DNA of 64,000 nucleotides. Source: Deltaproteobacteria bacterium (GTDB lineage: Bacteria; Desulfobacterota; Dissulfuribacteria; Dissulfuribacterales; QOAL01). Below are positions 1 through 64,000 of this stretch, one piece after another. The translations under genes and the position numbers were made by a program. The number at the start of each line of letters is the position of its first letter. Position 1 is the first letter of the stretch. The notes beneath the pieces are model-generated. The model saw nothing but the letters and a program-made list of their open reading frames with translations, ran no database searches and had not been told where the DNA came from. The stretch lies in NCBI GenBank assembly GCA_026995935.1, contig JALWNK010000018.1, forward strand, positions 1,245 to 65,244, in the 5' to 3' direction.

Positions 1-1
1 G

Positions 2-88
2 AATTACCTGAAAAGACATACCTTCATGCCATTTGTGGTCTACAGGCTGATTCTGGCGGCCATTGTGGCTGCTGTCCTTGTTGTTTAA
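2..88 (+). CDS. 3' end of an upstream membrane-protein CDS (C-terminus resembles undecaprenyl-diphosphatase UppP/BacA)
   Basis: Frame is open from the window edge to TAA at 86-88. Translation NYLKRHTFMPFVVYRLILAAIVAAVLVV is a hydrophobic F-x-x-YR tail like UppP C-termini. Only 28 codons are visible. Confidence 0.3.
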   Translation, partial: NYLKRHTFMPFVVYRLILAAIVAAVLVV

Positions 89-97
89 GGGGGTATT

Positions 98-1135
98 ATG
101 AGAAGAATCGTCCTTTTGGCACTATTTATAAATTCAGCACTGGCATTTTGCCCATGTCCCTGTCTTTCAAGATCGGTCTCTCTTTCTGCCTTAAAACAGA
201 GCGTGGTCTTTGTTTCAAGCACCACCATCAAGCCCGAGGATGTCATTCATCCCGTGGTCCACAAGGGACTTGGCCCAGGCCTGATCTATGACAGGAAGGG
301 ACACGTCCTCGTCCAGATGTCGTCCATCTCCGATCCCCATTCCATTGAATGTTCCATGCTCTCAAAGGGCCACTGGCCTGCAGTCATTGTTGGAAGCGAT
401 CCAGTCACAGGTATCTGTGTTTTGCAGATCAAGGCCCCGGACAAGGTGCTTTCCTCCTTGCGCCCGGTGTCCATGGCTGAAAGGGCAAGACCAGGTTTTG
501 GTGATCACGTCTTAGCAATTGGGGTAAATCCTGATGGTTCACGCACCATTGTTCCAGGAATCGTATCCACGGCCCTGTGCCCCATAGGTCTAAAAAGCAA
601 GAGTGTGGAACGCCTCATTCAGACCTCCATCTTCATCCACAGGGGCCTGGACGGCGCACCGGTATTTAACAGGAGGGGTGTTTTTGTGGGAATGGCTGTG
701 ACAACGGCAGAAGGGCCTCCCCCGAACATTGGTTATGCGCTGCCTGCAGGGCTTGTAAGGTGGGTAGCCGATTCCATCATAAAAAATGGCCAGGTCATCA
801 GGGCCTATCTTGGGGCAGAGGTTGTCACAGTGGACAATAATCTTGCCAGGCTTCTCAATTTGCCTTCAGAAAAGGGTGCGCTGGTTGTAAAGGTGGAGCC
901 TGGAAGCCCTGCAAGCAAGGCAGGACTCAGGGGATGTTCAAGGAGTCTCAGGCTTGGTAACAGGCTTTATCCCATGGGAGGGGACATGATTGTTGCCATA
1001 GACAGGATACCCATTGATTCTGACCAGAAACTCGTTGAGGCGCTTAATGAAAAAGGGCCAGGCAGCCGCGTACTTATATCCTTTTACAGGGAAGGACGCT
1101 TGAGAAGACTCTACGCCATTCTTGGAAGAAGATAG
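98..1135 (+). CDS. HtrA/DegP-like trypsin-fold protein with C-terminal PDZ domain; catalytic triad apparently substituted
   Basis: 345 aa with a signal-like N-terminus. DegS/DegP-like blocks GPGLIYDRKGHVLV, VGSDPVTGICVLQI and IHRGLDGAPVFN. PDZ block GALVVKVEPGSPASKAGLR...GDMIVAIDRIPI. Confidence 0.7.
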   Translation: MRRIVLLALFINSALAFCPCPCLSRSVSLSALKQSVVFVSSTTIKPEDVIHPVVHKGLGPGLIYDRKGHVLVQMSSISDPHSIECSMLSKGHWPAVIVGSDPVTGICVLQIKAPDKVLSSLRPVSMAERARPGFGDHVLAIGVNPDGSRTIVPGIVSTALCPIGLKSKSVERLIQTSIFIHRGLDGAPVFNRRGVFVGMAVTTAEGPPPNIGYALPAGLVRWVADSIIKNGQVIRAYLGAEVVTVDNNLARLLNLPSEKGALVVKVEPGSPASKAGLRGCSRSLRLGNRLYPMGGDMIVAIDRIPIDSDQKLVEALNEKGPGSRVLISFYREGRLRRLYAILGRR

Positions 1136-1568
1136 ATAAAAAAAGTGGTGGAATGTGTTTTTTAGATAACAGGAAACGAAAAATAAAAATGGAAGATTTT
1201 CAGAGATTTTCAGAGATTTGCACATGGTGGCCTGGTTGTTGAAAAATATTCTTAAGAAATTAACTGGTTGAAATCATAAGAAATATTATTGACAGGAATT
1301 TTCCATAATTCACGGCAGGTTATGTTTTTTTTGTCCAAAAATCACGGAATTTTGAGAGGATATGTAACTGTTGAAAAAAAGCATGGGGAAGAATCTTATT
1401 TCACAATAATCTGCTTTGACAGCCGAAACTTGGCCCATTAAAAAATAGGCCATAATCCTTTGGTTCATTTTTCAGCGCTTGCTCGAAAAAATTTTTCAAT
1501 CTTGTATAGGTTTTTTAGACCTAACGTAGGTATCTTGCTGTCTTTAAATCTTTGATTGGAGTAAGGCT
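1136..1568. promoter_or_regulatory. AT-rich dnaA upstream region (dnaA promoter; possibly oriC-associated)
   Basis: 433-bp non-coding AT-rich stretch directly upstream of dnaA. Three tandem 10-mers AGATTTTCAG/AGATTTTCAG/AGATTTGCAC at 1194-1223. No perfect TTATCCACA box found by eye. Confidence 0.25.
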
Positions 1569-2894
1569 ATGAGGGAGTTGTGGGAGGAGATCAAGGACAG
1601 GCTGCGTCAGAAGGTTTCTGAGGGAAGCTACAGACTCTGGATCGAGCCTTTGAAATTTGACAGGGTTGAGGGAAACACCTTGATCCTCAAGTGTCCCAAC
1701 CAGTTTTTTGCCTCCTGGGTTCAGGAACACTATTTCCCCTATATCAAGGAAGACCTGCTCTATCTTGGCATGGATGTAAAGATAAAGCTTGAGGCCCTGG
1801 AAAAGATAAAGGAGTCTGCAAGACGCCAGCTCCACCTTCCCAAGTTTTCCCCAACGGAGATACCACGGCCAAACCTGTGCGAAAGGTTCACCTTTGACGA
1901 ATTCGTTGTTGGGGAATGCAACCATTATGCACACGGTGCCTGCTGGGAGGCGGCAAATGGAAGCTCCTCGTCGTGCCGGACCATCTTTCTTCATGCCGCC
2001 TCAGGCCTTGGAAAGAGCCATCTTACCCAGGCAGTGGGTCACAAGATACTTGAAAAAAGACCAAGGGCGAGATTGTGCTACCTGACAGCCAACGATTTCA
2101 CCCAGCAGGTGGTTTCAGCCATTAAAAACAATGCAATGGATGCCCTTAAAAAGCGCTTTTACACCCAGTGTGACTGCCTTTTGATAGAGCAGGTGCACTG
2201 CCTTTCAGGCCGTGAGAGGACTCAAAGCGAGCTGGCCCTGGCCCTTGACCCTTTGATTGACAGTGGGAAGATCGTCATATTTACGGGAAACCAGCTTCCT
2301 CGAGCCATCCCAAAACTAAGCGACGTACTCCGTTCACGCCTTGCAAGCGGCATCATAACCTCCATAAACCCCCCGGACTTTGAGACCAGGAAGAAGATTG
2401 TGGCCAGAAAGGCCAAGAGTCAGGGGGTGGATATCAACAGTGAAACCATTGAGTACCTGGCCCACCATCTGAAGGGGGACATAAGGCGCATAGAAAGCGC
2501 GGTAATCGGGCTTATAACCAAGTCCTCCCTTCTTAAAAGGCCTATTGATCTGGGTCTAGCAAGGGAAATAATTCACGAAATAGTAGGCGAGCCAGACACC
2601 CTTACAGTATCAAGGATAACGGATCTTATTTGCTGCCATTTCAGTCTGAAGCCGGAACAGATACGCTCAAGGTCCCGGAAAAAGGAGATTGCGCTTCCAA
2701 GGCAGATAGCCATGTACTTCTCACGTAAGTACACCGACTCTTCCCTGCAGTACATTGGTAAGCAGTTCAACAGGGACCATGCAACCGTGCTCCATTCCAT
2801 AAAGAAGATAGACAAGATGATGAAGACATCATCCAAGTTCAGGAGCCAGATGGAGTATCTCACAACCCAGGTAGAAAAACACAAGTGGCGTTAA
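1569..2894 (+). CDS. dnaA: chromosomal replication initiator protein DnaA
   Basis: 441 aa. Walker A GLGKSHL, AAA+ core, sensor region IRRIESAV, and C-terminal DNA-binding signature RDHATVLHSIKKI. Confidence 0.95.
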   Translation: MRELWEEIKDRLRQKVSEGSYRLWIEPLKFDRVEGNTLILKCPNQFFASWVQEHYFPYIKEDLLYLGMDVKIKLEALEKIKESARRQLHLPKFSPTEIPRPNLCERFTFDEFVVGECNHYAHGACWEAANGSSSSCRTIFLHAASGLGKSHLTQAVGHKILEKRPRARLCYLTANDFTQQVVSAIKNNAMDALKKRFYTQCDCLLIEQVHCLSGRERTQSELALALDPLIDSGKIVIFTGNQLPRAIPKLSDVLRSRLASGIITSINPPDFETRKKIVARKAKSQGVDINSETIEYLAHHLKGDIRRIESAVIGLITKSSLLKRPIDLGLAREIIHEIVGEPDTLTVSRITDLICCHFSLKPEQIRSRSRKKEIALPRQIAMYFSRKYTDSSLQYIGKQFNRDHATVLHSIKKIDKMMKTSSKFRSQMEYLTTQVEKHKWR

Positions 2895-2900
2895 GGGCCC

Positions 2901-4289
2901 ATGGCCTTTTGGAAAAAGGATCCCCTTGAAAGTGGTCTCAAGGAGATACTTGGAAAAGAGGGGCTTCTTTCTGAAAAGGCGGATGTTGCCTGCTACGGAT
3001 TTGATTCAAGCGGCCTTGAGGCAGAACCTCATCTTGTTGCCCTGCCAGAGAGCATTGAACAGGTTTGTAAGATAGCAAGGCTGTGCAATCGTCTCGGGAT
3101 TCCCTTGGTGCCAAGGGGGGCTGGAAGCTCCACCACAGGCAGCGCGGTCCCTGTACGCGGAGGGGTTGTCCTTTCCTTTTCCAGGATGAAACGCATTCTA
3201 CGCATCGATCCTGTTGAGCTTACTGCACGGGTGGAACCTGGGGTTGTCACTGGTGTCCTTCAAGAGAAGGTGGAAAAACTGGGGCTTTTTTACCCGCCTG
3301 ATCCTGCAAGCCTCAGGTTTTGCACCATTGGCGGAAACGTTGCAACAGGCGCAGGAGGGGCAAGGGCGGTAAAGTACGGTGTTACAAAGGACTACGTAAG
3401 GAGCCTTAAAGTTGTCCTTTCTGACGGAAGTCTCATCCACACAGGCGCAGAAACTGCAAAGGGGGTCTCAGGCTACGACCTAACCCACCTTTTTGTGGGC
3501 TCTGAAGGTACGCTCGGAATCGTTGTGGAGATACTCCTTAGGCTTTTGCCCCTGCCTGAGGCAGTCGGTACTGCTGCTGCCCTCTTTAACGATCTTGAGG
3601 CAGCTGTTGAGGCCGTAACCTGTCTTTTTATCTCTGGTATCCTCCCAAGGTGTGCAGAGTTTCTAGATGAAAATACCCTTTCTGCGGTCTCAAGGGCCTT
3701 GCCCTTTGATGTTCCAGAGGAGACCCGGGCATTTTTGCTCCTTGAGCTGGATGGGGAAAGATCTTCGGTAAAAAGCCAGCTTTCAGGGCTTAGGGCCTGT
3801 CTTAAAAGGTCAGGGGCAATAAAGGTCCTTGAGGCGAGAGATGCAAAAGAACGTGAGAGGCTTTGGGAGGCTAGAAGGAGTGTCTCTCCTGCACTTAAGG
3901 GCCTTGGCTATGACAGAAAAATAAGCGAGGACATCTGCGTGCCCAGAATGGCAATTAAGGCAATGCTTTCGTATTTGAAAGAAATTCAGCCCCTTTACCC
4001 TGTTGACATATTTTCATTTGGCCACCTGGGTGATGGAAATTTGCACGTAAACCTGTTATTTAACTCCAATGAACTGGACGAGCAGGGGCTTGACGGCCTC
4101 ATAAAAAGAATAATGAAGAGGTGCATTGAGCTGGGAGGCACCATATCGGGTGAGCACGGTATAGGTCTTGCGAAGATGAAGTATCTTGGTCTTGAGCTTT
4201 CTTCTCGGGTCGTTGGCCTTGAAAGACAGATCAAGAAGGTGTTTGATCCAAAGGGAATACTAAATCCTGGCAAGATATTTGAGGAATAG
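2901..4289 (+). CDS. FAD-linked oxidase, GlcD / D-lactate dehydrogenase family
   Basis: 462 aa. FAD-binding PCMH-type block VPRGAGSSTTG and C-terminal GEHGIGLAK...FDPKGILNPGK, typical of the GlcD family. Confidence 0.85.
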   Translation: MAFWKKDPLESGLKEILGKEGLLSEKADVACYGFDSSGLEAEPHLVALPESIEQVCKIARLCNRLGIPLVPRGAGSSTTGSAVPVRGGVVLSFSRMKRILRIDPVELTARVEPGVVTGVLQEKVEKLGLFYPPDPASLRFCTIGGNVATGAGGARAVKYGVTKDYVRSLKVVLSDGSLIHTGAETAKGVSGYDLTHLFVGSEGTLGIVVEILLRLLPLPEAVGTAAALFNDLEAAVEAVTCLFISGILPRCAEFLDENTLSAVSRALPFDVPEETRAFLLLELDGERSSVKSQLSGLRACLKRSGAIKVLEARDAKERERLWEARRSVSPALKGLGYDRKISEDICVPRMAIKAMLSYLKEIQPLYPVDIFSFGHLGDGNLHVNLLFNSNELDEQGLDGLIKRIMKRCIELGGTISGEHGIGLAKMKYLGLELSSRVVGLERQIKKVFDPKGILNPGKIFEE

Positions 4290-4294
4290 GGCAG

Positions 4295-4990
4295 ATGTTG
4301 GCATCGGCTATAATTGCAGCAGGGGGCTCTGGAAGCAGGCTCGGCTATGAGGAGCCAAAGCAGTTTCTTGATCTTGGGGGAAAGCCCATAATAGCCTGGA
4401 GCCTTGAGGCCTTTTCAAGGGCCATTGAGATAGGCGAGATAGTGGTGGTTGCACCCCTTGATCATCTGGCAAGGGCAGAGGAATTTGCGAAAAAGCACTG
4501 TGGCACAAAACCATTCAAGGTGGTGCCTGGTGGTGCCACAAGGCAGGAATCGGTAAAAAACGGCCTTTCTGCCTCGGCATCCTCCATGGAGCTTGTGGCA
4601 GTGCACGATGCGGCAAGACCATTTATTACCCCGGACGAGATAGATTCCATCTGTATGATGGCGCAGGAGCTTGGCGCTGCAATACTTGGAAGGAAGGTTG
4701 ATGATACCATAAAAGAGGTTCACGAGGGTATTGTCACTAGGACCCTTGACAGGTCAAGGCTTGTTGCGGCCCTTACCCCCCAGGTGTGCCGTAAGGAGGA
4801 CCTGTTGGCAGCACATGAAAAGGCAGCAGCAGACGGCTTTGTAGGCACAGACGAGGCAAGCCTTCTTGAGTACGCAGGAATGAACGTGGTTGTTGAGATA
4901 ACAAGCTCTGTAAATTTTAAGATAACAACGGAGACAGACCTCAAGATGGCCCGGGCCATTGTTCAGTGCATCAAAGAGGGGAAGTTCTGA
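4295..4990 (+). CDS. ispD: 2-C-methyl-D-erythritol 4-phosphate cytidylyltransferase
   Basis: 231 aa. N-terminal AAGGSGSRLG...PKQFL nucleotidyltransferase motif, located next to ispF. Confidence 0.9.
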   Translation: MLASAIIAAGGSGSRLGYEEPKQFLDLGGKPIIAWSLEAFSRAIEIGEIVVVAPLDHLARAEEFAKKHCGTKPFKVVPGGATRQESVKNGLSASASSMELVAVHDAARPFITPDEIDSICMMAQELGAAILGRKVDDTIKEVHEGIVTRTLDRSRLVAALTPQVCRKEDLLAAHEKAAADGFVGTDEASLLEYAGMNVVVEITSSVNFKITTETDLKMARAIVQCIKEGKF

Positions 4991-5472
4991 CGGTGGATTT
5001 CCGGGTAGGCTTTGGATATGACGTTCACCGCCTGGTCCCTGGCAGAAGGCTCATCCTTGGCGGCGTTGAAATAGAGCATACCCTGGGGCTTCTTGGCCAT
5101 TCGGACGCAGATGTGCTTCTTCATTCCATTTGTGATGCCATCCTTGGGGCAGCAGGTCTTGGAGATATTGGTAACCACTTCCCTGACACGGATGAGAAGT
5201 TCAAGGGCATCTCTTCCATGCTTCTCCTAAAAGAGGTGGCGAAAAAGGCCCTTGAGGCTGGATTTTATATAAACAACGTGGATGCAACCGTTGTTGCTCA
5301 GGCCCCAAGGCTTTCCCCTTTCATGGAAAAGATGAGGGAAAATGTGGCCTCATGCATTGGAACGGATAAAAACCGCGTGAATATCAAGGCAACCACCACC
5401 GAGGGGCTTGGATTTACTGGGGAAAAGCAGGGAATTGCAAGCTACTGCGTGGCAACTGTTGTCTCCATTTAG
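4966..5472 (+). CDS. ispF: 2-C-methyl-D-erythritol 2,4-cyclodiphosphate synthase
   Basis: Motifs GFGYDVHRL and GHSDADVLLHSICDAILGA. GTG at 4993, just after the ispD stop, is a plausible alternative start. Confidence 0.9.
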   Translation: MHQRGEVLTVDFRVGFGYDVHRLVPGRRLILGGVEIEHTLGLLGHSDADVLLHSICDAILGAAGLGDIGNHFPDTDEKFKGISSMLLLKEVAKKALEAGFYINNVDATVVAQAPRLSPFMEKMRENVASCIGTDKNRVNIKATTTEGLGFTGEKQGIASYCVATVVSI

Positions 5473-5628
5473 ATGAAAAGGCCATTCAAAACAAGAAACA
5501 TCTTTTCCAGTAAATGTTTCTTTAAACTTGTGAATTAGCTCCAGTCCATTCAGTGCCTTAAGGCACCTTAAAATCCAAGTTTTTTAAGAGGAAACGATTT
5601 ATTTCCTAATGGTTAGAAATTTAGCTTG

Positions 5629-5644
5629 TTTGACCTAAGTCAAA
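5629..5644. promoter_or_regulatory. CRP/FNR-class palindrome TTTGAC-N4-GTCAAA upstream of the ferredoxin-hcp operon
   Basis: Perfect 6-bp arms read directly (TTTGACCTAAGTCAAA). The site lies about 50 nt upstream of the best RBS/ATG (5696) of the first operon gene. Confidence 0.5.
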
Positions 5645-5695
5645 GTGAATAAAAATTATCCAGTTTATCATTTTAGCACCATGGGAGCCTTAAAG

Positions 5696-6517
5696 ATGAA
5701 ATGGAGCCAAGAGGCGGAAAGGACCATGAAGCGTGTGCCCTTTTTCATCAGGAAGATGGTGAGGAGGAAGGTGGAGGAATACGCCTTAAAGCGTGGGGTG
5801 GAGCTCATTGAAAAGAGGCACATAGAAGAGTGTAAAAACCGCTTCATGAACAACATGGATGAGGAGCTTCAGGGTTTTTCCGTTGAGACATGCCTTGGAG
5901 CAGATGGATGCAGCAACAGGGTGCTTCCAGACACGGATATTGCAGACAGGATAGAAGAGTTTTTAAGAGGTGAAAATCTTAAGGAATTCTTAACGCAAAG
6001 GCTTTCGCGCCCCCTAAAGGTACACAACGAGTTCAGGGTTTCCATCTCCTTTTGTCCAAACAGCTGCTCCCGGCCCCAGATAGTTGATGTTGGCCTTATT
6101 GGGGCAGTTGCCCCACAGGTGACTGATGCTGATTGCTCAGGTTGCAAGGCGTGTTTGAAGGCATGCAGGGAAGAGGCCATCACCCTTGGTGAAGGGGTGA
6201 AAATAGATGGTACAAGGTGTCTTTTTTGCGGACACTGCGTACGAGTCTGCCCCACCTCGAGCCTTGAGATGGGAAGATATGGCTTTCGCATTCAGGTTGG
6301 AGGAAAGCTTGGCAGACACCCGCAGCTTGGAAGGGAACTTCCAGGAATTTTTGGCTTTGACGAGGCCCTTGAAACGGTCAAGTCAGTAACGCGTTTTTAC
6401 AAAAAAAGGTGCAAAAGGGGCGAAAGGCTTGGTGAGGTAATCTCCAGGGACGGCCTTGACATGCTCCTTGAACACCTTGATCTCCCTAACGGGGAAAAAA
6501 TAAACCAAGAGAGGTGA
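5696..6517 (+). CDS. iron-sulfur protein: PCP-reductase-like N-domain plus sulfite/nitrite-reductase-like 4Fe-4S region with a 2x[4Fe-4S] ferredoxin insert (hcp-associated)
   Basis: Motifs RVPFFIRKMVRRKVEEYA, FCPNSCSRPQ, CSGCKACLKAC and CLFCGHCVRVCP. The ORF track start is GTG 5645, but GGGAG plus ATG at 5696 is a better start and leaves room for the FNR-type box. Confidence 0.7.
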   Translation: MKWSQEAERTMKRVPFFIRKMVRRKVEEYALKRGVELIEKRHIEECKNRFMNNMDEELQGFSVETCLGADGCSNRVLPDTDIADRIEEFLRGENLKEFLTQRLSRPLKVHNEFRVSISFCPNSCSRPQIVDVGLIGAVAPQVTDADCSGCKACLKACREEAITLGEGVKIDGTRCLFCGHCVRVCPTSSLEMGRYGFRIQVGGKLGRHPQLGRELPGIFGFDEALETVKSVTRFYKKRCKRGERLGEVISRDGLDMLLEHLDLPNGEKINQER

Positions 6518-6521
6518 GAAA

Positions 6522-8150
6522 ATGTTTTGCTTTCAATGTGAACAGACTGCACAGGGTAAGGGTTGTACAAAGATAGGAGTCTGCGGCAAACAGCCCGATG
6601 TGGCAGCGCTACAGGATCTTCTCATATATGCCATAAAGGGGCTTTCCCAGGTGGCAGTAGAAGGCCACAAGGTGGGAATAAACGACAGGGACGTAAACGT
6701 CTTTACCTGCGAGGCCGTATTTTCAACCTTAACAAACGTGGATTTTGACCCGGATCGTTTTGTGGAGCTTCTAAGGCGCTGTGTAAACATGCGGGATGAG
6801 CTAAAGGAGAAGGTAAAGGCAGCAGGCGGAAACACTGACTTCCCAGAAGGCCCTGCCACCTTTGAGCTTGGCAGCAACAAGGAAGAGATGGTCCGTCAGG
6901 GCGAGATGCACGGTGTCCTTTCAAACGGCGAGCTGGATGAAGACAGGCGTTCTCTAAGGGAGACCATTGTATACGGCCTTAAAGGCGTGTGCGCATACAC
7001 AGACCATGCCCAGATCCTTGGAAAAGAGGATGAGGACCACTACAAGATGATCCACGAGATATTTGCCGCCACCCTGAACAAGGACATGGACCTGAACGAT
7101 TGGGTAGGGCTTGCCCTTAAGACAGGCGAGGCAAATCTTAAGGCCATGGAGCTTCTAGATGCGGCAAATACCGAAAACTACGGTCATCCAGTTCCTACAG
7201 AGGTCCCCCTTGGCGCCAAAAAGGGCAAGGCAATACTGGTTTCAGGCCATGACCTCAGGGATCTGGAGTTGATACTCAAGCAGACTGAAGGCAAGGGTAT
7301 AAACGTCTACACCCACGGTGAGATGCTTCCCTGTCACGGATATCCTGAGCTAAAGAAGTATCCCCACTTCTACGGCCACTACGGAACCGCCTGGCAGAAC
7401 CAGGCAAAGGAGTTTGATGCATTTCCAGGCCCCATTGTCATGACCACAAACTGCATCCAGAAGCCCAGGGAGTCCTACTTCGACAGGATATTCACCACTG
7501 GCCTTGTTGGCTGGCCTGGTGTGAAGCACATTGCTGACAAGGACTTCACCCCTGTCATTGAAAAGGCCCTTGAGACCCCTGGCTTCCCTGAGGATACGGA
7601 CAAGGGAAGCGTAATGGTTGGTTTTGCAAGAAACACCATTATGTCTGTGGCAGACAAGGTCATCGGTGGGGTAAAAGAGGGCAAGATAAGGCACTTCTTT
7701 CTGGTTGCAGGATGCGATGGGGCAAAGCCTGGCAGGAACTACTACACGGAATTTGTGGAAAAGGTGCCAGAGGACTGTCTCGTTCTTACCCTTGCATGCG
7801 GAAAGTTCCGCTTCTTTGACAAGAAGCTTGGGGACATTGAGGGGATACCGAGGCTCCTGGACATTGGCCAGTGTAATGACGCATACTCTGCCATCCAGAT
7901 CGCCTCTGCCCTGGCAGATGCCTTTGGCTGCACCGTGAACGACCTTCCCCTTTCCATGGTGCTTTCCTGGTATGAGCAGAAGGCTGTGGCAATTCTCCTT
8001 ACCCTCTTTGCCCTTGGGATTAAGAACATGAGGCTTGGCCCAAGCCTTCCTGCATTCATAACTCCAAACGTACTGAACGTTCTCGTGGAAAACTACAACA
8101 TCATGCCCATCAAGACACCAGATGAGGATCTAAAGGCCATACTAGGCTGA
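6522..8150 (+). CDS. hcp: hybrid cluster protein (hydroxylamine reductase)
   Basis: 542 aa. Diagnostic N-terminal Cys cluster MFCFQCEQTAQGKGCTKIGVCGK; conserved TNCIQ and GQCNDAYSAI blocks. Confidence 0.95.
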   Translation: MFCFQCEQTAQGKGCTKIGVCGKQPDVAALQDLLIYAIKGLSQVAVEGHKVGINDRDVNVFTCEAVFSTLTNVDFDPDRFVELLRRCVNMRDELKEKVKAAGGNTDFPEGPATFELGSNKEEMVRQGEMHGVLSNGELDEDRRSLRETIVYGLKGVCAYTDHAQILGKEDEDHYKMIHEIFAATLNKDMDLNDWVGLALKTGEANLKAMELLDAANTENYGHPVPTEVPLGAKKGKAILVSGHDLRDLELILKQTEGKGINVYTHGEMLPCHGYPELKKYPHFYGHYGTAWQNQAKEFDAFPGPIVMTTNCIQKPRESYFDRIFTTGLVGWPGVKHIADKDFTPVIEKALETPGFPEDTDKGSVMVGFARNTIMSVADKVIGGVKEGKIRHFFLVAGCDGAKPGRNYYTEFVEKVPEDCLVLTLACGKFRFFDKKLGDIEGIPRLLDIGQCNDAYSAIQIASALADAFGCTVNDLPLSMVLSWYEQKAVAILLTLFALGIKNMRLGPSLPAFITPNVLNVLVENYNIMPIKTPDEDLKAILG

Positions 8151-8170
8151 TTGGTCATAAGATTGCTCTC

Positions 8171-8214
8171 AAAAAAGGGGCCCCATGTCTGTAAGGGCAG
8201 GGGCCCTTTTCTTT
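8171..8214. terminator. bidirectional intrinsic terminator between convergent hcp and the symporter gene
   Basis: A-run, GGGGCCCC (8177-8184), loop, GGGGCCC (8200-8206), then TTTTCTTTT. Confidence 0.6.
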
Positions 8215-9558
8215 TCACTTGAGGGAAAGGGCCTTTTTGAGCCTCTTTTTTGTCTCCCGCACCAGCACTCCGCTCAGGCCAATAAGGCCAATGAGGTTTG
8301 GTATGGCCATGGCCCCGTTCATGGTGTCTGAAAAGTCCCAGACAAGCCCCACCTTTTGAAAGGCCCCAAGGGCAATAACCGAGCAAAAGACAAACCTGTA
8401 GGGCATCCTGGCCTTTATGCCAAGTATGTACTCTATGCATTCTTCTCCGTAGTAAGCCCAGCCGATCATGGTGGAGTAGGCAAAGATTGCAAGTCCAACT
8501 GTGACGATGTATCCGCCAATTCCTGGAAGCCCTGTTTCAAAGGCGCAGTAGGTGAGGGAGCTAGATGTCATGCCGTTTTTCCACACACCTGTGGTAAGTA
8601 TCACCAGGGCAGTCATGGTGCAGATTATGATGGTGTCGAAAAAGACCCCTGTCATGGCGATGAGTCCCTGGCGCACAGGGTCCCTTGTCTTGGCAGCCGC
8701 ATGGGCAATGGGTGCGCTTCCAAGCCCTGCCTCGTTGGAAAATACCCCGCGGGCAACACCGTAGCGTATTGCCTGGGCAACCCCTGCCCCTGCAAAGCCT
8801 CCCACGCCGGATGCAGGAGTAAAGGCGTGGGTTAGGATGAGGGAGATGGCCTCTGGGATCCTAGTGAGGTTCGCGACAAGGATTGCAGCTGCACCTGCAA
8901 CGTAAAAGAGCCCCATAAAGGGAACGAGCCTTTCCGTAACCTTACCTATGCGCCTTATCCCCCCTATGATCACAGTTCCTGTAAGAAGGGCAAGGATAAG
9001 TCCTGTCACCACCTCAGGCACATGAAAGTGGCCCTTGATCACCACGGCAACGGAGTTTGACTGCACCATGCTTCCTATTCCAAAGGCGGCAATGGCACCC
9101 ATTAGGGCAAAGAGCCAGCCAAGCCACTTAAGCCCAAGGCCCTCTGAGATGTAAAGCATGGGGCCGCCCTGCATGGTGCCATCCGGGAGCACCCGCCTGT
9201 ATTTGACTGCAAGGACCGCCTCTGCAAACTTTGTTGCCATGCCAAAGATGGCACATATCCACATCCAGAATATGGCCCCTGGGCCCCCAAGAAATATGGC
9301 AGTTGCAACCCCTGCAATGTTTCCAGTACCAATGGTTGCTGAAAGGGCGGTGGTAAGGGCCTGAAGCGGGGTGATATCCCCCTGGCCAGCCTGCTCCTTT
9401 CCTCCCCTTAAAAGGAGCCTGAGTGCCGAGGGCAGTTTCGAAAACTGTATGAACCTTAGCCTTATGCTAAGATAAATGCCCGTTCCAACCAAGAGAGCCA
9501 GCATATATGGCCCCCATACAAAGGAGTTTATGGTTGCTATGATTTTGGATATGTCCAT
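8215..9558 (-). CDS. alanine/glycine:cation symporter (AGCS family)
   Basis: 447 aa polytopic protein. Blocks ALSATIGTGNIAGVATAI and GGPGAIFWMW are typical of sodium:alanine symporters. Confidence 0.9.
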   Translation of the reverse strand: MDISKIIATINSFVWGPYMLALLVGTGIYLSIRLRFIQFSKLPSALRLLLRGGKEQAGQGDITPLQALTTALSATIGTGNIAGVATAIFLGGPGAIFWMWICAIFGMATKFAEAVLAVKYRRVLPDGTMQGGPMLYISEGLGLKWLGWLFALMGAIAAFGIGSMVQSNSVAVVIKGHFHVPEVVTGLILALLTGTVIIGGIRRIGKVTERLVPFMGLFYVAGAAAILVANLTRIPEAISLILTHAFTPASGVGGFAGAGVAQAIRYGVARGVFSNEAGLGSAPIAHAAAKTRDPVRQGLIAMTGVFFDTIIICTMTALVILTTGVWKNGMTSSSLTYCAFETGLPGIGGYIVTVGLAIFAYSTMIGWAYYGEECIEYILGIKARMPYRFVFCSVIALGAFQKVGLVWDFSDTMNGAMAIPNLIGLIGLSGVLVRETKKRLKKALSLK

Positions 9559-9577
9559 GTCTTTTTCTCTGATTTTT

Positions 9578-10561
9578 TTAAGGGACCAGAACAGCGGCGC
9601 CCTTTATCCTCCCGTTTCTTAATGCATCAAGAGCCTCATTTGCCTCTTCCAATGGAAAGGCCCTGGTGTGAAGGTCAATGGATACCTCAGAGGCAACCTT
9701 CATGAATCCCCTTCCGTCCTCCCTCGTGAGATTGGCAACAGACCTTATCTTTCTTTCTTCCCACAAGAGGGAGTAGGGAAAGGAGGGGATGTCGCTCATG
9801 TAGATGCCTGCGCATACTACTGTTCCCCCCTTGTCCAGCGCCTTTAGAGACTGAGGCACAAGGCCTCCAATAGGCGCAAAGATTATGGCAGCATCAAGCT
9901 GTTCAGGAGGAAGGGTGCTTGAACCCCCTGCCCAGTGCGCGCCAAGGTCTCTTGCAAACTCCTGTTTCTCATTGTCTCCATCCCTTGTAAAGGCAAATAC
10001 TTTCGCCCCTTCATGAAGGGCCACCTGGCAAATTATGTGGGCAGAGGCCCCAAAGCCGTAGAGGCCAAGTCTTTGGGCGTTTTCTGCCATTTTGTAGGAC
10101 CTGTAACCAATGAGCCCTGCGCAAAGAAGCGGGGCCGCCTTTTCGCTGGCATATCCGCCAGGGATCTCAAAGATGAAATCTTCAAAGGCTACGCAGTATT
10201 CTGCATAGCCTCCGTCCACGGTATATCCGGTAAAAAGTGCATTTTCGCAAAGATTTTCAAGGCCCCTATTGCAATACCTGCACCTTCCGCAGGCATGGGC
10301 AAGCCACGGAACCCCAACCCTGGTGCCAATGGAAAAGTATTTAGCCCCTGAGCCTGCCTTTTCCACCCTTCCGACTATTTCATGGCCCAGGATAAGGGGG
10401 AGTTTCGGGCTCTCAAGTTCTCCATCCACAATGTGAAGGTCTGTCCTGCATACCCCGCAGGTCTCAATCTTTATGAGCACCTGGCCCTTTCCTGGCTCAG
10501 GCCTTGGAACCTGCTTGAGCCTGAGTCTTTCTCCCTGTTTTTCAAGAACCATTGCGCGCAT
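9578..10561 (-). CDS. zinc-dependent alcohol dehydrogenase
   Basis: 327 aa. Motifs CGVCRTDLH, GHEIVGRV, structural-zinc CGRCRYC, and Rossmann GLYGFGASAH. Confidence 0.9.
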   Translation of the reverse strand: MRAMVLEKQGERLRLKQVPRPEPGKGQVLIKIETCGVCRTDLHIVDGELESPKLPLILGHEIVGRVEKAGSGAKYFSIGTRVGVPWLAHACGRCRYCNRGLENLCENALFTGYTVDGGYAEYCVAFEDFIFEIPGGYASEKAAPLLCAGLIGYRSYKMAENAQRLGLYGFGASAHIICQVALHEGAKVFAFTRDGDNEKQEFARDLGAHWAGGSSTLPPEQLDAAIIFAPIGGLVPQSLKALDKGGTVVCAGIYMSDIPSFPYSLLWEERKIRSVANLTREDGRGFMKVASEVSIDLHTRAFPLEEANEALDALRNGRIKGAAVLVP

Positions 10562-10579
10562 GACCGCCTCCTGATGATC

Positions 10580-12448
10580 TTAACGTTTTAAAAGGCCTTC
10601 CCTGTACGAAATGGTATTATTTCCAGGGGATAAAAGCCGCTGAAGGGTCCTTTGGAGCATTTTAAATTCCTCCCCGTTTTTCAAAAACCCCCTTTTAACT
10701 GTAACTGTCCTTGTGCACAAAAGCCCCTTTTGGGAGACGTGGCAGCCATCACTCCAAGAAAAGGGGCCGATAATGCCGGATGACCCGTCTGGGACCTTTT
10801 CAGGGATAAGCCCGTCCGGAAAGGTTACCCTTGCCTGTACAGTCTCCTTCATAGGCCTTTTTATGAAAACATCGCTTTTTCTTTTTGGTGGCAGGCCAAA
10901 GAAGGTGCCAATAAGGCCTGGCGCCTGAATGGGAAAGAAGAACAGCCTGTTATTTTGAAGGCTGAAGTCCTTGACCTTGTATCTGGCATTTATTGTAACC
11001 TCTGAAGAGCCTGGGGTAATGCCAGTTATCTCTAGCGGAGATAGGGGCCTTGCCAGGGGGTGGAGGGAGTGGAAGAATATGGATTGCCTGACCTTGAACT
11101 CCCCAGGGGTAAGGTCCCTAAATGTCTTTTTGAGGGATACGGCCTTAAGCCCATAAAAGCCCCCGTGGTAATCGACCGTAAAGGAAGAGGGGGATGAGAG
11201 CCTTGTGTCAAATTCCTGTGTGGCCTCCTGGATGAATGCATCCTTTACGGTCTCAAAGGAGCCGTCTTTAATATTCAGTGCCAACTGGCCGTTAAGGCCT
11301 GTAATTCCAGGTGGTGCCTCCTTGATATCAAAGGAGTAATATTTCCCGTCTGTCCGTACAAGAAAGGTGTTAAAAAAGGCTGGATCATAGCAGTCCTTAA
11401 GACCCTTAAGCCAAACGCCGCCGGAGTTTGCCGCAAGGATTTGGTAATCTATTCCGCTTAAGTCAAGAAGCTTGCAAAATAGCAACATGGCATCCATCTG
11501 GCTTCCGTAGCCCCTTTTAAGGGTCACATCCGGGGCAGAAAATGCCATGTTTGATCTGAAAAAAGCTATGGGAAATATTTCAAGCCTCTTTTTGAGCTCA
11601 AGGTAGATTTCATCAGCTGCCTTACCCTTAAGGCCCTTTGCTATATCTAAAAATCTCTTTCCATTTTCCCTTGTGGAGGCAAGCAGGAGCCTTTTAAGAA
11701 GGCCTGACACATCCTTCCATGAGCCTAGAGTTGAAAAGATAAGGGTGTCTGCCCTGTTTTCCACAGGTGGCATCATGGGGTCAGGAATGAGCCTTGGAAG
11801 GTCCCGTCCCTGCCAGGAATAGACTGTCCTTTCATTCAGGGTCTTTTTAGTGCTCTTAATGGAATTTGATGCAATGTGTACGGAAAGTGTTAGGTCTTTG
11901 GGAAGGGAGACGGTCACCTTCTTGACTCTAACTGGGTTTAGTAGTGAAAAGGGCTCAACGGCCCAAAGTCCTAGACTTGAGGTCTTTTTGAGCACAAGCT
12001 CCACTGTGCATCCCTCCTCCACAGAGGGGAAATTTACAACCTTCAGCCTTGAGGCAGAAAAGAGGGATGCGGCCTGGGTTGAGGGGTCTGAGATGTCGTG
12101 GATCTCTTTTTTCGTAACTGGGACGATTTTGCCCTCTGGTGTGATGGTTTTTGCATATATGATCTTTATGCTTTCAAACTCGCAGTTGTAGGAGGTTTTG
12201 AAATCGGCCCAGCTCTTTCGTCCCTGGTATGTGTTTATGAGAGTCTTGACATGAAGGGTCAACGTATAGTTTCCACTTGGTGAGACCTGATAATTTTTTT
12301 CAACCAAAAGGATGACGGCATCTGGCCTTTTCTGTGGATTAGGAGACGCCCCCATGGCGAAAAGGTAAGTTGACGTAAAAATGGATAAAAGGAGCCCCAG
12401 GCAAAACAGGCATAAAAGGGTGGAAGATCTGGCGTTTTTCATGCTCAC
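10580..12448 (-). CDS. DUF3857/transglutaminase-like family lipoprotein, catalytic Cys/His apparently lost
   Basis: 622 aa with a signal peptide. Collinear with the upstream paralogue, but the core reads GYGSQMDAMLLF (Q where Cys is expected) and FNTFLV (T where His is expected). ATGA overlap with the upstream gene. Confidence 0.6.
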   Translation of the reverse strand: MSMKNARSSTLLCLFCLGLLLSIFTSTYLFAMGASPNPQKRPDAVILLVEKNYQVSPSGNYTLTLHVKTLINTYQGRKSWADFKTSYNCEFESIKIIYAKTITPEGKIVPVTKKEIHDISDPSTQAASLFSASRLKVVNFPSVEEGCTVELVLKKTSSLGLWAVEPFSLLNPVRVKKVTVSLPKDLTLSVHIASNSIKSTKKTLNERTVYSWQGRDLPRLIPDPMMPPVENRADTLIFSTLGSWKDVSGLLKRLLLASTRENGKRFLDIAKGLKGKAADEIYLELKKRLEIFPIAFFRSNMAFSAPDVTLKRGYGSQMDAMLLFCKLLDLSGIDYQILAANSGGVWLKGLKDCYDPAFFNTFLVRTDGKYYSFDIKEAPPGITGLNGQLALNIKDGSFETVKDAFIQEATQEFDTRLSSPSSFTVDYHGGFYGLKAVSLKKTFRDLTPGEFKVRQSIFFHSLHPLARPLSPLEITGITPGSSEVTINARYKVKDFSLQNNRLFFFPIQAPGLIGTFFGLPPKRKSDVFIKRPMKETVQARVTFPDGLIPEKVPDGSSGIIGPFSWSDGCHVSQKGLLCTRTVTVKRGFLKNGEEFKMLQRTLQRLLSPGNNTISYREGLLKR

Positions 12449-14379
12449 TTATCCCTCCATGCCTCTTTTTTAACAAGTATTGGCAGGTACTCCTGCCTTA
12501 GGAGCTCTGCCTGAAGTCTAAGAAGCTCAGGGTAGGCCTTGGGAGGAATCTCCAGGGCCCTGTTTACAAACTCCCTTTCAACTACGAGTTTTTTAGGGGC
12601 AACAGAAAAGTTTGTGGTAAAGGCAAAATGGGTAGTCACAATGTCGTGGACGTTTGGCAGGGAATATTTCATGCTCCTCATTGGCATTTCCATTTCCTCT
12701 TTAATCACCGTCTTTACCGCATAGCCAAGCCTTAATGGGTATCGCCTTTTGGTCATGGACGCCTTTGATATTATCCAGCTATCCAAAAGCCCCATCTGCC
12801 TTGAAAGAGAAAGGAGATAAAGCCTGCCACCATAAAGGGCGTCTTTTATTTCAAAAGAGCAGCCAAAAGAAAAGGGCGTTTTCGTATCGCCAGGATCGGT
12901 CCATGAAAGATTTTTTACTTTAACTCCTGGGCGCCTTTTTCTTATTAGGCCTTTAAGGAACCTTTTTTGCTCATCCCTTGTCTTTGACATGAGTATGCTC
13001 CTGAATGCGGTATCTATAAAGCCTCTAGTTTTTACAGAAATCGTTCCAAAAATACTTCCGTTCTCATTTAAGGTGTTCTTTATAGACATGACAAAGAGGT
13101 TTTTTGAGGGTGGATTTACAGGTGTTAGAAGAAGACCTGAGCCATCTCTTGTTGCAGGCAGGCACGAAGAATCCTGCTCGTAGTCTGGCAGGAACTGTTT
13201 GCTGGTATCTGAGGTCGGGTCCATGAAGACCTCTGGCCTTCCTGACTTGTCAAGTATTGCGCAAATGGCATGGTTGAAATAGGGAACCGGTATCTCCGGG
13301 TCGAGCTTTCCTCCTGCCTTAATTAGAACAGGCACGGCATTAAAACCCGCTATCCTAAGCATTGATACGAGAAGTGCGGCCTTGTCCCGGCACACCCCGT
13401 ACCTTCTTTTAAAGGTAAGGCCCACCTGGTGGGGTTCAAATCCAGGCCTTTTTGCCTCCTCTATGAGCCCCATGTACCTTATCTTCCTTGAAACGAAGAA
13501 GAATAGCGCACTGGCCTTCTCCATTTGGTCCTTCTTGCTTTTGGTAAGCTCTTTCACCTTGGCGACTATATCTTTAGTAGGCTTGAGTTTGGGTTCAGAT
13601 AGGTTGTAATACCAGCGGGATACCTTCTTCCACGTCTTCATTGTGGAAAAGAGAAGGCGCATTGCAACCCTTGAGGTCTCAGGCATGCCTGGCTCAGGCA
13701 CAAGCTCTTCAACGTCCTCAAACTTCCACTGATATGTCCGGTTTTTCCCATGTACGCGCTTGGTGAAGGAGACCCTTGCATCCGAGCTCTTGTCCTTTAA
13801 CAGGTGATAAAGGGGCTTTTTTGCAGGAAGTGTTATCTTAAGAAGAATCTTTTTTGCCGGGAAGGTGTGCTGCAATATGGCATTTCCGAAAAATTCTCCC
13901 TCTATCATGGGCTTAAAGTTTTCTACCACTACCTTGTAGTGGATGGTATCTCCAATGGAGAGGCCTGGAATAAAGATCCTTATAACCTTCTGGTTTGGGT
14001 CGTAGATATTCATCCGGGTGGTTTGGGCAGGGTTGGTAACCCTTGAGTTGGCCTTCCAGTCTATGGTGCTCTTTCTGCCGTCTGGGTGTATGAGCTCAAA
14101 GGCCGTTATCCTGAGCCTTGAATAGTTTTTGTTCAGAAAGAAACTCTGTACCTGCTGCTGTCTTTTCCCCTTTTCATCTAGGACCTTGAGGAATATCTCA
14201 TCGACATCGGTGTATGTGCCGTCTGCATTCACTGTTATTTCTTCCCTTTCCCTTTCAAGGATGCAGTGGGCCTTGTTAGTAGAGGCAGACAGGGAGAAGG
14301 GTAAAATCATCTGAATAAACCATGCCCAGAAAATAAGAAGTGGCAGGTGCTTTAGGAAATGGTTTCTTATGTTGTCCAT
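12445..14379 (-). CDS. DUF3857 plus transglutaminase-like cysteine-protease-fold protein
   Basis: 644 aa with a signal peptide. Transglutaminase core YGVCRDKAALLVSMLRIAGFNAVPV ... FNHAICAI ... FMDPT (Cys-His-Asp). Confidence 0.75.
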   Translation of the reverse strand: MDNIRNHFLKHLPLLIFWAWFIQMILPFSLSASTNKAHCILEREREEITVNADGTYTDVDEIFLKVLDEKGKRQQQVQSFFLNKNYSRLRITAFELIHPDGRKSTIDWKANSRVTNPAQTTRMNIYDPNQKVIRIFIPGLSIGDTIHYKVVVENFKPMIEGEFFGNAILQHTFPAKKILLKITLPAKKPLYHLLKDKSSDARVSFTKRVHGKNRTYQWKFEDVEELVPEPGMPETSRVAMRLLFSTMKTWKKVSRWYYNLSEPKLKPTKDIVAKVKELTKSKKDQMEKASALFFFVSRKIRYMGLIEEAKRPGFEPHQVGLTFKRRYGVCRDKAALLVSMLRIAGFNAVPVLIKAGGKLDPEIPVPYFNHAICAILDKSGRPEVFMDPTSDTSKQFLPDYEQDSSCLPATRDGSGLLLTPVNPPSKNLFVMSIKNTLNENGSIFGTISVKTRGFIDTAFRSILMSKTRDEQKRFLKGLIRKRRPGVKVKNLSWTDPGDTKTPFSFGCSFEIKDALYGGRLYLLSLSRQMGLLDSWIISKASMTKRRYPLRLGYAVKTVIKEEMEMPMRSMKYSLPNVHDIVTTHFAFTTNFSVAPKKLVVEREFVNRALEIPPKAYPELLRLQAELLRQEYLPILVKKEAWRDK

Positions 14380-14499
14380 TTAATGCTCCTTGTTATCTCT
14401 CAAAGACAAGACTATCCCAAAAAGTCTTGGCAAACCACGATTTTTGGCGAGACAAGAGTATACGTTGAAAAAAGGTCAGGGTCGCTTTATGGTTAGGCC

Positions 14500-15117
14500 A
14501 TGGATTTTATACCGGGTTTTTTGAGAGATTTTTTGGACTGGTTGATGTACGGGGTGCTGACACCGCTTTTTTCCTCCATTTCACACTTTTTGCAAGTGAT
14601 TATCATCACCCCCCTTGAGGCCATTGGTGCTCCCCTTTGGCTTCAGGTAACCCTTGTGGCCCTTTTGACAGCTGGAATATCGATTTTTATCAGGAAGCTC
14701 CTCCGGGTTGACGAAAAGGAGGCTGCCTTTCAAAAGGCCTTCATGGAGCGAAAAAAGGCCCAGGAGCTCATTCAGCAGATTGATGACTGGAAAAAGCAGT
14801 CAGTCCTGTACGATGCAAGCGACAAGGAGCTTGATGAGAAATTCAACGAGTACCTTGCCCAGAGGTTTGCAAGGTACGGTCTCACCTATCTCATGCCTGT
14901 TTTTTTTGCCCTTTTCTGGCTGGATCACATACCCTCAGTTGTCAGGCTGAAGGAAGAGACAGGGGCTGCGTTTGTAATTGCATTTCCAAGTGCCGTTAAG
15001 GGCGTAAGCGGTATTTCCCTGCCACTTCTTTTTATGACTGTATATTTGCTTGTGATCTTTAGCTATTTCAAATTTCGTCCGAAAAGGACAATTGAAGAGG
15101 CTATTTCTCAAGATTAA
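14500..15117 (+). CDS. hypothetical integral membrane protein
   Basis: 205 aa. Hydrophobic segments flank a charged helical stretch EKEAAFQKAFMERKKAQELIQQIDDWKK. No family recognised. Confidence 0.5.
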   Translation: MDFIPGFLRDFLDWLMYGVLTPLFSSISHFLQVIIITPLEAIGAPLWLQVTLVALLTAGISIFIRKLLRVDEKEAAFQKAFMERKKAQELIQQIDDWKKQSVLYDASDKELDEKFNEYLAQRFARYGLTYLMPVFFALFWLDHIPSVVRLKEETGAAFVIAFPSAVKGVSGISLPLLFMTVYLLVIFSYFKFRPKRTIEEAISQD

Positions 15118-15142
15118 CCAGCCCCGATTGGTGGATTGTGTG

Positions 15143-15160
15143 TGCAACCTTTTAGTTGCA
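15143..15160. promoter_or_regulatory. palindromic operator candidate TGCAAC-N6-GTTGCA (copy 1)
   Basis: TGCAACCTTTTAGTTGCA read directly, in the rex upstream region. Confidence 0.45.
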
Positions 15161-15321
15161 GTTTAGCTTAGGAAAAAAGATACAAGATTACCATCCCTAT
15201 TTCCATCCCAAAGGTTTCCTTAATTTCCTGAAAAAACATGTAAAAAATTTCGCGTTGGATTTTTTTCCCGAATAATTTGCTCGTCTTCAAATAGTGAAAT
15301 TGGTCTCAATTAGAGTATTGG

Positions 15322-15339
15322 TGCAACCTTTTTGTTGCA
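15322..15339. promoter_or_regulatory. palindromic operator candidate TGCAAC-N6-GTTGCA (copy 2)
   Basis: TGCAACCTTTTTGTTGCA read directly, 138 nt upstream of the rex ATG. Confidence 0.45.
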
Positions 15340-15476
15340 TTTTGGGGGATTTTCGCAGGAAATTTCAGTGATACCTGGTTGGGTGATTTTTATAACAAAC
15401 TGAAATTCCAGTTATTTTTTGTGGAGGCATATTTATTGCTATTACTGGTTTCAACCAAATTACAGGGGAGGTAAAG

Positions 15477-16220
15477 ATGAGAAAAGAAAAAATCCCAGCT
15501 GCTACAATCATACGATTGTCAGTGTACCAGCGGTATCTCAAGAGGCTTCTTGCAAAAGGAGTAAAGGTGGTTTCGTCAAGTGAGCTTGCCTATGAGGCAA
15601 GCGTAAACCCTGCCCAGCTCAGGAAGGACCTTTCATACTTTGGCAGATTCGGTGTCAGGGGTGTGGGATATGATGTCGCCTCCTTGCTAAATACCATATC
15701 TGGCATTCTGGGTCTGCTGGACGAGTGGAGGGTGGTCCTTGTAGGGGCGGGTCCCATTGGCCAGGCCCTTTTAAGGCATCCCCAGTTCTCCAAGCAGGGC
15801 TATGTCTTTGAAGCAGTGTTTGATTATGATAAAAATCATATAGGAAGAGAAATGGAGGGAGGCCTTTTGGTACAGGATATCAAGGAGCTTCCAAGGGTCA
15901 TTGAGGAGAAGGATATCCAGTTGGCGGTGCTGGCTGTCCCCTCAGAGAAGGCCCAGGAGATGGCAGATATCCTTGTGGAGTGCGGAGTAAAGGGAATATT
16001 GAATTTCTGTACCACAAGAATTCGTGTGCCAAGGGGTGTGAGCGTCCAGTATGTTGACTTTACCATTCTTTTGGATACTCTTACCTATAAGATATCTCAA
16101 AACAATGCCAAGGGATCGGAAGATTCGGTAAATTCCTCTAAGGCAAAATGGGCCAGGGAACACAGCTGGCCTGTTGTGCAGTCCAATATTCAGAGGCAGG
16201 GTGTCAGTTTAACCAGTTAG
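15477..16220 (+). CDS. rex: redox-sensing transcriptional repressor Rex
   Basis: Motifs IPAATIIRLSVYQRYL, NPAQLRKDLSYFGRFGVRGVGY and Rossmann VVLVGAGPIGQAL. At 247 aa it has a C-terminal extension of about 35 aa. Confidence 0.9.
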   Translation: MRKEKIPAATIIRLSVYQRYLKRLLAKGVKVVSSSELAYEASVNPAQLRKDLSYFGRFGVRGVGYDVASLLNTISGILGLLDEWRVVLVGAGPIGQALLRHPQFSKQGYVFEAVFDYDKNHIGREMEGGLLVQDIKELPRVIEEKDIQLAVLAVPSEKAQEMADILVECGVKGILNFCTTRIRVPRGVSVQYVDFTILLDTLTYKISQNNAKGSEDSVNSSKAKWAREHSWPVVQSNIQRQGVSLTS

Positions 16221-16238
16221 TGCAACAAAAAAGTTGCA
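16221..16238. promoter_or_regulatory. palindromic operator candidate TGCAAC-N6-GTTGCA (copy 3, 7-bp arms GTGCAAC/GTTGCAC)
   Basis: TGCAACAAAAAAGTTGCA starts one base after the rex stop and lies 28 nt before the ATG at 16266. Confidence 0.45.
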
Positions 16239-16265
16239 CAAAAACAAAAGAGAGAGGAGAGCACT

Positions 16266-17942
16266 ATGAAGAAGAGGATTTTTGGTCAGGTCTTTACGGT
16301 CTTTTTGATGATGATTTTTGCAGCATCATCTGCGTGGGCAGTTGAGGCAACCTTGACCTCGGACAGTGTCAAGGCTGGTAAGCCCATTACCGTTAAGGGC
16401 AAGATCGATCCGGGACAGGACATCTACATTGTGGTTTGCACCGAACAGATGTTCAAACCGGCAGATGCCCCGGGGAGTAAGGAGAGGTCAAAGCTAACAA
16501 AGAAATTCGGTGACACTGCCATCCCGCCTACCTACTACGTCATCACAAACAGACCCGAGGATCTGGCAACACCAAAGAGCGTTGCCAAGGGTCAGACAAG
16601 CGGGCCTTTTGCATGGCCGCCGTTTAAGTTCATGGTTAGGGTCAACAAGATTAAGAAGTGGTCGGAAATTCCAGACAATGTCAAGGGTCAGCTTGGTCCA
16701 GTCAATACGGAAAAGCAGTGGAAGTTCCTGATCTTTACCCACGAAAAGAAATTCGGCATCAACACAGTCTCAAAGGAAAGGCCCATTGGTGGCGGTAATG
16801 CCAGGATGGTTATGACCGATTACGCCACCCAGAAGGAAGATTGGAACAAGGGCGTCACCCTCAAACTCAACAAGGAAACTGGCGAGTTTGAGATGACAAT
16901 GACACCGTATAAGAACCTTGCTCCTCACACCAAGATGGCAGTTTACGTAAACGGCCAGAAGACGGGGGGATTCACCATTATTCCCTCTACTTTCTATTTC
17001 ACCACTGCATGCTGCTACATGAACCCCTTGATAGTTCTTCTGGGTGCCTTCATAATCGGTGTCCTTTTCGTTATCATGGGTGCTGCTGGTGGTCTCTTTA
17101 CGGCTGCATACCAAATTACAGTTATTGGAACCAAGGGCCCAATAGGTATCAATGCAGCTAACACCATTAAGCCTACTAACCTGTTCCTTACACTTTGTTC
17201 ACCAATTACAGGCCTTATTTCCTACTTCAAGGCCAAACGTTTTGCATGGCCCGTGGCCATATTCTTTGCCCTTGGTATTTTGATTGGTGCCTTCTTCATT
17301 GGACCAACGTTTTCGGCAAAATACCTGCCACTTAAGGCCTACAAGTTCTACCTGGGTATTATCTGTTTGCTCATCGGCTTTAAGCTCTTTCATGAGTCTC
17401 TGCCAAGCACCATTGAAAAGAAAAAGGCCCTCAAGGCCATTGTCCAGAAGTTCAACAAGGCAGTTGAAGAGGCCAAGAAGACAGGTAAGGCCGCAGAGCT
17501 TGGTAAGGTGGAGTTTGATAAGTTCAACATTATCAAGTTTGACATGAGGTTCTGGGGTGAAACATTTGTTGCCCGTCCGCTTACCATGCTCATCGGCGGT
17601 ATCATTATGGGTATGATCGCTTCATCCTTTGGTGTTGGTGGTGGATTCATGTTCATGCCCTTCATGACCACCTTCATGGGTTACCCAATGTATTTGGCCG
17701 TTCCAATTGCCTTGGCAGGTACCTTTGCAACCTCATGTGGTGGTATTGCAAAGTACATCCTCATGGGATATCAGCCAGACTGGATCATGGCAGCATGTAT
17801 TGCCGGTGGTGCCATTGGCGGCGGTATGGTTGGCCCGAGGATCCAGAAGAAGCTTCCTGAGATCTTCCTGAAGAGGATGCTTGCTCTTGCGCTCATCATC
17901 GTCTTCATGAAGTACACCAAGCTGCTGCCCTTCATGAGATAA
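16266..17942 (+). CDS. TauE/SafE (TSUP, DUF81) family anion exporter with a large N-terminal extracytoplasmic domain
   Basis: 558 aa. Signal peptide, then a soluble domain of about 250 aa, then TSUP repeats MGAAGGLFTAAY and SSFGVGGGFMFMPF. Confidence 0.8.
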   Translation: MKKRIFGQVFTVFLMMIFAASSAWAVEATLTSDSVKAGKPITVKGKIDPGQDIYIVVCTEQMFKPADAPGSKERSKLTKKFGDTAIPPTYYVITNRPEDLATPKSVAKGQTSGPFAWPPFKFMVRVNKIKKWSEIPDNVKGQLGPVNTEKQWKFLIFTHEKKFGINTVSKERPIGGGNARMVMTDYATQKEDWNKGVTLKLNKETGEFEMTMTPYKNLAPHTKMAVYVNGQKTGGFTIIPSTFYFTTACCYMNPLIVLLGAFIIGVLFVIMGAAGGLFTAAYQITVIGTKGPIGINAANTIKPTNLFLTLCSPITGLISYFKAKRFAWPVAIFFALGILIGAFFIGPTFSAKYLPLKAYKFYLGIICLLIGFKLFHESLPSTIEKKKALKAIVQKFNKAVEEAKKTGKAAELGKVEFDKFNIIKFDMRFWGETFVARPLTMLIGGIIMGMIASSFGVGGGFMFMPFMTTFMGYPMYLAVPIALAGTFATSCGGIAKYILMGYQPDWIMAACIAGGAIGGGMVGPRIQKKLPEIFLKRMLALALIIVFMKYTKLLPFMR

Positions 17943-17967
17943 AGGGAAGACATCAGCCAAATGATAA

Positions 17968-17997
17968 AAGGCCGCCTCAAAAGGCGGCCTTTTTTAT
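17968..17997 (+). terminator. rho-independent terminator
   Basis: AGGCCGCC (17969-17976), loop TCAAAA, GGCGGCCT (17983-17990), then TTTTTATTT. Confidence 0.8.
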
Positions 17998-18143
17998 TTC
18001 TCGATGTCAAAAGAGCAATCAGGTTTTCAAATTTTTAGGTTAGGTCATAGATGACCGGTTTGAAAAAGCAGTAATCATCAACTTCAACGATTAACGCGGA
18101 TTTTTTTGAAGGACCCTTAACCGCCTCCCACAGACTGGTTATA

Positions 18144-18347
18144 GTTCTTTCTTTTGCTCGTCCAAAAGAAAGAACCAAAGAAAACGACGCCCCGATGCCG
18201 CTTGTTTCCTGCGCGTGGAAGCACCAGGCCCTGGCGGGCTGAAAGGGCCATCCTGGCCGTCAGCCCGTGGCGGCGTCCATGCCGCCACCCCTTCGGGGCC
18301 TGACCGGGCCTGTCACTTCCATGCTCGGCGCGGTATAAGGGGGAAAA
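18144..18347 (-). repeat. structured GC-rich repeat family 1, copy A (full length, sense on minus strand)
   Basis: Aligns end-to-end with the reverse complement of 19747-19960. Terminal hairpin GTTCTTTCTTTTG-N6-CAAAAGAAAGAAC at 18144-18175; inner hairpin GTGGCGGC/GCCGCCAC at 18267-18288; long-range stem 18216-18231 / 18306-18321. Confidence 0.8.
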
Positions 18348-18638
18348 GTACGTCCTGCAAAGGGGCTACTGCATAAAAAACATGATTCAAGCAGGTTGCT
18401 CCCTCCAAATCCGGTGAATGTCCAAAAAAGACACCCAAACATTAGGACGTTAATATGCTTTCCCTATGGTACGCGGTTTGGATACGAGGCCTCGATCTTG
18501 TAATCGGAAGAGATTGGGAGTTTTTAGATACTGTCGAACTTTTTATCACTCAAAGAAGATGGAAATCATGACGCGAGGTTCTGAGGGGTTGGTAAAAAAT
18601 GGATTCTTCTCCCTAAATGTTGGCTGCCGGCATAAGGC

Positions 18639-19067
18639 TTATCGGACTATAGGAGTAAGCTGGTCATCGGAAATTGTCCATTTGTCGTTTGGCGGAACTT
18701 TAAAATAATCCGTACCCGACCCCAGACCGTCACAGGTTTCAATGCGAACGTCATAAAAACCCTGCGCTACATAGACTGTAATTGTCTTTCCGGAAAGAAG
18801 TTTCCGGGTATGAAACAGGGATTCCTGCAAAAGATTTTTCGTGGGAAGATGAAAGGAGCCCGAGATGGGGAACCACACACCGCAGATGTCATGGCTGCTC
18901 TTGTTGATGATGGCGACCGGTTGGGTCGGTTCGCCGGAATCCTTCTCTCCAAGCCAGAAAAGAAAGAGATACAGTACAATAAACAGTACAAATAAACCTA
19001 AAGTAACTCGAAAAAATTTCACAAATAACACAAAAATAAATCGAAAGATACTCTCTATGATATTCAT
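18639..19067 (-). CDS. hypothetical membrane-anchored protein
   Basis: 142-aa ORF with one strongly hydrophobic N-terminal segment (FIFVLFVKFF...LFIVLYLFLFWL) and a small soluble domain. No family recognised. Confidence 0.4.
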   Translation of the reverse strand: MNIIESIFRFIFVLFVKFFRVTLGLFVLFIVLYLFLFWLGEKDSGEPTQPVAIINKSSHDICGVWFPISGSFHLPTKNLLQESLFHTRKLLSGKTITVYVAQGFYDVRIETCDGLGSGTDYFKVPPNDKWTISDDQLTPIVR

Positions 19068-19114
19068 AAACCCTCCTTGCGTATACTTTGTCTATCCCGA
19101 TGGTGATGAAAGAG

Positions 19115-19318
19115 TTACTTATGAATGAGCATGCCGATCCAGCCCATGACCATGCCTACAAGCGACGGCACCACCTGAACGATGGACCGAACATTCTCAG
19201 GCTTGACCTCCAGGATCAGATAAACAGCGTTGGTAACGACTAAAATGAAACCCAACGCTATCAGAATGAGGTCAAGATTTCTACGCACCATGCTCAAGCC
19301 TCCAGATTGTTCAGGCAA
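19115..19318 (-). CDS. hypothetical small two-TM membrane protein
   Basis: 67-aa ORF with two hydrophobic helices (LILIALGFILVVTNAVYLIL and VVPSLVGMVMGWIGMLI). Confidence 0.35.
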   Translation of the reverse strand: MPEQSGGLSMVRRNLDLILIALGFILVVTNAVYLILEVKPENVRSIVQVVPSLVGMVMGWIGMLIHK

Positions 19319-19386
19319 TTCATGTACCCGGCATTTCTGCGCGCAGATTCACCTGCCAGATGTACAAAATTAGAAATCTCTTATCC

Positions 19387-19680
19387 CTATTCTCCCAAAA
19401 ACAGGTGACTGTTACTCACTAGGACTTTGCGGAGAAGAGGACCAGCCCCTGCTTCATACGATAAAGCTACTAGCATTTTTTCGTCATATTTAAGGAAATG
19501 GCGCAGGATGATCGGAATACTGATGATATATTGGAGGTGAGAGACAGGATACAAGATTTCTTCCTTCAATTGTATGCCGAACCAGGCAACTATTTTGTTA
19601 TAGCATGAGGGGTAGAACCATCGCCCTCTGCATGAAAAGGCTGAAGGATATTCATGGCGGCAGTCCGAAAAAGGTCTCAT
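19387..19680 (-). pseudogene. IS91/ISCR-family (Y2) transposase N-terminal fragment
   Basis: CRHEYPSAFSCRGRWFYPSCYNK...VSHLQYIISIPIILRHFLKYD matches the zinc-binding/N-terminal region of IS91-family transposases (pattern C-x-H-x5-FSCK-x-R-x-CPSC ... SIP-x-x-LR). The catalytic domain is absent. Confidence 0.65.
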
Positions 19681-19746
19681 AAGTAGTTTCCCTGGGAATT
19701 TTTGAGAAGTGGTAAGAATTTTTTTTGGGGTTGCGTAATGAGGATG

Positions 19747-19960
19747 TTTTTAATCCCCCTTTTGCCGCGCCGAGCACGAAAGTCTTGGAGCCCAAAAAGG
19801 CCCCGAAGGGGTGGCGGGATGGATACCGCCACCGCCCATTGGGCCATGGATGGCCCCTTTGGGCGGCCGGGCTCCAAGACTTTCGCGCACAGGAATCAAG
19901 CGGCAACGGGGCGCCCTTTTCTTTGGTTCGTTTCTTTTGGGCGAACAAAAGAAATGAACA
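19747..19960 (+). repeat. structured GC-rich repeat family 1, copy B (full length)
   Basis: Perfect 17-bp long-range stem 19777-19793 / 19869-19885. Nested hairpins 19810-19833 and 19841-19856. Terminal hairpin 19926-19959. Confidence 0.8.
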
Positions 19961-20191
19961 TTACTTGATCTTTACGGTTCCAAACAGTTCGGACAATGCT
20001 CATTCCCACAGTGATGACTGGCAAAGGACCATCTATATAGATACCTTGGGTTTCGGAGCCACATATCTCCTACAACAGAAGAAGGCCTTTATGGAATCAG
20101 GGAAAAATGTGTCAAAGATTCTTTTGATTGGTATGATCATGTCAAAGGTGCTATGAATAAGTAAGTGAATCCTAAATTAATGGAGGTGGAT

Positions 20192-20968
20192 ATGCATAAA
20201 AAGCATACTTTTTTATTGGCATTTCTCTTTTCTTTATTTCTTATAAATCCAATAGCTTATGCCTCAAATCCTGGCTCGGCCAAGGACTCTTTGATAAAGA
20301 TGGCCAACAAAATAGCCAGTTTTAAGAGTTTTTCTGTCACACTCAGAATGGGATATGATGTTTTGCAAGATAACGGCGAAAAGATAGAATTTAACGAGAT
20401 AAGAAACTTTAAGTTAAAAAGACCGTCATTTATAAGCGTGTCTGCAACAAGAAGTGATGGAGAACAGGTAGGTCTGCTCTATAATGGCGAAGTCATGACT
20501 CAGTTTAATTTGAACGAAAAGGTCTATGCCCAGCTTGAGAAGAAAATGGATCTGGATAACTTTATTCACTATGCAGTATCAACCTTAAAGATAAGGATCC
20601 CCCTTGCCCGAATGCTAACCTCCACCTTTCCTTCGGATTTAAAGAGGCTTTGCAAAGAAGCTTATTTTATTGAAAAAGATGTAGTGGTAGCAGATGTGCC
20701 AACTGCCCATTATGCAGGTCGCACAGAGGATGTGGATTTTCAGGTCTGGATAGCAGATGATAACCTGCCCAGGCGCCTGATTATTACATACAAAAAGGAA
20801 GAGGGGCAGCCGCAATTTTGGGCAGATTTCAAGAAATGGGATATTAATCCCAGGTTTTCCAGAGAAGATTTTGTTTTTGAGCCTAAAAAAGGAATGGAAA
20901 AGATTCCTATTTTGATTCCTGTTAAGAATGAAGGCAAAAGGATGGAGGAAAAAGATCATGTTAAATAA
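20192..20968 (+). CDS. DUF2092-like (LolA-fold) periplasmic protein
   Basis: Signal peptide MHKKHTFLLAFLFSLFLINPIAYA follows RBS GGAGGTGG (ORF track start 20165). Block FKLKRPSFISVSATRSDGEQVGLLYNGEVMT...KVYAQL...IPLARMLTS fits the DUF2092 pattern from memory. Confidence 0.6.
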   Translation: MHKKHTFLLAFLFSLFLINPIAYASNPGSAKDSLIKMANKIASFKSFSVTLRMGYDVLQDNGEKIEFNEIRNFKLKRPSFISVSATRSDGEQVGLLYNGEVMTQFNLNEKVYAQLEKKMDLDNFIHYAVSTLKIRIPLARMLTSTFPSDLKRLCKEAYFIEKDVVVADVPTAHYAGRTEDVDFQVWIADDNLPRRLIITYKKEEGQPQFWADFKKWDINPRFSREDFVFEPKKGMEKIPILIPVKNEGKRMEEKDHVK

Positions 20969-21809
20969 GACTGGTCTGATATTTTTGACAGTTGTGGCCT
21001 TTTTGGCTGTTTCTATTATGGATTTCTCTTATGGAAGAAGACTGGGAAGAGGAGGACGAAGTTTTTCAAGGTCCGGTGTTGCAAGCAGAGGCGGTTTTTC
21101 AGGAAGGCAAATTCAACGCCCTCAAAGACAATACAGGGCCCCTGTAAATAGACAAGTCCGTGTTGCCCCTAGGAGCCAAGGAAGGCCAGTTGCTCAAAGG
21201 CCCCGAAACTATCAACATTCACAAAATATTCAAGGTCAGAATAGGGCTCAGAGAGGCTCAAACAGAATGGTCACAGGCTCACAAAATAGAGTCAGTCCTG
21301 AAAAGAGGCAACAAGTAGCACAAAATAAAAAAAGTAGAGTCCAAGACAGGATGGCACAAAATAAAGGGAACCTTGAAGACAGGCAGGAATGGAGGGATAA
21401 GAACCGGGAGGACATTCAAAAGGAGATAAGAGAACGGCAGGAAAAAAGACAGGATTTCATAAAGGACAGACAGGAAGACAGACAAGACTTTATTGAAGAT
21501 ATCCATGATGACCACCATGACTGGGATGATCATTGGGATGGTGATGGTGGAGAGTTTGCAGCAGGAGTTATTGTCGGTGGCGTAGTGGTGGGCGCAGCGG
21601 CAGCAGCGGCAAATGCCGATGACGAATATGATCAGCCACAAGTGGTTCATAATAACACTACCACCTATGTTACCACCCTGCCATGCCAGCCAAGAGAAGT
21701 GAAAGTAAAGGGCGTGACCTATTTCAATTGCGGCAATGAGTGGTATCAAAGAAGCTATGCAGGAAGCCAGGTCACCTTCATACCTGTAAGCCCGCCGCCC
21801 GGGTATTAG
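20958..21809 (+). CDS. hypothetical membrane-anchored low-complexity protein (R/Q/N-rich, then D/E/R/Q-rich, Gly/Ala TM-like segment, Cys-containing C-terminal module)
   Basis: ATG at 20958 follows GGAGG (ORF track start 20928). N-terminal TM LIFLTVVAFLAVSIM. C-terminus CQPREVKVKGVTYFNCGNEWYQRSYAGSQVTFIPVSPPPGY. Confidence 0.55.
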   Translation: MLNKTGLIFLTVVAFLAVSIMDFSYGRRLGRGGRSFSRSGVASRGGFSGRQIQRPQRQYRAPVNRQVRVAPRSQGRPVAQRPRNYQHSQNIQGQNRAQRGSNRMVTGSQNRVSPEKRQQVAQNKKSRVQDRMAQNKGNLEDRQEWRDKNREDIQKEIRERQEKRQDFIKDRQEDRQDFIEDIHDDHHDWDDHWDGDGGEFAAGVIVGGVVVGAAAAAANADDEYDQPQVVHNNTTTYVTTLPCQPREVKVKGVTYFNCGNEWYQRSYAGSQVTFIPVSPPPGY

Positions 21810-21873
21810 GGATAGCATGCCGGCTAGGTATTATCTGCTGTCAAGTGCAAACCTTTATTGGGGGGGCGCCATA

Positions 21874-21948
21874 CGCGCAGGAGTCAAGCGGCAACGGGGC
21901 GCCCTTTTCTTTGGTTCGTTTCTTTTGGGCGAACAAAAGAAATGAACA
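21874..21948 (+). repeat. structured repeat family 1, copy C (3' 75 nt only)
   Basis: 66-nt core TCAAGCGGCAACGGGGCGCCCTTTTCTTTGGTTCGTTTCTTTTGGGCGAACAAAAGAAATGAACA is identical to 19895-19960. It abuts the tatC stop codon (21950-21952). Confidence 0.85.
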
Positions 21949-21949
21949 C

Positions 21950-22666
21950 CTACTTGTTTGTGAAGCCAGATGACAAAAACGCCCCTATTTCATAGATGAT
22001 CACAAAGGGCAGGAAGATGAGAAGCTGTGAAAAGATATCAGAGGGCACAAGTACTGCTGCCACAAGAAAAAGCACAATGTAGGCGGCCTTTCGGTGTTTC
22101 TTGAAATAGTTCCTTGGAACCAGCCCAACCCTTGCAGCCCCAGCCATGACAAAGGGCATCTCAAAGATGAGGCCAAATAGAAATATGGCCTTGAGAGTAA
22201 AGACAAGGTAGTTTTGCAGCCTGGGTAAGGCCTGGAGGTTTGTGGAGGCATAGCCAAGGCTTAGAGATAATATCACTGGCAAAATGACCCAGTAGCCAAA
22301 AACCGCCCCGAAAACAAAGAGAATGCCTCCTGTCAAAATGAGCCTTCTTAAGGAGCGTTTTTCATTCTCATAAAGGGCTGGAAGCAGGAAACGCCAGGCC
22401 TGATAGACAAAAAATGGAGCTGTCACCACCACTGCCGCCCAGAAGGCCACCTTGAGGTGCGCCATGAAGCCTTCCAGAAGGGCAGTAAAGACCATTGTGC
22501 TTCCAGAAGGAAGGCTTTGCTTTACAGGCTGAAAAAGAAAGGAGATTAGAAAGTCAGAGACCGCGTAGGCAAGACCAAAGGAGATACAAAATACAATGAC
22601 ACTCTTTATGAGCCTTTTTCTAAGCTCAGCAAGGTGGTCCTGGAGGGTGTAGGCCTCATTCACCAT
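21950..22666 (-). CDS. tatC: twin-arginine translocase subunit TatC
   Basis: 238 aa, six hydrophobic segments, N-terminal HLAELRKRLIKS typical of TatC, adjacent to a tatA/B-type gene. Confidence 0.9.
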   Translation of the reverse strand: MVNEAYTLQDHLAELRKRLIKSVIVFCISFGLAYAVSDFLISFLFQPVKQSLPSGSTMVFTALLEGFMAHLKVAFWAAVVVTAPFFVYQAWRFLLPALYENEKRSLRRLILTGGILFVFGAVFGYWVILPVILSLSLGYASTNLQALPRLQNYLVFTLKAIFLFGLIFEMPFVMAGAARVGLVPRNYFKKHRKAAYIVLFLVAAVLVPSDIFSQLLIFLPFVIIYEIGAFLSSGFTNK

Positions 22667-23081
22667 TGGATTTGTTGTCTTTTAAAGACTCTGATTCTTG
22701 CCCACTGGACAGCTGCTTCTTCCCTCTTCCCTTTGCCTCTTGCCAGTCAGGCCCAAGACCTCCAAGGGTATTGCCAGCCTCTTTTCCCGTCGTGGCTTCT
22801 CGTTCTTCTTTTTTTGAATCAGATGAAAGAAAATCCGGCTGCGTAAGGTCCTTTCTCAGCCTGTTGATGTCTTCTCCAAGGAGGTTGTCTAGCTTGACCG
22901 GGTTTTTTATGTCATCAAGCCTGTCGAGCTCGAGTTCCTGCTTGAACTCGTCCGTTGCCTTCTTAAGGTCGTTCATGAATCTTGCCACCTGTTTTGCAAC
23001 CACAGGAAGTTTTTCTGGCCCAAGGACTATGAGCGCAAGAACCAGTATGACAATAAGTTCTGGAAGTCCGATTCCAAACAT
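22656..23081 (-). CDS. tatB: twin-arginine translocase TatA/TatB-family protein (length favours TatB)
   Basis: N-terminus MFGIGLPELIVILVLALIVLGPEKLP, an amphipathic helix, and a long charged tail (141 aa). Confidence 0.8.
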   Translation of the reverse strand: MFGIGLPELIVILVLALIVLGPEKLPVVAKQVARFMNDLKKATDEFKQELELDRLDDIKNPVKLDNLLGEDINRLRKDLTQPDFLSSDSKKEEREATTGKEAGNTLGGLGPDWQEAKGRGKKQLSSGQESESLKDNKSNGE

Positions 23082-23091
23082 GGCCTTTTTC

Positions 23092-24261
23092 TTACCCTTT
23101 TAAAAGTATCCTTCTGTTAAGTTTCCCCAAAAGGCAAAGAAGTTCATAGCTTATGGTTGAGGCCTTCTGTGCCAGTTCAACAGCGCTTACCATCTCCTGG
23201 CCCTGTTCCCCCATGAGAACTACCTCGTCTCCAACCCTGCAATCAGGGATTTTTGTTACGTCAACCACGATGGTCTTCATACAGACGTTTCCAAGGACCG
23301 GACATCTCCTGCCTTTTACTAAGACCTCAGCACTATTTGAAAGCTTTCTCATGTAGCCGTTGTCATAGCCCACAGGGACAAGTGCCGCCCTGATGGGGCC
23401 TTTTGCCCTGAAGGTATGACCATAACTTATGCAGGCACCCTTTGGCAAATCCTTGATGTGCACGATTTGGCTTGAAAAGGACATTGCTTGTCTGAGCCCT
23501 GGATATTGCCTTGCCTCTCCATTTCTTGAAAGGGCGCCGTAGATTGCGATTCCAGGCCTTACAAGGTTAAAGTGGCTCTCCTTGTTGAACATTATGGCAG
23601 CAGAGTTTGCCATGTGGATGAATCTTGGGTGCCAGCCGGAAAGTTTCACCTGGTGGATTACATCTTTGAAAAGCCGAAGCTGCCTTTCATTGGCAGCATG
23701 ATCCTGTTCATCTGCGCAGGCAAAATGGGAGTAGATGCCTTCAAACTCTAGGTGGCTGAAACGCGCTCTTTCTTTAGCCGTCCAGTAAATCTCATCTGGC
23801 TTCATGCCGAACCTTGACATGCCCGTATCCACCTTTAGATGCACCTTGACCCTTTTGCCATGTGTTTGTGCTCTGCTTTCAAGTTCCTCAAGTTCATCAA
23901 GGGATACGACCCCTAAAGTCAGGTCAAATTCAAGCACCTTTTCAGCCTCTTCCCCAAGAAGGCCAGAAAGCATGAAAAGGGTGGCTTCTATGCCGCTGCG
24001 CCTCAAAATGGCCGCCTCTTCCATTTCATATATGCCAAAACCCCATGTGGACATGTTTTCAAAAAGGAGGGCCGTTTCAAGGATGCCGTGTCCGTAGGCG
24101 TCAGATTTTATTACAGGCATAACCTGGCAGTCCAGGTCCACCTTTCCCTTAATGAGGTTCAGGTTGTGGGTAAGGGCGCTTCCGCTTACCTGGATCACGC
24201 TCTTTTCGCTTTCAAAAAAGGACATGTTTACCCTATAAAAAGATTTGGACTCCTGTTCCAA
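23092..24261 (-). CDS. alr: alanine racemase
   Basis: 389 aa. PLP-lysine motif VIKSDAYGHG and C-terminal beta-domain block VGYDNGYMR. Confidence 0.9.
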   Translation of the reverse strand: MEQESKSFYRVNMSFFESEKSVIQVSGSALTHNLNLIKGKVDLDCQVMPVIKSDAYGHGILETALLFENMSTWGFGIYEMEEAAILRRSGIEATLFMLSGLLGEEAEKVLEFDLTLGVVSLDELEELESRAQTHGKRVKVHLKVDTGMSRFGMKPDEIYWTAKERARFSHLEFEGIYSHFACADEQDHAANERQLRLFKDVIHQVKLSGWHPRFIHMANSAAIMFNKESHFNLVRPGIAIYGALSRNGEARQYPGLRQAMSFSSQIVHIKDLPKGACISYGHTFRAKGPIRAALVPVGYDNGYMRKLSNSAEVLVKGRRCPVLGNVCMKTIVVDVTKIPDCRVGDEVVLMGEQGQEMVSAVELAQKASTISYELLCLLGKLNRRILLKG

Positions 24262-24322
24262 TAGACAAAGGTAGCACTTTTATGTAAGTTTTTTAAAAGT
24301 TTTTCCAGCTTACTAGGAACAG

Positions 24323-25246
24323 GTGAACTCCATGTTTTCTTTACCCTGTTGGTCTTTTAAAGATAGTCCTTCAAACGGGCATATAGCAAGGATCATTGCG
24401 CTTTTTTTACTCTTTTTGGCCCCTTTTGCGGGAATTTCCTTTCTTTCAGGTTGCGCCCAGGTTCCAGTAACAGGCAGAAGCCAGCTCAACCTTGTTCCAG
24501 ACTCCCAGCTCCTAGCCATGAGCGAACAGGAGTACAGGAAATTTCTCAGAAAACACAGGCTCTGCCAGGACCGGGCCAAGGTCGCCATGGTAAAGAGGGT
24601 TGGTCGGCGCATAAGCCAGGCAGTGGAAAGATTCCTTTACGAAAACGGACAGATCGACAGGATTCGTGGTTACAAGTGGGAGTTCAACCTGGTTTGCGGA
24701 AAGGAGATAAACGCCTTTTGCATGCCAGGGGGAAAGGTGGTTGTATATTCCGGGCTTTTGCCTGTTGCAAGGGACGAAAATGGTCTTGCAGTGGTTCTTG
24801 GCCATGAGATAGCACATGCAGTTGCAAATCACGCTGCAGAAAGGCTCAGCCAGGCACTTTTGCTTCAGCTTGGAGGCGACGCCCTTTCCATGCTCACAGG
24901 GAGCTACAGCCCGGCAACAAGGCATCTTTTGATGCAGCTATACGGTCTTGGTGCAAACGTGGGGGTGCTTCTTCCCTACAGCAGGACCCAGGAATACGAG
25001 GCAGACCACCTAGGGCTAATTTTTATGGCTATTGCAGGCTATGACCCAAGGGGGGCCCTGGACTTCTGGAAGAGGATGATGGCTGCTGCCAGGAACAAGC
25101 CCAGGCCGCCTGAGCTTTTGAGCACCCATCCTTCAGACAGGGCAAGGCTTGAAAGGATTGTCCAGTACCTGCCAGAGGCCTTGAGTTACTACAGGCGCTA
25201 CTTGCAGGAACATGGTATGAAAAAGAGACCTGTAAGAAGATTTTGA
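24323..25246 (+). CDS. M48-family zinc metallopeptidase lipoprotein
   Basis: HEIAHAV zinc motif, downstream E-Y-E-A-D-H-L-G block, and lipobox LSGC. Confidence 0.85.
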   Translation: MNSMFSLPCWSFKDSPSNGHIARIIALFLLFLAPFAGISFLSGCAQVPVTGRSQLNLVPDSQLLAMSEQEYRKFLRKHRLCQDRAKVAMVKRVGRRISQAVERFLYENGQIDRIRGYKWEFNLVCGKEINAFCMPGGKVVVYSGLLPVARDENGLAVVLGHEIAHAVANHAAERLSQALLLQLGGDALSMLTGSYSPATRHLLMQLYGLGANVGVLLPYSRTQEYEADHLGLIFMAIAGYDPRGALDFWKRMMAAARNKPRPPELLSTHPSDRARLERIVQYLPEALSYYRRYLQEHGMKKRPVRRF

Positions 25247-25262
25247 AAGGAGCAAGGATTAA

Positions 25263-26201
25263 ATGTCAATACAGGGAAGGAAACTAACAATTGTTGGGGC
25301 AGGAGCTGTTGGCACATCTGCTGCCCACTGGGCAGTGGCAAGAAACGTTGCACAGGAAATCGTACTGGTTGACGTAGTAGAAGGAATTCCCCAGGGCAAG
25401 GCCCTTGATATGAGCCAGAGTGCCCCACTTTGCGGCTTTAATGGAAAAGTTGTGGGCACATGTGACTATGAAGACACCAGGGATTCAGACGTTGTGATAA
25501 TAACGGCTGGGCTTGCCAGAAAGCCAGGCATGAGCCGCGAGGACCTTCTTTCAAAAAATGTCCAGATAGTCAAGCAGGTAACAGAAAACATTGTTGCCCA
25601 AAGCCCAAATGCAGTGATAGTGGTGGTGACAAACCCCATAGATGCCATGGTTTACACTGTGTTCAAGGTGTCTGGCTTTCCGAAGAACCAGGTGGTGGGC
25701 ATGGCAGGGGTTCTTGATTCTGCCCGCTACAGGACTTTTCTTGCCCAGGCCCTGGGTGTTGCCCCAAAGGACGTGACAGCCCTTGTCATGGGAATTCACG
25801 GGGATAACATGCTTCCCCTTACAAGACTTGCAAGTGTTGCCGGGGTTCCCGTTGAGGAGCTCCTTTCGAAGCAGGAGCTTGAAAAGATTGTAAAACGCAC
25901 CCAGACTGGCGGGGGCGAGATCGTCCAGCATCTCAAGACAGGAAGCGCCTTTACAACGCCTGGCCTTTGCGCCATAGAGATGGCCCAGGCGGTCCTTTGG
26001 GATGAAAAGCGGGTGCTTCCCTGCGCAGCGTATCTTGAGGGAGAGTTTGGAATAAGTGGTGTTTTTCTGGGCGTTCCAGTGGTGCTCGGAAGATCAGGAG
26101 TTGAAAGGATCGTTGAGTTTGCCCTTATGGATGAAGAACGCGCAGCCCTTGAAAAATCAGTGGAGGCAGTAAAGCGTCAGGTTGCAGCAACCGGTCTTTG
26201 A
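25263..26201 (+). CDS. mdh: malate dehydrogenase (LDH-like family)
   Basis: 312 aa. Motifs GAGAVGTSAA, ITAGLARKPGMSREDLL and GIHGDNMLP. Confidence 0.9.
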   Translation: MSIQGRKLTIVGAGAVGTSAAHWAVARNVAQEIVLVDVVEGIPQGKALDMSQSAPLCGFNGKVVGTCDYEDTRDSDVVIITAGLARKPGMSREDLLSKNVQIVKQVTENIVAQSPNAVIVVVTNPIDAMVYTVFKVSGFPKNQVVGMAGVLDSARYRTFLAQALGVAPKDVTALVMGIHGDNMLPLTRLASVAGVPVEELLSKQELEKIVKRTQTGGGEIVQHLKTGSAFTTPGLCAIEMAQAVLWDEKRVLPCAAYLEGEFGISGVFLGVPVVLGRSGVERIVEFALMDEERAALEKSVEAVKRQVAATGL

Positions 26202-27418
26202 TGGAGCTCAAGGGCCAAAAGAGGCTTTACATAATTGGGTCCCTTTGCCTTTTCCTGGGGCTTTTGACCCTTGTTTTTTCTGTTTTTCACCTTAAGGAAA
26301 AGGAAAGGGGGGTGACACTCAGGCGCCTTTCCCTTTCCGAGATTCCATGTCCCTGCTGCCAGAGGCCTGAAAACATAAGGGAGGGAATTCGCACCTCCAT
26401 CTCTATCCTTTCATCAAGTGATCAGCGTTATTTTCCCCTTTTTGGAAAAAAAATAGACAAAAATAAGCTCATAAACGCCCTAAAGCTTCTTGAAAGACGC
26501 CTTGAGAAGGGATGCGATCTGAGGAGCGCCTTGTTTGGCATTTTTGCACCATTTGAGCTCGTAGAAGGGGGCAAAGAGGGGAGGGGGCTTGTAACAGGCT
26601 ACTTTCAGCCGCGCCTAAAAGGCTCTCTTTTAAGGACCGCCAATTTTTCGGTGCCAGTCCTTGGATGGCCAAGGGACCTGATACAGGTGCGCCTTTGGGA
26701 TTTTGACAACTCTCTTCCCAGAAGAAGCCTTTGGGGAAGACTTGAAAACAAAAGACTTGTCCCCTATTACTCGCGCCTTGAAATAGATAAGAGGCTTAAG
26801 GAGCGACGTGAGTCCATGCCTGTCATTTGCTGGCTAAAGAGCCCGGTGGACCTTCTTGAACTTCAGATCCAAGGCTCTGGCATAATAGAGGCGGGAAATG
26901 AGACGCGCTTTATCCATTACGCAGCAAGTAACGGAAGGCCCTATGTAAGCCTTGGCCGTCTTCTCATAAAGGAGGGAATTTTTTCTAAAAAAGGCCTTGA
27001 CTGGCCTTCCATCAGGAAATGGGCTGAGGAAAACCCAGGGCTTTTTAACAGATTTTTGTCAAAAAATGAGCGCTACGTCTTTTTTAAATGGGAGAAAGAG
27101 GGGCCAGTTGGCTGTTACGGAAGGCTTCTTGTGCCTGGCGTCTCCTCTGCCCTTGATAGACGCGTCTTTCCCCCGGCAGTCCCGCTTCTTGTAAGACTTG
27201 AGCTTCCTGAGACAAGAAAAAGCCCCAAGTGGCTTAAGGGCGGGGTAGCAGAAGAGAAAACCCTTTTTGTCCTTAATCACGACACAGGAAGTGCAATCAA
27301 GGGGCCACTTAGGATGGATCTATATGCTGGAACAGGTGAGGCTGCCGGAGAGCTTGCAGGACACCTTAAAAGCAGGGCCAGGATGATTGTCCTTCTTCCT
27401 GCCAGTTCCCTTAAGTAG
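26198..27418 (+). CDS. mltA: membrane-bound lytic murein transglycosylase A
   Basis: Motifs GYFQP, VPYYSR, LQIQGSG, and 3D-domain block HDTGSAIKGPLRMDLYAGTG. Confidence 0.85.
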   Translation: MMELKGQKRLYIIGSLCLFLGLLTLVFSVFHLKEKERGVTLRRLSLSEIPCPCCQRPENIREGIRTSISILSSSDQRYFPLFGKKIDKNKLINALKLLERRLEKGCDLRSALFGIFAPFELVEGGKEGRGLVTGYFQPRLKGSLLRTANFSVPVLGWPRDLIQVRLWDFDNSLPRRSLWGRLENKRLVPYYSRLEIDKRLKERRESMPVICWLKSPVDLLELQIQGSGIIEAGNETRFIHYAASNGRPYVSLGRLLIKEGIFSKKGLDWPSIRKWAEENPGLFNRFLSKNERYVFFKWEKEGPVGCYGRLLVPGVSSALDRRVFPPAVPLLVRLELPETRKSPKWLKGGVAEEKTLFVLNHDTGSAIKGPLRMDLYAGTGEAAGELAGHLKSRARMIVLLPASSLK

Positions 27419-27423
27419 TGGGG

Positions 27424-28173
27424 CTACTGAATCATTCTCCTTTTTAGCAGGATCACTGCTAGCCAGCTTGATAAGAGGGTAAAACCAAGGATTATCAGAA
27501 GCTCGAGCTCAATGGGCATGGTCTGGTTGAACCTTCCATAGCAAAGCATCCTTGAAAGGTCCACTATGTTTGAAAGCGGAAGGAGCATAAGTACGTTTCT
27601 TAGGGCAGGGGCAACCGCCTTTAAGGAAAAAAATATCCCGGAAAACAAAAAGAGCGGTGTGATTACAAGGGAGGTAAAGTAGTTAAAAAAGTCGTAGTTT
27701 GTTGCAATGGCAGTCATTATGAGGCCAAAGGCAGAAAAGATAATCCCTTCCACAAAAAGGAGAGGAACCATGAGCAGGGCCCAGGTGGAAGGCACAACAC
27801 CAAATAGCGGAAGTGTTGCAAGCATGATGAGCCCTGCAACCAGGCCTTTGGTTGCACCCCAGAGGATCTCTCCAAGGGCAAGCTCAAAGATGGTTATGGG
27901 CGTAATCAGTATGGCCTCAAACGTTCCCTGGGTGGAAAGCCTGGTGTAAGAGCCGTAGGTTGCCTCAAAGGCCGCAGAGTACATGACCGCAGAAGCCACA
28001 AGCCCCGGGGCAATGAACTGGAGATAGCTCATGCCCTCTATCTCCGGGACGGACTTTCCAAGTCCAAAGCCAAAGGCCAGAAGGAAGAGAAAGGGCTGCC
28101 CAAGGTTTCCAATGAGGCTTGCCTGCAGGTGTTTCAGCCATACCTTGAAGTTTCTGTACCAGACCCTGAACAT
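27424..28173 (-). CDS. ABC-2 type exporter permease
   Basis: 249 aa, six hydrophobic segments, ABC-2 architecture, translationally adjacent to the ATPase gene. Confidence 0.85.
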   Translation of the reverse strand: MFRVWYRNFKVWLKHLQASLIGNLGQPFLFLLAFGFGLGKSVPEIEGMSYLQFIAPGLVASAVMYSAAFEATYGSYTRLSTQGTFEAILITPITIFELALGEILWGATKGLVAGLIMLATLPLFGVVPSTWALLMVPLLFVEGIIFSAFGLIMTAIATNYDFFNYFTSLVITPLFLFSGIFFSLKAVAPALRNVLMLLPLSNIVDLSRMLCYGRFNQTMPIELELLIILGFTLLSSWLAVILLKRRMIQ

Positions 28174-28180
28174 GGCCTTC

Positions 28181-29131
28181 TTAGTTCTCCCTGAGCTTTC
28201 GTCCCGTAAGTTTCAAAAAAAGGTCTTCAAGGGTTGCTGGCCTCTTTACCACATGGGGCATGGTGGAGGCTGCCTCATCAAGCTCCCTGCAGCCTGCCTT
28301 TATGTAAACATAGAGCCTGGTTCCAACCCTCTCTGTCTCAACGTTGCACTCCTTTAAGAGCTGGGCCAGTTCATTAAGCCGCTCCTCATCTGCGCTAAAT
28401 TCAATGACCTCCATTCCAAGCATCTTTTCAACTATTTCCCTGGGGTTTCCCCTGGCAATGGCCTTTCCGTTGTCGATTATGATAACCTGGGTGGCAAGCC
28501 GTGACACCTCTTCCATGTAGTGGCTTGTCAGGAGCATGGTGGTGCCGTTTTTCCTTAGGGCCTCAAGCCTTTGCCACATGAGAAGTCGAGCCTGGGGGTC
28601 AAGTCCGATGGTGGGTTCATCCAGAATGAGAAGCTCTGGTTTGTTTATGAGCGCCCTTGCAAGAAGAAGCCGTCTTCTCTGGCCACCGGAGAGGTTCTGG
28701 ATGATCTCGTTTCTCCTGTTTTTAAGGGCAAAAAATTCAAGGAGCTCCTCTGCCCGTTGCCTTGCTACCTTTCTGGGAATCTTGAAATAGTTTGCATAAA
28801 CAAGGAGGTTTTCAAAGATTGTGAGATCCGGGTCCAGGTTATCCATCTGGGGAACAACGCCTATTCGATACTTTACCCGCCTTATGGATTCAGGATAAAG
28901 CTCCCCAAAGACCTCAATTTCACCCTGTGTAGGAATTACAAGGCCAAGGAGTATTCGGATGGTGGTGGTCTTTCCTGCACCGTTTGGTCCAAGAAGGCCA
29001 AGGCAGGTGCCCTTTACAAGCTCTATGTCAATGCCCCTTAGAACAGGCCGTGTACCAAAGTTTTTCCTGAGCCCCTTTATCTTAAGGACAGTTTTTTCCC
29101 GCTCCGGTGAGCGCGCATGAATGTGTTCCAT
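28181..29131 (-). CDS. ABC transporter ATP-binding protein (DrrA/NodI-like)
   Basis: Walker A GPNGAGKTTT, signature LSGGQRRRL, Walker B LLILDEPT. Confidence 0.9.
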   Translation of the reverse strand: MEHIHARSPEREKTVLKIKGLRKNFGTRPVLRGIDIELVKGTCLGLLGPNGAGKTTTIRILLGLVIPTQGEIEVFGELYPESIRRVKYRIGVVPQMDNLDPDLTIFENLLVYANYFKIPRKVARQRAEELLEFFALKNRRNEIIQNLSGGQRRRLLLARALINKPELLILDEPTIGLDPQARLLMWQRLEALRKNGTTMLLTSHYMEEVSRLATQVIIIDNGKAIARGNPREIVEKMLGMEVIEFSADEERLNELAQLLKECNVETERVGTRLYVYIKAGCRELDEAASTMPHVVKRPATLEDLFLKLTGRKLREN

Positions 29132-29133
29132 TG

Positions 29134-30159
29134 CTATTTCCGGCTTCTCATGCGGTTTTCATGGATGACGCTTGCAAGCCTTATGGCAGAGGTCATACTG
29201 GTGTGGTCTGCCTTTCCCTGCCAGGCAATGTCATAGGCAGTTCCATGATCCACAGATGTCCTCACAATGGGAAGGCCGCAGGTTACGTTTACCCCGTCTC
29301 TAAAGTGGATGAGCTTAAAGGGGATGAGCCCCTGGTCGTGGTACATGCAGACGACTGCATCAAATTTCCCCTTTACTGCATGAAAAAAGACCGTATCAGG
29401 CGGAAGGGGACCTACCACCTCCATGCCATCTTTCTGGGCTGCCTGGCACGAAGGTGCAATAATCTCTTCCTCTTCTTCTCCAAACATCCCTCCCTCGCCT
29501 GCATGGGGGTTAAGGCCACAGACTGCAAGGCGCGGTTTCATTATCCCAAGGTCCACCTTCATGGCCTGCCAGGTAAGTCTGATGGTCTTAAGGATATTTT
29601 CAGTGGTAAGGAGCCCGGGAACGCTTTTCAAGGGAACGTGTATGGTTGTAAGGGTCACCTTTAGCCTGCTTCCTGCCATCATCATGAGATAGTCCTTGGT
29701 GCCTGTAAGGCCTGCCAGCATTTCCGTATGACCAGGAAAGGGGACTTCTGCAAGCCTTAGCCCTGTTTTGCTGATGGGGGCCGTTGCCACGGCCCCTGCT
29801 TTCCCTTTCTGGCAAAGCTTAACGGCCTTGAGGATATAGTGGTAGCTTGCCTCACCTGTGGTTTTTGAAGGGGTGCCTGGAGCAAAATCGTCAGGTGAAA
29901 GACTTGTCACATCTAGGCAGTCTATGACGCCCCTTTTGCCCGATAACTTATCACCTGGCTTCCAGGGCCGGATGTGGCAATTTTTTAAACCTATTTTTTT
30001 TGCGCAGAATTTCAGTACCTGTCCATCTCCTACCACTACGCAGGGAATGTCGAGGCCTGGGTCTGAAAGGGCCCTTAACACCACCTCCGGGCCGACACCT
30101 GCCGGGCATCCCATGGTTACGGCAACCGGCAGGCGTGAAACAGGTTTTTCAGTCTGCAT
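29134..30159 (-). CDS. pdxA: 4-hydroxythreonine-4-phosphate dehydrogenase
   Basis: Motifs GHTEMLA, GLNPHAGEGG, YHDQGLIPFK and RTSVDHGTAYDIA. Confidence 0.9.
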   Translation of the reverse strand: MQTEKPVSRLPVAVTMGCPAGVGPEVVLRALSDPGLDIPCVVVGDGQVLKFCAKKIGLKNCHIRPWKPGDKLSGKRGVIDCLDVTSLSPDDFAPGTPSKTTGEASYHYILKAVKLCQKGKAGAVATAPISKTGLRLAEVPFPGHTEMLAGLTGTKDYLMMMAGSRLKVTLTTIHVPLKSVPGLLTTENILKTIRLTWQAMKVDLGIMKPRLAVCGLNPHAGEGGMFGEEEEEIIAPSCQAAQKDGMEVVGPLPPDTVFFHAVKGKFDAVVCMYHDQGLIPFKLIHFRDGVNVTCGLPIVRTSVDHGTAYDIAWQGKADHTSMTSAIRLASVIHENRMRSRK

Positions 30160-30697
30160 CTTCTGCCTTTTCGAGCAGGACCTGGTCCTTGCCGGATATC
30201 TCCTTGAGATAGACGTTGACGTGCTCGTTTCTGGAGGTGGAAAGGGTCACGCCGCAAAAGTCTGGCTGTATGGGAAGCTCCCTTCTTCCCCTGTCAACCA
30301 GTACGGCAAGCTCTATCTTGGCGGGCCTTCCATAGTCTATAACCGCGTCTAGGGCCGCCCTGGTAGTTCTTCCCGTGTAGATGACGTCATCAACCAGGAC
30401 TATGGTCTTTTCATCAATGGAAAAGGGTATTTCCGTCTTTCTGATAATGGGATGCTGGCTCAGGTTGCTCCAGTCGTCCCGGTAGAGGGTTATGTCAAGG
30501 ATGCCCACCTGCGGGGCGCTTCCCTCTATCTCTTCTATCTTTTTCTGAAGCCTGTAGGCAAGGGGCACTCCGCCCGTTCTTATGCCAATGAGGCAGAGGT
30601 TTTCCACACCCTTGTTTCTTTCCACTATCTGGTGGGCCATCCTGCTAAGTGCCCTGTCTATCTCCTTTTCGTCAAGTATTACCCTTGGCCTTTCCAC
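30149..30697 (-). CDS. pyrR: bifunctional pyrimidine operon regulator / uracil phosphoribosyltransferase PyrR
   Basis: 182 aa. PRPP-binding motif VLVDDVIYTGRTTRAAL; N-terminal LSRMAHQIVERN. Confidence 0.9.
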   Translation of the reverse strand: MERPRVILDEKEIDRALSRMAHQIVERNKGVENLCLIGIRTGGVPLAYRLQKKIEEIEGSAPQVGILDITLYRDDWSNLSQHPIIRKTEIPFSIDEKTIVLVDDVIYTGRTTRAALDAVIDYGRPAKIELAVLVDRGRRELPIQPDFCGVTLSTSRNEHVNVYLKEISGKDQVLLEKAEDAD

Positions 30698-30735
30698 AAG
30701 AACTCCTGACTATTTCAAATTATTCAAGTCTGATA

Positions 30736-32394
30736 TCAGCCGTTTGAAGGTATGGCCAACACTTGGCCTATGTACAAACAGTTTGAGCCGAGCCTGTTTA
30801 TGCGTCTTAGGGCAGATACGGAAACGTTGAACCTCCTGGCGATCTCCCAGAGCGTATCCCCTCTGTGTACCACGTATTTTCTGGTCTTTATGGTCCTCTT
30901 ATACCGTTTTTTGTATTTCCTGGCATAGCTGGTGCGGACAGGGATCTTAAGCACCTGGCCCACCCGTATCTTGTTTGAGCGAAGCCTGTTTGCCCTCTTT
31001 ATGGCTTTTACACTTGTGTGAAAGCGTTTTGCAAGAAGGGAAAGGTGTTCCCCCCTTCTTACCCTGTGCTTTACGTACGCACCCCTTTTGGCATAGTGTA
31101 TTCTTCGCCTGTAGGTGGGCTTTGGCGGGGTCCACCTCTTTATCTCGTCAAGCCTTGCCATTAGCACCCGCCTGTATCCCTTGGGAATCTTGAGGTTAAA
31201 GCTGGTGTCCGGGGTTACCCCGTATCTGAGGCTTGGGTTCAGGTCAATAAGGGTTTCTGGTTTGACACCGATTGCAGAGGCGATGTCCGTGAGCTTCATC
31301 TGTTTTTTTACAGTTAAAGTTTCAAATGGGATCGGCGGGTCAGGGTCTCCAAGGTCAAAGCCATATTTGCCAGGATTTTTTATAATAAGGAGTGTGGCAA
31401 TGAACTTTGGAACGTAGCGTGCGGTTTCTCTAGGGAGCATCCTGTAAAGGTCCCAGAAGTTGTCCAGGTAGTTGATTCTTTGTTTATCAATAGCCTTTAG
31501 GACTGTTCTTTCTCCGCAGTTGTAGGCGGCAAGCACCGTGGACCAGTCTCCGAATATTTCGTGCAGTTCCGTAAGATATGCAATGGCAGCCTTTGTCGAC
31601 TTTTCCGGGTCAAGCCTTTCGTCTATCCATACGTTTCTCTTAAGGCCAAACTTGTAGCCTGTTGAGGGGATAAACTGCCAGAGACCAAGGGCCCTTGCCC
31701 GGGAAAGGGCCCTGACCTTGAATCCGCTTTCTATGAGAGGAAGCCAGGAGAGTTCTTCGGGAAGTCCTGCCTTCTTAAGCTGCCTGAGTATCATTGGACG
31801 ATACTTGCCAGAGCGTCTGTATGCAGCCAGGAAAAAGGCCCTGTTCTTTCCCTGAAAGAGCGCGAGTTCCTTTTTCACGTACTCGTTTATTGTCAAGGGT
31901 ATGGGATCATTGAGCCCCTTTGTGGCCCTAAGGCGTGAGGTGTGTATTTCAAGGATCCTTTTGGAGATGAGAAAGCGAAGGTCGTCCTTTTGCTGCTCTA
32001 TGTCAGGGTCTTCATCCTCGTTTTGGACGCTTAGGACAAGGCTGAACGCATCGTCAAGGACCTTTATTGCCCCCTCCTTGTCACCTTCCTCCCAAAGGTC
32101 CTGGGAGAGCTTGCAGAGTTCAAGGGCCATGTCCAGCTTCCCCTGGTCGGAGTCTGGATCAACCTTGGAGGAGTCTATGGGGCAGGTGCCTGCCTCGGGA
32201 AATAGCTCCTCCAGGTCCTTTTTTATCTTCTTGGTTCGTGTTTCAGAATCACGAACCTTGTTGATGGCCTCTTTTTGTACAGGCGAAAGGGATGGAGAGG
32301 AGATATGATTTTGGTTTTTAGGTGCACAACCAGTCAGCAGCAAGCCAACAGTGATAGAGGCAAGAAAAAGAAGACGGATCTTTTTTTGGTACAT
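30736..32394 (-). CDS. lytic transglycosylase (SLT domain) with two C-terminal LysM domains (MltD-like lipoprotein)
   Basis: Lipobox LTGC. SLT block LPLIESGF...ALGLWQFIPSTG. LysM repeats HRVRRGEHLSLLAKRF... and YVVHRGDTLWEIARRF... Confidence 0.85.
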   Translation of the reverse strand: MYQKKIRLLFLASITVGLLLTGCAPKNQNHISSPSLSPVQKEAINKVRDSETRTKKIKKDLEELFPEAGTCPIDSSKVDPDSDQGKLDMALELCKLSQDLWEEGDKEGAIKVLDDAFSLVLSVQNEDEDPDIEQQKDDLRFLISKRILEIHTSRLRATKGLNDPIPLTINEYVKKELALFQGKNRAFFLAAYRRSGKYRPMILRQLKKAGLPEELSWLPLIESGFKVRALSRARALGLWQFIPSTGYKFGLKRNVWIDERLDPEKSTKAAIAYLTELHEIFGDWSTVLAAYNCGERTVLKAIDKQRINYLDNFWDLYRMLPRETARYVPKFIATLLIIKNPGKYGFDLGDPDPPIPFETLTVKKQMKLTDIASAIGVKPETLIDLNPSLRYGVTPDTSFNLKIPKGYRRVLMARLDEIKRWTPPKPTYRRRIHYAKRGAYVKHRVRRGEHLSLLAKRFHTSVKAIKRANRLRSNKIRVGQVLKIPVRTSYARKYKKRYKRTIKTRKYVVHRGDTLWEIARRFNVSVSALRRINRLGSNCLYIGQVLAIPSNG

Positions 32395-32610
32395 AGGGTT
32401 AATGGCCCTCCCTTTAAAACAGTCTGAATTAAGCTCTTATGTGAAGATACAAAGTGGTCTTGGACATCACGCTTGTGGAAAATCAATGATTTATTATGGT
32501 TCTTCAAAAAACAGGAAACTTTCCATGGCAACGAATTATATGCAGCTAGATTACATTACAATCTATGACAAAGTCTTTAAAATTACATGGCGAAAAGGCG
32601 GGTGTCAAAC

Positions 32611-33318
32611 TTATTGATTTATGAAAAGGGGGGGAAGAATCCTTGCCTCCACTCCGCCATTTTTTAGCCCTTCTGCAAGTATGAGCCTTGCCTGGCGCTT
32701 TTCATCCGCGTGAACGAATTGTAGCCTTTTGGGTTCAAGTTTTTCAAGGCTCATGTTTGTTATGAGCTCTGCAGTCCTTTCTGCAGGAAAGACTATGGAA
32801 AACCTGCCCCCAGGTTTTAAAAGAAAGCGGGATATCTTTAAGAGTTCGCCGAGGGTGATGAGTATTTCGTGTCTTGAAAGTGCCTCCTGGGAGTCAAGGC
32901 ATAGCCGTCCTGTCTCTGGCTTCCTGAAGGGTGGATTTGAGACAACGTGATCAAAACTTCCTGCCTTGAAGCGCTCTGGAAGCTCCTTCATATCAAGAAG
33001 AAGGGGGGTAATGTTTGACGTGCGGTTTATCCTGATATTTTCTTCCATAAGTCCAAAGAGAGCCTCCTGTATTTCAACCGCTTTAAAGTGGCTTTCAGGA
33101 AATCTTTTTGCAAGAATAAGGGAGATTATGCCGCAGCCTGCCCCAAGCTCAATAACTTTTGATCCTTTTTTTATCTTTACAAAGTCGGCAAGAAGGAGTG
33201 AGTCCACTGAGAACCTGTAACCGTCCTGCGGCTGCCTGATCTCAAGGCCAAGGTCCTTGGGGGATGTGTAGGCGGGGATTACCCTATGTCTCCTTTTTTC
33301 TTTTCCTGATGAGTCCAT
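32611..33318 (-). CDS. SAM-dependent methyltransferase, tRNA (adenine-N6) TrmN6/YfiC-like
   Basis: SAM motif VIELGAGCGIISL and catalytic SNPPF. Confidence 0.7.
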   Translation of the reverse strand: MDSSGKEKRRHRVIPAYTSPKDLGLEIRQPQDGYRFSVDSLLLADFVKIKKGSKVIELGAGCGIISLILAKRFPESHFKAVEIQEALFGLMEENIRINRTSNITPLLLDMKELPERFKAGSFDHVVSNPPFRKPETGRLCLDSQEALSRHEILITLGELLKISRFLLKPGGRFSIVFPAERTAELITNMSLEKLEPKRLQFVHADEKRQARLILAEGLKNGGVEARILPPLFINQ

Positions 33319-34510
33319 ATTCCTTAAAGGCTATCTCTTTGTCGGTAACAAGCCTTACGGTTTCGCCGCCAGTTGTCATGGGGATATCCTCGCCGCTTTT
33401 TGCATCCTTTATGGAAAGAACGCGGAAGGGCCTGTCAACAAGGCCTTCGTCCATGTATTCAAGTTCGTCCTCAGGCCTGATAACGTAGCTTGCCTTTATG
33501 ATTGGATGTTTGCCTCCCTTAATGACAACTCCTACGGGTATGAAGAGCTGGGGTACCTTGTGGCCCTGGTAGATCATGTCCCTTCTTTCTGGGGTGGATG
33601 AAAAGAAATTTTCCGTAAAACCCCTGGATGTCATGCCCATTAGCTCCTTCATGAGCCTTTTTCTGGAAAAGCCAGGGGGCCTTTTCCCCATGGCCTCATC
33701 AAGGGCCGCCCTGTAGGCCCGGACAACCGTTGCCACATAGAGTTTGCCCTTCATCCTGCCCTCTATCTTCAGGGAATCGACCCCTGCATCAATAAGCTCG
33801 TTAAGCCTGTTTATAAAGCACAGGTCCTTGGAGTTGAAGATGTAAAGTCCCTTCTCATCCTCTTCAACAGGAAAGAACTCTCCAGGCCTTTTTTCTTCCT
33901 GGAGTGCATAGGAATATCTGCACGGGTGGGCGCAAAGGCCCTGGTTGGCCTCCCTGCCTGTAAGATAGAGGCTCAACATGCACCTTCCAGAATAGGCAAT
34001 GCAAAGGGCGCCGTGTACAAAGACCTCAAGCTCTACCTGGCCTGCGCGCCTTCGTATGGTCTCTATCTCGCTAAGGCTGAGCTCTCGTGCCAGATTTATT
34101 CTCTTTATGCCCTGTTTCTGCCAGAAGAGGGCAGCGCCATAGTTTAAGGTGTTTGCCTGGGTGGAAAGGTGAATTGGTATTTCAGGTGCATGCTCCTTGG
34201 CAAGGGCGATTACGCCAGGATCACTTATTATCAGTGCGTCCGGGCCTATTTCTGAAAGGAGGCAGAGAAAGCCTGGAAGCCTTTCGATGTCCCTGTTTCT
34301 TGCAAATATGTTTACAGTAACGTAGGATTTAACCCCGCGTTTTCTTGCATAGGTGACTGCCTCTGAAAGTTCGTTTTCATCCAGGTTTCCTGCCTTGGCC
34401 CTGAGGCTGAAGTCCTTTGCCCCGAAATAGACTGCGTCTGCTCCGTAGGCTATTGCAACTTTTAGCTTCTCTAAGCTTCCGGCAGGGGCAAGGAGCTCAC
34501 ACGTCTTCAT
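33284..34510 (-). CDS. U32-family peptidase
   Basis: Blocks ELLAPAGS and E-x-FVHGALCIAYSGRCMLS. ATG at 34510 (MKTCELLAPAG) is preferred over the ORF track start 34522, which overlaps ftsK. Confidence 0.85.
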   Translation of the reverse strand: MKTCELLAPAGSLEKLKVAIAYGADAVYFGAKDFSLRAKAGNLDENELSEAVTYARKRGVKSYVTVNIFARNRDIERLPGFLCLLSEIGPDALIISDPGVIALAKEHAPEIPIHLSTQANTLNYGAALFWQKQGIKRINLARELSLSEIETIRRRAGQVELEVFVHGALCIAYSGRCMLSLYLTGREANQGLCAHPCRYSYALQEEKRPGEFFPVEEDEKGLYIFNSKDLCFINRLNELIDAGVDSLKIEGRMKGKLYVATVVRAYRAALDEAMGKRPPGFSRKRLMKELMGMTSRGFTENFFSSTPERRDMIYQGHKVPQLFIPVGVVIKGGKHPIIKASYVIRPEDELEYMDEGLVDRPFRVLSIKDAKSGEDIPMTTGGETVRLVTDKEIAFKEYGLIRKRKKET

Positions 34511-36653
34511 AGCCCCTTGCAATAACCTGACGTCTTCCCATGGTGTCTGTGGGGGTTACTATGCCGTCGCGCTCCATCTGCTCTATCATCCTTGCCGCCC
34601 GGTTGTAGCCCACTCTAAGTCTTCTTTGCAGGCCAGAGATGGAGGCTTGGCCAGTGGATGTTACTATCTCAACTGCCTCGTCATACTTTTCGTCGTAGAA
34701 ATCACCTGAGCCATCTCCTTCTTCAGAAGCCTCCTCAGGGCCTGGTTCAACAACAGAAAGGTCGTAATCAGGCTCACCCTGGGCCTTAAGGAATTCAACC
34801 ACCTTGATTATCTCCGCTTCTGAAACAAAGGCCCCGTGTATGCGCTCCAGATTTGATGTCCCAGGGGGTAGAAAGAGCATGTCCCCATTTCCAAGGAGCC
34901 TTTCAGCCCCCATTGTGTCAAGGATGGTTCTGGAATCCACCTTGGAAGAGACCTTGAAGGATATGCGGGCCGGAAAGTTCGCCTTTATGAGGCCGGTGAG
35001 TACGTCCACAGATGGGCGCTGAGTGGCTATGATTATGTGCATGCCGGCTGCCCTTGCCATCTGGGCAAGGCGGGCAATGGATGCTTCAACTTCTTTTGAG
35101 GAGACCATCATGAGATCTGCAAGCTCATCGATTATTACAACCAGGTAGGGAAGGGGCTCTTCTGCCTGTTTGTTGTAGCCAGATACGTTTCTGGCATGGG
35201 CCTCTTCAAGAAGCTGGTACCTGCGCTCCATTTCCATTACGGCCCACCTCAGCGCACGGGTGGCCTCTTTTGGTTCGCTCACCACCGGGTGTATGAGGTG
35301 GGGGATTCCGTCGTAGAGGGAAAGCTCAATGCGCTTTGGATCAATCATCAAAAGACGCAGCTTGTCCGGGCCTAGCCTGTAGAGAAGGGAGCATATCATG
35401 CTGTTTAGGCCAACGCTCTTTCCGGTTCCTGTGGCCCCTGCTATGAGAAGGTGCGGCATGCGGGCTAGATCCGTCACAACAGGCTGCCCTACTATGTCTT
35501 GCCCAAGGGCAAGAAGGAGCTCTCCCTTTCCCTTCTGGAATACGTCGGCAGAAAGAATCTGTCTGAGATACACGGTCTGCCTCCTAGGGTTGGCAAGCTC
35601 AATTCCGATAACCGCCTTACCAGGAATTGGGGCAACTATCCTTACGCTTCTGGTCTTAAGGGCAAGGGCAAGGTCGTCAGCAAGGGAGGCCACCTTGTTG
35701 ATCTTTACACCTGGGGCAGGGGAAAACTCATACATAGTGACTACGGGGCCTGGACATATCTCAACCACCCGGCCCGACACGCCAAAGTCCTTTAGCTTCT
35801 GCTCAAGCACCTTGGAGTTTTCAATGTATTCTTCCTTGTCTATCCTTATTTCCTCATCTGGTGGCTCCTGCAGGAAGGTGAGGGGAGGGCGGACAAAGTC
35901 CCCCTTTACCGGTGTGACCTGAAAATCTTCCATCTCTTCAGAAGGCTTTTCTTGAGCTGGTTTCTTTTTTTCCACAATTACCGGCTCAACTATGTCTGGT
36001 TCTTTTTCCGCCTTTTGTATTGGCTTGTGCCTTTTACCCTCCTCTTGAAGAGCGTCCCTGCGCTTTTTCCTGAAAAGGGATGAAACTTTGTCAAGAAGGA
36101 TGGATAAGGAAAAGGGGGTAGCAACCACAAGACCTACCAGAAAGAGGAGAATGCCAAAGAGAAATGCCCCGCCAGTTCCGAACCAGTCCCTGAGGCTCTG
36201 GGCAAGTGCAGCCCCTACTATTCCGCCCATCATCTTGGATGGCTCAATGAGCCACAAGAGTATGCAGGAGCTTAAAAGAATGAGGATGCTGCCTGAAATG
36301 AGATGTACTGCCCTTCTGTTCCAGATGCGGCCCTTAATTAGTGAGACAAGGCCGATCACCAGGATTGGGACAAAAAGCCATGAGGCGAGGCCAAAGGCAG
36401 ACATTAGAAGGTCAGAAAATGCAGCACCTGCAGGCCCCATCCAGTTCCTTGCCTTTTCCGCCCCAAGGTGATTGAGGCTTGGATCGGTTGGGTTGTAGCT
36501 TAACAGGGAGGCGGTAACGAAAATCACCACGCCAAGTAGGAGAACAAACCCAACTTCTCTTGAAAAGGATATCCTTTCTCCTTCGTTTCTTTTTTCTTTT
36601 TCTTTCTTTGTCATAATTTCTTGCAATATCCTGACAATGTAACCAAAATTCAC
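34497..36653 (-). CDS. ftsK: DNA translocase FtsK/SpoIIIE
   Basis: 718 aa. N-terminal TM segments, Walker A GATGTGKS, and C-terminal winged-helix gamma domain LQRRLRVGYNRAARMIEQME. ATG at 36614 is an alternative start. Confidence 0.9.
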   Translation of the reverse strand: MNFGYIVRILQEIMTKKEKEKRNEGERISFSREVGFVLLLGVVIFVTASLLSYNPTDPSLNHLGAEKARNWMGPAGAAFSDLLMSAFGLASWLFVPILVIGLVSLIKGRIWNRRAVHLISGSILILLSSCILLWLIEPSKMMGGIVGAALAQSLRDWFGTGGAFLFGILLFLVGLVVATPFSLSILLDKVSSLFRKKRRDALQEEGKRHKPIQKAEKEPDIVEPVIVEKKKPAQEKPSEEMEDFQVTPVKGDFVRPPLTFLQEPPDEEIRIDKEEYIENSKVLEQKLKDFGVSGRVVEICPGPVVTMYEFSPAPGVKINKVASLADDLALALKTRSVRIVAPIPGKAVIGIELANPRRQTVYLRQILSADVFQKGKGELLLALGQDIVGQPVVTDLARMPHLLIAGATGTGKSVGLNSMICSLLYRLGPDKLRLLMIDPKRIELSLYDGIPHLIHPVVSEPKEATRALRWAVMEMERRYQLLEEAHARNVSGYNKQAEEPLPYLVVIIDELADLMMVSSKEVEASIARLAQMARAAGMHIIIATQRPSVDVLTGLIKANFPARISFKVSSKVDSRTILDTMGAERLLGNGDMLFLPPGTSNLERIHGAFVSEAEIIKVVEFLKAQGEPDYDLSVVEPGPEEASEEGDGSGDFYDEKYDEAVEIVTSTGQASISGLQRRLRVGYNRAARMIEQMERDGIVTPTDTMGRRQVIARGYEDV

Positions 36654-36694
36654 GTTCTTACAAGTTCATGTCCCCTCTTAAAGAACAAACCAGT

Positions 36695-36707
36695 TTCATT
36701 CGATGAA
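36695..36707. promoter_or_regulatory. palindrome TTCAT-TCG-ATGAA (copy 1) in the ftsK / EPS-regulator divergent region
   Basis: TTCATTCGATGAA read directly. Confidence 0.3.
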
Positions 36708-36774
36708 GGTACAAAGGCCAGGTGGCTTAAAAATCAGGTTGAAAGCCTACCACTCATGGTTTAAAATGAAGTCG

Positions 36775-36791
36775 TGTTCATTCGATGAACA
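36775..36791. promoter_or_regulatory. palindrome TGTTCAT-TCG-ATGAACA (copy 2)
   Basis: 7-bp arms read directly, 82 bp from copy 1 and about 80 bp upstream of the MarR-EPS gene. Confidence 0.3.
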
Positions 36792-36870
36792 TGATATCAG
36801 GTGGGTATTGATCGGGAAATCCTCGAAATCTTCACCCAAATAGCGGTAGCTTGTCAATTTTAATCAGTTC

Positions 36871-37218
36871 TTGATGCTCGACGACGGTCTTAGTTACCAG
36901 CTCCTTCGCCTTTTAAGCAGCAGGCCAGCCATATCTCAAAGGGCCATTGCGACCTCGCTGGGCCTCAGCCTTGGCAAGATAAACTATGCCTTAAAGGCCC
37001 TTATAGAAAAGGGCTTTATCAAGGCGGAAGAGTTTTGTAATTCCAAGAACAAAAAGGCATACTCCTACATACTCACTCCCAAGGGGCTTGAAGAAAAGGC
37101 CAACGTGACCATCCGATACTTCAAGAAAAAGATGAAAGAGTATGAAAATCTCCAGCAGGAAATTGAGGAACTTAAGAAAGAGGTAGAAAAGATTTCAGAG
37201 GGAAGGTCCAATAAATGA
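36871..37218 (+). CDS. MarR-family EPS-associated transcriptional regulator
   Basis: About 115 aa. Block [31 protein letters not shown]...[17 protein letters not shown] is typical of the short EPS-locus MarR family, and the gene sits first in the EPS locus. Confidence 0.75.
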
Positions 37219-38522
37219 ACATCACCATGATTGGCACCGGTTACGTGGGCCTTGTAACAGGTACCTGTTTCTCAGAGTTTGGCCATCATGTCACATGTGT
37301 TGACAAGATAGAGGACAAGATAGAAAGCCTTAAAAGGGGTGAGATCCCCATTTACGAGCCTGGGCTTGATACACTTGTGGCCAAAAATGTCAAGGAAGGC
37401 CGCCTTAAGTTTACTGTTGATCTTGCGGCATCAGTGCCTGGTGCAGACGCAATTTTTCTTGCCGTGGGAACCCCGAGCAGCAGGAGGGGAGATGGATATG
37501 CAGACCTTACCTACGTCTATCAGGCTGCACGGGAACTTGCCCCGCATCTTTCAGGTTACACCGTTGTGGTTGATAAGAGCACTGTGCCTGTCGGCACTGC
37601 AAGGCAGGTGGCCAGGATTATTAAGGAAGAAAACCCAGATGCAGACTTCGATGTGGCCTCAAACCCGGAATTTCTTCGTGAGGGAGCGGCCATTAACGAT
37701 TTCATGCGTCCTGACCGGATAGTAATCGGGGTTGACAGTGAACGCGCTGAAAAGGTGCTTCGGGAAATTTACAAGCCACTTTATCTAATAGAAACACCCA
37801 TAGTTTGCACAACTATTGAGACGGCAGAGCTCATAAAATATGCCGCAAATGCTTTCTTGGCCATGAAGATCAGCTTCATAAACGAGATGGCCAATGTTTG
37901 CGAGGCCGTGGGTGCAGACGTAACATCACTTGCCAAGGCCATAGGAATGGACAAGCGCATAGGGCCCAAGTTTCTCCATCCAGGTCCTGGGTATGGCGGT
38001 TCATGTTTCCCAAAGGATACCCTTGCCCTCTTAAGAATTGCTCAGGAGTATGGGGAAGGGTTACGTCTGGTGGAGGCAGCAGTTGAAGTAAACGCTGCAC
38101 AGAAGGCAAGGATGGTGAAAAAGATAAAGGATGCCCTGGGCGGATCTGTAGCCGGTAAAACAGTGGGGTTTCTTGGGCTGACCTTTAAGCCGGAGACCGA
38201 TGACATGAGAGAGGCGCCATCTGTCACCATAATTCCGGCACTTATGGAAAAGGGTGCAATTGTGCGTGCCCACGATCCCCAAGGCATGAAAGAGGCCCGG
38301 AAATATCTACCCGATGAAATAGAGTACGTCAGCAACGCCTATGAGGCAAGTAAGGATGCAGATGCCCTGGTCCTCATGACGGAATGGAACCAGTACCGGG
38401 CCCTGGACATGGAAAGGATACGTACCCTTATGAGGCAGCCCGTGTTCATTGATCTTAGAAATGTCTACGATCCTGAAACCATGAAGAAGCTGGGCTTTAA
38501 ATACACAGGAGTTGGAAGATAG
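37215..38522 (+). CDS. ugd: UDP-glucose 6-dehydrogenase
   Basis: 435 aa. Motifs GTGYVGLV and catalytic GGSCFPKD. Confidence 0.9.
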
Positions 38523-38566
38523 CCCTTTGTTTTCCGGTTATTGAGCGAAGCGAGTGGTTTTAAATA

Positions 38567-39427
38567 GTGGCGCAAATTCTTGTAACCGTGGATCTGGAAG
38601 ACTGGTTCCAGGTGGAAAATCTCCGTTCTTGCTTTCCTATTGATACATGGCAAAATTGCGAGCTGCGGCTTGAGGAACCCACCCATAAACTACTTGAGAT
38701 ATTTGACTCTTACAATATCAAGGCCACGTTCTTTGTCCTTGGCTGGATTGCAAAGCGCCTCCCGAATCTTGTAAAAAAAATAGGCGGTCATGGGCATGAA
38801 ATTGCAAGCCACGGCTACGGACACAGGCTTTGCAGTGACATTGACCATAAAGCCCTGAGAAAAGACATTCTTGAAAGCAAAAAAATATTGGAGGACGTTA
38901 CCTCAAAATCCGTCCTAGGCTATCGGGCCCCAAGTTTTTCAATAAACAAAACCCTTGTTTCCATCCTTAAAGATACTGGATTTGTATATGACTCAAGTTA
39001 CAATGATTTTAGCGTCCATGGCCGGTACGGTTCCCTCCACGGAAGTTGGAAAGAGGTAAGGCCAGGACTTTTGCAAGACCATGAAGGGTTTCATGAACTG
39101 CCTATTAGTAACCTCAAGTTCGGGGGGCGAACCATTCCGTGGGGTGGAGGGGGTTATTTCCGCATTATTCCCTCGTTGCTATTTAACAAGGGAGTAAAAA
39201 GAATTCTCAAAAGGCGAGGCTCTTACCTCTTTTATTGCCATCCATGGGAATTTGACCCGGGACAACCCAAGGTCAAGGTCCTTAACTGGAATCACCGTTT
39301 CAGACACTACACAAGTATAGGCGGAAATCTTAAAAGGCTTAAAAATTTTTTGAGAAATTTCCAGGACGATCAATTTGAGTTTCTAACATGCTCTCAGTTT
39401 GTCGCCTTAGACAAACAGGCGGTTTAA
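38567..39427 (+). CDS. polysaccharide deacetylase, exosortase/PEP-CTERM-locus subfamily (DUF3473 C-domain)
   Basis: N-terminal VTVDLEDWFQ, NodB-type HGYGH, 286 aa, in an exosortase locus. Confidence 0.85.
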   Translation: MAQILVTVDLEDWFQVENLRSCFPIDTWQNCELRLEEPTHKLLEIFDSYNIKATFFVLGWIAKRLPNLVKKIGGHGHEIASHGYGHRLCSDIDHKALRKDILESKKILEDVTSKSVLGYRAPSFSINKTLVSILKDTGFVYDSSYNDFSVHGRYGSLHGSWKEVRPGLLQDHEGFHELPISNLKFGGRTIPWGGGGYFRIIPSLLFNKGVKRILKRRGSYLFYCHPWEFDPGQPKVKVLNWNHRFRHYTSIGGNLKRLKNFLRNFQDDQFEFLTCSQFVALDKQAV

Positions 39428-39428
39428 C

Positions 39429-40874
39429 ATGAAAATCATCCCTGTTATACTTTCTGGAGGTTCAGGTTCAAGGCTTTGGCCACTTTCCCGCCATGCCTAT
39501 CCTAAACAGCTTCTTGCCTTAACAGGACCCGATACCCTAATACAGCAGACAGTCAAACGCGCTTCAGCTCTTTCTGACACTTCATCTCCGTTGCTTGTAT
39601 GCAACAACGAGCATCGTTTTTTGATTGCGGAACAGCTGCAGCAGATAGACGTAAAACCCCTAGATATAATCCTTGAGCCGGCAAAGCGTAACACTGCACC
39701 AGCAGTGGCTGCGGCCGCCCTTTATTGTAAAGAAAAGGAACCTGAAGCGGTAATGCTTGTTCTTCCTGCGGACCACCTCCTTGAAAACCAGGTGGAATTT
39801 CAAAAGGCGGTTGTTCAAGGCCTCTCCCTGGCCCAGGAAGGCAGTCTTGTTACCTTTGGAATAAGGCCGGCCTTTCCAGAAACTGGCTATGGGTACATAA
39901 AAAAGGGAGAAAGGCTTTCAGACAGGGCCTTCAAGGTGGAAAAATTTATTGAAAAACCAGATAAAAAACGTGCAGAAGAATATGTGGCCTCCTCTAAACA
40001 TCTTTGGAACTCTGGTATGTTTCTCTTTCGCCCTGTTGATTATCTTGAAGAACTTAAAAAGTTTGAACCTAAAATATATGAGAAATGCCTTGAGGCCTAT
40101 GAACACGCGATAAAAGACCTTGATTTCTTACGCCTTGAAAAAGACGCATTTGAGGCATGTCCTGCCAATTCAGTTGACTATGCGGTAATGGAAGGAACCG
40201 ATAAGGCAGCAGTTGTCAGCCTTGAAAGTGGCTGGAACGATATAGGTTCCTGGTCCTCGTTGTGGGAGGTTCTTCCCAAAAGACATAACTCCAATGTTGT
40301 GCGTGGAGACGTGGTTTTTGAAGACTCCTCTGACTGCCTGCTGTTTTCAGAAAGCAGATTGCTTGCAGCCCTGGGTGTAAAGGACCTTGTGGTGGTTGAG
40401 ACAAAGGATGCAGTGCTAGTTGCCCATAAGAGCAAAAGCCAGCAGGTCAAGAAAATAGTTAGGCACCTAAAGGAAAAGGGAAGGGAAGAGTTCCTCTTTC
40501 ATTCCAAGGTCTATCGTCCCTGGGGCTCTTACGAAGGCCTCGTATCAGGGGAGCGTTTCCAGGTAAAGCTCATCACGGTAAAACCAGGGGCAAGGCTCTC
40601 AGTGCAGATGCACCATCACAGGGCGGAGCACTGGATAATCGTAAAGGGCACCGCCAAGGTACGGCGGGGTGATGAAACCGTGCTCCTGACTGAAAACGAA
40701 TCCACCTTTATTCCCTTAGGTACGGTGCACAGCCTTGAGAATCCTGGTAAGATTCCCCTTGAGCTCATAGAGGTGCAAAGCGGTCCTTACCTCGGTGAGG
40801 ATGATATAGTCCGCTTTGAAGACATGTACGGCCGGGTGAAAAGCCGAGCCCACAAAGGGCATAACAAAAAGTAA
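39429..40874 (+). CDS. manC: mannose-1-phosphate guanylyltransferase / mannose-6-phosphate isomerase
   Basis: N-terminal ILSGGSGSRLWPLSR and C-terminal cupin block HHRAEHWIIVKGTA. Confidence 0.9.
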   Translation: MKIIPVILSGGSGSRLWPLSRHAYPKQLLALTGPDTLIQQTVKRASALSDTSSPLLVCNNEHRFLIAEQLQQIDVKPLDIILEPAKRNTAPAVAAAALYCKEKEPEAVMLVLPADHLLENQVEFQKAVVQGLSLAQEGSLVTFGIRPAFPETGYGYIKKGERLSDRAFKVEKFIEKPDKKRAEEYVASSKHLWNSGMFLFRPVDYLEELKKFEPKIYEKCLEAYEHAIKDLDFLRLEKDAFEACPANSVDYAVMEGTDKAAVVSLESGWNDIGSWSSLWEVLPKRHNSNVVRGDVVFEDSSDCLLFSESRLLAALGVKDLVVVETKDAVLVAHKSKSQQVKKIVRHLKEKGREEFLFHSKVYRPWGSYEGLVSGERFQVKLITVKPGARLSVQMHHHRAEHWIIVKGTAKVRRGDETVLLTENESTFIPLGTVHSLENPGKIPLELIEVQSGPYLGEDDIVRFEDMYGRVKSRAHKGHNKK

Positions 40875-40880
40875 AAAAAC

Positions 40881-41080
40881 AAAAGCTGAACCGCAAAGGC
40901 GCAAAGAACGCGAAGGTTTTTGATTCTTCCCTGTCGGGGTGAACCGACAGGGAAGGAACAGCTTCTTGATGTTAGGTTTTTAGGTTTTTCCTTGGCGTCC
41001 ATTGCGTCTTGAATCCGCTGAAAGCGGATGGGCGGTTTAAAAGCAAAAGCTGAAACGCCTGGGTGCTGAGGACGCGAAGG
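40881..41080 (-). repeat. H-X-Y modular repeat family 2, block a (only block in minus orientation)
   Basis: X module 40881-40915, hairpin TTCCCTGTCGG-GGTGAA-CCGACAGGGAA 40927-40954, Y module with hairpin ATCCGC-TGAAA-GCGGAT 40990-41042, and a degenerate X at 41045-41080. Confidence 0.85.
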
Positions 41081-41096
41081 TTAATTTCGGTAAGCA

Positions 41097-41894
41097 ATGA
41101 TAGATACATTCAGCATATATAATGACTTGAAAGACAGTTTTGGTGATGAACCTGCCAGAAAGATGACTCAGGTCATCAGGCAGATTTACGAAGAGCTCAG
41201 TCAATCGGTCAGGAAAGAGGATTTTAATGAGCTTAAAAGTGTTGTTAAGGAGCTTGTCGAGGCTCAGCGTGGTACAGAAAAGCGCCTTGATTCCCTGACT
41301 GTCAAAGTCGAAGAGCTTGCAGAGGCTCAAAAGCGCACCGAACTTAAGGTCGAAGAGTTAGCCGAGGCTCAGCGTGGTACAGAAAAGCGCCTTGATTCCC
41401 TGACTGTCAAAGTCGAAGAGCTTGCAGAGGCCCAAAAACAGACTGAGCTGGAAATCACTAAACTTTCAAAGGGGCTGCGCCAAACCAGACAGATGGTCGG
41501 CGGGCTTTCTGACAGCGTCGGTTATGGCCTTGAAGACAGGGCAATAGCAGTCATGCCCTCACTACTCAAAGAAAAATTCGGCATAGAATCAGACAATGGT
41601 TTTGTAAGAAAATACATAATTCTGGACGGACAAGAAGTTGAACTCAACATGTTCGGAACAGGTCATAAGGCCGATGAAAAATGGTTTGTAGTAGGTGAGG
41701 CTAAGGCGAAGCTGTCCCAAAAAGATGTGGATAAATTCTTAAGGCTGTTAAGCCGCCTCAGGACTTCCAAATTTGTGGAGGATCAGGTTTTTCCCATTAT
41801 AGTCACCTATTCCACCCGTCCAGCAACCCAGAGATACGCTGAAGAAAAGGGTATAAATATCATCTGGTCATATGAGCTGGAAAAATATAGATGA
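41097..41894 (+). CDS. coiled-coil protein (DUF3782-like repeats) with C-terminal PD-(D/E)XK nuclease-like domain
   Basis: 265 aa. Heptad-rich EELAEAQ repeats. The C-terminal block VELNMFG...WFVVGEAKAKL carries an E-x-K motif. I recall this family being annotated as chordopoxvirus-fusion-protein-like. Confidence 0.55.
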   Translation: MIDTFSIYNDLKDSFGDEPARKMTQVIRQIYEELSQSVRKEDFNELKSVVKELVEAQRGTEKRLDSLTVKVEELAEAQKRTELKVEELAEAQRGTEKRLDSLTVKVEELAEAQKQTELEITKLSKGLRQTRQMVGGLSDSVGYGLEDRAIAVMPSLLKEKFGIESDNGFVRKYIILDGQEVELNMFGTGHKADEKWFVVGEAKAKLSQKDVDKFLRLLSRLRTSKFVEDQVFPIIVTYSTRPATQRYAEEKGINIIWSYELEKYR

Positions 41895-41911
41895 TCCCAA
41901 AGGAGAGTATT

Positions 41912-42823
41912 ATGAGGTATGGGCTGAGGCTTGTATTTTTCTTTATTTTGTTGCCCTGTGTTGGATGTCAAAGCAATCAGCCAGTTCAAAAAAGTATTTA
42001 TGAGGTGAAGCCTGTGAAAAGCCTTGATCTATCAAAATTTCCCGATACTCCCCCATCGAATCCACTAAATCTACTGTTCATTCATCACTCTTGCGGCGGC
42101 CATTGGCTAGCCGACAAGGGGCCTTCTGCGGGAGACAATTGTATTTATGAAACCCATCCAAACGGGGGAGGTTTGCGAAGCCTTTTAGAAAAAAACAACT
42201 ACGTAGTCCATGAAGCATCTTACAATTCAATTATTGGTGATAAGACCGATATCCTCGACTGGCCTCCAAAATTTCAAAACCAGATGGACAGAATTCTCAG
42301 GACCAAAATGCAGGATGAACTGCTGCCTGAAGGTGAAAGAAACCAAATCATAATGTTCAAATCCTGCTATCCAAATAACAACTTTCCAAGCGATGAATCT
42401 GTAAAAAAGGCACAAGAAGCATACAAGAGCCTATTGCCCATTTTTGAAAAATATCCACACACCCTCTTTGTTGCCGTTACTGCACCGCCCCTGGTTCGCC
42501 CTTATGAAACCCAAAATTCCCTAAAGGCCTTTGTTAAAAAACTGCTTGGCAGATACAAAGATGTCCCTTCCATTGGCAGGCGTGCCCGCTATTTCAACAA
42601 CTGGCTGAAAGATGTAGAATCTGGGTGGCTGAGTGGGTATCCTTTAAAAAACGTGGTGGTCTTCGATTACTACGATATCCTTACTAAGAATGGAAAATCC
42701 AATTGGGCGGAATATCCAACCAAAGAAGGCCGCGACAGTCACCCAAGCAGTGAAGGCAATTCCGTGGCAGCCCAGGAATTTGTGCATTTCCTCAACCGGG
42801 CAGTCCACCGTGCAGGTATCTAA
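41912..42823 (+). CDS. hypothetical lipoprotein, possibly SGNH-hydrolase-like
   Basis: RBS AGGAG then MRYGLRLVFFFILLPCVGC (lipobox). Blocks LLFIHHSCGG, FKSCYPNN and RDSHPSSEGN resemble SGNH blocks I, III and V, but this is weak. ORF track start is 41891. Confidence 0.45.
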   Translation: MRYGLRLVFFFILLPCVGCQSNQPVQKSIYEVKPVKSLDLSKFPDTPPSNPLNLLFIHHSCGGHWLADKGPSAGDNCIYETHPNGGGLRSLLEKNNYVVHEASYNSIIGDKTDILDWPPKFQNQMDRILRTKMQDELLPEGERNQIIMFKSCYPNNNFPSDESVKKAQEAYKSLLPIFEKYPHTLFVAVTAPPLVRPYETQNSLKAFVKKLLGRYKDVPSIGRRARYFNNWLKDVESGWLSGYPLKNVVVFDYYDILTKNGKSNWAEYPTKEGRDSHPSSEGNSVAAQEFVHFLNRAVHRAGI

Positions 42824-42828
42824 CAATG

Positions 42829-42970
42829 TTAAACCGCCCGCTCCTCTTAAGACGCCAAGAACGCCAAGTAAGAACCAACGCCAAGCAAGCTGTTGATTCC
42901 CTGTCGGTTCACCCCGACAGGGAATAGAAAGATAAACTTCGCGTTCTTTGCGCCTTAGCGGTTCAATTTC
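42829..42970 (+). repeat. H-X-Y repeat family 2, block b
   Basis: Y-derived 42829-42895, hairpin 42896-42925 (CCCTGTCGG/CCGACAGGG), X 42937-42970. Starts 6 nt after the lipoprotein stop and ends 1 nt before the vapC stop. Confidence 0.85.
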
Positions 42971-42971
42971 T

Positions 42972-43391
42972 TTAATATAATGACGGGATGGATAGCTTTT
43001 TCAACGCGCTTTTGAATTTGCGATCGAATGTGGCAACCTTGGAACCCTTTCTTGCCTTACAGACTGAGGCTACGATAGCATCACCGTAATCTGGGATTTT
43101 TTCAGGCCAATATGCAAAAAGAATTTCTAAGTCTAATTCATGAACCACTTCAACTCCTGGCATCAAAATAAAATCTGTTATCATTTCTTTTATCACTGAT
43201 AGGCCCAGCCCATAAACATTTTCTAGTACATAGACAAATTCGGTGAGGACATTTTGCGGACATAATACCAGGATTTCCAGGTTTGCCACCTTCTCGAAGA
43301 GTTCGGCTATTCTGTTTTGCTGGTCTAGGTCTCTGTCTGTGACGAATGAAATGAGAGCGTTTGTGTCTATGACAACCTTGTGTCTTTTCAT
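42972..43391 (-). CDS. vapC: PIN-domain toxin (VapC family)
   Basis: 139 aa. N-terminal VVIDTNALISF acidic motif; overlaps the upstream antitoxin gene by 4 nt. Confidence 0.85.
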   Translation of the reverse strand: MKRHKVVIDTNALISFVTDRDLDQQNRIAELFEKVANLEILVLCPQNVLTEFVYVLENVYGLGLSVIKEMITDFILMPGVEVVHELDLEILFAYWPEKIPDYGDAIVASVCKARKGSKVATFDRKFKSALKKLSIPSLY

Positions 43392-43621
43392 TGGTGTTTC
43401 TCGGCCCTGATTTTTCTAGCTGATTTGATGTCAGTTTGGATATTCCCATGACCAACTTTCACAGTGTTCCTGAATCTAAGAAAATGTTTTCTTGTGGGTA
43501 TAACTATGATCTTGCCGTTTTCTATTTTCCACTCGATGGTATCCCTAACAGAAAGGTTCATGGCCTCTCTGATGGGTTTAGGAATGGTTGTCTGGTATTT
43601 AGACGTAATTAATGTACGCAT
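43388..43621 (-). CDS. AbrB/MazE/SpoVT-family antitoxin
   Basis: 77 aa. SpoVT-AbrB block SKYQTTIPKPIREAMNLSVRDTIEW. Confidence 0.8.
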   Translation of the reverse strand: MRTLITSKYQTTIPKPIREAMNLSVRDTIEWKIENGKIIVIPTRKHFLRFRNTVKVGHGNIQTDIKSARKIRAEKHQ

Positions 43622-43696
43622 TTTCCATCCTCCCGAACACAGAAATTCTTACAAAAAAAGCATAACGTAAGAAATAAAAGCCGTCAATTTTTTGTA

Positions 43697-43837
43697 TTAA
43701 ACCGCCCGCTTCACTGAAGCCGCAATGTACGCCAAGGAAAAACCAAGGCATGCAAGTGTTATTTACCCATCGGTTACCCCGATGGGTAAAAGAATTAACC
43801 CCTTTGCGTCCTTTGCGCCTTTGCGGTTCAATTTTTT
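43697..43837 (+). repeat. H-X-Y repeat family 2, block c
   Basis: Y-derived 43697-43760, hairpin variant ACCCATCGG-TTACC-CCGATGGGT 43762-43790, X 43801-43837. Confidence 0.85.
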
Positions 43838-43950
43838 CCTTCTTGACCGCTTCAACACGCCTATCATACGGGAATACACACTGGGTAGAGGAACATGCAT
43901 GCAAGATGGTCTTATGAGCTGGAGAAAGAAATAAAAACAGTAAATAACGT

Positions 43951-44487
43951 ATGAATTTTAAGGCAGTTGTCAGTGCAATTATACCATTTTTCCAGGCAGA
44001 GAATTGTCGTTTTGCTTTAGCCGGAGCTTTTGCTCTTCACGCCTATGGCCTTTCAAGGGCAACTGGTGATATAGACTTTTTGCTGGACTCGGCATGCAGG
44101 GAGAAAGTGGTTAGATTTCTTGAGGATTTAGGATATGAAACCATTTATAAATCCGAGGGATATTCTAATCATGTCCATAGCATTTCTTCAATGGGGCGAG
44201 TAGATTTTATTTATGTTGACGGAGAGACAGCCAAAAGCCTGTTTTCAGAAATGGGACCAAGTCTGAAAATTGACCAATGGAGCATACCGGTTCCTTCGGC
44301 GGAACACCTTATCGCATTAAAGGTATTTGCTATGAAAAGCGATCCTTCAAGAACATTTCAGGAGATGGCTGATATACAGTTTCTGATAAATTTACCCGAT
44401 ACTGACCGGAACAGGGTAAAACAATATTTCGAACAGTACGGTTTGTTGGAGCGCTACAATGAGATCCTTGACAAAAATATTGAATGA
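43951..44487 (+). CDS. nucleotidyltransferase-fold protein (DUF2204-like, tentative)
   Basis: 178 aa. Minimal NTase motif FALAGAFALHAYGLSRATGDIDFLL (G-x-x...D-x-D). Confidence 0.55.
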   Translation: MNFKAVVSAIIPFFQAENCRFALAGAFALHAYGLSRATGDIDFLLDSACREKVVRFLEDLGYETIYKSEGYSNHVHSISSMGRVDFIYVDGETAKSLFSEMGPSLKIDQWSIPVPSAEHLIALKVFAMKSDPSRTFQEMADIQFLINLPDTDRNRVKQYFEQYGLLERYNEILDKNIE

Positions 44488-44659
44488 TAAGGTGGAGCTG
44501 GATGTAAAATTAAGTGAGAAAGATATCCAGGCCTTGAGGATAAAGAATACCTCAATGAAAACCACTGATTACCTTGAATTCCTTAAATCTGTCAATTCTG
44601 TTGGAGTAAATGTTAAATGGCGCAAAGGTCCACGCGGGAAAAAATTTGAACTGCCCTGA
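44459..44659 (+). CDS. hypothetical small protein overlapping the 3' end of the NTase gene
   Basis: 66-aa ORF that overlaps the upstream gene by 29 nt. No recognisable family. Confidence 0.3.
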   Translation: MRSLTKILNDKVELDVKLSEKDIQALRIKNTSMKTTDYLEFLKSVNSVGVNVKWRKGPRGKKFELP

Positions 44660-44696
44660 GATATGATTTTTAAAGGTCAGCATCAACAGCCCAATT

Positions 44697-44958
44697 TCAC
44701 CTCCCGCTTCACTCAAGCCGCCAAGCAAGCTGTTCTTCCCTGTCGGTATACCCCGACAGGGAAGAATTAAAAATCTTCGCGTTCTTCGCGCCTTTGCGGT
44801 TCAGTTTTTGTTTTTTTAAACCGCCCATCCGCTTTCGGCGGATTCAAGACGCCAGGAACGCCAAGTAAGAACCAACGCCAGGCAAGTGTTAATTTCCCAT
44901 CGGTTACCCCGATGGGAAATAAGCCCGAAATCCTTAGCGCCCGTAGCGGTTCAACTTT
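44697..44958 (+). repeat. H-X-Y repeat family 2, block d (tandem dimer)
   Basis: Hairpins 44735-44764 (CTGTCGG type) and 44892-44920 (CATCGG type); X modules 44775-44809 and 44932-44958; Y with ATCCGC/GCGGAT hairpin at 44815-44890. Confidence 0.85.
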
Positions 44959-44962
44959 AATA

Positions 44963-45349
44963 ATGCATCAGATTGAAGACATTGGACGAGAAATAATACA
45001 TTCAGCTATCAAGGTTCATAAGGCGCTTGGTCCTGGGTTGCTTGAATCTGTATATCAGAGGTGCTTGGCCTATGAACTTGAAAAATCCGGCCTTTCAGTA
45101 AGATGTGAGTGTGCCATGCCCGTGCATTATGAGGGCATGGAGCTTGATATGGGCTTTCGTGCCGATATGGTTGTTGTTGACATGATTATTGTGGAAAATA
45201 AAACCGTTGACAAAATCCTGCCGATTCATGAAGCACAACTCCTGACTTATCTCAGATTGACCAATCTGAATCTCGGCTTTCTTTTAAACTGGAATGTCGT
45301 ATTGATGAAGGATGGTATAAGACGCATGGTCAACAGGTTAGATGAATAA
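44963..45349 (+). CDS. GxxExxY-family protein (PD-(D/E)XK fold)
   Basis: Block IIHSAIKVHKALGPGLLESVYQRCLAYELEKSGL...VENK. The ORF track start 44912 lies inside repeat block d, so ATG 44963 is preferred. Confidence 0.8.
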   Translation: MHQIEDIGREIIHSAIKVHKALGPGLLESVYQRCLAYELEKSGLSVRCECAMPVHYEGMELDMGFRADMVVVDMIIVENKTVDKILPIHEAQLLTYLRLTNLNLGFLLNWNVVLMKDGIRRMVNRLDE

Positions 45350-45366
45350 ACCGTGCCGCATGGTTT

Positions 45367-45442
45367 CTTCCCCGTCGGTATACCCCGACAGGGAAGAATC
45401 AAAAAATCTTCGCGTTCTTCGCGCCTTTGCGGTTCAGCTTTT
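45367..45442 (+). repeat. H-X-Y repeat family 2, block e
   Basis: Hairpin 45367-45396 and X 45408-45442. Confidence 0.85.
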
Positions 45443-45454
45443 AATAATGGCCTG

Positions 45455-45850
45455 TCACCAAATTGTTACGAGCCTTTCAACCTCATGCAATCTTTTGTCT
45501 GCTGTAATAAGAGGAGCACGATGGTGAATAGCTGTCGCAGCTATTATCCTGTCAGCAGGGTCTTTATGAGTGAAAAAATCTGCCTGAGAAAGAGCAGCTA
45601 TCTCTGGGGTTATAGGCAGGATCTTCAAATACAAGACCTTGATAAGGTCATTTAGATAAACGGGAATGGAAATATCGTTTCTTATGCGGCCACCTGCAGA
45701 CAGCATTGCTATTTCCCACAAAGAAATATCAGCACATGCAAGTTGTTTCTGGTCTATGGCTGTCTCAAGTGCATCGGCTGCCTTGGGACTAAGCCGTTCA
45801 GGGGCATCCTGCCAGAAAATGAGAACATGAGTATCACAAATTGTCAGCAT
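45455..45850 (-). CDS. vapC: PIN-domain toxin (VapC family)
   Basis: 131 aa. Blocks ICDTHVLIFW and DPADRIIAATAIHHRAPLITADKRL. Confidence 0.85.
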   Translation of the reverse strand: MLTICDTHVLIFWQDAPERLSPKAADALETAIDQKQLACADISLWEIAMLSAGGRIRNDISIPVYLNDLIKVLYLKILPITPEIAALSQADFFTHKDPADRIIAATAIHHRAPLITADKRLHEVERLVTIW

Positions 45851-46076
45851 CTGCTGTCCAATCGGTATTTTTAACCGGCTCGATTATGTCGCCCTTGATC
45901 ACGGTACCACGTAGTTTCATAAGCCTGTTGCGCGCCGCTTCCACTTCATCTTTTTCAGGTATGATCCTGGCTATGACTCTCCCACGGCTTGTAACTCGGA
46001 GTTCCGTTCCCAGTTCCACCTGTTTCAGATAATATGGCAGGCGCTTTCTCAGTTCGGTAACATTAATTTCAGGCAT
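45834..46076 (-). CDS. Phd/YefM-family antitoxin
   Basis: 80 aa. Block INVTELRKRLPYYLKQVELGTELRVTSRGRVIARIIP. Confidence 0.85.
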   Translation of the reverse strand: MPEINVTELRKRLPYYLKQVELGTELRVTSRGRVIARIIPEKDEVEAARNRLMKLRGTVIKGDIIEPVKNTDWTADADNL

Positions 46077-46150
46077 GTTGCGCTCCGCAAAACGTACACT
46101 TTATATGTACATTTTAAGAAGGGCGTCATTGTTGTCAAGATATAAGGTAT

Positions 46151-46226
46151 TTTTATCCATCGGTCGCCCCGATGGATAAAAGAATTGTCTCTTAGCGTTC
46201 TTCGCGCCTTTGCGGTTCAGCTTTTT
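46151..46226 (+). repeat. H-X-Y repeat family 2, block f
   Basis: Hairpin variant ATCCATCGG-TCGCC-CCGATGGAT 46151-46181 and X 46191-46226. Confidence 0.85.
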
Positions 46227-46259
46227 GTTTTTCACCGTCCACTGTACTTTTAGTTTGTT

Positions 46260-46580
46260 ATGGACGTTAAAATAAACTTAATACAAGAAGCTATTGTGCA
46301 AGGTGAATATCGTTTCACGCTCCATGCTCTTGAAAGGTGTATAGAACGAAATATATCTCCTAATGAAATCAAAGAGGCAATTCTGAATGGTGAAATTATC
46401 GAATATTATGCCCAGGATAAGTATGGGCCTAGTTGTCTTATTTGCGGTATTACGGATAAAGCCAGATTTTTACATGTGCTTTGTTCCTTGAAACCTGTAT
46501 GGGTAATTACAAGTTATGATCCAACTCTTAATTCGAAAGCATGGGATCACAATTACACGGTCAGGAGGAAGAAAAAATGA
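46260..46580 (+). CDS. DUF4258-domain protein (BrnT-like toxin candidate)
   Basis: 106 aa. Block YRFTLHALERCIERNISPNEIKEAILNGEIIE...LHVLCSLKPVWVITSYDP. Confidence 0.7.
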   Translation: MDVKINLIQEAIVQGEYRFTLHALERCIERNISPNEIKEAILNGEIIEYYAQDKYGPSCLICGITDKARFLHVLCSLKPVWVITSYDPTLNSKAWDHNYTVRRKKK

Positions 46581-46807
46581 AATGCCCGGCTTGCGGGGAG
46601 GTCCTGATTAAAAAAAAGGGTGAAATTGATCTGAGAATAAATGGGAAGCTTTATATGGTTAGAGAAGTAACATTTGAAATGTGCCCTGGATGCGGTGAAA
46701 GAGTGCTGTCCCCAGAGGTAAGTCAAAATATTTTTCAAAAAATCAAAGCCAGGAAATATAAAGAAGAAACGATCAAAATACCTGTTTTAAACGGAACCTA
46801 TGGTTAA
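46577..46807 (+). CDS. YgiT-type zinc-finger protein (MqsA-like antitoxin candidate)
   Basis: MKCPACGE...FEMCPGCGERVLSP has two CxxC pairs. ATGA overlap with the DUF4258 gene. The ORF track start 46541 is upstream and in-frame. Confidence 0.7.
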   Translation: MKCPACGEVLIKKKGEIDLRINGKLYMVREVTFEMCPGCGERVLSPEVSQNIFQKIKARKYKEETIKIPVLNGTYG

Positions 46808-47075
46808 TTCCCATCGGCCGCCCCGATGGGAAAAAGCCTGAAACCCTTAGCGCCCTTAGAGCCTCAGCTTTTGTTTTTTTAAACCGCCCGTCCGCTTTCA
46901 TCGGATTCAAGCCGCAATGTACGCGAAGGAAGAACCTAACGCCAAGCAAGCTGTTGATTTCCTGTCGGTACACCCCGACAGGGAAGAATTAAAAATCTTA
47001 GCGTTCTTAGCGCCTTTGCGGTTCAGCTCTTGTTTTTTAAACTTTGAGCTTTCAGCTTCCAGCTTCTCGCTTTAA
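46808..47075 (+). repeat. H-X-Y repeat family 2, block g (tandem dimer plus CAGCTTC-rich tail)
   Basis: Hairpins 46808-46832 (CATCGG type) and 46958-46985 (CTGTCGG type); X modules 46845-46872 and 46997-47030; Y 46877-46955. Begins 1 nt after the stop codon. Confidence 0.85.
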
Positions 47076-47178
47076 GCTATCCTAATACTATGCTAAAATT
47101 ACTCCAAGCAGAGCTGGCTGTACGCACCCACCAGACATGTTGTTCGGATTGAACATAAGACATTTCGCAGGATAACAA

Positions 47179-47385
47179 ATGAAGGAATTCAGTGTCATAA
47201 TAGAAAAAGATGAAGACGGGTATTATGTCGCTTGCGTGCCAGTGCTTCGCGGCTGTCATACTTAGGCGAAATCTTTAGATACTTTGCTAGAGAGGATTAA
47301 AGAGGCAATTGAACTTTGTCTTGAGGTAGAAGAGCCAATATCCACTGAGTTTATCGGCGTACAAAAAGTAGCAGTGAACGGATGA
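47179..47385 (+). pseudogene. hicB: HicB-family antitoxin with an in-frame TAG
   Basis: MKEFSVIIEKDEDGYYVACVPVLRGCHT*AKSLDTLLERIKEAIELCLE. TAG at 47263-47265 sits where HicB proteins normally have Gln (GCHTQ). Not in the ORF track because of the stop. Confidence 0.7.
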
Positions 47386-47513
47386 CAACGTTTCCGGCCG
47401 TAACGGGGCCTCGGCTTATTCTGGCACTGGGAAAATTAGGCTTTGAAGTGATACGTGTAAAGGGGAGCCATCACTTCTTGAAGCACCAAGACGGTCGTTG
47501 TACGGTAGTTCCC
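47382..47513 (+). pseudogene. hicA: HicA-family toxin, 3'-truncated by a repeat hairpin
   Basis: ATGA overlap with hicB. LGFEVIRVKGSHHFLKHQDGRCTVVP is HicA-like. Homology stops where hairpin 47509-47536 begins, and the remainder of ORF 47382-47810 is translated repeat. Confidence 0.7.
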
Positions 47514-47740
47514 TGTCGGTTAACCCCGACAGGGAATAGAAAAATAAACTTCGCGTTCTTCGCGCCTTTGCGGTTCAGCTTTTGTTTTTTTAAACCGCCC
47601 ATCCGCTTTCATCGGATTCAAGCCGCAATGTACGCGAAGGAAGAACCTAACGCCAAGCAAGCTGTTGATTTCCTGTCGGTACACCCCGACAGGAAAGAAT
47701 CGAAACCCTTAGCGTTCTTCGCGCCTTTGCGGTTCAGCTC
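47509..47740 (+). repeat. H-X-Y repeat family 2, block h (tandem dimer)
   Basis: Hairpins 47509-47536 and 47669-47696; X modules 47549-47584 and 47708-47740; Y 47588-47668. Confidence 0.85.
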
Positions 47741-47836
47741 TGACATACTTACTAAAAATAGTAAATCCAACTTGGAAGAATACAACCAGAGAAATTCGTA
47801 CTCTGTTTAAACAGGGCTGTTAATCAGGCAGGATTT

Positions 47837-48676
47837 GTGACATTTAAAACGACTAAGAAAGGCCCAATCTTGCCAACCTTCTTTTGGATCATGTGCGTGA
47901 TTGTATCCTTCATATATGCAACCTATCCTGCCTGGCACTCGCTGATTCGCGCATGGAGTAACTACGAAGCATATTCGCACGGTTTTTTGATTATTCCGCT
48001 CTGTTTATTTTTGGTTTTTCTCAAAAGGGAAGAGTTAAGAAACACACCGGTAAGAGGATCTAATTGGGGGCTAGTTTTAACAATTTTGTCATTATGTCTC
48101 TATCTTTTTGCCCATGTTGCCGAGATAGTGACTGTCAGATCATTTAGCTTAATACTAATTTTGGTCGGCGTCATATTGTATTTATTTGGGTTTCAAGTAA
48201 TAAAAGAATTGATATTTCCTTTTTCATTACTCCTCTTTATGGTGCCGATTCCATCGCAAATTTATTCTTATTTAACACTTCCCCTTCAGCTTTTTGTTTC
48301 AAAAACATCTGTATGGTTGGCCTCAGTGCTTGGGGTTCCTGTTTATAGTGAAGGCAATATTATTCATCTTCCTGACAAGACATTGCAGGTTGTAAGAGCA
48401 TGCAGTGGTATGAGATCCATAGTTTCTCTTTTGACGATAAGTGCTGTTTTAGGCTATTTAACGTTACACTCAAATATTCTTAGGTACGTATTATTTCTAT
48501 CAGGATTGCCCACTGCAATTATAGTAAATATTCTCAGAATATTGCTCATTTTAATTGCTATCTACTATTGGGGATTAGACTTAACTATAGACTGTTTTCA
48601 TATGATAACGGGTTTAGTTGTTTTCGGATCGGCTATTTTAATATTAATTTTAATTCGACAATGCTTATTAATTTAG
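47837..48676 (+). CDS. exosortase (copy 1)
   Basis: 279 aa polytopic protein. Exosortase signature residues YSHGFLI, P-x-P, VVRACSGMRS (Cys), NILRIL (Arg) and FHMITG (His). GTG start. Confidence 0.85.
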   Translation: MTFKTTKKGPILPTFFWIMCVIVSFIYATYPAWHSLIRAWSNYEAYSHGFLIIPLCLFLVFLKREELRNTPVRGSNWGLVLTILSLCLYLFAHVAEIVTVRSFSLILILVGVILYLFGFQVIKELIFPFSLLLFMVPIPSQIYSYLTLPLQLFVSKTSVWLASVLGVPVYSEGNIIHLPDKTLQVVRACSGMRSIVSLLTISAVLGYLTLHSNILRYVLFLSGLPTAIIVNILRILLILIAIYYWGLDLTIDCFHMITGLVVFGSAILILILIRQCLLI

Positions 48677-48695
48677 AGAAACATCAAATTACAAA

Positions 48696-49328
48696 TTGAT
48701 AATTTTGACGGTTTGTTTTTTACTTAGGGGTGTGGTTGTTAATGGAATAAAACCAGAATGTAAGATATTATACAAAAATAAAAAATTCAAGCAGGTCCTT
48801 GCCAAAATTCCGGGTTGGAGCGTAGTAAGTTTTGATCCTCTTGATAAGAGGATAATAAAGACCTTGAAACTTGACGACCATATCAATGTTACATACACTG
48901 ACGGAAAAGACAATGTTTCCCTATATATTGGATATTATTTTTCAAACAAGAAAATAGGTGCTGCTCATGATCCCATGGTTTGTTTTCCTGGCCAGGGTTG
49001 GACAGTTCTAGGAAACGAGAAAGGAAAAATTGAAGTTGACCACTCAAACTCTTCCGCTGTCAAATATTCCAGCATGATAGTGAGTAAGGGAGGCCGGAGA
49101 GAGCTTGTCATTTATTGGATCCAATCTTACGATTGTTCTAGTTCAGACACGTTTTCGCAGAAGTTTCATGCATTTTTGAATAATTTTTCCAGTCACGCCC
49201 ATGGTAACGCTTTTGTGAGAGTGACTGTAAACCTAAAAAATACATCCCTTGATCAGGCCCAAAAGGTTTGTGAAAAATTCATAAAGGCCTTTTATCCTGT
49301 TTTTTTGACGTATATTTATAGAAGTTAA
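48696..49328 (+). CDS. EpsI-family exosortase-associated protein (copy 1)
   Basis: 210 aa. Motif AAHDPMVCFPGQGW is typical of EpsI. Lies immediately downstream of the exosortase. TTG start. Confidence 0.8.
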   Translation: MIILTVCFLLRGVVVNGIKPECKILYKNKKFKQVLAKIPGWSVVSFDPLDKRIIKTLKLDDHINVTYTDGKDNVSLYIGYYFSNKKIGAAHDPMVCFPGQGWTVLGNEKGKIEVDHSNSSAVKYSSMIVSKGGRRELVIYWIQSYDCSSSDTFSQKFHAFLNNFSSHAHGNAFVRVTVNLKNTSLDQAQKVCEKFIKAFYPVFLTYIYRS

Positions 49329-49337
49329 TAATATTCT

Positions 49338-50570
49338 ATGGCAGTAATCATTTTCTGGACTTCGATCTTATTCATTTTTTATATCTATGCAGGCTATCCT
49401 CTGACAGTGTTTATACTTTCAAGATTTCTTAATAGATGTGTTAGAAAGTCAGCTATTTGTCCATCAGTAAGCATTCTAATTGCAGCATACAATGAAGAAG
49501 ATAATATAGAAGCTACTATCAGAAACAAGCTGCATCTTGACTATCCTGTAGATAAAATCGAGATTATTGTAATTTCAGATGGGTCAACAGATGGGACCGA
49601 CGACATCGTCAAGCAGTTTGATTCCAGTAAGGTACGGTTGTTGCGTCAAGAGCCGCGGGCTGGGAAAACTTCAGCACTTAACATGGCAGTTCCCAAGGCA
49701 AAGGGCGAAATCCTGGTCTTTTCCGATGCCAACTCAATTTATGCAAAGGACGCTCTCCATCATTTGGTTAGTAACTTTGCTGATTCCACTGTGGGCTATG
49801 TCACGGGCAAGATGATATATGTAAACCCTGATGGTTCTCCCATTGGTGATGGCTGCTCCGCGTATATGAAATACGAGAATTTTTTGCGAGAAGCCGAGAC
49901 AAGGGTAGGCTCTATAGTGGGAGTTGACGGGGGAATTGACGCGGTGAGAAAAGAGCTTTACAGGCCCATGAACCCGGACCAACTGCCTGATTTCGTGTTA
50001 CCTTTGATGGTTGTTGATCAGGGCTACAGGGTTGTCTACGAACCTGCTGCGATCCTCAAGGAACCGGCACTCAAAGCGCCCAGGGATGAATACAGAATGC
50101 GCGTCCGCGTCTCTCTCCGAGCCCTCTGGGCCCTATGGGACATGCGCCACCTCCTCATCGCCAGGCGCTCCCAGCATTCCCACGTTCATCCCTTCACACG
50201 CTCTCACGTTCCCAATTCCGCCGCCTCCCAGCCTCCCAGCTTCCTAGCTTCCCAGCCTCCTAGCCTTTACGCTTACCAACTCTGGTCTCACAAGGTTCTC
50301 CGCTATCTTGCTTTTGTCTTTTTGATAGCTGCATATATATCAAACATGATGCTCTGGCATGCCTCTTGGGGATACAAGGCTTTGTTTGTCATACAAAATA
50401 TATTTTACTTGGCTGCACTCGCTGCACCAGTCCTCGAAAAATACGGTTTCAAATCTAGGGTTCTCTATTTGACAAATTACTTTACTTTGCTAAACGCTGC
50501 ATCAGCCCATGCCTCCATCAAATTCCTCCTCCGCCAAAAAATGATCACTTGGACACCGAGGAAGGGATGA
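49338..50570 (+). CDS. family 2 glycosyltransferase with C-terminal TM region and an unusual in-frame low-complexity insert
   Basis: GT2 blocks VSILIAAYNEE, VISDGSTDGT and SDANS. Insert RRSQHSHVHPFTRSHVPNSAASQPPSFLASQPPS is encoded at about 50160-50266. Confidence 0.85.
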   Translation: MAVIIFWTSILFIFYIYAGYPLTVFILSRFLNRCVRKSAICPSVSILIAAYNEEDNIEATIRNKLHLDYPVDKIEIIVISDGSTDGTDDIVKQFDSSKVRLLRQEPRAGKTSALNMAVPKAKGEILVFSDANSIYAKDALHHLVSNFADSTVGYVTGKMIYVNPDGSPIGDGCSAYMKYENFLREAETRVGSIVGVDGGIDAVRKELYRPMNPDQLPDFVLPLMVVDQGYRVVYEPAAILKEPALKAPRDEYRMRVRVSLRALWALWDMRHLLIARRSQHSHVHPFTRSHVPNSAASQPPSFLASQPPSLYAYQLWSHKVLRYLAFVFLIAAYISNMMLWHASWGYKALFVIQNIFYLAALAAPVLEKYGFKSRVLYLTNYFTLLNAASAHASIKFLLRQKMITWTPRKG

Positions 50571-50700
50571 CGCAGTATCGGGGTCATTGAGTTTATTGGG
50601 TTTGTGGAATGAGGGTAGAAAATGTGGGACAATAATTGAAAAAAATTCAACCTTAAGGATATTCAAAGGGGCCTACAGACCCCTGCTTGGGAGGAAAGAC

Positions 50701-50931
50701 ATGAAATTTTCGAGGATTACAGTTAATCCCGAACAGATGGACGGTGTACCTTGTATTCGAGGGCTAAGAATTCCCGTTGCCACAGTGGTAGGGATGGTCT
50801 CAGACGGAATAAGCAACGAGGAGATTCTTAAGGCCTATCCTGACTTGGAACCTGAAGATATACGGGAGGCATTAAAATATGATGCTGAAGCTGTAAGGGA
50901 GCGTGAACTGCCGTTGTTAAAGGCCGTATGA
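50701..50931 (+). CDS. DUF433-domain protein (antitoxin-like)
   Basis: Block MDGVPCIRGLRIPVATVVGMVSDGISNEEILKAYPDLEPEDIREAL. ATG 50701 is preferred over the ORF track start 50587. Confidence 0.75.
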   Translation: MKFSRITVNPEQMDGVPCIRGLRIPVATVVGMVSDGISNEEILKAYPDLEPEDIREALKYDAEAVRERELPLLKAV

Positions 50932-51041
50932 AGTTCTTGGTGGACAACGCCCTATCACCAATGTACGCACCAGATCTCTTTTTTCCCCTTTCGCGCCTTA
51001 ACCTTTTCTCGCACCCAGCGATTAAACAGACCAGATAGACC
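50928..51041 (+). pseudogene. remnant of a DUF5615 (PIN-like) partner of DUF433
   Basis: ATGA overlap with the DUF433 gene. MKFLVDNALSP matches the usual DUF5615 N-terminus, then homology is lost and the frame stops after 37 codons. Confidence 0.45.
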
Positions 51042-51134
51042 AAACAAACCTAATCCATTGGACACCGCCTAGATAATGAGCTAACATGAACTAAACAGAT
51101 TTACCAGCCAGGATGTCTCAGGGGGTGTAGTAAT

Positions 51135-51323
51135 ATGGGGAACATAGTTATTCGAAAGGATGAGGATATTCTCAAGGCAAGGGATAAGATTCAGTATGGT
51201 TTAAAAAGGGTAAAGGCACTCGATGCCCGGTTGTATCTTGGGAAACTGAGAATAAAAGACGATGCCTTAGCCTACCAGAAGGAGCTTAGGAAAGAGTGGG
51301 ATACTGATGAGCATGCTCATTGA
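51135..51323 (+). CDS. putative antitoxin of the downstream PIN toxin
   Basis: 62-aa ORF that overlaps the PIN gene by 17 nt. No family recognised. Confidence 0.4.
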   Translation: MGNIVIRKDEDILKARDKIQYGLKRVKALDARLYLGKLRIKDDALAYQKELRKEWDTDEHAH

Positions 51324-51672
51324 TACCAATATCGCGCTATATCTATTCGGGGGCGACGCTCGAATTGCCGAGATACTGGACGGGCAAGTCGTCTATGTTT
51401 CATTCATAACCGAATTGGAATTATTGGGTTACCCGAACATAACCGCAGACGAGGAGAAAGTGATAATGGATTTCCTCGATAATTGCGTGGTCATGGATCC
51501 CAATAGTCAGATTAAGGAGGCATCAGTAAAGTTTAGGAGAAGGTACGGTTTAAAGCTCCCCGATTGTATTATTGCGGCTACGGCCTACTATTTGGGTATC
51601 CCCCTTATAAGCGCCGATAAGGACTTTATGAGAATGAAAGAGATTGATTTTGTTGCGTATGAACGAAGCTAA
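51307..51672 (+). CDS. vapC: PIN-domain toxin (VapC family)
   Basis: 121 aa. Blocks LIDTNIALYLF and PDCIIAATAYYLGIPLISADKDF. Confidence 0.85.
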   Translation: MSMLIDTNIALYLFGGDARIAEILDGQVVYVSFITELELLGYPNITADEEKVIMDFLDNCVVMDPNSQIKEASVKFRRRYGLKLPDCIIAATAYYLGIPLISADKDFMRMKEIDFVAYERS

Positions 51673-51906
51673 GGCTATTTCTGACCAAAACTCAAAATTG
51701 GCAGTTCGCCGCCCAGCCGCCTAGCGGCCAAGCTGTCCAGCTGCCTGGCTGCGCTCGCAGCTCCAATCCTCGAAAAACATGGTCTCAAGTCCCGGGTCCT
51801 CTATCTGGCTAATTACTTTACTCTGCTAAACGCTGCATCTGCCCATGCCTTCATAAAGTTTATCCTCCGCCAAAAAATGATCACCTGGACACCTAGGAAA
51901 GGATGA
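51673..51906 (+). pseudogene. 3'-terminal fragment of a second GT2 gene (duplicate of 50420-50570)
   Basis: In-frame translation ...LAALAAPILEKHGLKSRVLYLANYFTLLNAASAHAFIKFILRQKMITWTPRKG* against LAALAAPVLEKYGFKSRVLYLTNYFTLLNAASAHASIKFLLRQKMITWTPRKG* at the end of 49338-50570. Confidence 0.75.
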
Positions 51907-51930
51907 CACAGTGAAGTCGGGAATCTATGA

Positions 51931-51953
51931 GGATGGGAAGGTGGGAAGTTGAG
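51931..51953 (-). repeat. TTCCCA-rich motif, inverted copy left of the four-helix-bundle gene
   Basis: GGATGGGAAGGTGGGAAGTTGAG. Its reverse complement CTCAACTTCCCACCTTCCCATCC resembles 52376-52399. GGGAAGGTG is exactly complementary to CACCTTCCC at 52380-52388. Confidence 0.6.
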
Positions 51954-51985
51954 TTGATAAATATCATAGCGGAAAATACACGTTT

Positions 51986-52375
51986 ATGCGACAGAGAATA
52001 AAAAGAGCCCGGGATCTGGATGTATATAAAGCGGCTTTTTCAGCAGCCATGGAGATTTTTCGGATTTCAAAAGATTTCCCATCTGAGGAAAGATATTCCT
52101 TAACCGACCAGATAAGAAGATCCTCGAGATCCATATGCTCAAACCTTGCTGAAGCCTGGCGAAAGAGGAGGTATCGTGCTGTATTCGCGAACAAGATCTC
52201 GGACGCGATGCAAGAAGCCTCAGAGACTCAAACATGGTTGGACTTCTGTTTGGCATGTGGGTACATAGATGAAGGAAATTTTAACCGCTTGGACGGTGAA
52301 TACGATAAAATTTTGGGTATGCTCAACTCAATGGAAATGAATGCTGACAAATTCTGCTTCCCGAAAGAAAAATGA
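51986..52375 (+). CDS. four-helix-bundle protein (23S rRNA intervening-sequence protein family)
   Basis: 129 aa. Block DLDVYKAAFSAAMEIFRISKDFPSEERYSLTDQIRRSSRSICSNLAEAW...EASETQTWLDF is typical of this family. Confidence 0.85.
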   Translation: MRQRIKRARDLDVYKAAFSAAMEIFRISKDFPSEERYSLTDQIRRSSRSICSNLAEAWRKRRYRAVFANKISDAMQEASETQTWLDFCLACGYIDEGNFNRLDGEYDKILGMLNSMEMNADKFCFPKEK

Positions 52376-52492
52376 CTCACACCTTCCCAACTTCATCCCT
52401 TTTAGGACACTTGTGAATCAGCAGAAGAGAAATAGAGACATCCTGGGAATGGTTCACACCTTCCCACCGTCCCACGTTCCCAACCTCATCCC
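52376..52492 (+). repeat. TTCCCA-rich motifs right of the four-helix-bundle gene (two copies)
   Basis: CTCACACCTTCCCAACTTCATCCC at 52376-52399 and TTCACACCTTCCCACCGTCCCACGTTCCCAACCTCATCCC at 52453-52492. Confidence 0.6.
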
Positions 52493-52513
52493 TCGGCGCT
52501 TTGGGTTTTCAAA

Positions 52514-53686
52514 ATGAAGATCCTCCATCTCATCGATTCCGCTGGCCTCTATGGCGCAGAAGTGATGCTTCTCCACCTCATAGCAGAGCAAATAAAGCAG
52601 GGTTTGCAGCCAATCATTGCAAGCATTGGGGAAAAGGGGATTGATGAAAAGCCTCTTGAGAAAGAAGCAAAAAAAAGAGGTTACAGAGTCAAAAAATTCA
52701 GGATGGCCCCAGGGCCGAATTACCTTGGAGCGCTAAACATACTGCGGTTTGCATGGCACGAAGGTATAGATATTCTTCATTCCCACGGTTACAAGGGTAA
52801 TATTCTCTTTGGTTTTATTCCCGGAAAAATTCGACGAATTCCTATTATAACCACTGTCCACGGATACACTAGCACAGGAAATGGGCTCAGGCGGATGAGG
52901 GCCTATGAGTGGCTCGACTCCAAGGCGCTTCGTTTTATGGATGCTGTTGTGTTTGTGAGCAACGCCATGAAATCTGATTCTCGGTTCAAACACCTGAACC
53001 CATCCAAAGTCCACGTCATCCACAACGGCATCCCCCTCACCACCTCCGACTCACCTTCCCACGCTCCCAGCTTCTCAGCCTTGGATGCTGCTGATCTCGA
53101 TCAGCACATCCTCGACTTTTGCACTAACACCTTCACTCTTGGCTCCATCGGCCGCCTCTCGCCAGAAAAAGGCTATATTTACTTGGTAAGGGCATTGAAA
53201 ATAATCAGAGACAAAGGCCATGACGTCCGGCTGGTTATCATTGGAGAAGGAGGGGAGCGCCCCAAGCTGGAGCAAGAGATCAGCAGGTTAGGACTCAGGA
53301 ATCACGTGTTGCTCCCGGGATATAGGGCTAATGCCAGCGCCTATCTTCCATATTTTGATGTATTTGTTTTGCCATCTCTCACTGAGGGCCTGCCCATGAC
53401 GATTTTGGAAGCCATCAGAGCAAAGGTACCTATCGTGGCAACAAGGGTAGGGGGGATACCGGATATCTTACAGGAAGAGAAGAGCTGCTTATTTGTGAGA
53501 TGTAAGGACCCAGAGTCCCTTGCAGGCGCATTAATACGATTCCTTGAAGACCCAACTCTGGGAAAATCTTTGACTGACAATGCTTCCGATGTGCTCAGCA
53601 CGCAAATTTCTATTAACATGACCTCTATGAGATACAAACAAGTATATCAGAAAGTCGGTCTTCCCCCAAAATTGTGGACAGTTTGA
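52514..53686 (+). CDS. family 4 (GT-B) glycosyltransferase
   Basis: 390 aa. Block PSLTEGLPMTILEAIRAKVPIVATRVGGIPD is the typical GT4 EX7E region. Confidence 0.9.
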   Translation: MKILHLIDSAGLYGAEVMLLHLIAEQIKQGLQPIIASIGEKGIDEKPLEKEAKKRGYRVKKFRMAPGPNYLGALNILRFAWHEGIDILHSHGYKGNILFGFIPGKIRRIPIITTVHGYTSTGNGLRRMRAYEWLDSKALRFMDAVVFVSNAMKSDSRFKHLNPSKVHVIHNGIPLTTSDSPSHAPSFSALDAADLDQHILDFCTNTFTLGSIGRLSPEKGYIYLVRALKIIRDKGHDVRLVIIGEGGERPKLEQEISRLGLRNHVLLPGYRANASAYLPYFDVFVLPSLTEGLPMTILEAIRAKVPIVATRVGGIPDILQEEKSCLFVRCKDPESLAGALIRFLEDPTLGKSLTDNASDVLSTQISINMTSMRYKQVYQKVGLPPKLWTV

Positions 53687-53829
53687 AGAGCTGCTACAAT
53701 AGTATTAAGAGGACTGGCATAATTTCGAGGAGAAGGACTAAACAGGTGAATTCAAGGTCATACGGTTAGCGTGATAACCGGTAGCGACCAGTCTGTTGTT
53801 GAGGTGGCCAAAGATATACGACCTGTTAC

Positions 53830-53950
53830 CAGAGTGGCAAGAGCTTTTTTGATTACATTGAGCTGTTCTTTAACCGGTACTGTTTGCATTCAGCGCTGGA
53901 CTACATAAGCCTGACTGAATATGAGAAGGCCTATTTTAGCTTGCGGCTTA
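53830..53950 (+). pseudogene. IS3-family transposase C-terminal remnant
   Basis: Translation ...FDYIELFFNRYCLHSALDYISLTEYEKAYF matches the end of the IS3 OrfB integrase core (pattern F-x-YIE-x-FYNR-x-R-x-HS-x-LGY-x-SP-x-EFE). It reads through into the exosortase frame. Confidence 0.55.
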
Positions 53951-54864
53951 ATGCAGTCTCAACTAAACTGAGGAAGGCAATTTTAAAGCGACATAAATTG
54001 AAGTCAGTAAAAAGACAATTTAATAGGAGTAAAATAGCATCAATTGCCATTGTGGGGTTTGCTTACTTTGCCGCTTATTGGCCCACTTTACGAAGCCTTT
54101 ATGGAGCTTGGATAGAAAACAGCGACAATACTCACGGAATCTTTGTGCCAGTGATTTCAGCGTATCTTGTCTGGGAAAAACGGGAAGAGCTAGCGCAACT
54201 TAGCGTTAAATCCAGCTCTATTTGGCTACCAGCGCTTTTTGTAAGTATATTGTTGTACCTGACAGCCTTTGCTGGCGGGGTAGAAGTGTTGCAGAGACTT
54301 ACAATTGTGACCACGTTACTTGCATTGGTGGGTTACAATCTTGGCCATGATTACATAAAGTCGCTTTGGTTTCCCATTTGTTTCCTATTCTTTATGATTC
54401 CCCCGCCAGTATCTATAGTTAACACGGTTGCTTTTCCTTTGCAGGTCATGGCAACGAAGATCTCTGCTCATATCATCAGTGCTTTTGGAATTCCAGTTTT
54501 TCGAGAGGGGAACATGCTTTACTTTAGCAACACATCCCTTGAAGTAGCTGAAGCTTGTAGCGGGTTACGCTCGCTGTATGCATACTTAATGCTTAGCGCC
54601 CTTTTTGCATACATTGGTCGCCGTTCCGCTACATGGAAAGTCCTGCTCTTAGGCCTCGCTGTGCCTCTGGCCTTGTCCATGAATATAATTAGAATAAGTA
54701 TCACCGGCATACTAGCGTATTTTTATGGAGCCAAGGTTGCCAGAGGCTTCCTTCATGAATTCTCAGGTGTGGTAATATTTATTGCAGGCTTTTGCGTGAT
54801 GGTACTCCTCCACTTGAAAATCGGGGCACCTAGGCACGCCGCCAAAGTATCTGAATCGCATTGA
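53884..54864 (+). CDS. exosortase (copy 2); 5' end chimeric with the IS3 remnant, true start uncertain
   Basis: Signature residues NTHGIFV, MIPPP, EACSGLRSL, NIIRI and LHEFSG. The first ~25-35 codons of the ORF-track model are IS3-derived. In-frame TTG at 53998 is an alternative start. Confidence 0.8.
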   Translation: MHSALDYISLTEYEKAYFSLRLNAVSTKLRKAILKRHKLKSVKRQFNRSKIASIAIVGFAYFAAYWPTLRSLYGAWIENSDNTHGIFVPVISAYLVWEKREELAQLSVKSSSIWLPALFVSILLYLTAFAGGVEVLQRLTIVTTLLALVGYNLGHDYIKSLWFPICFLFFMIPPPVSIVNTVAFPLQVMATKISAHIISAFGIPVFREGNMLYFSNTSLEVAEACSGLRSLYAYLMLSALFAYIGRRSATWKVLLLGLAVPLALSMNIIRISITGILAYFYGAKVARGFLHEFSGVVIFIAGFCVMVLLHLKIGAPRHAAKVSESH

Positions 54865-55517
54865 AACAATATAGCACCCAGCTAGTTTCCGTTTTGCTAC
54901 TGGTAGCCTCCCTATTTCTATGCCTGTGGTTGCCTACGCGATCAAATGTTAGGGTGATTGAAAACGGCCTCCTGAATCTTCCTTACCGTATAGATGGATT
55001 CATGGGACGAAAAATTCCAATGGAAAAATCCGTTGAGAAAGAACTAAATACGGATGGCTACGTATTTAGAGATTATATCAATAGCGAAGGTCGAAGGGTG
55101 AATCTTTACATTGGATACTACGGGACGCAAAAAGGAGGGAGAACAGGTCATAATCCCAATGCGTGTTATCCTAGCCAGGGGTGGGCCATAATAGAAGAGC
55201 GCAGAGTAAATCTTGAGGTTCCCGTGGGGAGCTATTTACAATCTATAACTATAAATGAAATGTTAGTGAAAAAGCAAACGGTCAAGCTTCTTGTGTATCA
55301 CTGGTACCAGTCGGATAAAGATGATGTCTTAGAGTCGGGTATTGCGGCCAACATTCATAGGTTGAAAACCTTGATTCTATATGGTCGAAATGAAGGCGCC
55401 TTTATAAGAGTATCAGGGGAAGTGATAGGTGACAAAGATACCACAAGAAGGATTCTAAGGGGTTTCATCAAAGATCTATTCCCTTATCTAGTGACGAACT
55501 GGCCAAGGGAAGAATAG
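54861..55517 (+). CDS. EpsI-family exosortase-associated protein (copy 2)
   Basis: 218 aa. N-terminal TM and motif GHNPNACYPSQGW. TTGA overlap with exosortase copy 2. Confidence 0.8.
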   Translation: MKQYSTQLVSVLLLVASLFLCLWLPTRSNVRVIENGLLNLPYRIDGFMGRKIPMEKSVEKELNTDGYVFRDYINSEGRRVNLYIGYYGTQKGGRTGHNPNACYPSQGWAIIEERRVNLEVPVGSYLQSITINEMLVKKQTVKLLVYHWYQSDKDDVLESGIAANIHRLKTLILYGRNEGAFIRVSGEVIGDKDTTRRILRGFIKDLFPYLVTNWPREE

Positions 55518-55519
55518 GT

Positions 55520-56662
<1,143 letters not shown>

Positions 56663-56733
56663 CTGGGGCTGCAAAAATCGGGGTAGGATCAAAGTCTCCT
56701 GGCGTCTTCTCGTAATTTGTAGGAGGTCAGGTA

Positions 56734-57402
56734 ATGGATATTAAGCGGTTGGTAAAGTGGCCATCACGATTCTACCGGGTGCTAAAATATGCTTCGTCTT
56801 TATATGATGGCCATGAAATGCGCAGAAAGTCAAAAGAGCAGATCCGATTTTGCGGTGAAAATACCAAAATAGAGGAGAACGTTGCTATTTCATGGCCATC
56901 AAGGCTCAGCATTGGTCGGCATTGCCTTATCCAGCGTGACTGTATTCTTCATTCTATGGGCGGAATACATATAGGTGACTATGTTGGGATTGGCTCAAGG
57001 AGTGTCCTTGTGTCGTTTTCTCATAATTATCTTAGACCCGAATATCTTCCATATGACAAAATGATAACTCTAAAACCTATCATCATAAGGAACTTCGTTT
57101 GGATTGGCTTTGCAACAAATATTATGCCGGGGGTAGAGATTGGCGAAGGAGCTATTGTGGGTATGGGATCAACTGTTACAAAGAGTGTCCCGCCTTTAGC
57201 AATAGTGGCTGGCAACCCAGCAGAGATTATAGGGTACAGAAACAAGAATCAATACGACAGGTGTAAGGCAGATAGAAAATTTGCGGGCCCGCTGACTACG
57301 GCCTTTTTTGGTGGCTTTGAAGAAAGACTCCCCCAATTTTTTATAAAAAAATATAAGAGAGAGTTGATAGAAATAGGGTTAATTGTAGAAACCGAGGGCT
57401 AG
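56734..57402 (+). CDS. hexapeptide-repeat acyl/acetyltransferase
   Basis: Repeats IGDYVGIGSRSVLV and VWIGFATNIMPGVEIGEGAIVGMGSTVTKSVPPLAIVAGNPA. Confidence 0.8.
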   Translation: MDIKRLVKWPSRFYRVLKYASSLYDGHEMRRKSKEQIRFCGENTKIEENVAISWPSRLSIGRHCLIQRDCILHSMGGIHIGDYVGIGSRSVLVSFSHNYLRPEYLPYDKMITLKPIIIRNFVWIGFATNIMPGVEIGEGAIVGMGSTVTKSVPPLAIVAGNPAEIIGYRNKNQYDRCKADRKFAGPLTTAFFGGFEERLPQFFIKKYKRELIEIGLIVETEG

Positions 57403-57406
57403 TTGC

Positions 57407-58873
57407 GTGGATCTTCGTGAACTTAAATTTCTTGTCAAACATACCAGTATTTATGGCATTGGCACAGTGGTTGGCCAAGCAGTCAGCTTCTTTTTGTTGC
57501 CCGTTTACACACGCTATCTTACTCCCAATGATTACGGCATAATGGCTCTAGTTAATGCGACTATGGGGATTATAGGGATGGTGGTGGGTCTGGGCATTAA
57601 CAACGCCATGAGCCGATTCTATTTCGATTTTGACACAGAGGAAGAAAAGAAAAAGGTAATCTCAACCGTATACATTATTGGGGTCTTGATAGGCATCGTA
57701 TTCTTTCCTGTATTCTACTTTTGCGCTGGTATTATTTCAAAATTTGTCTTAGGGTCAGACCAATTTACAACGCTCTTCCTAATAGCTTTTGCTGCTCTAC
57801 TTTTTGGGATCCTCGTTAATATCTGTTTTGATTATATGAGAATAGTGGCGGCCTCAACTAAATATGTGACTATATCACTTATTAGGATGTTTGTAATAAT
57901 TTCACTCAATATTTACTTTATAGCGGTGGTTAAAACAGGAGTTATTGGTATTTTTTACTCTTCGCTGATAGGCGCATCAATGTTTTCAATCCCTCTTAGC
58001 GTTGATTTGTTGAGGAAAGTTGGACTAGGCTTCTCATTCACCGTTGCAAAAGAGATGATAAAATACTCATTCCCTCTAATTTTTTCTAATGTTTTCAGGG
58101 TGATAGTAAACGAGTCAGATAAGTATTTTATAAATTATTTCTTCTCACCATTCGAAACCGGGATATTTAGCCTTGCACAGAAGGTTGGTTCCTCTATCCA
58201 CGTTCTTATCACTTCCCCATTTCTTCAGACTTACCTACCGAGAAGGTTTGAGTTAATGAAGAGGGACAATGCTAAATCAATTTATGCTGATATTAGCCTT
58301 TCTTATCTATTGATCATAAGCACTGTAGGATTGGCTCTTTCGATATTTTCACCTGAGATTATTCACATAATGACAACATCTCAATATTTTGAGGCTTCGA
58401 AGTATATCCCTTTCATAGTGTTATCCCTGATTATATTCGGTATGAAGTATCATTTTCAGATTGGAATAATGATCGAAAAGAGAACGAAATTTATAGCATA
58501 CATAAATGGCGTATCTTGTATCGTAAATGTAGCCTTAAATTGGATCTTGATAAGAACTTATGGAATATGGGGCGCTATAATTGCAATAAATATTTCTTAT
58601 GCTGTGATAACCATCCTTGACTATTTTATATCTCAAAGGATGTATCCGATCAGGTACGAGTTTTGCAAAATGGCTAAAATAATCGCTTTGATTTCTCTAT
58701 CATACTACGTTTCGACGGTTGCTACTTCTGAGAGTATATTGATTAGCTTTACTATCAAAGCTGCCATCTTTGCAAGTTATATTGTTTTACTATTTCTTGC
58801 TGATGTTATAAAGCTTCAAAATTTTCTCCCAATTTTGACCTCAACTATTAAGCGTGCCAACCCTCGGATGTGA
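57407..58873 (+). CDS. Wzx-like oligosaccharide flippase (MOP superfamily polysaccharide biosynthesis protein)
   Basis: 488 aa with about 12-14 hydrophobic segments and an N-terminal block of the Wzx type. GTG start. EPS locus context. Confidence 0.8.
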   Translation: MDLRELKFLVKHTSIYGIGTVVGQAVSFFLLPVYTRYLTPNDYGIMALVNATMGIIGMVVGLGINNAMSRFYFDFDTEEEKKKVISTVYIIGVLIGIVFFPVFYFCAGIISKFVLGSDQFTTLFLIAFAALLFGILVNICFDYMRIVAASTKYVTISLIRMFVIISLNIYFIAVVKTGVIGIFYSSLIGASMFSIPLSVDLLRKVGLGFSFTVAKEMIKYSFPLIFSNVFRVIVNESDKYFINYFFSPFETGIFSLAQKVGSSIHVLITSPFLQTYLPRRFELMKRDNAKSIYADISLSYLLIISTVGLALSIFSPEIIHIMTTSQYFEASKYIPFIVLSLIIFGMKYHFQIGIMIEKRTKFIAYINGVSCIVNVALNWILIRTYGIWGAIIAINISYAVITILDYFISQRMYPIRYEFCKMAKIIALISLSYYVSTVATSESILISFTIKAAIFASYIVLLFLADVIKLQNFLPILTSTIKRANPRM

Positions 58874-58939
58874 GCTAGTTTTTGGTAAGCAGCAGTTTTT
58901 GCTAAAATTTAGTATCTTTGTCTGAAGATTATATAATTC

Positions 58940-59860
58940 ATGATATCGATTGTAATAACTTGCTACAATTATGCAAACTATGTGGCTGATGCTATTTTTT
59001 CCGCGCTCGGTCAAACTTACGAGAAGTTTGAAATCATAATAGTCAACGATGGCTCTACAGACGACTCCCACGATGTAATCTCGGAGTTTTTGCCTCATCC
59101 GAGGATAAAATATATAAAACAAGAAAATGCAGGTCAGGCCAATGCGAAGAATACAGGTATCAGGAAAGCAAAAGGCGACTTCATTGCATTCCTTGATGCG
59201 GATGACATGTGGGAGCCAGACAAGCTGGAAAAGCAAGTCAGGCTATTCACTAATCCAAATATTGGTGTCGTATACAGTAGGGCGAGATATATTGACGGGA
59301 ATGGAAACCCTTTAGATTTTAAGCTTCAAAACAAATACTTGCAGCCGCGATCAGGGAAAGTGACTGAATGGCTCCTCTTCGATAATTTTGTACCATTTTC
59401 ATCGGCAGTGGTACGGCGAGAATGTTTTGAAAAGGTTGGACTGTTTGACGAGGCACTTAAAATGGGAATTGACTGGGACTTATGGTTGAGAATATCAATT
59501 CATTATGAATTTGATTACATCGATGAGCCATTCCTCATTTATAGAGTCGGCCATGCAGGACAAATGTCTAAAAATATTGATATCCGCCAATCTTGTTCTG
59601 ACGAGATATACAAAAAGCTTTTTGAGCACAATGGTTATGAAATATCTGATAGCCTAATAACATCCGCTTTCTACTACACTTATTGTAGCAGAGGTTATTA
59701 TTGGCGATATAGAGATAACAAAAAAGCTCTTTATTATTACCTCAAAGCTCTTAAGCTAAAGCCTTTTTATTTAGGTCCTTACAAAGGAGTTCTATTTTTA
59801 TTCATTAATAATTTCTGTAAAAAAGTATCAAAAACTTTTGAACAAATTTTCTGGTTATGA
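58940..59860 (+). CDS. family 2 glycosyltransferase
   Basis: Blocks ISIVITCYNYANY, VNDGSTDDS and FLDADDMWEPDKLE. Confidence 0.9.
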   Translation: MISIVITCYNYANYVADAIFSALGQTYEKFEIIIVNDGSTDDSHDVISEFLPHPRIKYIKQENAGQANAKNTGIRKAKGDFIAFLDADDMWEPDKLEKQVRLFTNPNIGVVYSRARYIDGNGNPLDFKLQNKYLQPRSGKVTEWLLFDNFVPFSSAVVRRECFEKVGLFDEALKMGIDWDLWLRISIHYEFDYIDEPFLIYRVGHAGQMSKNIDIRQSCSDEIYKKLFEHNGYEISDSLITSAFYYTYCSRGYYWRYRDNKKALYYYLKALKLKPFYLGPYKGVLFLFINNFCKKVSKTFEQIFWL

Positions 59861-61206
59861 TTATTACACCATTTTTACGTAAAAATTTATTCGAGCCGCT
59901 AATACTGTTCAAGTCTCGTAGTCCTAGACTACACTATTGGAGAAAACTTGAAAAAACACAGTACTATTCTCGTATGCGTTTAGAAGAGATTCAGTGGCAG
60001 CGATTAGAAAGATTATGGAGGTTTTTGTGGGAAAATAACGATTTTTATCGGAATAAATTTCTTGAAGCAGGGCTAACAGAAAAAAGTCTTCAGGGTCCCG
60101 ATGACATCACAAAACTCCCAATACTGACAAAAGAGGAGGTCAGAAATAATAATCTGATCTCCAAAGGTTTTCAAAAAGGAAAATTGCTTCACTTCAAAAC
60201 AGGTGGTTCCACAGGCAAGGCATTGGATATATTTTTGACCGAGGAGTGCAGTGAAATACGCCATGCCTACACTAGGCGTCATGATCGCTGGGCTGGGTGG
60301 GAGCCAGGAGAGCCTGTCGGGGCCGTATGGGGTAACCCTAAGCGGCCAATTACTTTTAAGCAAAAAATATTTAACATGCTTGTCCAGCCCAAGATATTCC
60401 TTGACACAATGAATATTACCGATGAGGCTGTATTGGAATTTGCTCGTGAGTGGCAAAGCATAAAACCTTCTCTACTGTTCGGCCATGCACATTCCGTCTT
60501 CATTCTTTGTCGAAAGATAAAAAAATTAGGTATCACTTCTATACGTCCCAATGCTATCATATCTTCATCCATGATGTTAATCCCACACGAACGGTCTGCT
60601 ATTGAGCAGACATTCGGGGTAAAGGTTACTGATCGTTATGGCTGTGAAGAGGTCGGCCTTATAGCTAGTGAGTGTGAAAGGCATAAAGGGATGCACCTGA
60701 ACATAGAACATTTATTTATTGAATTCATTAAAGACGATGGCACACCAGCTAATTCTGGAGAGTATGGTCGTGTCATTGTTACAGATCTCATTAACTTTGC
60801 AATGCCATTTATAAGATACCAGATTGAAGATGTAGGAATTCCATCGGAAAGAACTTGTGCGTGCGGACGCGGCCTTCCATTAATGGAAAAAGTTGTGGGC
60901 AGAACTGCAGATTTTCTTGTTAAAAAAGATGGAACCATGGTGGCTGGCATATCTCTCATTGAAAATAGTCTGACAAGATATCGTGGCATAGATCAGATGC
61001 AGATTATTCAAGGTTGTTTGGATGAAATTAAACTAAATATCGTACCTGGTCGTGGATACTCGGCAGTTACTGACCAAGCCGTGATAAGGTATTTCAAGCA
61101 GGTTTTTGGAGATGAAATCAACATAACTATAAGAAAAGTTTCAAAAATAAAGCCAGAAAGATCCGGCAAATATCGCTTTTCAATTTGTAAAGTTCAAGCT
61201 TTTTAA
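59857..61206 (+). CDS. phenylacetate-CoA-ligase-like adenylate-forming enzyme (CapK-type)
   Basis: 449 aa. Motif KTGGSTGKAL and C-terminal blocks of the PaaK/CapK type. EPS locus context. Confidence 0.75.
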   Translation: MIITPFLRKNLFEPLILFKSRSPRLHYWRKLEKTQYYSRMRLEEIQWQRLERLWRFLWENNDFYRNKFLEAGLTEKSLQGPDDITKLPILTKEEVRNNNLISKGFQKGKLLHFKTGGSTGKALDIFLTEECSEIRHAYTRRHDRWAGWEPGEPVGAVWGNPKRPITFKQKIFNMLVQPKIFLDTMNITDEAVLEFAREWQSIKPSLLFGHAHSVFILCRKIKKLGITSIRPNAIISSSMMLIPHERSAIEQTFGVKVTDRYGCEEVGLIASECERHKGMHLNIEHLFIEFIKDDGTPANSGEYGRVIVTDLINFAMPFIRYQIEDVGIPSERTCACGRGLPLMEKVVGRTADFLVKKDGTMVAGISLIENSLTRYRGIDQMQIIQGCLDEIKLNIVPGRGYSAVTDQAVIRYFKQVFGDEINITIRKVSKIKPERSGKYRFSICKVQAF

Positions 61207-61384
61207 ATCCATATACCCACGACTACATATGAAAATTCAGTATGTTAGCGTAGTTCCCCACTGCACTGAAATTAAGCTGTCTTTTTGTTTTCGCCAAATA
61301 GTAACCCGTTTGGCTTGTTATTCCACTTTCCGAATATCTCGCATTCCTCAATCACTTTTTTAACATGCTCATTTTTGCCCAAAA

Positions 61385-62641
61385 ATGAAAGATATAGGTT
61401 TCTGGCTATATATGCTTTTCATTATTAGCTGGTTAGATCATCTCACAGCACGTTTACCTGCGTTAGCTTTAATAAGGTTCGATCTGCTTATAGTTGCTAT
61501 TCTTTTTCTCCTAACCATTTTTAAGAGGGAGGAAGATAGTGAAAATACGATATCCTCTGCAATTGAGAAATCCCTGAAATTATTAATTTGCTATTCTGTA
61601 GCAACTATTCCTTTAGTTGAGTGGCCTGGAAGTGTTTTGCGTTATGGTATTCAGAATTTCATCAAAGCAGTAGTTTTTTTCTTTTTTACAGTAGCGTTTG
61701 TGCGCACGGAAAAACAGTTGAAAATTCTTATGGCGGTCTTTCTGAGCAGCCAATCTTTTCGTATAATTGAACCACTTTATCTTCACATAACCGAGGGCTA
61801 CTGGGGTTCTGCTGCAGGCATGGCCAATTGGGAATTGTTGAAGAGATTATCAGGGGCACCTCACGATGTTGTAAATCCGAATGGATTGGCATTTATAATC
61901 GTAACTGTTCTGCCTTTTTTCTTTTGTTATTCGGCAATAAATAAAAAAGTGTTTTTAATTTCAATTATTGCCGTTCCGTTATTCTTGTGGACTTTGATTT
62001 TGACTGAATCCAGGAGTGGTTTCGTTGCGTTATTAGCTATAGCTGTATTTTTTACTATGAAATCGAAAAAAAAATTTTTGATTATCATAATTGCCATTGT
62101 TAGCTCAATAATCGTTTATCAGAATTTGACTCCTGATCAAAAAGACCGGTATCTTTCCATTATTGATTCGAACACGAAAAACGCTGCTACTGCCGAAGGG
62201 AGATATACTGGTGTTATTGAATCATTTAAGGCTGGGCTCAATAGGCCAATATTCGGTCATGGTTTGGGTACGTCAGTAGAGACCAACGCCCATTTCAAAG
62301 GTCGTGCGCAACCCGCACACAATCTATATGTTGAGGTTTTTCAAGAGCTTGGAATTATAGGCCTTATTATTTTTTCTACTTATATTTTTGCAATATATAA
62401 AGATATAATCGAAGCAAATAGAAATAGGTCCACTGACGACTCCGAAAATAGTCCGTTCGTTCAGGCGACGTGGAAGGCCTTATGGATATTTTTCTTTACC
62501 AACCTTCTTTTCAGCCTGGTCAGCTATGGCCTGTCTGGCTATGAATGGTATTTTATACCAGGCCTTGTGATGGTCTTAAAGAGAATAAAGACAAATCATT
62601 TGAAATGTGGAGAAATTGATAATGCAAGAGCATTTGCATAA
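61385..62641 (+). CDS. O-antigen ligase / Wzy-like polymerase family membrane protein
   Basis: 418 aa polytopic protein. Blocks LTESRSGFVALLAI and periplasmic-loop GHGLGTS...AHNLYVEVFQELG. Confidence 0.8.
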   Translation: MKDIGFWLYMLFIISWLDHLTARLPALALIRFDLLIVAILFLLTIFKREEDSENTISSAIEKSLKLLICYSVATIPLVEWPGSVLRYGIQNFIKAVVFFFFTVAFVRTEKQLKILMAVFLSSQSFRIIEPLYLHITEGYWGSAAGMANWELLKRLSGAPHDVVNPNGLAFIIVTVLPFFFCYSAINKKVFLISIIAVPLFLWTLILTESRSGFVALLAIAVFFTMKSKKKFLIIIIAIVSSIIVYQNLTPDQKDRYLSIIDSNTKNAATAEGRYTGVIESFKAGLNRPIFGHGLGTSVETNAHFKGRAQPAHNLYVEVFQELGIIGLIIFSTYIFAIYKDIIEANRNRSTDDSENSPFVQATWKALWIFFFTNLLFSLVSYGLSGYEWYFIPGLVMVLKRIKTNHLKCGEIDNARAFA

Positions 62642-63776
62642 GCTGCGTATCCTCGTTACTGCTCGTCATCCAGTAGGTGGTATTCGTACATTTATGCGAT
62701 ATGTGTATGGGAGGTTTGACAGGCAGAAATACCAGTTTATATTTATCTTACCGTTGTCCACAGAATTGGCAACCCTTAAAAAGGACTTACATGGTGTAGA
62801 TGCCAAATGGATTACTATTGACCCACAAAAAAGTATACAAGAACTTTTAAAAGAAATCTGGCGTAACATTCACAAGGCAGATATAGTGCATTCACATGGC
62901 TTTACAGCCATGATACTCTCGTCGTTTCCCGCTCTATTGAGCAGGAAACCGCATATTTTCACTTCTCACGACGTACTAAATGAAAAACAATTTTTGAATG
63001 TCAAAGGGAGGCTGAAGAAATTGATACTGGGCATATGTTTGCATATGCCAGACCGCCTCCATTCCGTAAGCCATGATGCTCAGGAAAATCTTTTATCATT
63101 TTTTCCAGGGCTTCGTGAAAAGTCAAACCGTCTGGTCATCGTCCCAAACGGTATTGATATAGAAAGGTTTTGTATAGAAGATAGAATAAATTGGCATAAG
63201 GAATTAGCGCTTCCTAAGGATACTTTTCTGATTGGCTTTTTCGGACGGTTCATGTCTCAAAAAGGATTCAGATTTCTTGTAGAGGCGATTGAAATCCTCT
63301 CCAGAGATAACTCATTGATATCGAAACCTTTAGTTTTGGCATTTGGGCAGGGAGGGTTCGTAAGGGAGGAACAGGCGCTAATCAGAGAAAAACATCTCGA
63401 ATCCTTTTTTTGCTTCTTGCCATTCCAAGAGAATCCTGCAAAAGCCATGCGGGGGGTTGATGTTATTGCAATGCCTTCGCTATGGGAAGCCTATGGTTTG
63501 GTTGCTGCGGAGGCCATGGTAGCTGGTGTACCAATCATCGGTACGGACTGTATAGGTTTGAGAGAAGTACTCAGAGAGACACCTGCCAAAATAATACCAT
63601 CAGCAAATAGCAAAGCATTAGCAGAAGCAGTTGTAACCGAGATGCGACATCCTACTAAATTGGAATTTGAGCGTTTTCGAAAAGATGCAGCAACTAGATT
63701 TAGTGCAAACCATACAGCAATAAAGCTCCAAACCATTATCAATAGCCTCTGGGAAAAAGAGTATATGAGGCATTGA
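62607..63776 (+). CDS. family 4 (GT-B) glycosyltransferase
   Basis: Block PSLWEAYGLVAAEAMVAGVPIIGTDCIGLREV is an EX7E-type region. ATG 62622 is an alternative start. Confidence 0.85.
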   Translation: MEKLIMQEHLHKLRILVTARHPVGGIRTFMRYVYGRFDRQKYQFIFILPLSTELATLKKDLHGVDAKWITIDPQKSIQELLKEIWRNIHKADIVHSHGFTAMILSSFPALLSRKPHIFTSHDVLNEKQFLNVKGRLKKLILGICLHMPDRLHSVSHDAQENLLSFFPGLREKSNRLVIVPNGIDIERFCIEDRINWHKELALPKDTFLIGFFGRFMSQKGFRFLVEAIEILSRDNSLISKPLVLAFGQGGFVREEQALIREKHLESFFCFLPFQENPAKAMRGVDVIAMPSLWEAYGLVAAEAMVAGVPIIGTDCIGLREVLRETPAKIIPSANSKALAEAVVTEMRHPTKLEFERFRKDAATRFSANHTAIKLQTIINSLWEKEYMRH

Positions 63777-63792
63777 AGAGAAAGTATTGGAA

Positions 63793-64000
63793 ATGGGTAG
63801 ACGAAAAATTAGAGAGATTTTCAGTAAATTAGAGGTGGCGCGCTTAATTTACCACTTTTTAAGAAATAGCTTAAACCTTGTTAATGACAAGTTTAATTTT
63901 ATTCAAGGTTCCTTCCGAGGTAATGGAGTTAATGTCTATTGGCGCAGAAATGTGAAGAACTTTGGCGATTTTTTGACCCCTTATTTGCTTAGTCGATATG
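63793..64000 (+). CDS. 5' part of a polysaccharide pyruvyl transferase-like gene (runs off the window)
   Basis: Open frame from ATG 63793 to the window end. N-terminal NFGDFLTPYLL resembles the N-x-GD-x-L motif of pyruvyl transferases. Only 69 codons are visible. Confidence 0.45.
   Translation, partial: MGRRKIREIFSKLEVARLIYHFLRNSLNLVNDKFNFIQGSFRGNGVNVYWRRNVKNFGDFLTPYLLSRY

Follow-up and report, generated by a model that had tools for sequence, protein, structure and literature searches.

The TwoAYGGAY RNA motif (Rfam RF01731; Weinberg et al. 2010, PMC2864571) is reported from Clostridia, Gammaproteobacteria and the human gut. It is built from a closing stem, P1, called "often very large" in Weinberg's supplement, and two adjacent hairpins with AYGGAY loops. 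CsrA binding has been suggested for this motif by Gardner and Eldai (PMC4333381). Rfam places it in the Csr/Rsm clan CL00106 with a gathering score of 43 bits. The sponge sRNAs of this clan (CsrB, RsmX/Y/Z/W) are ~200 nt long, carry GGA in hairpin loops and single-stranded stretches, and are tandem or multi-copy in some genomes.

Two other kinds of system invite comparison. REP/REPIN and MITE repeats (REPIN-RAYT, Correia, ERIC) are short, non-coding and highly structured. They have many copies with unrelated flanks, commonly form inverted doublets, often lie right after gene 3' ends and contain no internal transposase. Major-groove RNA triplexes, as in the ENE/MALAT1 3' end and the telomerase, SAM-II and preQ1-II pseudoknots, combine two U-rich strands with one A-rich strand, with the third strand parallel to the purine strand. 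In the bacterial passages of a 2026 review (PMC13541005), riboswitches and group II introns are named and no module comparable to the one described below appears.

The locus described here lies in a 64,000-nucleotide stretch of a Deltaproteobacteria MAG, which we will call the window. It shares properties with all of these systems. Its features are collected in Table 1.

Table 1. Features of the repeat and its surroundings, in window coordinates
Feature	Position	Strand	Remarks
Unit A (A-type)	18144..18361	-	5' leader TTGCAGGACGT..CCCCC, TwoAYGGAY-like core and terminal module; reads outward, leftward
Terminal module of A	18144..18196	-	X (CGUCG), U-tract UUUUCUUU, GGUUC, UUUCUUUU, loop GGACGAG, CAAAAGAAA, GAAC
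Two GGA-loop hairpins of A	18235..18287	-	Loops AUGGAC and A-GGAU; partial RF01731 match
Two small predicted membrane ORFs	18639-19067 and 19115-19318	-	142 aa and 67 aa; between the arms, no family assignment
IS91-family transposase remnant	19387..19745	-	Zinc-binding domain only; PF14319 18.1 bits, cutoff 26.3
Unit B (B-type)	19731..19959	+	Leader, core and module; reads outward, rightward
TwoAYGGAY-like three-way-junction core of B	19763..19899	+	P0/P1, small GAAG hairpin, two AUGGAU-loop hairpins
Terminal module of B	19905..19959	+	Predicted pseudoknot with triplex-compatible mirror repeat; R1 covariance model 77.3 bits
Patatin-like phospholipase remnant	19965..20156	+	Last ~65 codons; begins 5 nt past the outer end of B
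Copy C	21874..21947	+	5'-truncated solo unit, CGCGCAGGAG..module; R1 covariance model 77.1 bits

Units A, B and C and their TwoAYGGAY-like core

The initial annotation of this DNA, made from the sequence, had described A and B as an inverted pair. Indeed, A on its minus strand and B on the plus strand align end to end with 82% mean column identity. An inverted-repeat search of the window resolved the pair into four blocks with 74-91% complementarity, and a 20-nt core word was found in A and B only (0.00 occurrences expected by chance). The outer end given for A, 18144, was right; that of B had been placed at 19960 and is in fact 19959. Towards the inside, similarity runs ~20 nt farther than had been described. 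Units of this repeat measure ~205-230 nt. A third copy had also been mentioned. It exists as copy C, but it is not of full length, just the 3' 74 nt being present; C is a 5'-truncated solo unit of the same repeat, and it stops 2 nt short of the stop codon of tatC, a convergent gene on the minus strand (21950-22666).

Copies were also detected in other genomes. Two other MAGs hold A-type copies with 98.5% identity amid unrelated flanks (loci L004 and L006), and B-type copies with 92-94% identity lie at loci L003 and L005. Altogether, seven full units and one truncated unit are spread over four genomes, and between them similarity is confined to the element. The repeat is dispersed and composed of structured units, and A and B form the two arms of a single old, decayed copy in which these units stand back-to-back and read outward.

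Folding supported the structural description. In B, the long stem pairs 19774-19793 with 19869-19888 (20 nt, 95% complementary). The two hairpins proposed inside it, GGTGGCGG/CCGCCACC (19810-19833) and GGGCCA-TGGA-TGGCCC (19841-19856), were found at the positions given, and the A/T-rich terminal hairpin pairs 19926-19939 with 19946-19959. The predicted fold of B has -117.6 kcal/mol (z = -8.2) and that of A -104.3 kcal/mol (z = -5.5); in each case none of 200 shuffles was as stable. The arms of A still pair as had been claimed, its P1 showing U.G and G.U pairs and one A.G mismatch on the minus strand. That the stem substitutions are compensatory was confirmed at two scales: among six copies 13 of 70 predicted pairs were altered on both sides, and among ten units from seven loci 29 of 41 pairs were compensated. 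These changes support selection on a structured element acting as a single strand.

Which strand is the functional one had been proposed from G-U pairs in A. Regarding the whole unit, folding energy did not favour the proposed sense, the antisense of A and B folding 3.7-4.9 kcal/mol lower; as a strand test this comparison is not decisive for A and B. The sense assignment is instead retained because of family-wide G.U pairs in the terminal module, described below. A peptide-coding reading was discarded, since conservation does not extend to the ATG and indels between A and B break the frame.

The core could be related to a described motif. At gathering thresholds, Rfam gave no family at the element or its module for the window and 15 related loci. 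In a relaxed-threshold search, however, the core of B matched TwoAYGGAY over the full model (positions 1-168 of 168) with 33.3 bits and E = 0.015, under the gathering score of 43. In the case of A the match was partial (21.8 bits, model positions 49-108). The statement that the element belongs to no known RNA family has therefore to be revised, also since the terminal module is shared with Aeromonas and Psychromonas members. An Aeromonas caviae unit reaches 41.5 bits (cutoff 43) and its module begins 47 nt past the match. The Psychromonas sequences of Weinberg's alignment run on into the same X, U-tract and hairpin; two of these units stand in (-)/(+) orientation with ~2.5 kb between them. Among sister units, L121 gave TwoAYGGAY with 35.1 bits and L077 gave RsmW, a member of the same clan, with 28.7 bits, both below threshold. 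In a larger search, the list of TwoAYGGAY matches at E <= 1 did not include L003.

Element and motif share the long closing P1, which in A is maintained by compensation, and the two adjacent hairpins. In B both loops are AUGGAU and the second hairpin contains GCCAUGGAUGGC, exactly the Rfam consensus; in A the second loop has lost one base. The hairpin-1 loop of the L005 copies is ACGAU and lacks GGA, a variant also present in gut TwoAYGGAY members. The units differ from TwoAYGGAY in their extra GAAG hairpin, in lacking the model's 3' internal-loop segment, in their deltaproteobacterial host, and in the 57-nt module and doublet layout, which are absent from the published description. Judged by these matches and predicted folds, the core of the repeat unit is a distant relative of the orphan TwoAYGGAY motif.

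Similarly, the units resemble Csr/Rsm sponge sRNAs in size, in their GGA loops and in a further GGA within GCGCAGGA, a conserved motif that lies between P1 and P0 and is predicted to be unpaired or weakly paired. They differ in having just 2-3 GGA sites per unit, in the lack of a canonical terminator at the window copies, and in being dispersed, truncated and gene-disrupting; protein binding is putative here. No csrA gene was found in the 64-kb window.

The 57-nt terminal module

The A/T-rich terminal hairpin had been recorded in the initial annotation as a minor feature of both ends. It is present, but it belongs to a module that surpasses all other parts of the element in conservation and spread. 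With the R1 covariance model, the module of A scored 64.7 bits (E = 1.3e-15), and modules nearly invariant in sequence were found at at least 120 metagenome loci. Among cultured Proteobacteria, Pasteurella, Aeromonas, Burkholderia, Ralstonia and Psychromonas carry the module. Their loci include the dapF-yigA spacer of Pasteurella multocida (NZ_CP020346.1, ~244,460-244,890), Aeromonas caviae KAM479 (NZ_AP026896.1, ~395,890-396,100), the aceF-lpdA spacer of Burkholderia cepacia ATCC 25416 and Psychromonas ingrahamii 37 (NC_008709, 3,669,875-3,673,334). It spans phyla and sits 3' of the TwoAYGGAY-type core and of at least two other core-domain types. A regular-expression detector of the module yielded false positives, e.g. 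at window positions 5207 and 45362, that the covariance model did not confirm.

Covariation in an alignment of 77 modules points to a pseudoknot. Columns 35-39 in the hairpin loop pair with columns 8-12, the 5 nt preceding the U-tract. These pairs swap between CG, UA and GC, none of 500 shuffles attained the covariation score, and the signal collapses when the partners are slid against each other. This strong covariation predicts that the loop of the A/U hairpin and the 5 nt before the U-tract form an H-type pseudoknot. Two of the pairs in the alignment fix the strand: N:N' is G.U in 38 of the 77 modules, and columns 12:35 are U.G in 19 of them. The 57-nt module is, as read from these alignments, an unannotated predicted pseudoknot of very diverse bacteria that is not in Rfam.

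A full-text literature search with the module sequence found no paper. Plasmid BLAST with B and with L078 gave no match, nor did E. coli genomes compared with the Pasteurella multocida doublet. Among 2.9 million viral contigs there were two class I matches and no class II match, and the module is for this reason not regarded as a phage feature. Two simpler explanations were rejected: a Shine-Dalgarno sequence plus AUG, because variants without GGAGG or AUG exist, and an intrinsic terminator of the convergent gene, because the antisense strand has no U-run.

We then considered whether a triple helix could be accommodated in the module. The U-tract UUUUCUUU is an exact parallel Hoogsteen complement of the hairpin purine arm AAAAGAAA, in a register that begins at the helix junction, and in the 77-module alignment U13-U20 lines up with A43-A50. 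The U-tract mirrors the pyrimidine arm of the hairpin and co-varies with it, which is what a triple helix in the major groove would demand. This mirror rule was scored by run-length counting, to which modules whose arm is the symmetric UUUCUUU contribute no information, and was kept by all 12 class I/II-arm modules outside the search pattern (7 class II, 5 class-I-type). Further classes fit the three-strand rule (U5CU3/A5GA3, all-U/all-A and three Psychromonas variants), the coordinated three-strand changes amounting to just ~6-7 independent events. However, the base stem of an extended hairpin covaries as well (GGUUC:GAAC, GUUAC:GUAAC, CCUAC:GUAGG). This hairpin excludes the fold-back triplex, because one nucleotide would then have to span 5 bp; therefore the triplex is at best one of two conformers. 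The terminal module thus possibly forms a triple helix.

Like the major-groove triplexes known from RNA, that of the module would combine two U-rich strands and one A-rich strand, its third strand running parallel to the purine strand, with one C+.G-C position, and its stacking partner would be a short GC helix at an H-type pseudoknot junction; its 3'-end position suggests end protection. Unlike them, the module is bacterial, comprises only 57 nt and is conserved in sequence, its GGUUC turn can pair with the 3' GAAC into the extended hairpin, and the triplex is predicted from sequence. If the triplex is real, it would represent the first 3'-end triple helix that is widespread among bacterial non-coding elements. 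A broader proposal is that the module is a new phylum-spanning pseudoknot/triplex that caps mobile, outward-reading small RNAs including TwoAYGGAY, a bacterial counterpart of ENE/MALAT1. We put this forward tentatively, with somewhat more doubt than confidence. TwoAYGGAY RNAs would in that case be borne by mobile elements and not be ordinary sRNA genes.

Pseudoknots and triplexes adjoin the guide in some Cas12 guide RNAs, and the Rfam motifs HEARO and IS605-orfB were once orphans and were later recognised as omega RNAs. The units could accordingly be guide scaffolds of the omega-RNA type, taking their guide from the flanking DNA, with a pseudoknot/triplex like that of some type V CRISPR/TnpB guides. 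The outward orientation and the sharp 3' boundary would fit, as would the finding that, in 12 of the 46 cases with a convergent gene, 2-10 nt separate the module end from the stop codon of that gene. Yet no TnpB, IscB or other nuclease gene adjoins the at least 120 loci, the scaffold stands at both ends, unlike in IS200/IS605 elements, and in the largest family terminators follow shortly after the module. We consider this explanation very improbable.

Doublets, cargo and the IS91 fragment

The arrangement of the window copy is not an exception. The repeat family most commonly appears as outward-facing doublets 250-480 nt long. Covariance-model matches gave more than 25 outward pairs, and an outward-facing partner was found for 61 of 149 modules, versus an inward-facing one for 23 of 156. 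Longer doublets, the window copy included, hold unrelated accessory genes between the arms, in other doublets Mrr, DUF6680 or DUF2971. The arms of many doublets differ in type (class I with class II, or family 0 with Z). Tandem arrays of units occur at L101, L012 and L019, and besides C, 5'-truncated solo modules were found at the left end of L015 and at L136. In L003 and L005, the same outer junction goes with a different interior.

In the window, the interior holds the two small membrane ORFs and the IS91 fragment, both as initially described. The same membrane-ORF genes were also called on a metagenome contig of independent origin (L001). The IS91 fragment exists, but its evidence is weak: it scores below the Pfam cutoff (Table 1), shows 72% identity to the N-terminus of a metagenomic IS91 (P0001), and comprises ~110-120 of roughly 300+ residues, being truncated at both ends.

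The pair had been said to bracket an IS91 remnant, which in a functional sense does not hold. If A and B were the ori/ter ends of an IS91-family rolling-circle element, the fragment between them would be its transposase, and the terminus GAAC/GTTC is the IS91 target tetranucleotide. At three loci with intact transposase relatives of the L007 copy (L131, L132 and L133; 54-66% identity to it), however, there was no module within 4 kb (best 12.3 bits, E = 0.29). Moreover, the missing N-terminus of the fragment would extend into B, more than 25 doublets have no IS91 gene, and IS91 ends are not long inverted repeats. We regard this reading as unsupported and its probability as close to negligible. 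Because the intact relatives lack the module, the fragment is cargo or debris between the arms, and the 1.8-kb segment is not an IS91. Its annotation should read as a decayed repeat that contains junk cargo and neighbours a patatin pseudogene.

This pseudogene gives a view of the outer boundary. A related MAG (L128) carries an intact patatin gene of 341 aa upstream of a DUF2092 orthologue. Compared with it by blastn, patatin homology starts at window position 19968, and by tblastn patatin aa 273-322 align to 19965-20105 (E = 2.6e-14). The gene is cut at the end of B and its other half is missing from the window, so that no clean filled/empty pair is available. In the case of copy C, similarity between L128 and the site ends after the upstream gene, so that L128 is uninformative as an empty site.

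Signs of a mobilising protein were looked for in the neighbourhoods. All-against-all clustering of 1,161 neighbouring ORFs found no recurring transposase or other mobilising family; apart from ORFs overlapping the element, the clusters held housekeeping genes and, beside one subfamily, an IS1182-type transposase. The latter was rejected as mobiliser, as it is not bounded by modules. The initial annotation had suggested searching for full-length elements with an intact transposase or recombinase, and none recurs beside the at least 120 loci. Likewise, no direct repeats indicating target-site duplication were seen at 25 doublet ends. Since the elements thus have no recurrent transposase or other protein as a neighbour, mobility is read from context alone.

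Overall, the family behaves in a MITE/REPIN-like manner, with many copies, unrelated flanks, sharp ends and one gene truncated here. It shares with REP/REPIN and MITE repeats the short, structured, non-coding units, the inverted doublets, the frequent position right after gene 3' ends and the lack of an internal transposase. In contrast to REP sequences, the units are far larger (~205 nt). Further differences from REP/REPIN and MITE repeats are that the arms read outward and are often not mutually complementary, that neither target-site duplication nor cognate enzyme was found, and that the ends are conserved across phyla and are not species-specific.

RNA, DNA or both

The initial annotation had offered a novel non-coding RNA and the ends of a decayed mobile element as separate candidates. 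Both are viable, and the best reading merges them: the element would be a decayed representative of a dispersed, MITE/REPIN-like repeat acting single-stranded, probably via outward transcripts. We hold this with about as much confidence as doubt. The units would act on the strand running 5'->3' to each terminus, and each arm would most likely be transcribed outward from the central spacer. The product may be a stable GGA-loop RNA that could bind a putative CsrA/RsmA-like protein. The pseudoknot, together with a U.A-U / C+.G-C triple helix, is predicted to close its 3' end and would shield the RNA from 3' exonucleases, and the same folded terminus may serve as a cis site when an enzyme supplied in trans copies the element.

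Alternatively, the units could be resident Csr/Rsm-type sponge RNA genes, a divergent pair around a shared promoter that is not mobile and whose rearrangements are incidental. The GGA/AYGGAY loops, the sub-threshold matches to three CL00106 members, the suggested CsrA binding of TwoAYGGAY and the rsmX-like tandem arrays would fit such genes. Transcription signals in relatives, which equally speak for the merged reading, point the same way: in P. multocida a correctly placed promoter-like ATGACA-16-CATAAT stops ~6 nt before the 5' boundary of the unit, and the largest family has intrinsic terminators 15-30 nt downstream of the module. Against it stand the end of B within the patatin gene, the 5'-truncated solo modules, the 98%-identical A-type copies in unrelated contexts and the accessory cargo between arms. 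In addition, a near-invariant 57-nt end across phyla and cores would be unusual for vertically inherited sRNA genes. Altogether we judge resident sRNA genes to be an unlikely explanation.

Equally improbable in our estimate is a purely DNA-based role, in which the units are terminal inverted repeats of a transposon or MITE, the fold is read in the transferred single strand and RNA is irrelevant. An HUH-type or other enzyme acting in trans would recognise the fold, as proposed for RAYTs on REP/REPINs. Consistent with this, the structured strand runs 5'->3' to the terminus at both ends, the element stops exactly at the base of the hairpin, ends are conserved while interiors vary, target-site duplications are missing, as expected of HUH or recombinase mechanisms, and no transposase is adjacent, as with REPINs. 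However, no candidate enzyme was found, the GGA loops, promoter-like site and terminators would go unexplained, and the many doublets with arms of different types are not simple terminal inverted repeats.

Under the merged reading of a single-stranded, outward-transcribed repeat, the window copy itself looks inactive, because its arms have diverged by 18%, its interior holds the IS91 fragment and two small ORFs, and no convincing promoter was found in front of A or B. No convincing terminator was found flanking them either. If the elements are mobile, they would represent a new class of structured repeat.

For TwoAYGGAY, which has had no assigned function since 2010, relatives can now be seen as outward doublets with a conserved 3' module that behave as dispersed, recombinogenic repeats. 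The module itself is compact, widespread and apparently missing from annotation, and it combines clear pseudoknot covariation with the sequence logic of a triple helix. It is present in cultured, testable species (Pasteurella multocida, Aeromonas caviae, Burkholderia cepacia and Psychromonas ingrahamii); in P. multocida, the doublet lies inside the dapF-yigA-xerC gene cluster.

The inverted pair and its relatives

The two arms of the inverted pair in the window, units A and B, form a doublet, now decayed, that belongs to a dispersed structured repeat, in which each unit consists of a three-way-junction core and a 57-nt terminal module. Both arms align end to end, as the initial annotation had judged by eye, with a mean column identity of 82%, and all stems described there were found where it placed them. 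In a repeat search of the window, A and B shared four inverted blocks of 74-91% complementarity; the long-range stem of B measured 20 nt and the terminal hairpin 14 bp. A 20-nt core word was present in A and B only (chance expectation 0.00 occurrences), and folding relative to dinucleotide shuffles was far stronger in both (z = -8.2 for B and -5.5 for A). The third copy presumed earlier does exist, but just as the 3' 74 nt of a unit (C). No convincing promoter or terminator was seen in the flanks of A and B.

Regarding the interior, the IS91 fragment could be recognized by the zinc-domain match of one ORF, though this is weak (18.1 bits); the ORF shares 72% identity with the N-terminus of an IS91-family gene from a metagenome, a gene that is itself fragmented. 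The two small membrane ORFs are indeed predicted membrane proteins, with no Pfam family, and an independent metagenome contig (L001) carries both at 99.9% nucleotide identity.

Species-representative genomes were scanned once, using the 3' part of the element as query. Full copies, which the initial annotation had suggested searching for, were detected in three "Deltaproteobacteria bacterium" MAGs: two A-type copies (98.5% and 98.4% identity to A) and three B-type copies (91-94% to B). Their flanks are unlike those in the window and unlike one another, with the exception of one orthologous site in L003 and L005, where the outer junction is the same and the interiors differ. L005 holds a second inverted, outward-facing pair, whose different, 2.5-kb interior codes for an Mrr-type endonuclease and contains a membrane ORF. 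The compensatory stem changes proposed from the sequence were borne out by RNAalifold: both sides had changed between A-type and B-type in 13 of 70 predicted pairs among six copies, and 29/41 predicted pairs were compensated among ten units from seven loci. As for the proposed minus-strand sense of A, stem P1 does contain U.G and G.U pairs and one A.G mismatch, but the antisense of both A and B folds 3.7-4.9 kcal/mol more stably than the sense, so that by predicted folding A and B alone cannot define the strand.

The initial annotation could not assign the element to an RNA family, and at gathering thresholds Rfam indeed returned nothing. At relaxed thresholds, B matched the TwoAYGGAY model (RF01731) over its full length with 33.3 bits (cutoff 43, E = 0.015), with both AUGGAU loops aligned and the consensus GCCAUGGAUGGC in the second hairpin, and A matched it partially (21.8 bits). 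The A/B pair is a new TwoAYGGAY-type variant that scores below the threshold, and its core is a distant relative of that motif. This link amounts to more than a marginal score because of three further observations. Firstly, sister units matched the same Rfam clan (CL00106), L121 with TwoAYGGAY (35.1 bits) and L077 with RsmW (28.7 bits). Secondly, an Aeromonas caviae unit reached 41.5 bits (E = 7e-4) for TwoAYGGAY, and a module of the window type begins 47 nt past this match. Thirdly, the Psychromonas ingrahamii members of Weinberg's alignment run on into CUUUUGGUUAC-UUUUCUCUUG-loop-AGAGAAAAGUAAC, two of them in (-)/(+) arrangement and with their units ~2.5 kb apart. TwoAYGGAY itself counts as an orphan motif (PMC2864571), for which CsrA binding is only a proposal (PMC4333381); the units described here may bind a protein. 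A sub-threshold cspA thermoregulator match (41 bits, cutoff 78, E = 1.3e-7) lies ~850 nt downstream of the unit in L121 and is probably a cold-shock gene leader bearing no relation to the element.

The terminal module

The A/T-rich terminal hairpin reported earlier is real, but it is more than a terminal detail, being part of the most conserved portion of the element. Scanning metagenomes with the pattern TTTTCTTTGGTTC[N]TTTCTTTTGG gave at least 120 loci in soil, peat, sediment, marine and other samples. Many unrelated sequence families precede the module, and none of these upstream cores matched an Rfam family at gathering thresholds in the window and 15 related loci. TwoAYGGAY-type cores occur in the window, L079, L124, L077, L076 and L013/L121; others share a 5' GCCGAGCA and 3' GCGCAGGGAAC frame around a "UGUUUGAGC...GCGAGUU" core. 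The largest module-bearing family has a quite different core of ~100 nt, GGCGCGAGGGCAAACCCGGAAAUGG...CAUUUCCGG, with its own covarying long-range stems, an AT-rich region upstream and a terminator downstream.

When 77 distinct modules were aligned, the hairpin loop was seen to pair with the 5 nt preceding the first U-tract, with free interchange of CG, UA and GC types. The covariation score was reached by 0 of 500 shuffles and the signal was lost when the partners were slid by 1-3 columns; the pairing is that of an H-type pseudoknot. Since the N:N' position was G.U in 38/77 modules and the first pseudoknot pair was U.G in 19/77, the functional strand reads 5'->3' towards the terminus. Many modules (L020, L029, L115, L119 and one listed in the table) show a second partial loop, A-tract and GAAC copy 8-12 nt downstream, e.g. 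TGGCAAGCAAAAAATGAAC, devoid of U-tracts, which may be a competing pairing partner.

The first U-tract (UUUUCUUU) mirrors the pyrimidine arm of the hairpin (UUUCUUUU) and so complements its purine arm (AAAAGAAA) exactly in the parallel Hoogsteen sense, in a register beginning where the pseudoknot helix joins. Variants change jointly in all three strands: class II modules (U3CU4 / U4CU3 / A3GA4; L009, L054, L096, L124, L134, L135, L136), L015 (U5CU3 / U3CU5 / A5GA3), all-U / all-A modules (L063, L081, L085, L098) and three Psychromonas variants; the ends of L024, L066 and L092 have the U3CU5/A5GA3 hairpin of L015 or one close to it. Symmetric UUUCUUU arms being uninformative, the mirror rule was obeyed by 12 of 12 modules that had escaped the search pattern and whose hairpin arm is of class I or class II. 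Together, these changes represent only about 6-7 independent events. The base of the extended hairpin covaries too (GGUUC:GAAC, GUUAC:GUAAC, CCUAC:GUAGG, GUGAC:GUCAC, GCAUAC:GUAUG). This is a genuine difficulty for the triplex reading: the two folds are mutually exclusive, as one nucleotide would have to bridge five base pairs, and are probably alternative conformers. The element thus ends in a pseudoknot that is conserved and unannotated and whose sequence follows a triplex-like logic; a physical triple helix could form. The bacterial passages of a 2026 RNA triple-helix review (PMC13541005) mention no module of this kind, only riboswitches and group II introns, and the module sequence did not occur in the literature searched.

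Doublets, breakpoints and neighbours

The outward doublet is the usual form of the element. A covariance model of the module detected a second, more diverged module in the opposite orientation at over 25 loci from several families, the left always minus and the right always plus. A second, cruder detector assigned an outward partner to 61 of 149 modules, most often at a spacing of 250-480 nt, and an inward one to only 23 of 156, many of which were a single hairpin detected on both strands. Longer doublets enclose one or two unrelated accessory genes (Mrr in L005, DUF6680 in L019, DUF2971 in L127, the IS91 fragment and two small ORFs in the window). In L124 two TwoAYGGAY-type units stand back-to-back ~60 nt apart, and in Pasteurella multocida a 422-nt doublet lies within the dapF-yigA-xerC cluster, its right end ~6 nt from the dapF stop codon. 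Same-orientation tandem arrays were also observed.

Coordinates of the features (L numbers, comparison loci; otherwise positions in the window)
Feature	Position	Strand	Remark
Unit A	18144-18361	-
Membrane protein, 142 aa	18639-19067	-	predicted; between arms
Membrane protein, 67 aa	19115-19318	-	predicted; between arms
ORF with zinc-domain match	19387-19680		between arms
Unit B	19731-19959	+
Spurious 143-aa ORF	19725-20156		patatin remnant fused in frame with element sequence
Patatin-like phospholipase remnant	19965-20156	+	last ~65 codons; begins 5 nt past outer end of B
Partial unit C	21874-21947	+
Close-to-stop end of C	21947-21950		2 nt to stop codon of convergent tatC
Close-to-stop end	L135 2551-2558
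Intact patatin gene, 341 aa	L128 2523-3548		MAG GCA_027027825.1
HicB-type antitoxin gene	L003 5523-5738		beside element arm
HicB-type antitoxin gene	L133 3788-3907		beside IS91-family gene
IS1182-type gene	L044 1941-3489
cspA-like match	L121 1217-1563	+
Largest-family unit	L008 7507-7605	-	about 33 further loci (e.g. L015, L024, L026, L030, L038)
Tandem array	L101 12933-13424		three copies, period ~218 nt
Tandem array	L012 506-789		two copies, 227 nt
Tandem array	L019 282-3240		four copies in one orientation, ~330-860-nt spacing, plus one inverted
Module with second partial copy	L015 630-660
RF02421 match	L136 2535-2646		Burkholderia cepacia NZ_CP023519.1, aceF-lpdA spacer

In a related MAG the patatin gene is intact, directly upstream of a DUF2092 orthologue (83% identity). 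As only its end follows B in the window, the terminus of B marks a breakpoint inside the gene. Of 46 GAAC ends facing a convergent downstream ORF, 12 lay 2-10 nt from its stop codon, in several element families (L003, L004, L005, L008, L026, L031, L058, L059, L066, L094, L105, L107; further cases in the table). This pattern may reflect a target preference or an element-supplied stop codon. The short flank often reads A-N(1-3)-YTA.

That the units are DNA-only transposon ends is one of the two main rival readings, which we consider unlikely. No target-site duplication was visible at element ends, no protein family recurred in the neighbouring genes, and the module was almost never present on viral contigs; the element would be mobile or recombinogenic. 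That the element brackets IS91 was not supported, the module being absent at three loci with intact relatives of the transposase. An IS1182-type transposase (by eye, 515 aa) occurs at six loci (L025, L038, L044, L100, L108, L125), ~190 nt upstream of, and divergent from, a largest-family unit; as modules do not bound it, it is probably a neighbouring insertion. The HicB-type neighbours fit variable accessory regions.

Hints of transcription

The spacer of the Pasteurella multocida doublet contains a single sigma-70-like site, ATGACA-16-CATAAT (10/12 matches), ending ~6 nt before the 5' boundary of the right unit; L008 has a similarly placed, weaker one. Modules of the largest family are followed at 15-30 nt by a canonical terminator hairpin. 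The units would be transcribed. These signals could also belong to a resident sRNA gene and nothing else, the other main rival; the patatin breakpoint speaks against this reading, which we consider unlikely. The reading favoured here, a recombinogenic or mobile element whose units are also transcribed outward, has, in our estimate, an even chance of being correct.

L136 carries a solo class II module; inside its purine arm starts a match to RF02421 (Bp1_Cand684_SIPHT, 118.8 bits). Bp1_Cand684 is a published, RT-PCR-validated sRNA candidate, by an assay assumed not to be strand-specific, and possibly represents downstream sequence of the repeat to which this module belongs.

What the first reader, a model, noticed from the sequence alone, without database searches (positions are those of the whole stretch)
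40881..47740. Modular H-X-Y repeat family (11 hairpins in 7 kb) with two compensatory stem classes and uniform orientation, interleaved with toxin-antitoxin cassettes
**Structure.** Eight blocks (a-h, see features) are built from three modules.
- H is a 9-12-bp-stem hairpin.
- X is about 35 nt, CTTCGCGTTCTTCGCGCCTTTGCGGTTCAGCTTTT.
- Y is about 75 nt and starts TTAAACCGCCCATCCGCTTTCAGCGGATTCAAG, with its own ATCCGC/GCGGAT hairpin.

**Covariation.** H occurs in two versions that differ by paired changes on both arms: CCCTGTCGG...CCGACAGGG and CCCATCGG...CCGATGGG. One further variant is ATCCATCGG...CCGATGGAT. So the structure is conserved rather than the sequence.

**Placement.** Blocks b-h are all on the plus strand even though the intervening genes are on both strands. 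Several blocks start or end within 1-6 nt of stop codons (42829, 42970, 46808). One block replaces the 3' end of hicA. Each gene or gene pair between blocks is a small self-contained module (VapBC, NTase pair, GxxExxY, Phd-VapC, DUF4258-zinc finger, HicBA).

**Interpretation.** The layout resembles a cassette array or a REP/BIME or MITE swarm. I see no integrase, RAYT or transposase in the window that could mobilise it, and I do not recognise the sequence as a described element.
Basis: seen in the sequence. Interest (0 to 1): 0.75.

Follow-up and report, generated by a model that had tools for sequence, protein, structure and literature searches.

The report
Palindromic repeats bounding small gene cassettes
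A 6.9-kb islet of toxin-antitoxin and other small genes sits inside a polysaccharide locus. Each gene module is followed by a structured palindromic repeat whose arm recurs in more than a dozen taxonomic groups and elsewhere brackets an uncharacterised nuclease-fold (GxxExxY) gene. The layout resembles an integron cassette array, but no integrase was found.

Summary
Eleven co-structured repeat units plus one remnant lie in 40881-47742 and nowhere else in the 64 kb (covariance model E 1e-20 to 1e-30). Ten are on the + strand. Each of seven small gene modules is followed by one or two units.

The units are better phased as Y-H-X, an imperfect palindrome of 140-150 nt. The H stem shows compensatory changes (98% of cells paired; 4 of 11 pairs change on both sides).

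This is not a lineage-specific REP. The X arm (..CTTTGCGCCTTTGCGGTTCA) occurs in at least 120 loci from many phyla. There it forms solitary palindromes, MITE-like copies with 5-bp target duplications (Sulfuricella), and brackets around GxxExxY PD-(D/E)XK genes in at least seven lineages. Co-oriented arrays interleaved with TA genes inside polysaccharide loci recur in related genomes.

A sister lineage, confirmed by an independent assembly, carries cassettes C-E at 98% identity in a different exosortase locus. Its breakpoints fall inside or just after X.

No integron integrase was found in the window or in about 1.2 Mb of related loci. The canonical attC R'/L' signature is not met.

Best reading: these are mobile, recombinogenic palindromes that act as portable cassette boundaries. 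The GxxExxY nuclease is the candidate enzyme, but that part is inference. I found no description of the repeat family.

The parts
40881..41042 (-). Unit u1: full Y-H-X palindrome in inverted orientation. Its X tail abuts the manC stop at 40874.
   Evidence: 98.8 bits
41045..41098 (-). u1b: degenerate X-only remnant next to u1
   Evidence: D13; 27.2 bits
41097..42823 (+). Module A: DUF8196-like coiled-coil protein (41097-41894) plus a lipoprotein with weak GDSL-like similarity (41891-42823)
42829..42971 (+). Unit u2: full Y'-H1-X. It starts 5 nt after the module A stop and ends 1 nt before the vapC stop.
   Evidence: z -7.2 / -7.5
42972..43687 (-). Module B: VapC (PIN; 42972-43391), MazE/AbrB-type antitoxin (43388-43621) and its own sigma70-like promoter (43687 to 43659)
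43697..43836 (+). Unit u3: full Y'-H2-X
43951..44659 (+). Module C: AbiEii-type nucleotidyltransferase (43951-44487) plus a 66-aa ORF (44459-44659)
44694..44809 (+). Unit u4: degenerate Y, then H1-X
44816..44958 (+). Unit u5: full Y-H2-X' with a shortened X. It forms a doublet with u4. Its X end lies 9 nt before the GxxExxY ATG.
44963..45349 (+). Module D: GxxExxY / PDDEXK_3 protein (TIGR04256). The D68 and E78-x-K80 signature is invariant in the alignment. It is the candidate trans-acting nuclease.
45347..45442 (+). Unit u6: short Y (TAAACCGTGCCGC, overlapping the gene's TAA stop), then H1-X
45455..46138 (-). Module E: VapC (PIN; 45455-45850), Phd/YefM antitoxin (45834-46076) and its own promoter TTGACA-16-TAAAAT (46138 to 46111)
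46151..46225 (+). Unit u7: H-X with the H variant ATCCATCGG. It has at most a degenerate left arm.
46260..46807 (+). Module F: DUF4258 protein (46260-46580) plus an MqsA-like zinc-ribbon protein (46577-46807)
46806..46873 (+). Unit u8: H2-X' with a degenerate, shortened X and no Y. It directly abuts the module F stop codon.
46879..47031 (+). Unit u9: full Y-H1-X, forming a doublet with u8
   Evidence: (D3)
47179..47510 (+). Module G: decayed HicBA. hicB has an in-frame TAG (about 47263-47265). hicA (47382 onward) is truncated at H of u10.
47509..47583 (+). Unit u10: H1-X replacing the 3' end of hicA
47590..47742 (+). Unit u11: full Y-H1-X, the last unit, about 95 nt upstream of the exosortase gene (47837)

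Best explanation
The region is an islet of seven small accessory gene modules inserted between manC and an exosortase gene of a polysaccharide locus. Five modules are TA or abortive-infection-type pairs, one is a GxxExxY PD-(D/E)XK gene, and one is a DUF8196/lipoprotein pair. Every module is followed by one or two copies of a mosaic palindromic repeat.

Each repeat runs: outer AAACCGCC box, mini-hairpin, Y arm, H hairpin, then an X arm ending in GCGGTTCA.

The repeat belongs to a family of hairpin/cruciform-forming elements found in many phyla, for which I found no published description. Elsewhere the family behaves as mobile DNA and brackets GxxExxY genes.

Proposed mechanism: the units are non-autonomous, recombinogenic palindromes that serve as portable cassette boundaries. 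Whatever lies between two units can be gained, lost or exchanged by recombination within or next to the units. I propose that this is started by a nuclease that recognises the arm and hairpin. The GxxExxY protein encoded in the array is the prime candidate. No integron integrase is needed in this model.

Shown here:
- the anatomy and folding of the units;
- confinement to the array;
- compensatory variation in H within this window, and replacement of the hairpin sequences between lineages;
- the cross-phylum arm;
- target-site duplications elsewhere;
- the GxxExxY association;
- a cassette-level polymorphism with breakpoints at X.

Inferred:
- that recombination at the units, rather than later insertion of units, built the array;
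- that GxxExxY is the enzyme.
For: 1. One or two units follow each of the 7 modules. Ten of 11 units are co-oriented, with margins of 0-75 nt to the genes.
2. Full units fold far better than shuffled sequence on both strands, z -2.9 to -7.5.
3. The same architecture recurs with entirely different hairpin sequences in L088, L137, L140/141, L142, L143 and L145. H covaries within the window.
4. The 19-mer core has at least 120 exact hits in the genome collection, against about 17 expected by my own estimate. The hits span many phyla and are mostly palindromes of 67-230 nt. The core also occurs on 6 viral contigs.
5. All six Sulfuricella-type copies that have the outer inverted repeat carry matching 5-bp flanking duplications.
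6. All seven GxxExxY genes found in the repeat-selected loci lie 14-104 nt from an arm. In L084, L046, L014 and L044 the order is left arm, gene, right arm.
7. In six contexts chosen through the protein, the gene is bracketed by same-strand X arms. The upstream arm ends 9-26 nt before the ATG and the downstream arm ends 49-102 nt after the stop. L140 is the one upstream exception.
8. L126 and the independent assembly L136 carry cassettes C-E at 98% identity, with proteins differing by 2-5 residues, in a different EpsI-exosortase locus. They lack modules F and G. All junctions lie in or just after X.
9. The catalytic D...ExK signature of GxxExxY is invariant in the alignment.
10. No IntI-like gene was found in the window or in the roughly 1.2 Mb of related loci searched (and the Pfam context tables).
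Against: - No activity is known for any GxxExxY protein. The structure model is only moderate (pLDDT 73.8), and the fold search gave no significant match.
- The association could mean the gene is a frequent passenger rather than the engine.
- The window's units show no target-site duplications, so transposition of these particular copies is not shown.
- Ordinary RecA recombination between repeats could produce the observed polymorphism.
- Other small modules in the same locus (DUF433, PIN and 23S_rRNA_IVP at 50.6-52.4 kb) lack these units.
- The rest of the MAG could not be searched for intI or a RAYT.
- The protein-selected contexts are all 70-96% identical homologues, probably from related taxa.
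Confidence: 0.45

Rival explanations
1. It is a true integron cassette array without a nearby integrase (a CALIN). The Y-H-X units would be long, VCR-like attC sites that fold as single strands and are recombined by an IntI encoded elsewhere in the genome.
For: - The organisation is cassette-like, with uniform orientation.
- The ORFs are mostly co-oriented with the units.
- The reversed TA cassettes carry their own promoters.
- The AAC / GTT triplets sit at the two ends of an imperfect palindrome, with the extra bases on the R'' arm.
- If + is the top strand, the bottom strand lies on the leading-strand template, as reported for sedentary chromosomal integrons.
- CALINs are common, and half of them are in genomes without intI.
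Against: - R' is GTTCAGC or GTTCAAT. In a published taxon attC model the fourth base is A with p of about 0.93 and C with p of about 0.01. No canonical L' box or unpaired central spacer is present.
- The stems carry mismatches rather than extrahelical bases.
- Three units lack the R'' arm altogether.
- Tandem X-only arrays with a 65-75 nt period occur in L137.
- Solitary copies lie next to housekeeping genes in many phyla, and some have 5-bp TSDs.
- The two mapped breakpoints lie about 8 nt before and about 9 nt after the GTT, not at G|TT.
- No IntI was found in the window or in any related locus.
Confidence: 0.15
2. It is a swarm of classical MITEs, mobilised in trans by a DDE transposase. 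The copies inserted after the fact into the A/T-rich spacers between accessory genes that were already there. The cassette-like look would then be a by-product of where insertions are tolerated.
For: - Sulfuricella-type copies have outer inverted repeats (CCTRGAAAA...) and 5-bp TSDs. From memory, this resembles the IS1380 family.
- Nested and flipped modules and tandem copies occur.
- The family is depleted in divergent-promoter spacers: 9 of 82 classified elements.
Against: - The window units have no TSDs and no outer inverted repeat.
- The hicA junction is a replacement, not a clean insertion.
- The units are confined to one islet, while about 55 other intergenic spacers in the window have none. 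Only this array and its variant were found in the metagenome collection.
- No transposase recurs near the copies.
- A simple MITE model does not explain the GxxExxY bracketing or the shared cassette block in two loci.
Confidence: 0.15
3. They are REP/BIME-type extragenic palindromes. A RAYT-type HUH (Y1) transposase would act on the H hairpin in single-stranded DNA.
For: - The hairpin has a conserved structure and a variable sequence.
- There are no TSDs, the organisation is a BIME-like mosaic, and the orientation is uniform relative to replication.
- A RAYT-like gene sits in one comparable cluster, L140.
Against: - No conserved GTAG-type tetranucleotide precedes the hairpins.
- The part conserved across phyla is X, not the hairpin.
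- The copies are clustered, not dispersed.
- The L140 RAYT is flanked by its own, unrelated REPs (GTGGCCCGACCCC).
- Known REPs are specific to a lineage (established knowledge).
Confidence: 0.12
4. They are host-maintained structural elements that act in RNA or DNA, for example as transcriptional insulators, RNase III processing sites or mRNA 3' stabilisers. They would separate selfish modules from the polysaccharide operon, and they would not be mobile now.
For: - The units sit at the 3' ends of co-oriented genes.
- The long imperfect stems resemble 23S rRNA intervening sequences, which RNase III excises and which can carry an ORF (Coxiella IVS paper PMC4990558, abstract listed).
- The X arm is A-poor and C/U-rich on the sense strand (seen directly in the sequence).
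Against: - H lacks a T tract. Only 2 of the 4 terminator-like sites in the region fall in units, and 4 sites is below the shuffled expectation of 8.6.
- The orientation of the units is independent of the two reversed modules.
- TSDs, tandem amplification and the two-locus polymorphism point to DNA-level dynamics.
- This reading is not exclusive of the best explanation.
Confidence: 0.08

Closest known systems
Integron attC sites and CALINs (clusters of attC sites lacking an integron integrase)
   Same: - Arrays of small, mostly promoterless modules, each followed by an imperfect palindrome of conserved structure and variable sequence.
- Uniform orientation.
- TA cassettes reversed, with their own promoters.
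- AAC / GTT at the outer stem.
- Strain-level differences in cassette content.
   Different: - R' is GTTCAGC rather than GTTRRRY.
- No canonical L boxes, unpaired central spacer or extrahelical bases.
- Many units lack the left arm.
- Tandem X-only runs occur.
- The same arm occurs as solitary, transposed palindromes in many phyla.
- The breakpoints are not at G|TT.
- No IntI was found.
REP / BIME / REPIN elements with RAYT transposases
   Same: Extragenic palindromes built as mosaics, in tandem and nested arrangements, without target duplications in this genome, close to stop codons.
   Different: - Clustered in one islet instead of dispersed.
- No GTAG-type motif.
- The conserved part is shared across phyla, whereas REPs are lineage-specific.
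- The only RAYT seen nearby (L140) has different REPs.
MITEs (for example Correia or ERIC-type, and Tn3- or IS1380-derived miniature elements)
   Same: Short, non-coding palindromic elements. In Sulfuricella-type genomes the core lies inside an element of about 165 nt with terminal inverted repeats and 5-bp A/T-rich TSDs.
   Different: - The window copies lack TSDs and the outer repeats.
- An identical internal core under different outer ends in different phyla is not typical of one MITE family.
- The copies bracket a nuclease-fold gene rather than a DDE transposase gene.
23S rRNA intervening sequences that carry an ORF (S23p / four-helix-bundle; Coxiella, Leptospira)
   Same: A small ORF lies inside a long inverted-repeat stem. 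The same enigmatic multi-copy families (PF05635) occur in these clusters, and in the window at 51986-52375 with its own 36-nt inverted repeat.
   Different: - These units are not in rRNA.
- The arm sequence is unrelated to the inverted repeat that flanks the window's own PF05635 gene.
- The units mostly lie between genes rather than around them.
Homing endonuclease genes of the PD-(D/E)XK fold (for example I-Ssp6803I)
   Same: A small nuclease-fold ORF sits at the centre of a conserved target-like sequence. Spread by break-induced copying would leave no TSD and would use flanking homology.
   Different: No cleavage activity or target has been shown for GxxExxY. The proposed target would be a repeated palindrome, not a conserved host gene.

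Membership tests
Integron cassette array / attC (CALIN) | R'' (RYYYAAC) and R' (GTTRRRY) boxes at the ends of an imperfect palindrome | tested here: inconclusive
   The AAC and GTT triplets are present in the full units (TTAAAC...GTTCAGC). The fourth base of R' is C, which has p of about 0.01 in a published taxon attC model. Units u7, u8 and u10 have no R'' arm.
Integron cassette array / attC (CALIN) | L''/L' boxes, an unpaired central spacer and extrahelical bases in the folded bottom strand | tested here: not met
   The folds show a continuous outer stem, then a 10-30 nt bulge or mini-hairpin on one arm, and regularly spaced 1x1 mismatches. No ..TTAAC-N5-6-GTT signature is present.
Integron cassette array / attC (CALIN) | At least two sites within 4 kb, all in the same orientation, each following a cassette ORF | tested here: met
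   Ten + strand units are spaced 0.15-1.0 kb apart, one or two after each module.
Integron cassette array / attC (CALIN) | An IntI tyrosine recombinase (with its IntI-specific insertion) in the element or the genome | tested here: not met
   tblastn with IntI1 (sequence written from memory) finds nothing in the window or in 124 loci at E < 1. No Phage_integrase family appears in the context tables. The rest of the MAG could not be searched.
Integron cassette array / attC (CALIN) | Detection by the IntegronFinder or HattCI attC models | not testable with these tools
   The models cannot be run here. Only part of the Ghaly et al. model file could be read.
Integron cassette array / attC (CALIN) | Recombination junctions precisely at G|TT of R' | tested here: not met
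   Compared with the window, homology in L126/L136 starts 8 nt before the GTT at the left junction. At the right junction it ends 9 nt after the GTT. This rests on two junctions only.
REP/BIME with RAYT | An imperfect palindrome of 20-40 nt with a conserved 5' tetranucleotide (GTAG-type) | tested here: not met
   The sequences before H vary (TGTTGA, GTTCT, GGTTTC, GTTAAT). GTAG occurs only at u10, and there it is hicA coding sequence.
REP/BIME with RAYT | Many copies dispersed through the extragenic space of the genome | tested here: not met
   There are no copies in the other 57 kb of the window. The H1-X pattern occurs on only 4 metagenome contigs, all of them this array or its variant. The whole genome was not available.
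REP/BIME with RAYT | A cognate RAYT gene flanked by inverted copies of the repeat | tested here: not met
   No Y1_Tnp is present in the window. The RAYT-like gene in L140 is flanked by unrelated repeats.
MITE | Terminal inverted repeats plus target-site duplications | tested here: not met
   The window blocks have no consistent flanking duplication. For Sulfuricella-type copies of the same core the feature is met, in 6 of 6 elements with a 5-bp TSD.
MITE | A related autonomous element that encodes a transposase with the same ends | tested here: not met
   No protein family recurs in the 8-kb flanks. The IS3 fragment is unrelated. The only ORF repeatedly bracketed by the arms is GxxExxY.
23S rRNA intervening sequence | Insertion in helix 25 or 45 of 23S rRNA, and excision by RNase III | tested here: not met
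   The window contains no Rfam rRNA. The units lie between protein-coding genes.
GxxExxY (TIGR04256 / PF13366) protein family, for module D | A profile match above the curated cut-off, with the PD-(D/E)XK catalytic signature | tested here: met
   TIGR04256 scores 141.6 bits against a cut-off of 35. PF13366 has E 1.6e-40. D68, E78 and K80 are invariant in 59 sequences.

The most novel reading that the evidence does not exclude
The conserved palindromic arms and the GxxExxY PD-(D/E)XK protein together form a gene-cassette or homing system that works without an integrase and is spread across more than ten phyla. The nuclease would cut the folded or extruded palindrome. Repair from a donor array would then copy whatever lies between two units. 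This would explain both the cassette-like TA islets in polysaccharide loci and the long-unexplained multi-copy, horizontally scattered GxxExxY family. By analogy, it might also explain the four-helix-bundle 'IVS protein' family.
Probability: 0.2. Interest if true: 0.85.

Novelty: new variant of a known kind. Interest (0 to 1): 0.62.

Why it matters
- **An alternative route to cassette arrays.** Repeat-bounded arrays of TA and defence-type genes are usually attributed to integrons. Here the same layout is built from a different structured repeat with no integrase found. This suggests a second route to cassette arrays. It also warns against calling a CALIN from layout alone.
- **A testable hypothesis for an orphan protein family.** The repeat's arm is conserved at the nucleotide level across many phyla and is tightly linked to GxxExxY proteins. 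This family has thousands of members and no known function. The link gives a concrete hypothesis: a nuclease acting on a defined hairpin or cruciform substrate.
- **A practical point for metagenomics.** These units fragment assemblies, because most homologues sit on contigs shorter than 3 kb. They also generate spurious ORFs.

Tried and rejected
- **Rfam.** Searches at gathering thresholds and at permissive E-values gave only chance XIST A-repeat hits.
- **Literature.** Searches for the sequence strings and for MITE/IS1380 or integron-like descriptions found nothing relevant.
- **IntI.** A tblastn probe found nothing in the window or the genome loci. The one hit, on a viral contig, looks like an ordinary phage integrase.
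- **hicA as a clean insertion.** Rejected, because the 3' end of hicA is absent downstream.
- **IS3-family terminal repeat (TGAACCGCCCC-like).** Rejected. The window's IS3 fragment has no such ends, and IS3 genes do not recur near the copies.
- **Bottom-strand-specific folding, as in attC.** The minus strand is 2.6-4.8 kcal/mol more stable, but its shuffles are too, so the z-scores are equal. The effect is compositional.
- **Target-site duplications around the window's blocks.** None were found.
- **The L140 RAYT as mobiliser.** It has its own, unrelated REPs.
- **L126 as an assembly chimera.** Rejected. Its proteins differ by 2-5 residues from the window's, and an independent ENA assembly has the same arrangement.
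- **Structure.** The AlphaFold model (pLDDT 73.8) and a Foldseek search of the PDB gave no significant match. The best hit was a Cas4 nuclease at E 0.59. There is no PDB sequence match.
- **Exact-sequence look-ups of the window's AbiEii and VapC.** These returned only the same array.
- **Gene-orientation context of solitary copies.** It shows only a mild depletion in divergent spacers.

Full report
**1. Checking the observation**

There are eleven H hairpins with 9-14 bp stems. Each is followed about 12 nt later by an X module that ends in GCGGTTCA. Seven units also have a Y module upstream.

A covariance model of the H-X unit was searched over all 64 kb with filters off. It returns the eleven units at 67-99 bits (E 1e-20 to 1e-30). 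These match by construction. It also returns one X-only remnant at 41045-41098. Nothing else scores below E of about 0.1, so the family is confined to this 6.9 kb.

Ten units are on the + strand. Block a is inverted.

The H stems are 98.3% paired. Four of 11 pairs change on both sides, in 14 cells, and no slid register reaches this. These changes represent only two or three independent lineages.

The placements next to stop codons hold (42823/42829, 42971/42972, 46807/46808). So does the truncation of hicA: the HicA profile match ends at position 38 of 58, at the first base of H in u10. The missing part is not found downstream.

**2. Re-phasing the unit**

TTAAACCGC at the start of Y is complementary to GCGGTT at the end of X. 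The second half of Y (..GACGCCAAGAACGCCAAG..) is complementary to X (CTTCGCGTTCTTCGCG..).

The natural unit is therefore Y-H-X, an imperfect palindrome of 136-150 nt with H at its tip and a mini-hairpin bulging from the Y arm. Five full units fold with z-scores of -2.9 to -7.5 on both strands.

The minus strand is 2.6-4.8 kcal/mol more stable, but its shuffles are too. That asymmetry is compositional (G·T pairs), not strand-specific.

Three units (u7, u8, u10) are H-X only.

**3. Genes and context**

Seven modules lie between the units:

- A: a DUF8196-like protein plus a lipoprotein.
- B: VapBC on the minus strand.
- C: an AbiEii nucleotidyltransferase plus a 66-aa ORF.
- D: a GxxExxY / PDDEXK_3 protein (TIGR04256, 141.6 bits).
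- E: Phd-VapC on the minus strand.
- F: DUF4258 plus an MqsA-like zinc ribbon.
- G: a decayed HicBA pair, with an in-frame TAG in hicB and a truncated hicA.

Both minus-strand TA modules have their own sigma70-like promoters inside the module. H is not a canonical intrinsic terminator.

The islet lies between manC (39429-40874) and an exosortase/EpsI pair (47837-49328) in a polysaccharide locus.

dnaA is at 1569-2894 and GC skew is positive throughout. So + is the leading strand, and the minus strand is the leading-strand template.

No tyrosine recombinase, Y1 transposase or intact transposase is present in the window. There is only an IS3-family fragment at 56324-56662.

**4. The arm is not local**

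By my own estimate from the collection size, about 17 hits would be expected by chance.

The hits come from Beta- and Gammaproteobacteria (Sulfuricella and many Chromatiaceae), Desulfobacterota, Chloroflexota, Planctomycetota, Verrucomicrobiota, Acidobacteriota, Bacteroidota, Spirochaetota, Cyanobacteria and others. Some singletons may be chance matches.

About half of the arms have an inverted partner within 260 nt. These form palindromes of 67-230 nt: (T)GAACCGCAAAGGCGCAAAG ... CTTTGCGCCTTTGCGGTTCA. Their flanks are unrelated and their neighbours are housekeeping genes.

Several genomes carry many dispersed copies. The core also occurs on six viral contigs, one of which holds at least nine copies.

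Rfam has no matching family. The sequence strings occur in no paper of the library.

**5. Evidence of mobility elsewhere**

In Sulfuricella-type genomes the core palindrome lies inside an element of about 165 nt with outer inverted repeats CCTRGAAAA...TTTTYAGG. All six such elements have matching flanking pentamers, four at 5/5 and two at 4/5. Those copies were transposed.

Naked cores without the outer repeat also occur in the same genus.

The window's own blocks show no target duplications.

**6. The link to GxxExxY genes**

Homologues of module D (40-70% identical) occur in seven of the repeat-selected loci, from seven lineages. All lie 14-104 nt from an arm.

In Sulfuricella L084 the arrangement is ribF stop, left arm, 13 nt, GxxExxY ORF, 4 nt, right arm, ileS start. 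Thiocapsa L046, Verrucomicrobiales L014 and Planctomycetia L044 have the same order. In L033, L040 and L088 the gene sits between complete units, as in the window.

For a reciprocal test, the protein search found at least 7,987 homologues at E <= 1e-10, mostly on contigs shorter than 3 kb. I looked up the contexts of six of them, chosen without reference to the repeat.

In these contexts the gene is bracketed by same-strand X arms. The upstream arm ends 9-26 nt before the ATG, and the downstream arm ends 49-102 nt after the stop. L140 is the one upstream exception.

All these contexts are polysaccharide loci (Poly_export, Wzz, Bac_transf). They are crowded with TA pairs, 23S_rRNA_IVP proteins, AAA_14 ATPases and similar genes. 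Their units are co-oriented: 6 of 6 in L142, 10 of 10 in L143, and 4 of 4 in L145 and L146.

The architecture of AACCGCC box, mini-hairpin, Y arm, H hairpin and X arm is kept, while both hairpins have quite different sequences. Only the apical (A/G)TCG(G)-loop-(C)CGA(T/C) of H is shared. Twenty-six of 64 X units have a hairpin of at least 9 bp within 70 nt upstream, against about 5 pairs in shuffles.

In L088, H is flipped relative to X in one unit, and another hairpin is nested inside X in two units. The units are therefore mosaics of nested palindromic modules.

The literature lists PDDEXK_3 as function unknown, with multiple transfers between divisions. There is no PDB sequence match.

The alignment shows an invariant G-x-x-E-x-x-Y motif and invariant D68 and E78-x-K80. 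The structure model is moderate, and its fold search was uninformative.

**7. A cassette-level polymorphism**

The metagenome scan for the window-specific H1-X subtype found only four contigs.

- Two of them (L125, L127) are the same array at 98.6-99.7% identity.
- One (L128) is a relative, 91% identical, with u1 in the same place after manC.
- One (L126) carries cassettes C, D and E at 98% identity but in a different context.

In L126, an unrelated 238 nt lies to the left of CTTTGCGGTTCAATTTTTT. The X of u7 is joined directly to a u11-like Y-H-X, so modules F and G and units u8-u10 are absent. After GCGGTTCAGCTCT comes a different EpsI-exosortase-wecB locus, only 30-47% identical in protein to the window's two exosortase loci.

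L126's proteins differ from the window's by 2-5 residues. An independent ENA assembly, L136, has the same arrangement at 98.8% identity. So this is a real alternative context and not a chimera.

All junctions lie in or just after X. They fall at different offsets from the GTT, about 8 nt before and about 9 nt after. This fits homology-driven or imprecise events within the units better than a fixed crossover point.

**8. Comparison with attC**

The cassette-like features are genuine. The orientation relative to replication matches what Loot et al. report for sedentary chromosomal integrons.

However, a published taxon attC model ends in ..GCTTAAC-N6-GTTAGGC, with G, T, T, A and G nearly invariant. 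The window units have GTTCAGC or GTTCAAT, no L' box and no unpaired central spacer. They have mismatches rather than extrahelical bases, and three units lack the left arm.

Several further findings do not fit an integron. These are the solitary and transposed copies elsewhere, the tandem X-only runs (nine at a 65-75 nt period in L137), and the absence of IntI in the window and in about 1.2 Mb of related loci. Membership is therefore not established, although the array may work in a similar way.

**9. Other rivals**

- **REP/RAYT.** This is disfavoured by the clustering, the lack of a GTAG-type motif and the cross-phylum conservation of X rather than of the hairpin. The one RAYT-like gene seen (L140) has unrelated REPs.
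- **Simple MITE swarm.** This fits the Sulfuricella copies. It does not fit the window, which has no TSDs, a replacement at hicA and confinement to one islet. It also does not explain the GxxExxY bracketing.
- **RNA-level insulator or processing role.** This remains possible and is not exclusive of the best explanation.

**10. Conclusion**

The finding is real and more interesting than a local repeat. It is a cassette-like islet bounded by members of a palindromic element family that spans many phyla, and I found no description of that family.

The best-supported mechanism is that the units are mobile, recombinogenic palindromes that serve as portable cassette boundaries. The co-resident GxxExxY nuclease-fold protein is the candidate enzyme.

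The descriptive parts are well supported. The enzymatic part is inference and needs the experiments listed under the decisive next steps.

Noticed in passing
window 1569-2894: A dnaA gene (DnaA_N, Bac_DnaA and Bac_DnaA_C domains), together with positive GC skew over the whole window. The window probably starts near the replication origin, with + as the leading strand.
   Followed up: partly
window 41250-41449; L003 3084-3418: The DUF8196-like gene contains a 105-nt tandem coiled-coil repeat, with 2 copies at 91% identity. A sibling metagenome scaffold, otherwise 100% identical, has an extra copy and a shorter called ORF.
   Followed up: partly
window 50410-50576 and 51746-51912: A 167-nt direct repeat (85% identical). 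The first copy is the 3' end of the glycosyltransferase gene (49338-50570). The repeat brackets a DUF433 gene plus an antitoxin/PIN pair (50587-51672). This looks like a separate islet, inserted with a duplicated gene end and without H-X-Y units.
   Followed up: no
window 51912-51947 / 52453-52488, flanking 51986-52375: The four-helix-bundle '23S rRNA intervening sequence protein' gene (PF05635, TIGR02436) is flanked by its own 36-nt inverted repeat (75% complementary), of a sequence unrelated to X. It is another small ORF inside a stem.
   Followed up: no
window 56324-56662: A fragment of an IS3-family transposase (rve_3 / rve_2 domains, 112 aa), between acetyltransferase genes of the polysaccharide locus.
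   Followed up: partly
window 47837-49328 and 53884-55517: Two exosortase (EpsH) / EpsI pairs lie within 7 kb. The sister array (L126/L136) sits next to a third, distantly related pair.
   Followed up: partly
window 47179-47385: hicB has an in-frame TAG where homologues would be expected to have a sense codon, and hicA is truncated. The HicBA cassette is decaying.
   Followed up: yes
L057 6140-6660: An Anaerolineaceae MAG carries six head-to-tail copies of an 85-nt core palindrome, separated by GATTTT spacers. This is a BIME-2-like tandem amplification.
   Followed up: no
L140 8003-9113: A 280-aa RAYT-like Y1 transposase (NF047646, 66.8 bits, below the cut-off) is flanked by inverted GTGGCCCGACCCC repeats. 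It lies in the same kind of polysaccharide-locus cluster.
   Followed up: partly
L143 2101-3438: A group II intron reverse transcriptase (RVT_1 + GIIM) lies inside another Wza/Wzz locus that also holds 10 co-oriented X units. These loci seem to collect many kinds of selfish elements.
   Followed up: no
L152 (IMG/VR contig, 23.6 kb): At least nine core arms lie on one contig classified as viral. L151 carries a complete Y-H-X-type unit and a phage-type integrase fragment.
   Followed up: no
window 44912-45349, 47382-47810 and others: The repeats create spurious or over-extended ORFs. Examples are the 145-aa call for the 128-aa GxxExxY gene, and a 142-aa 'HicA' that reads through two units. Public annotations carry these calls.
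   Followed up: partly
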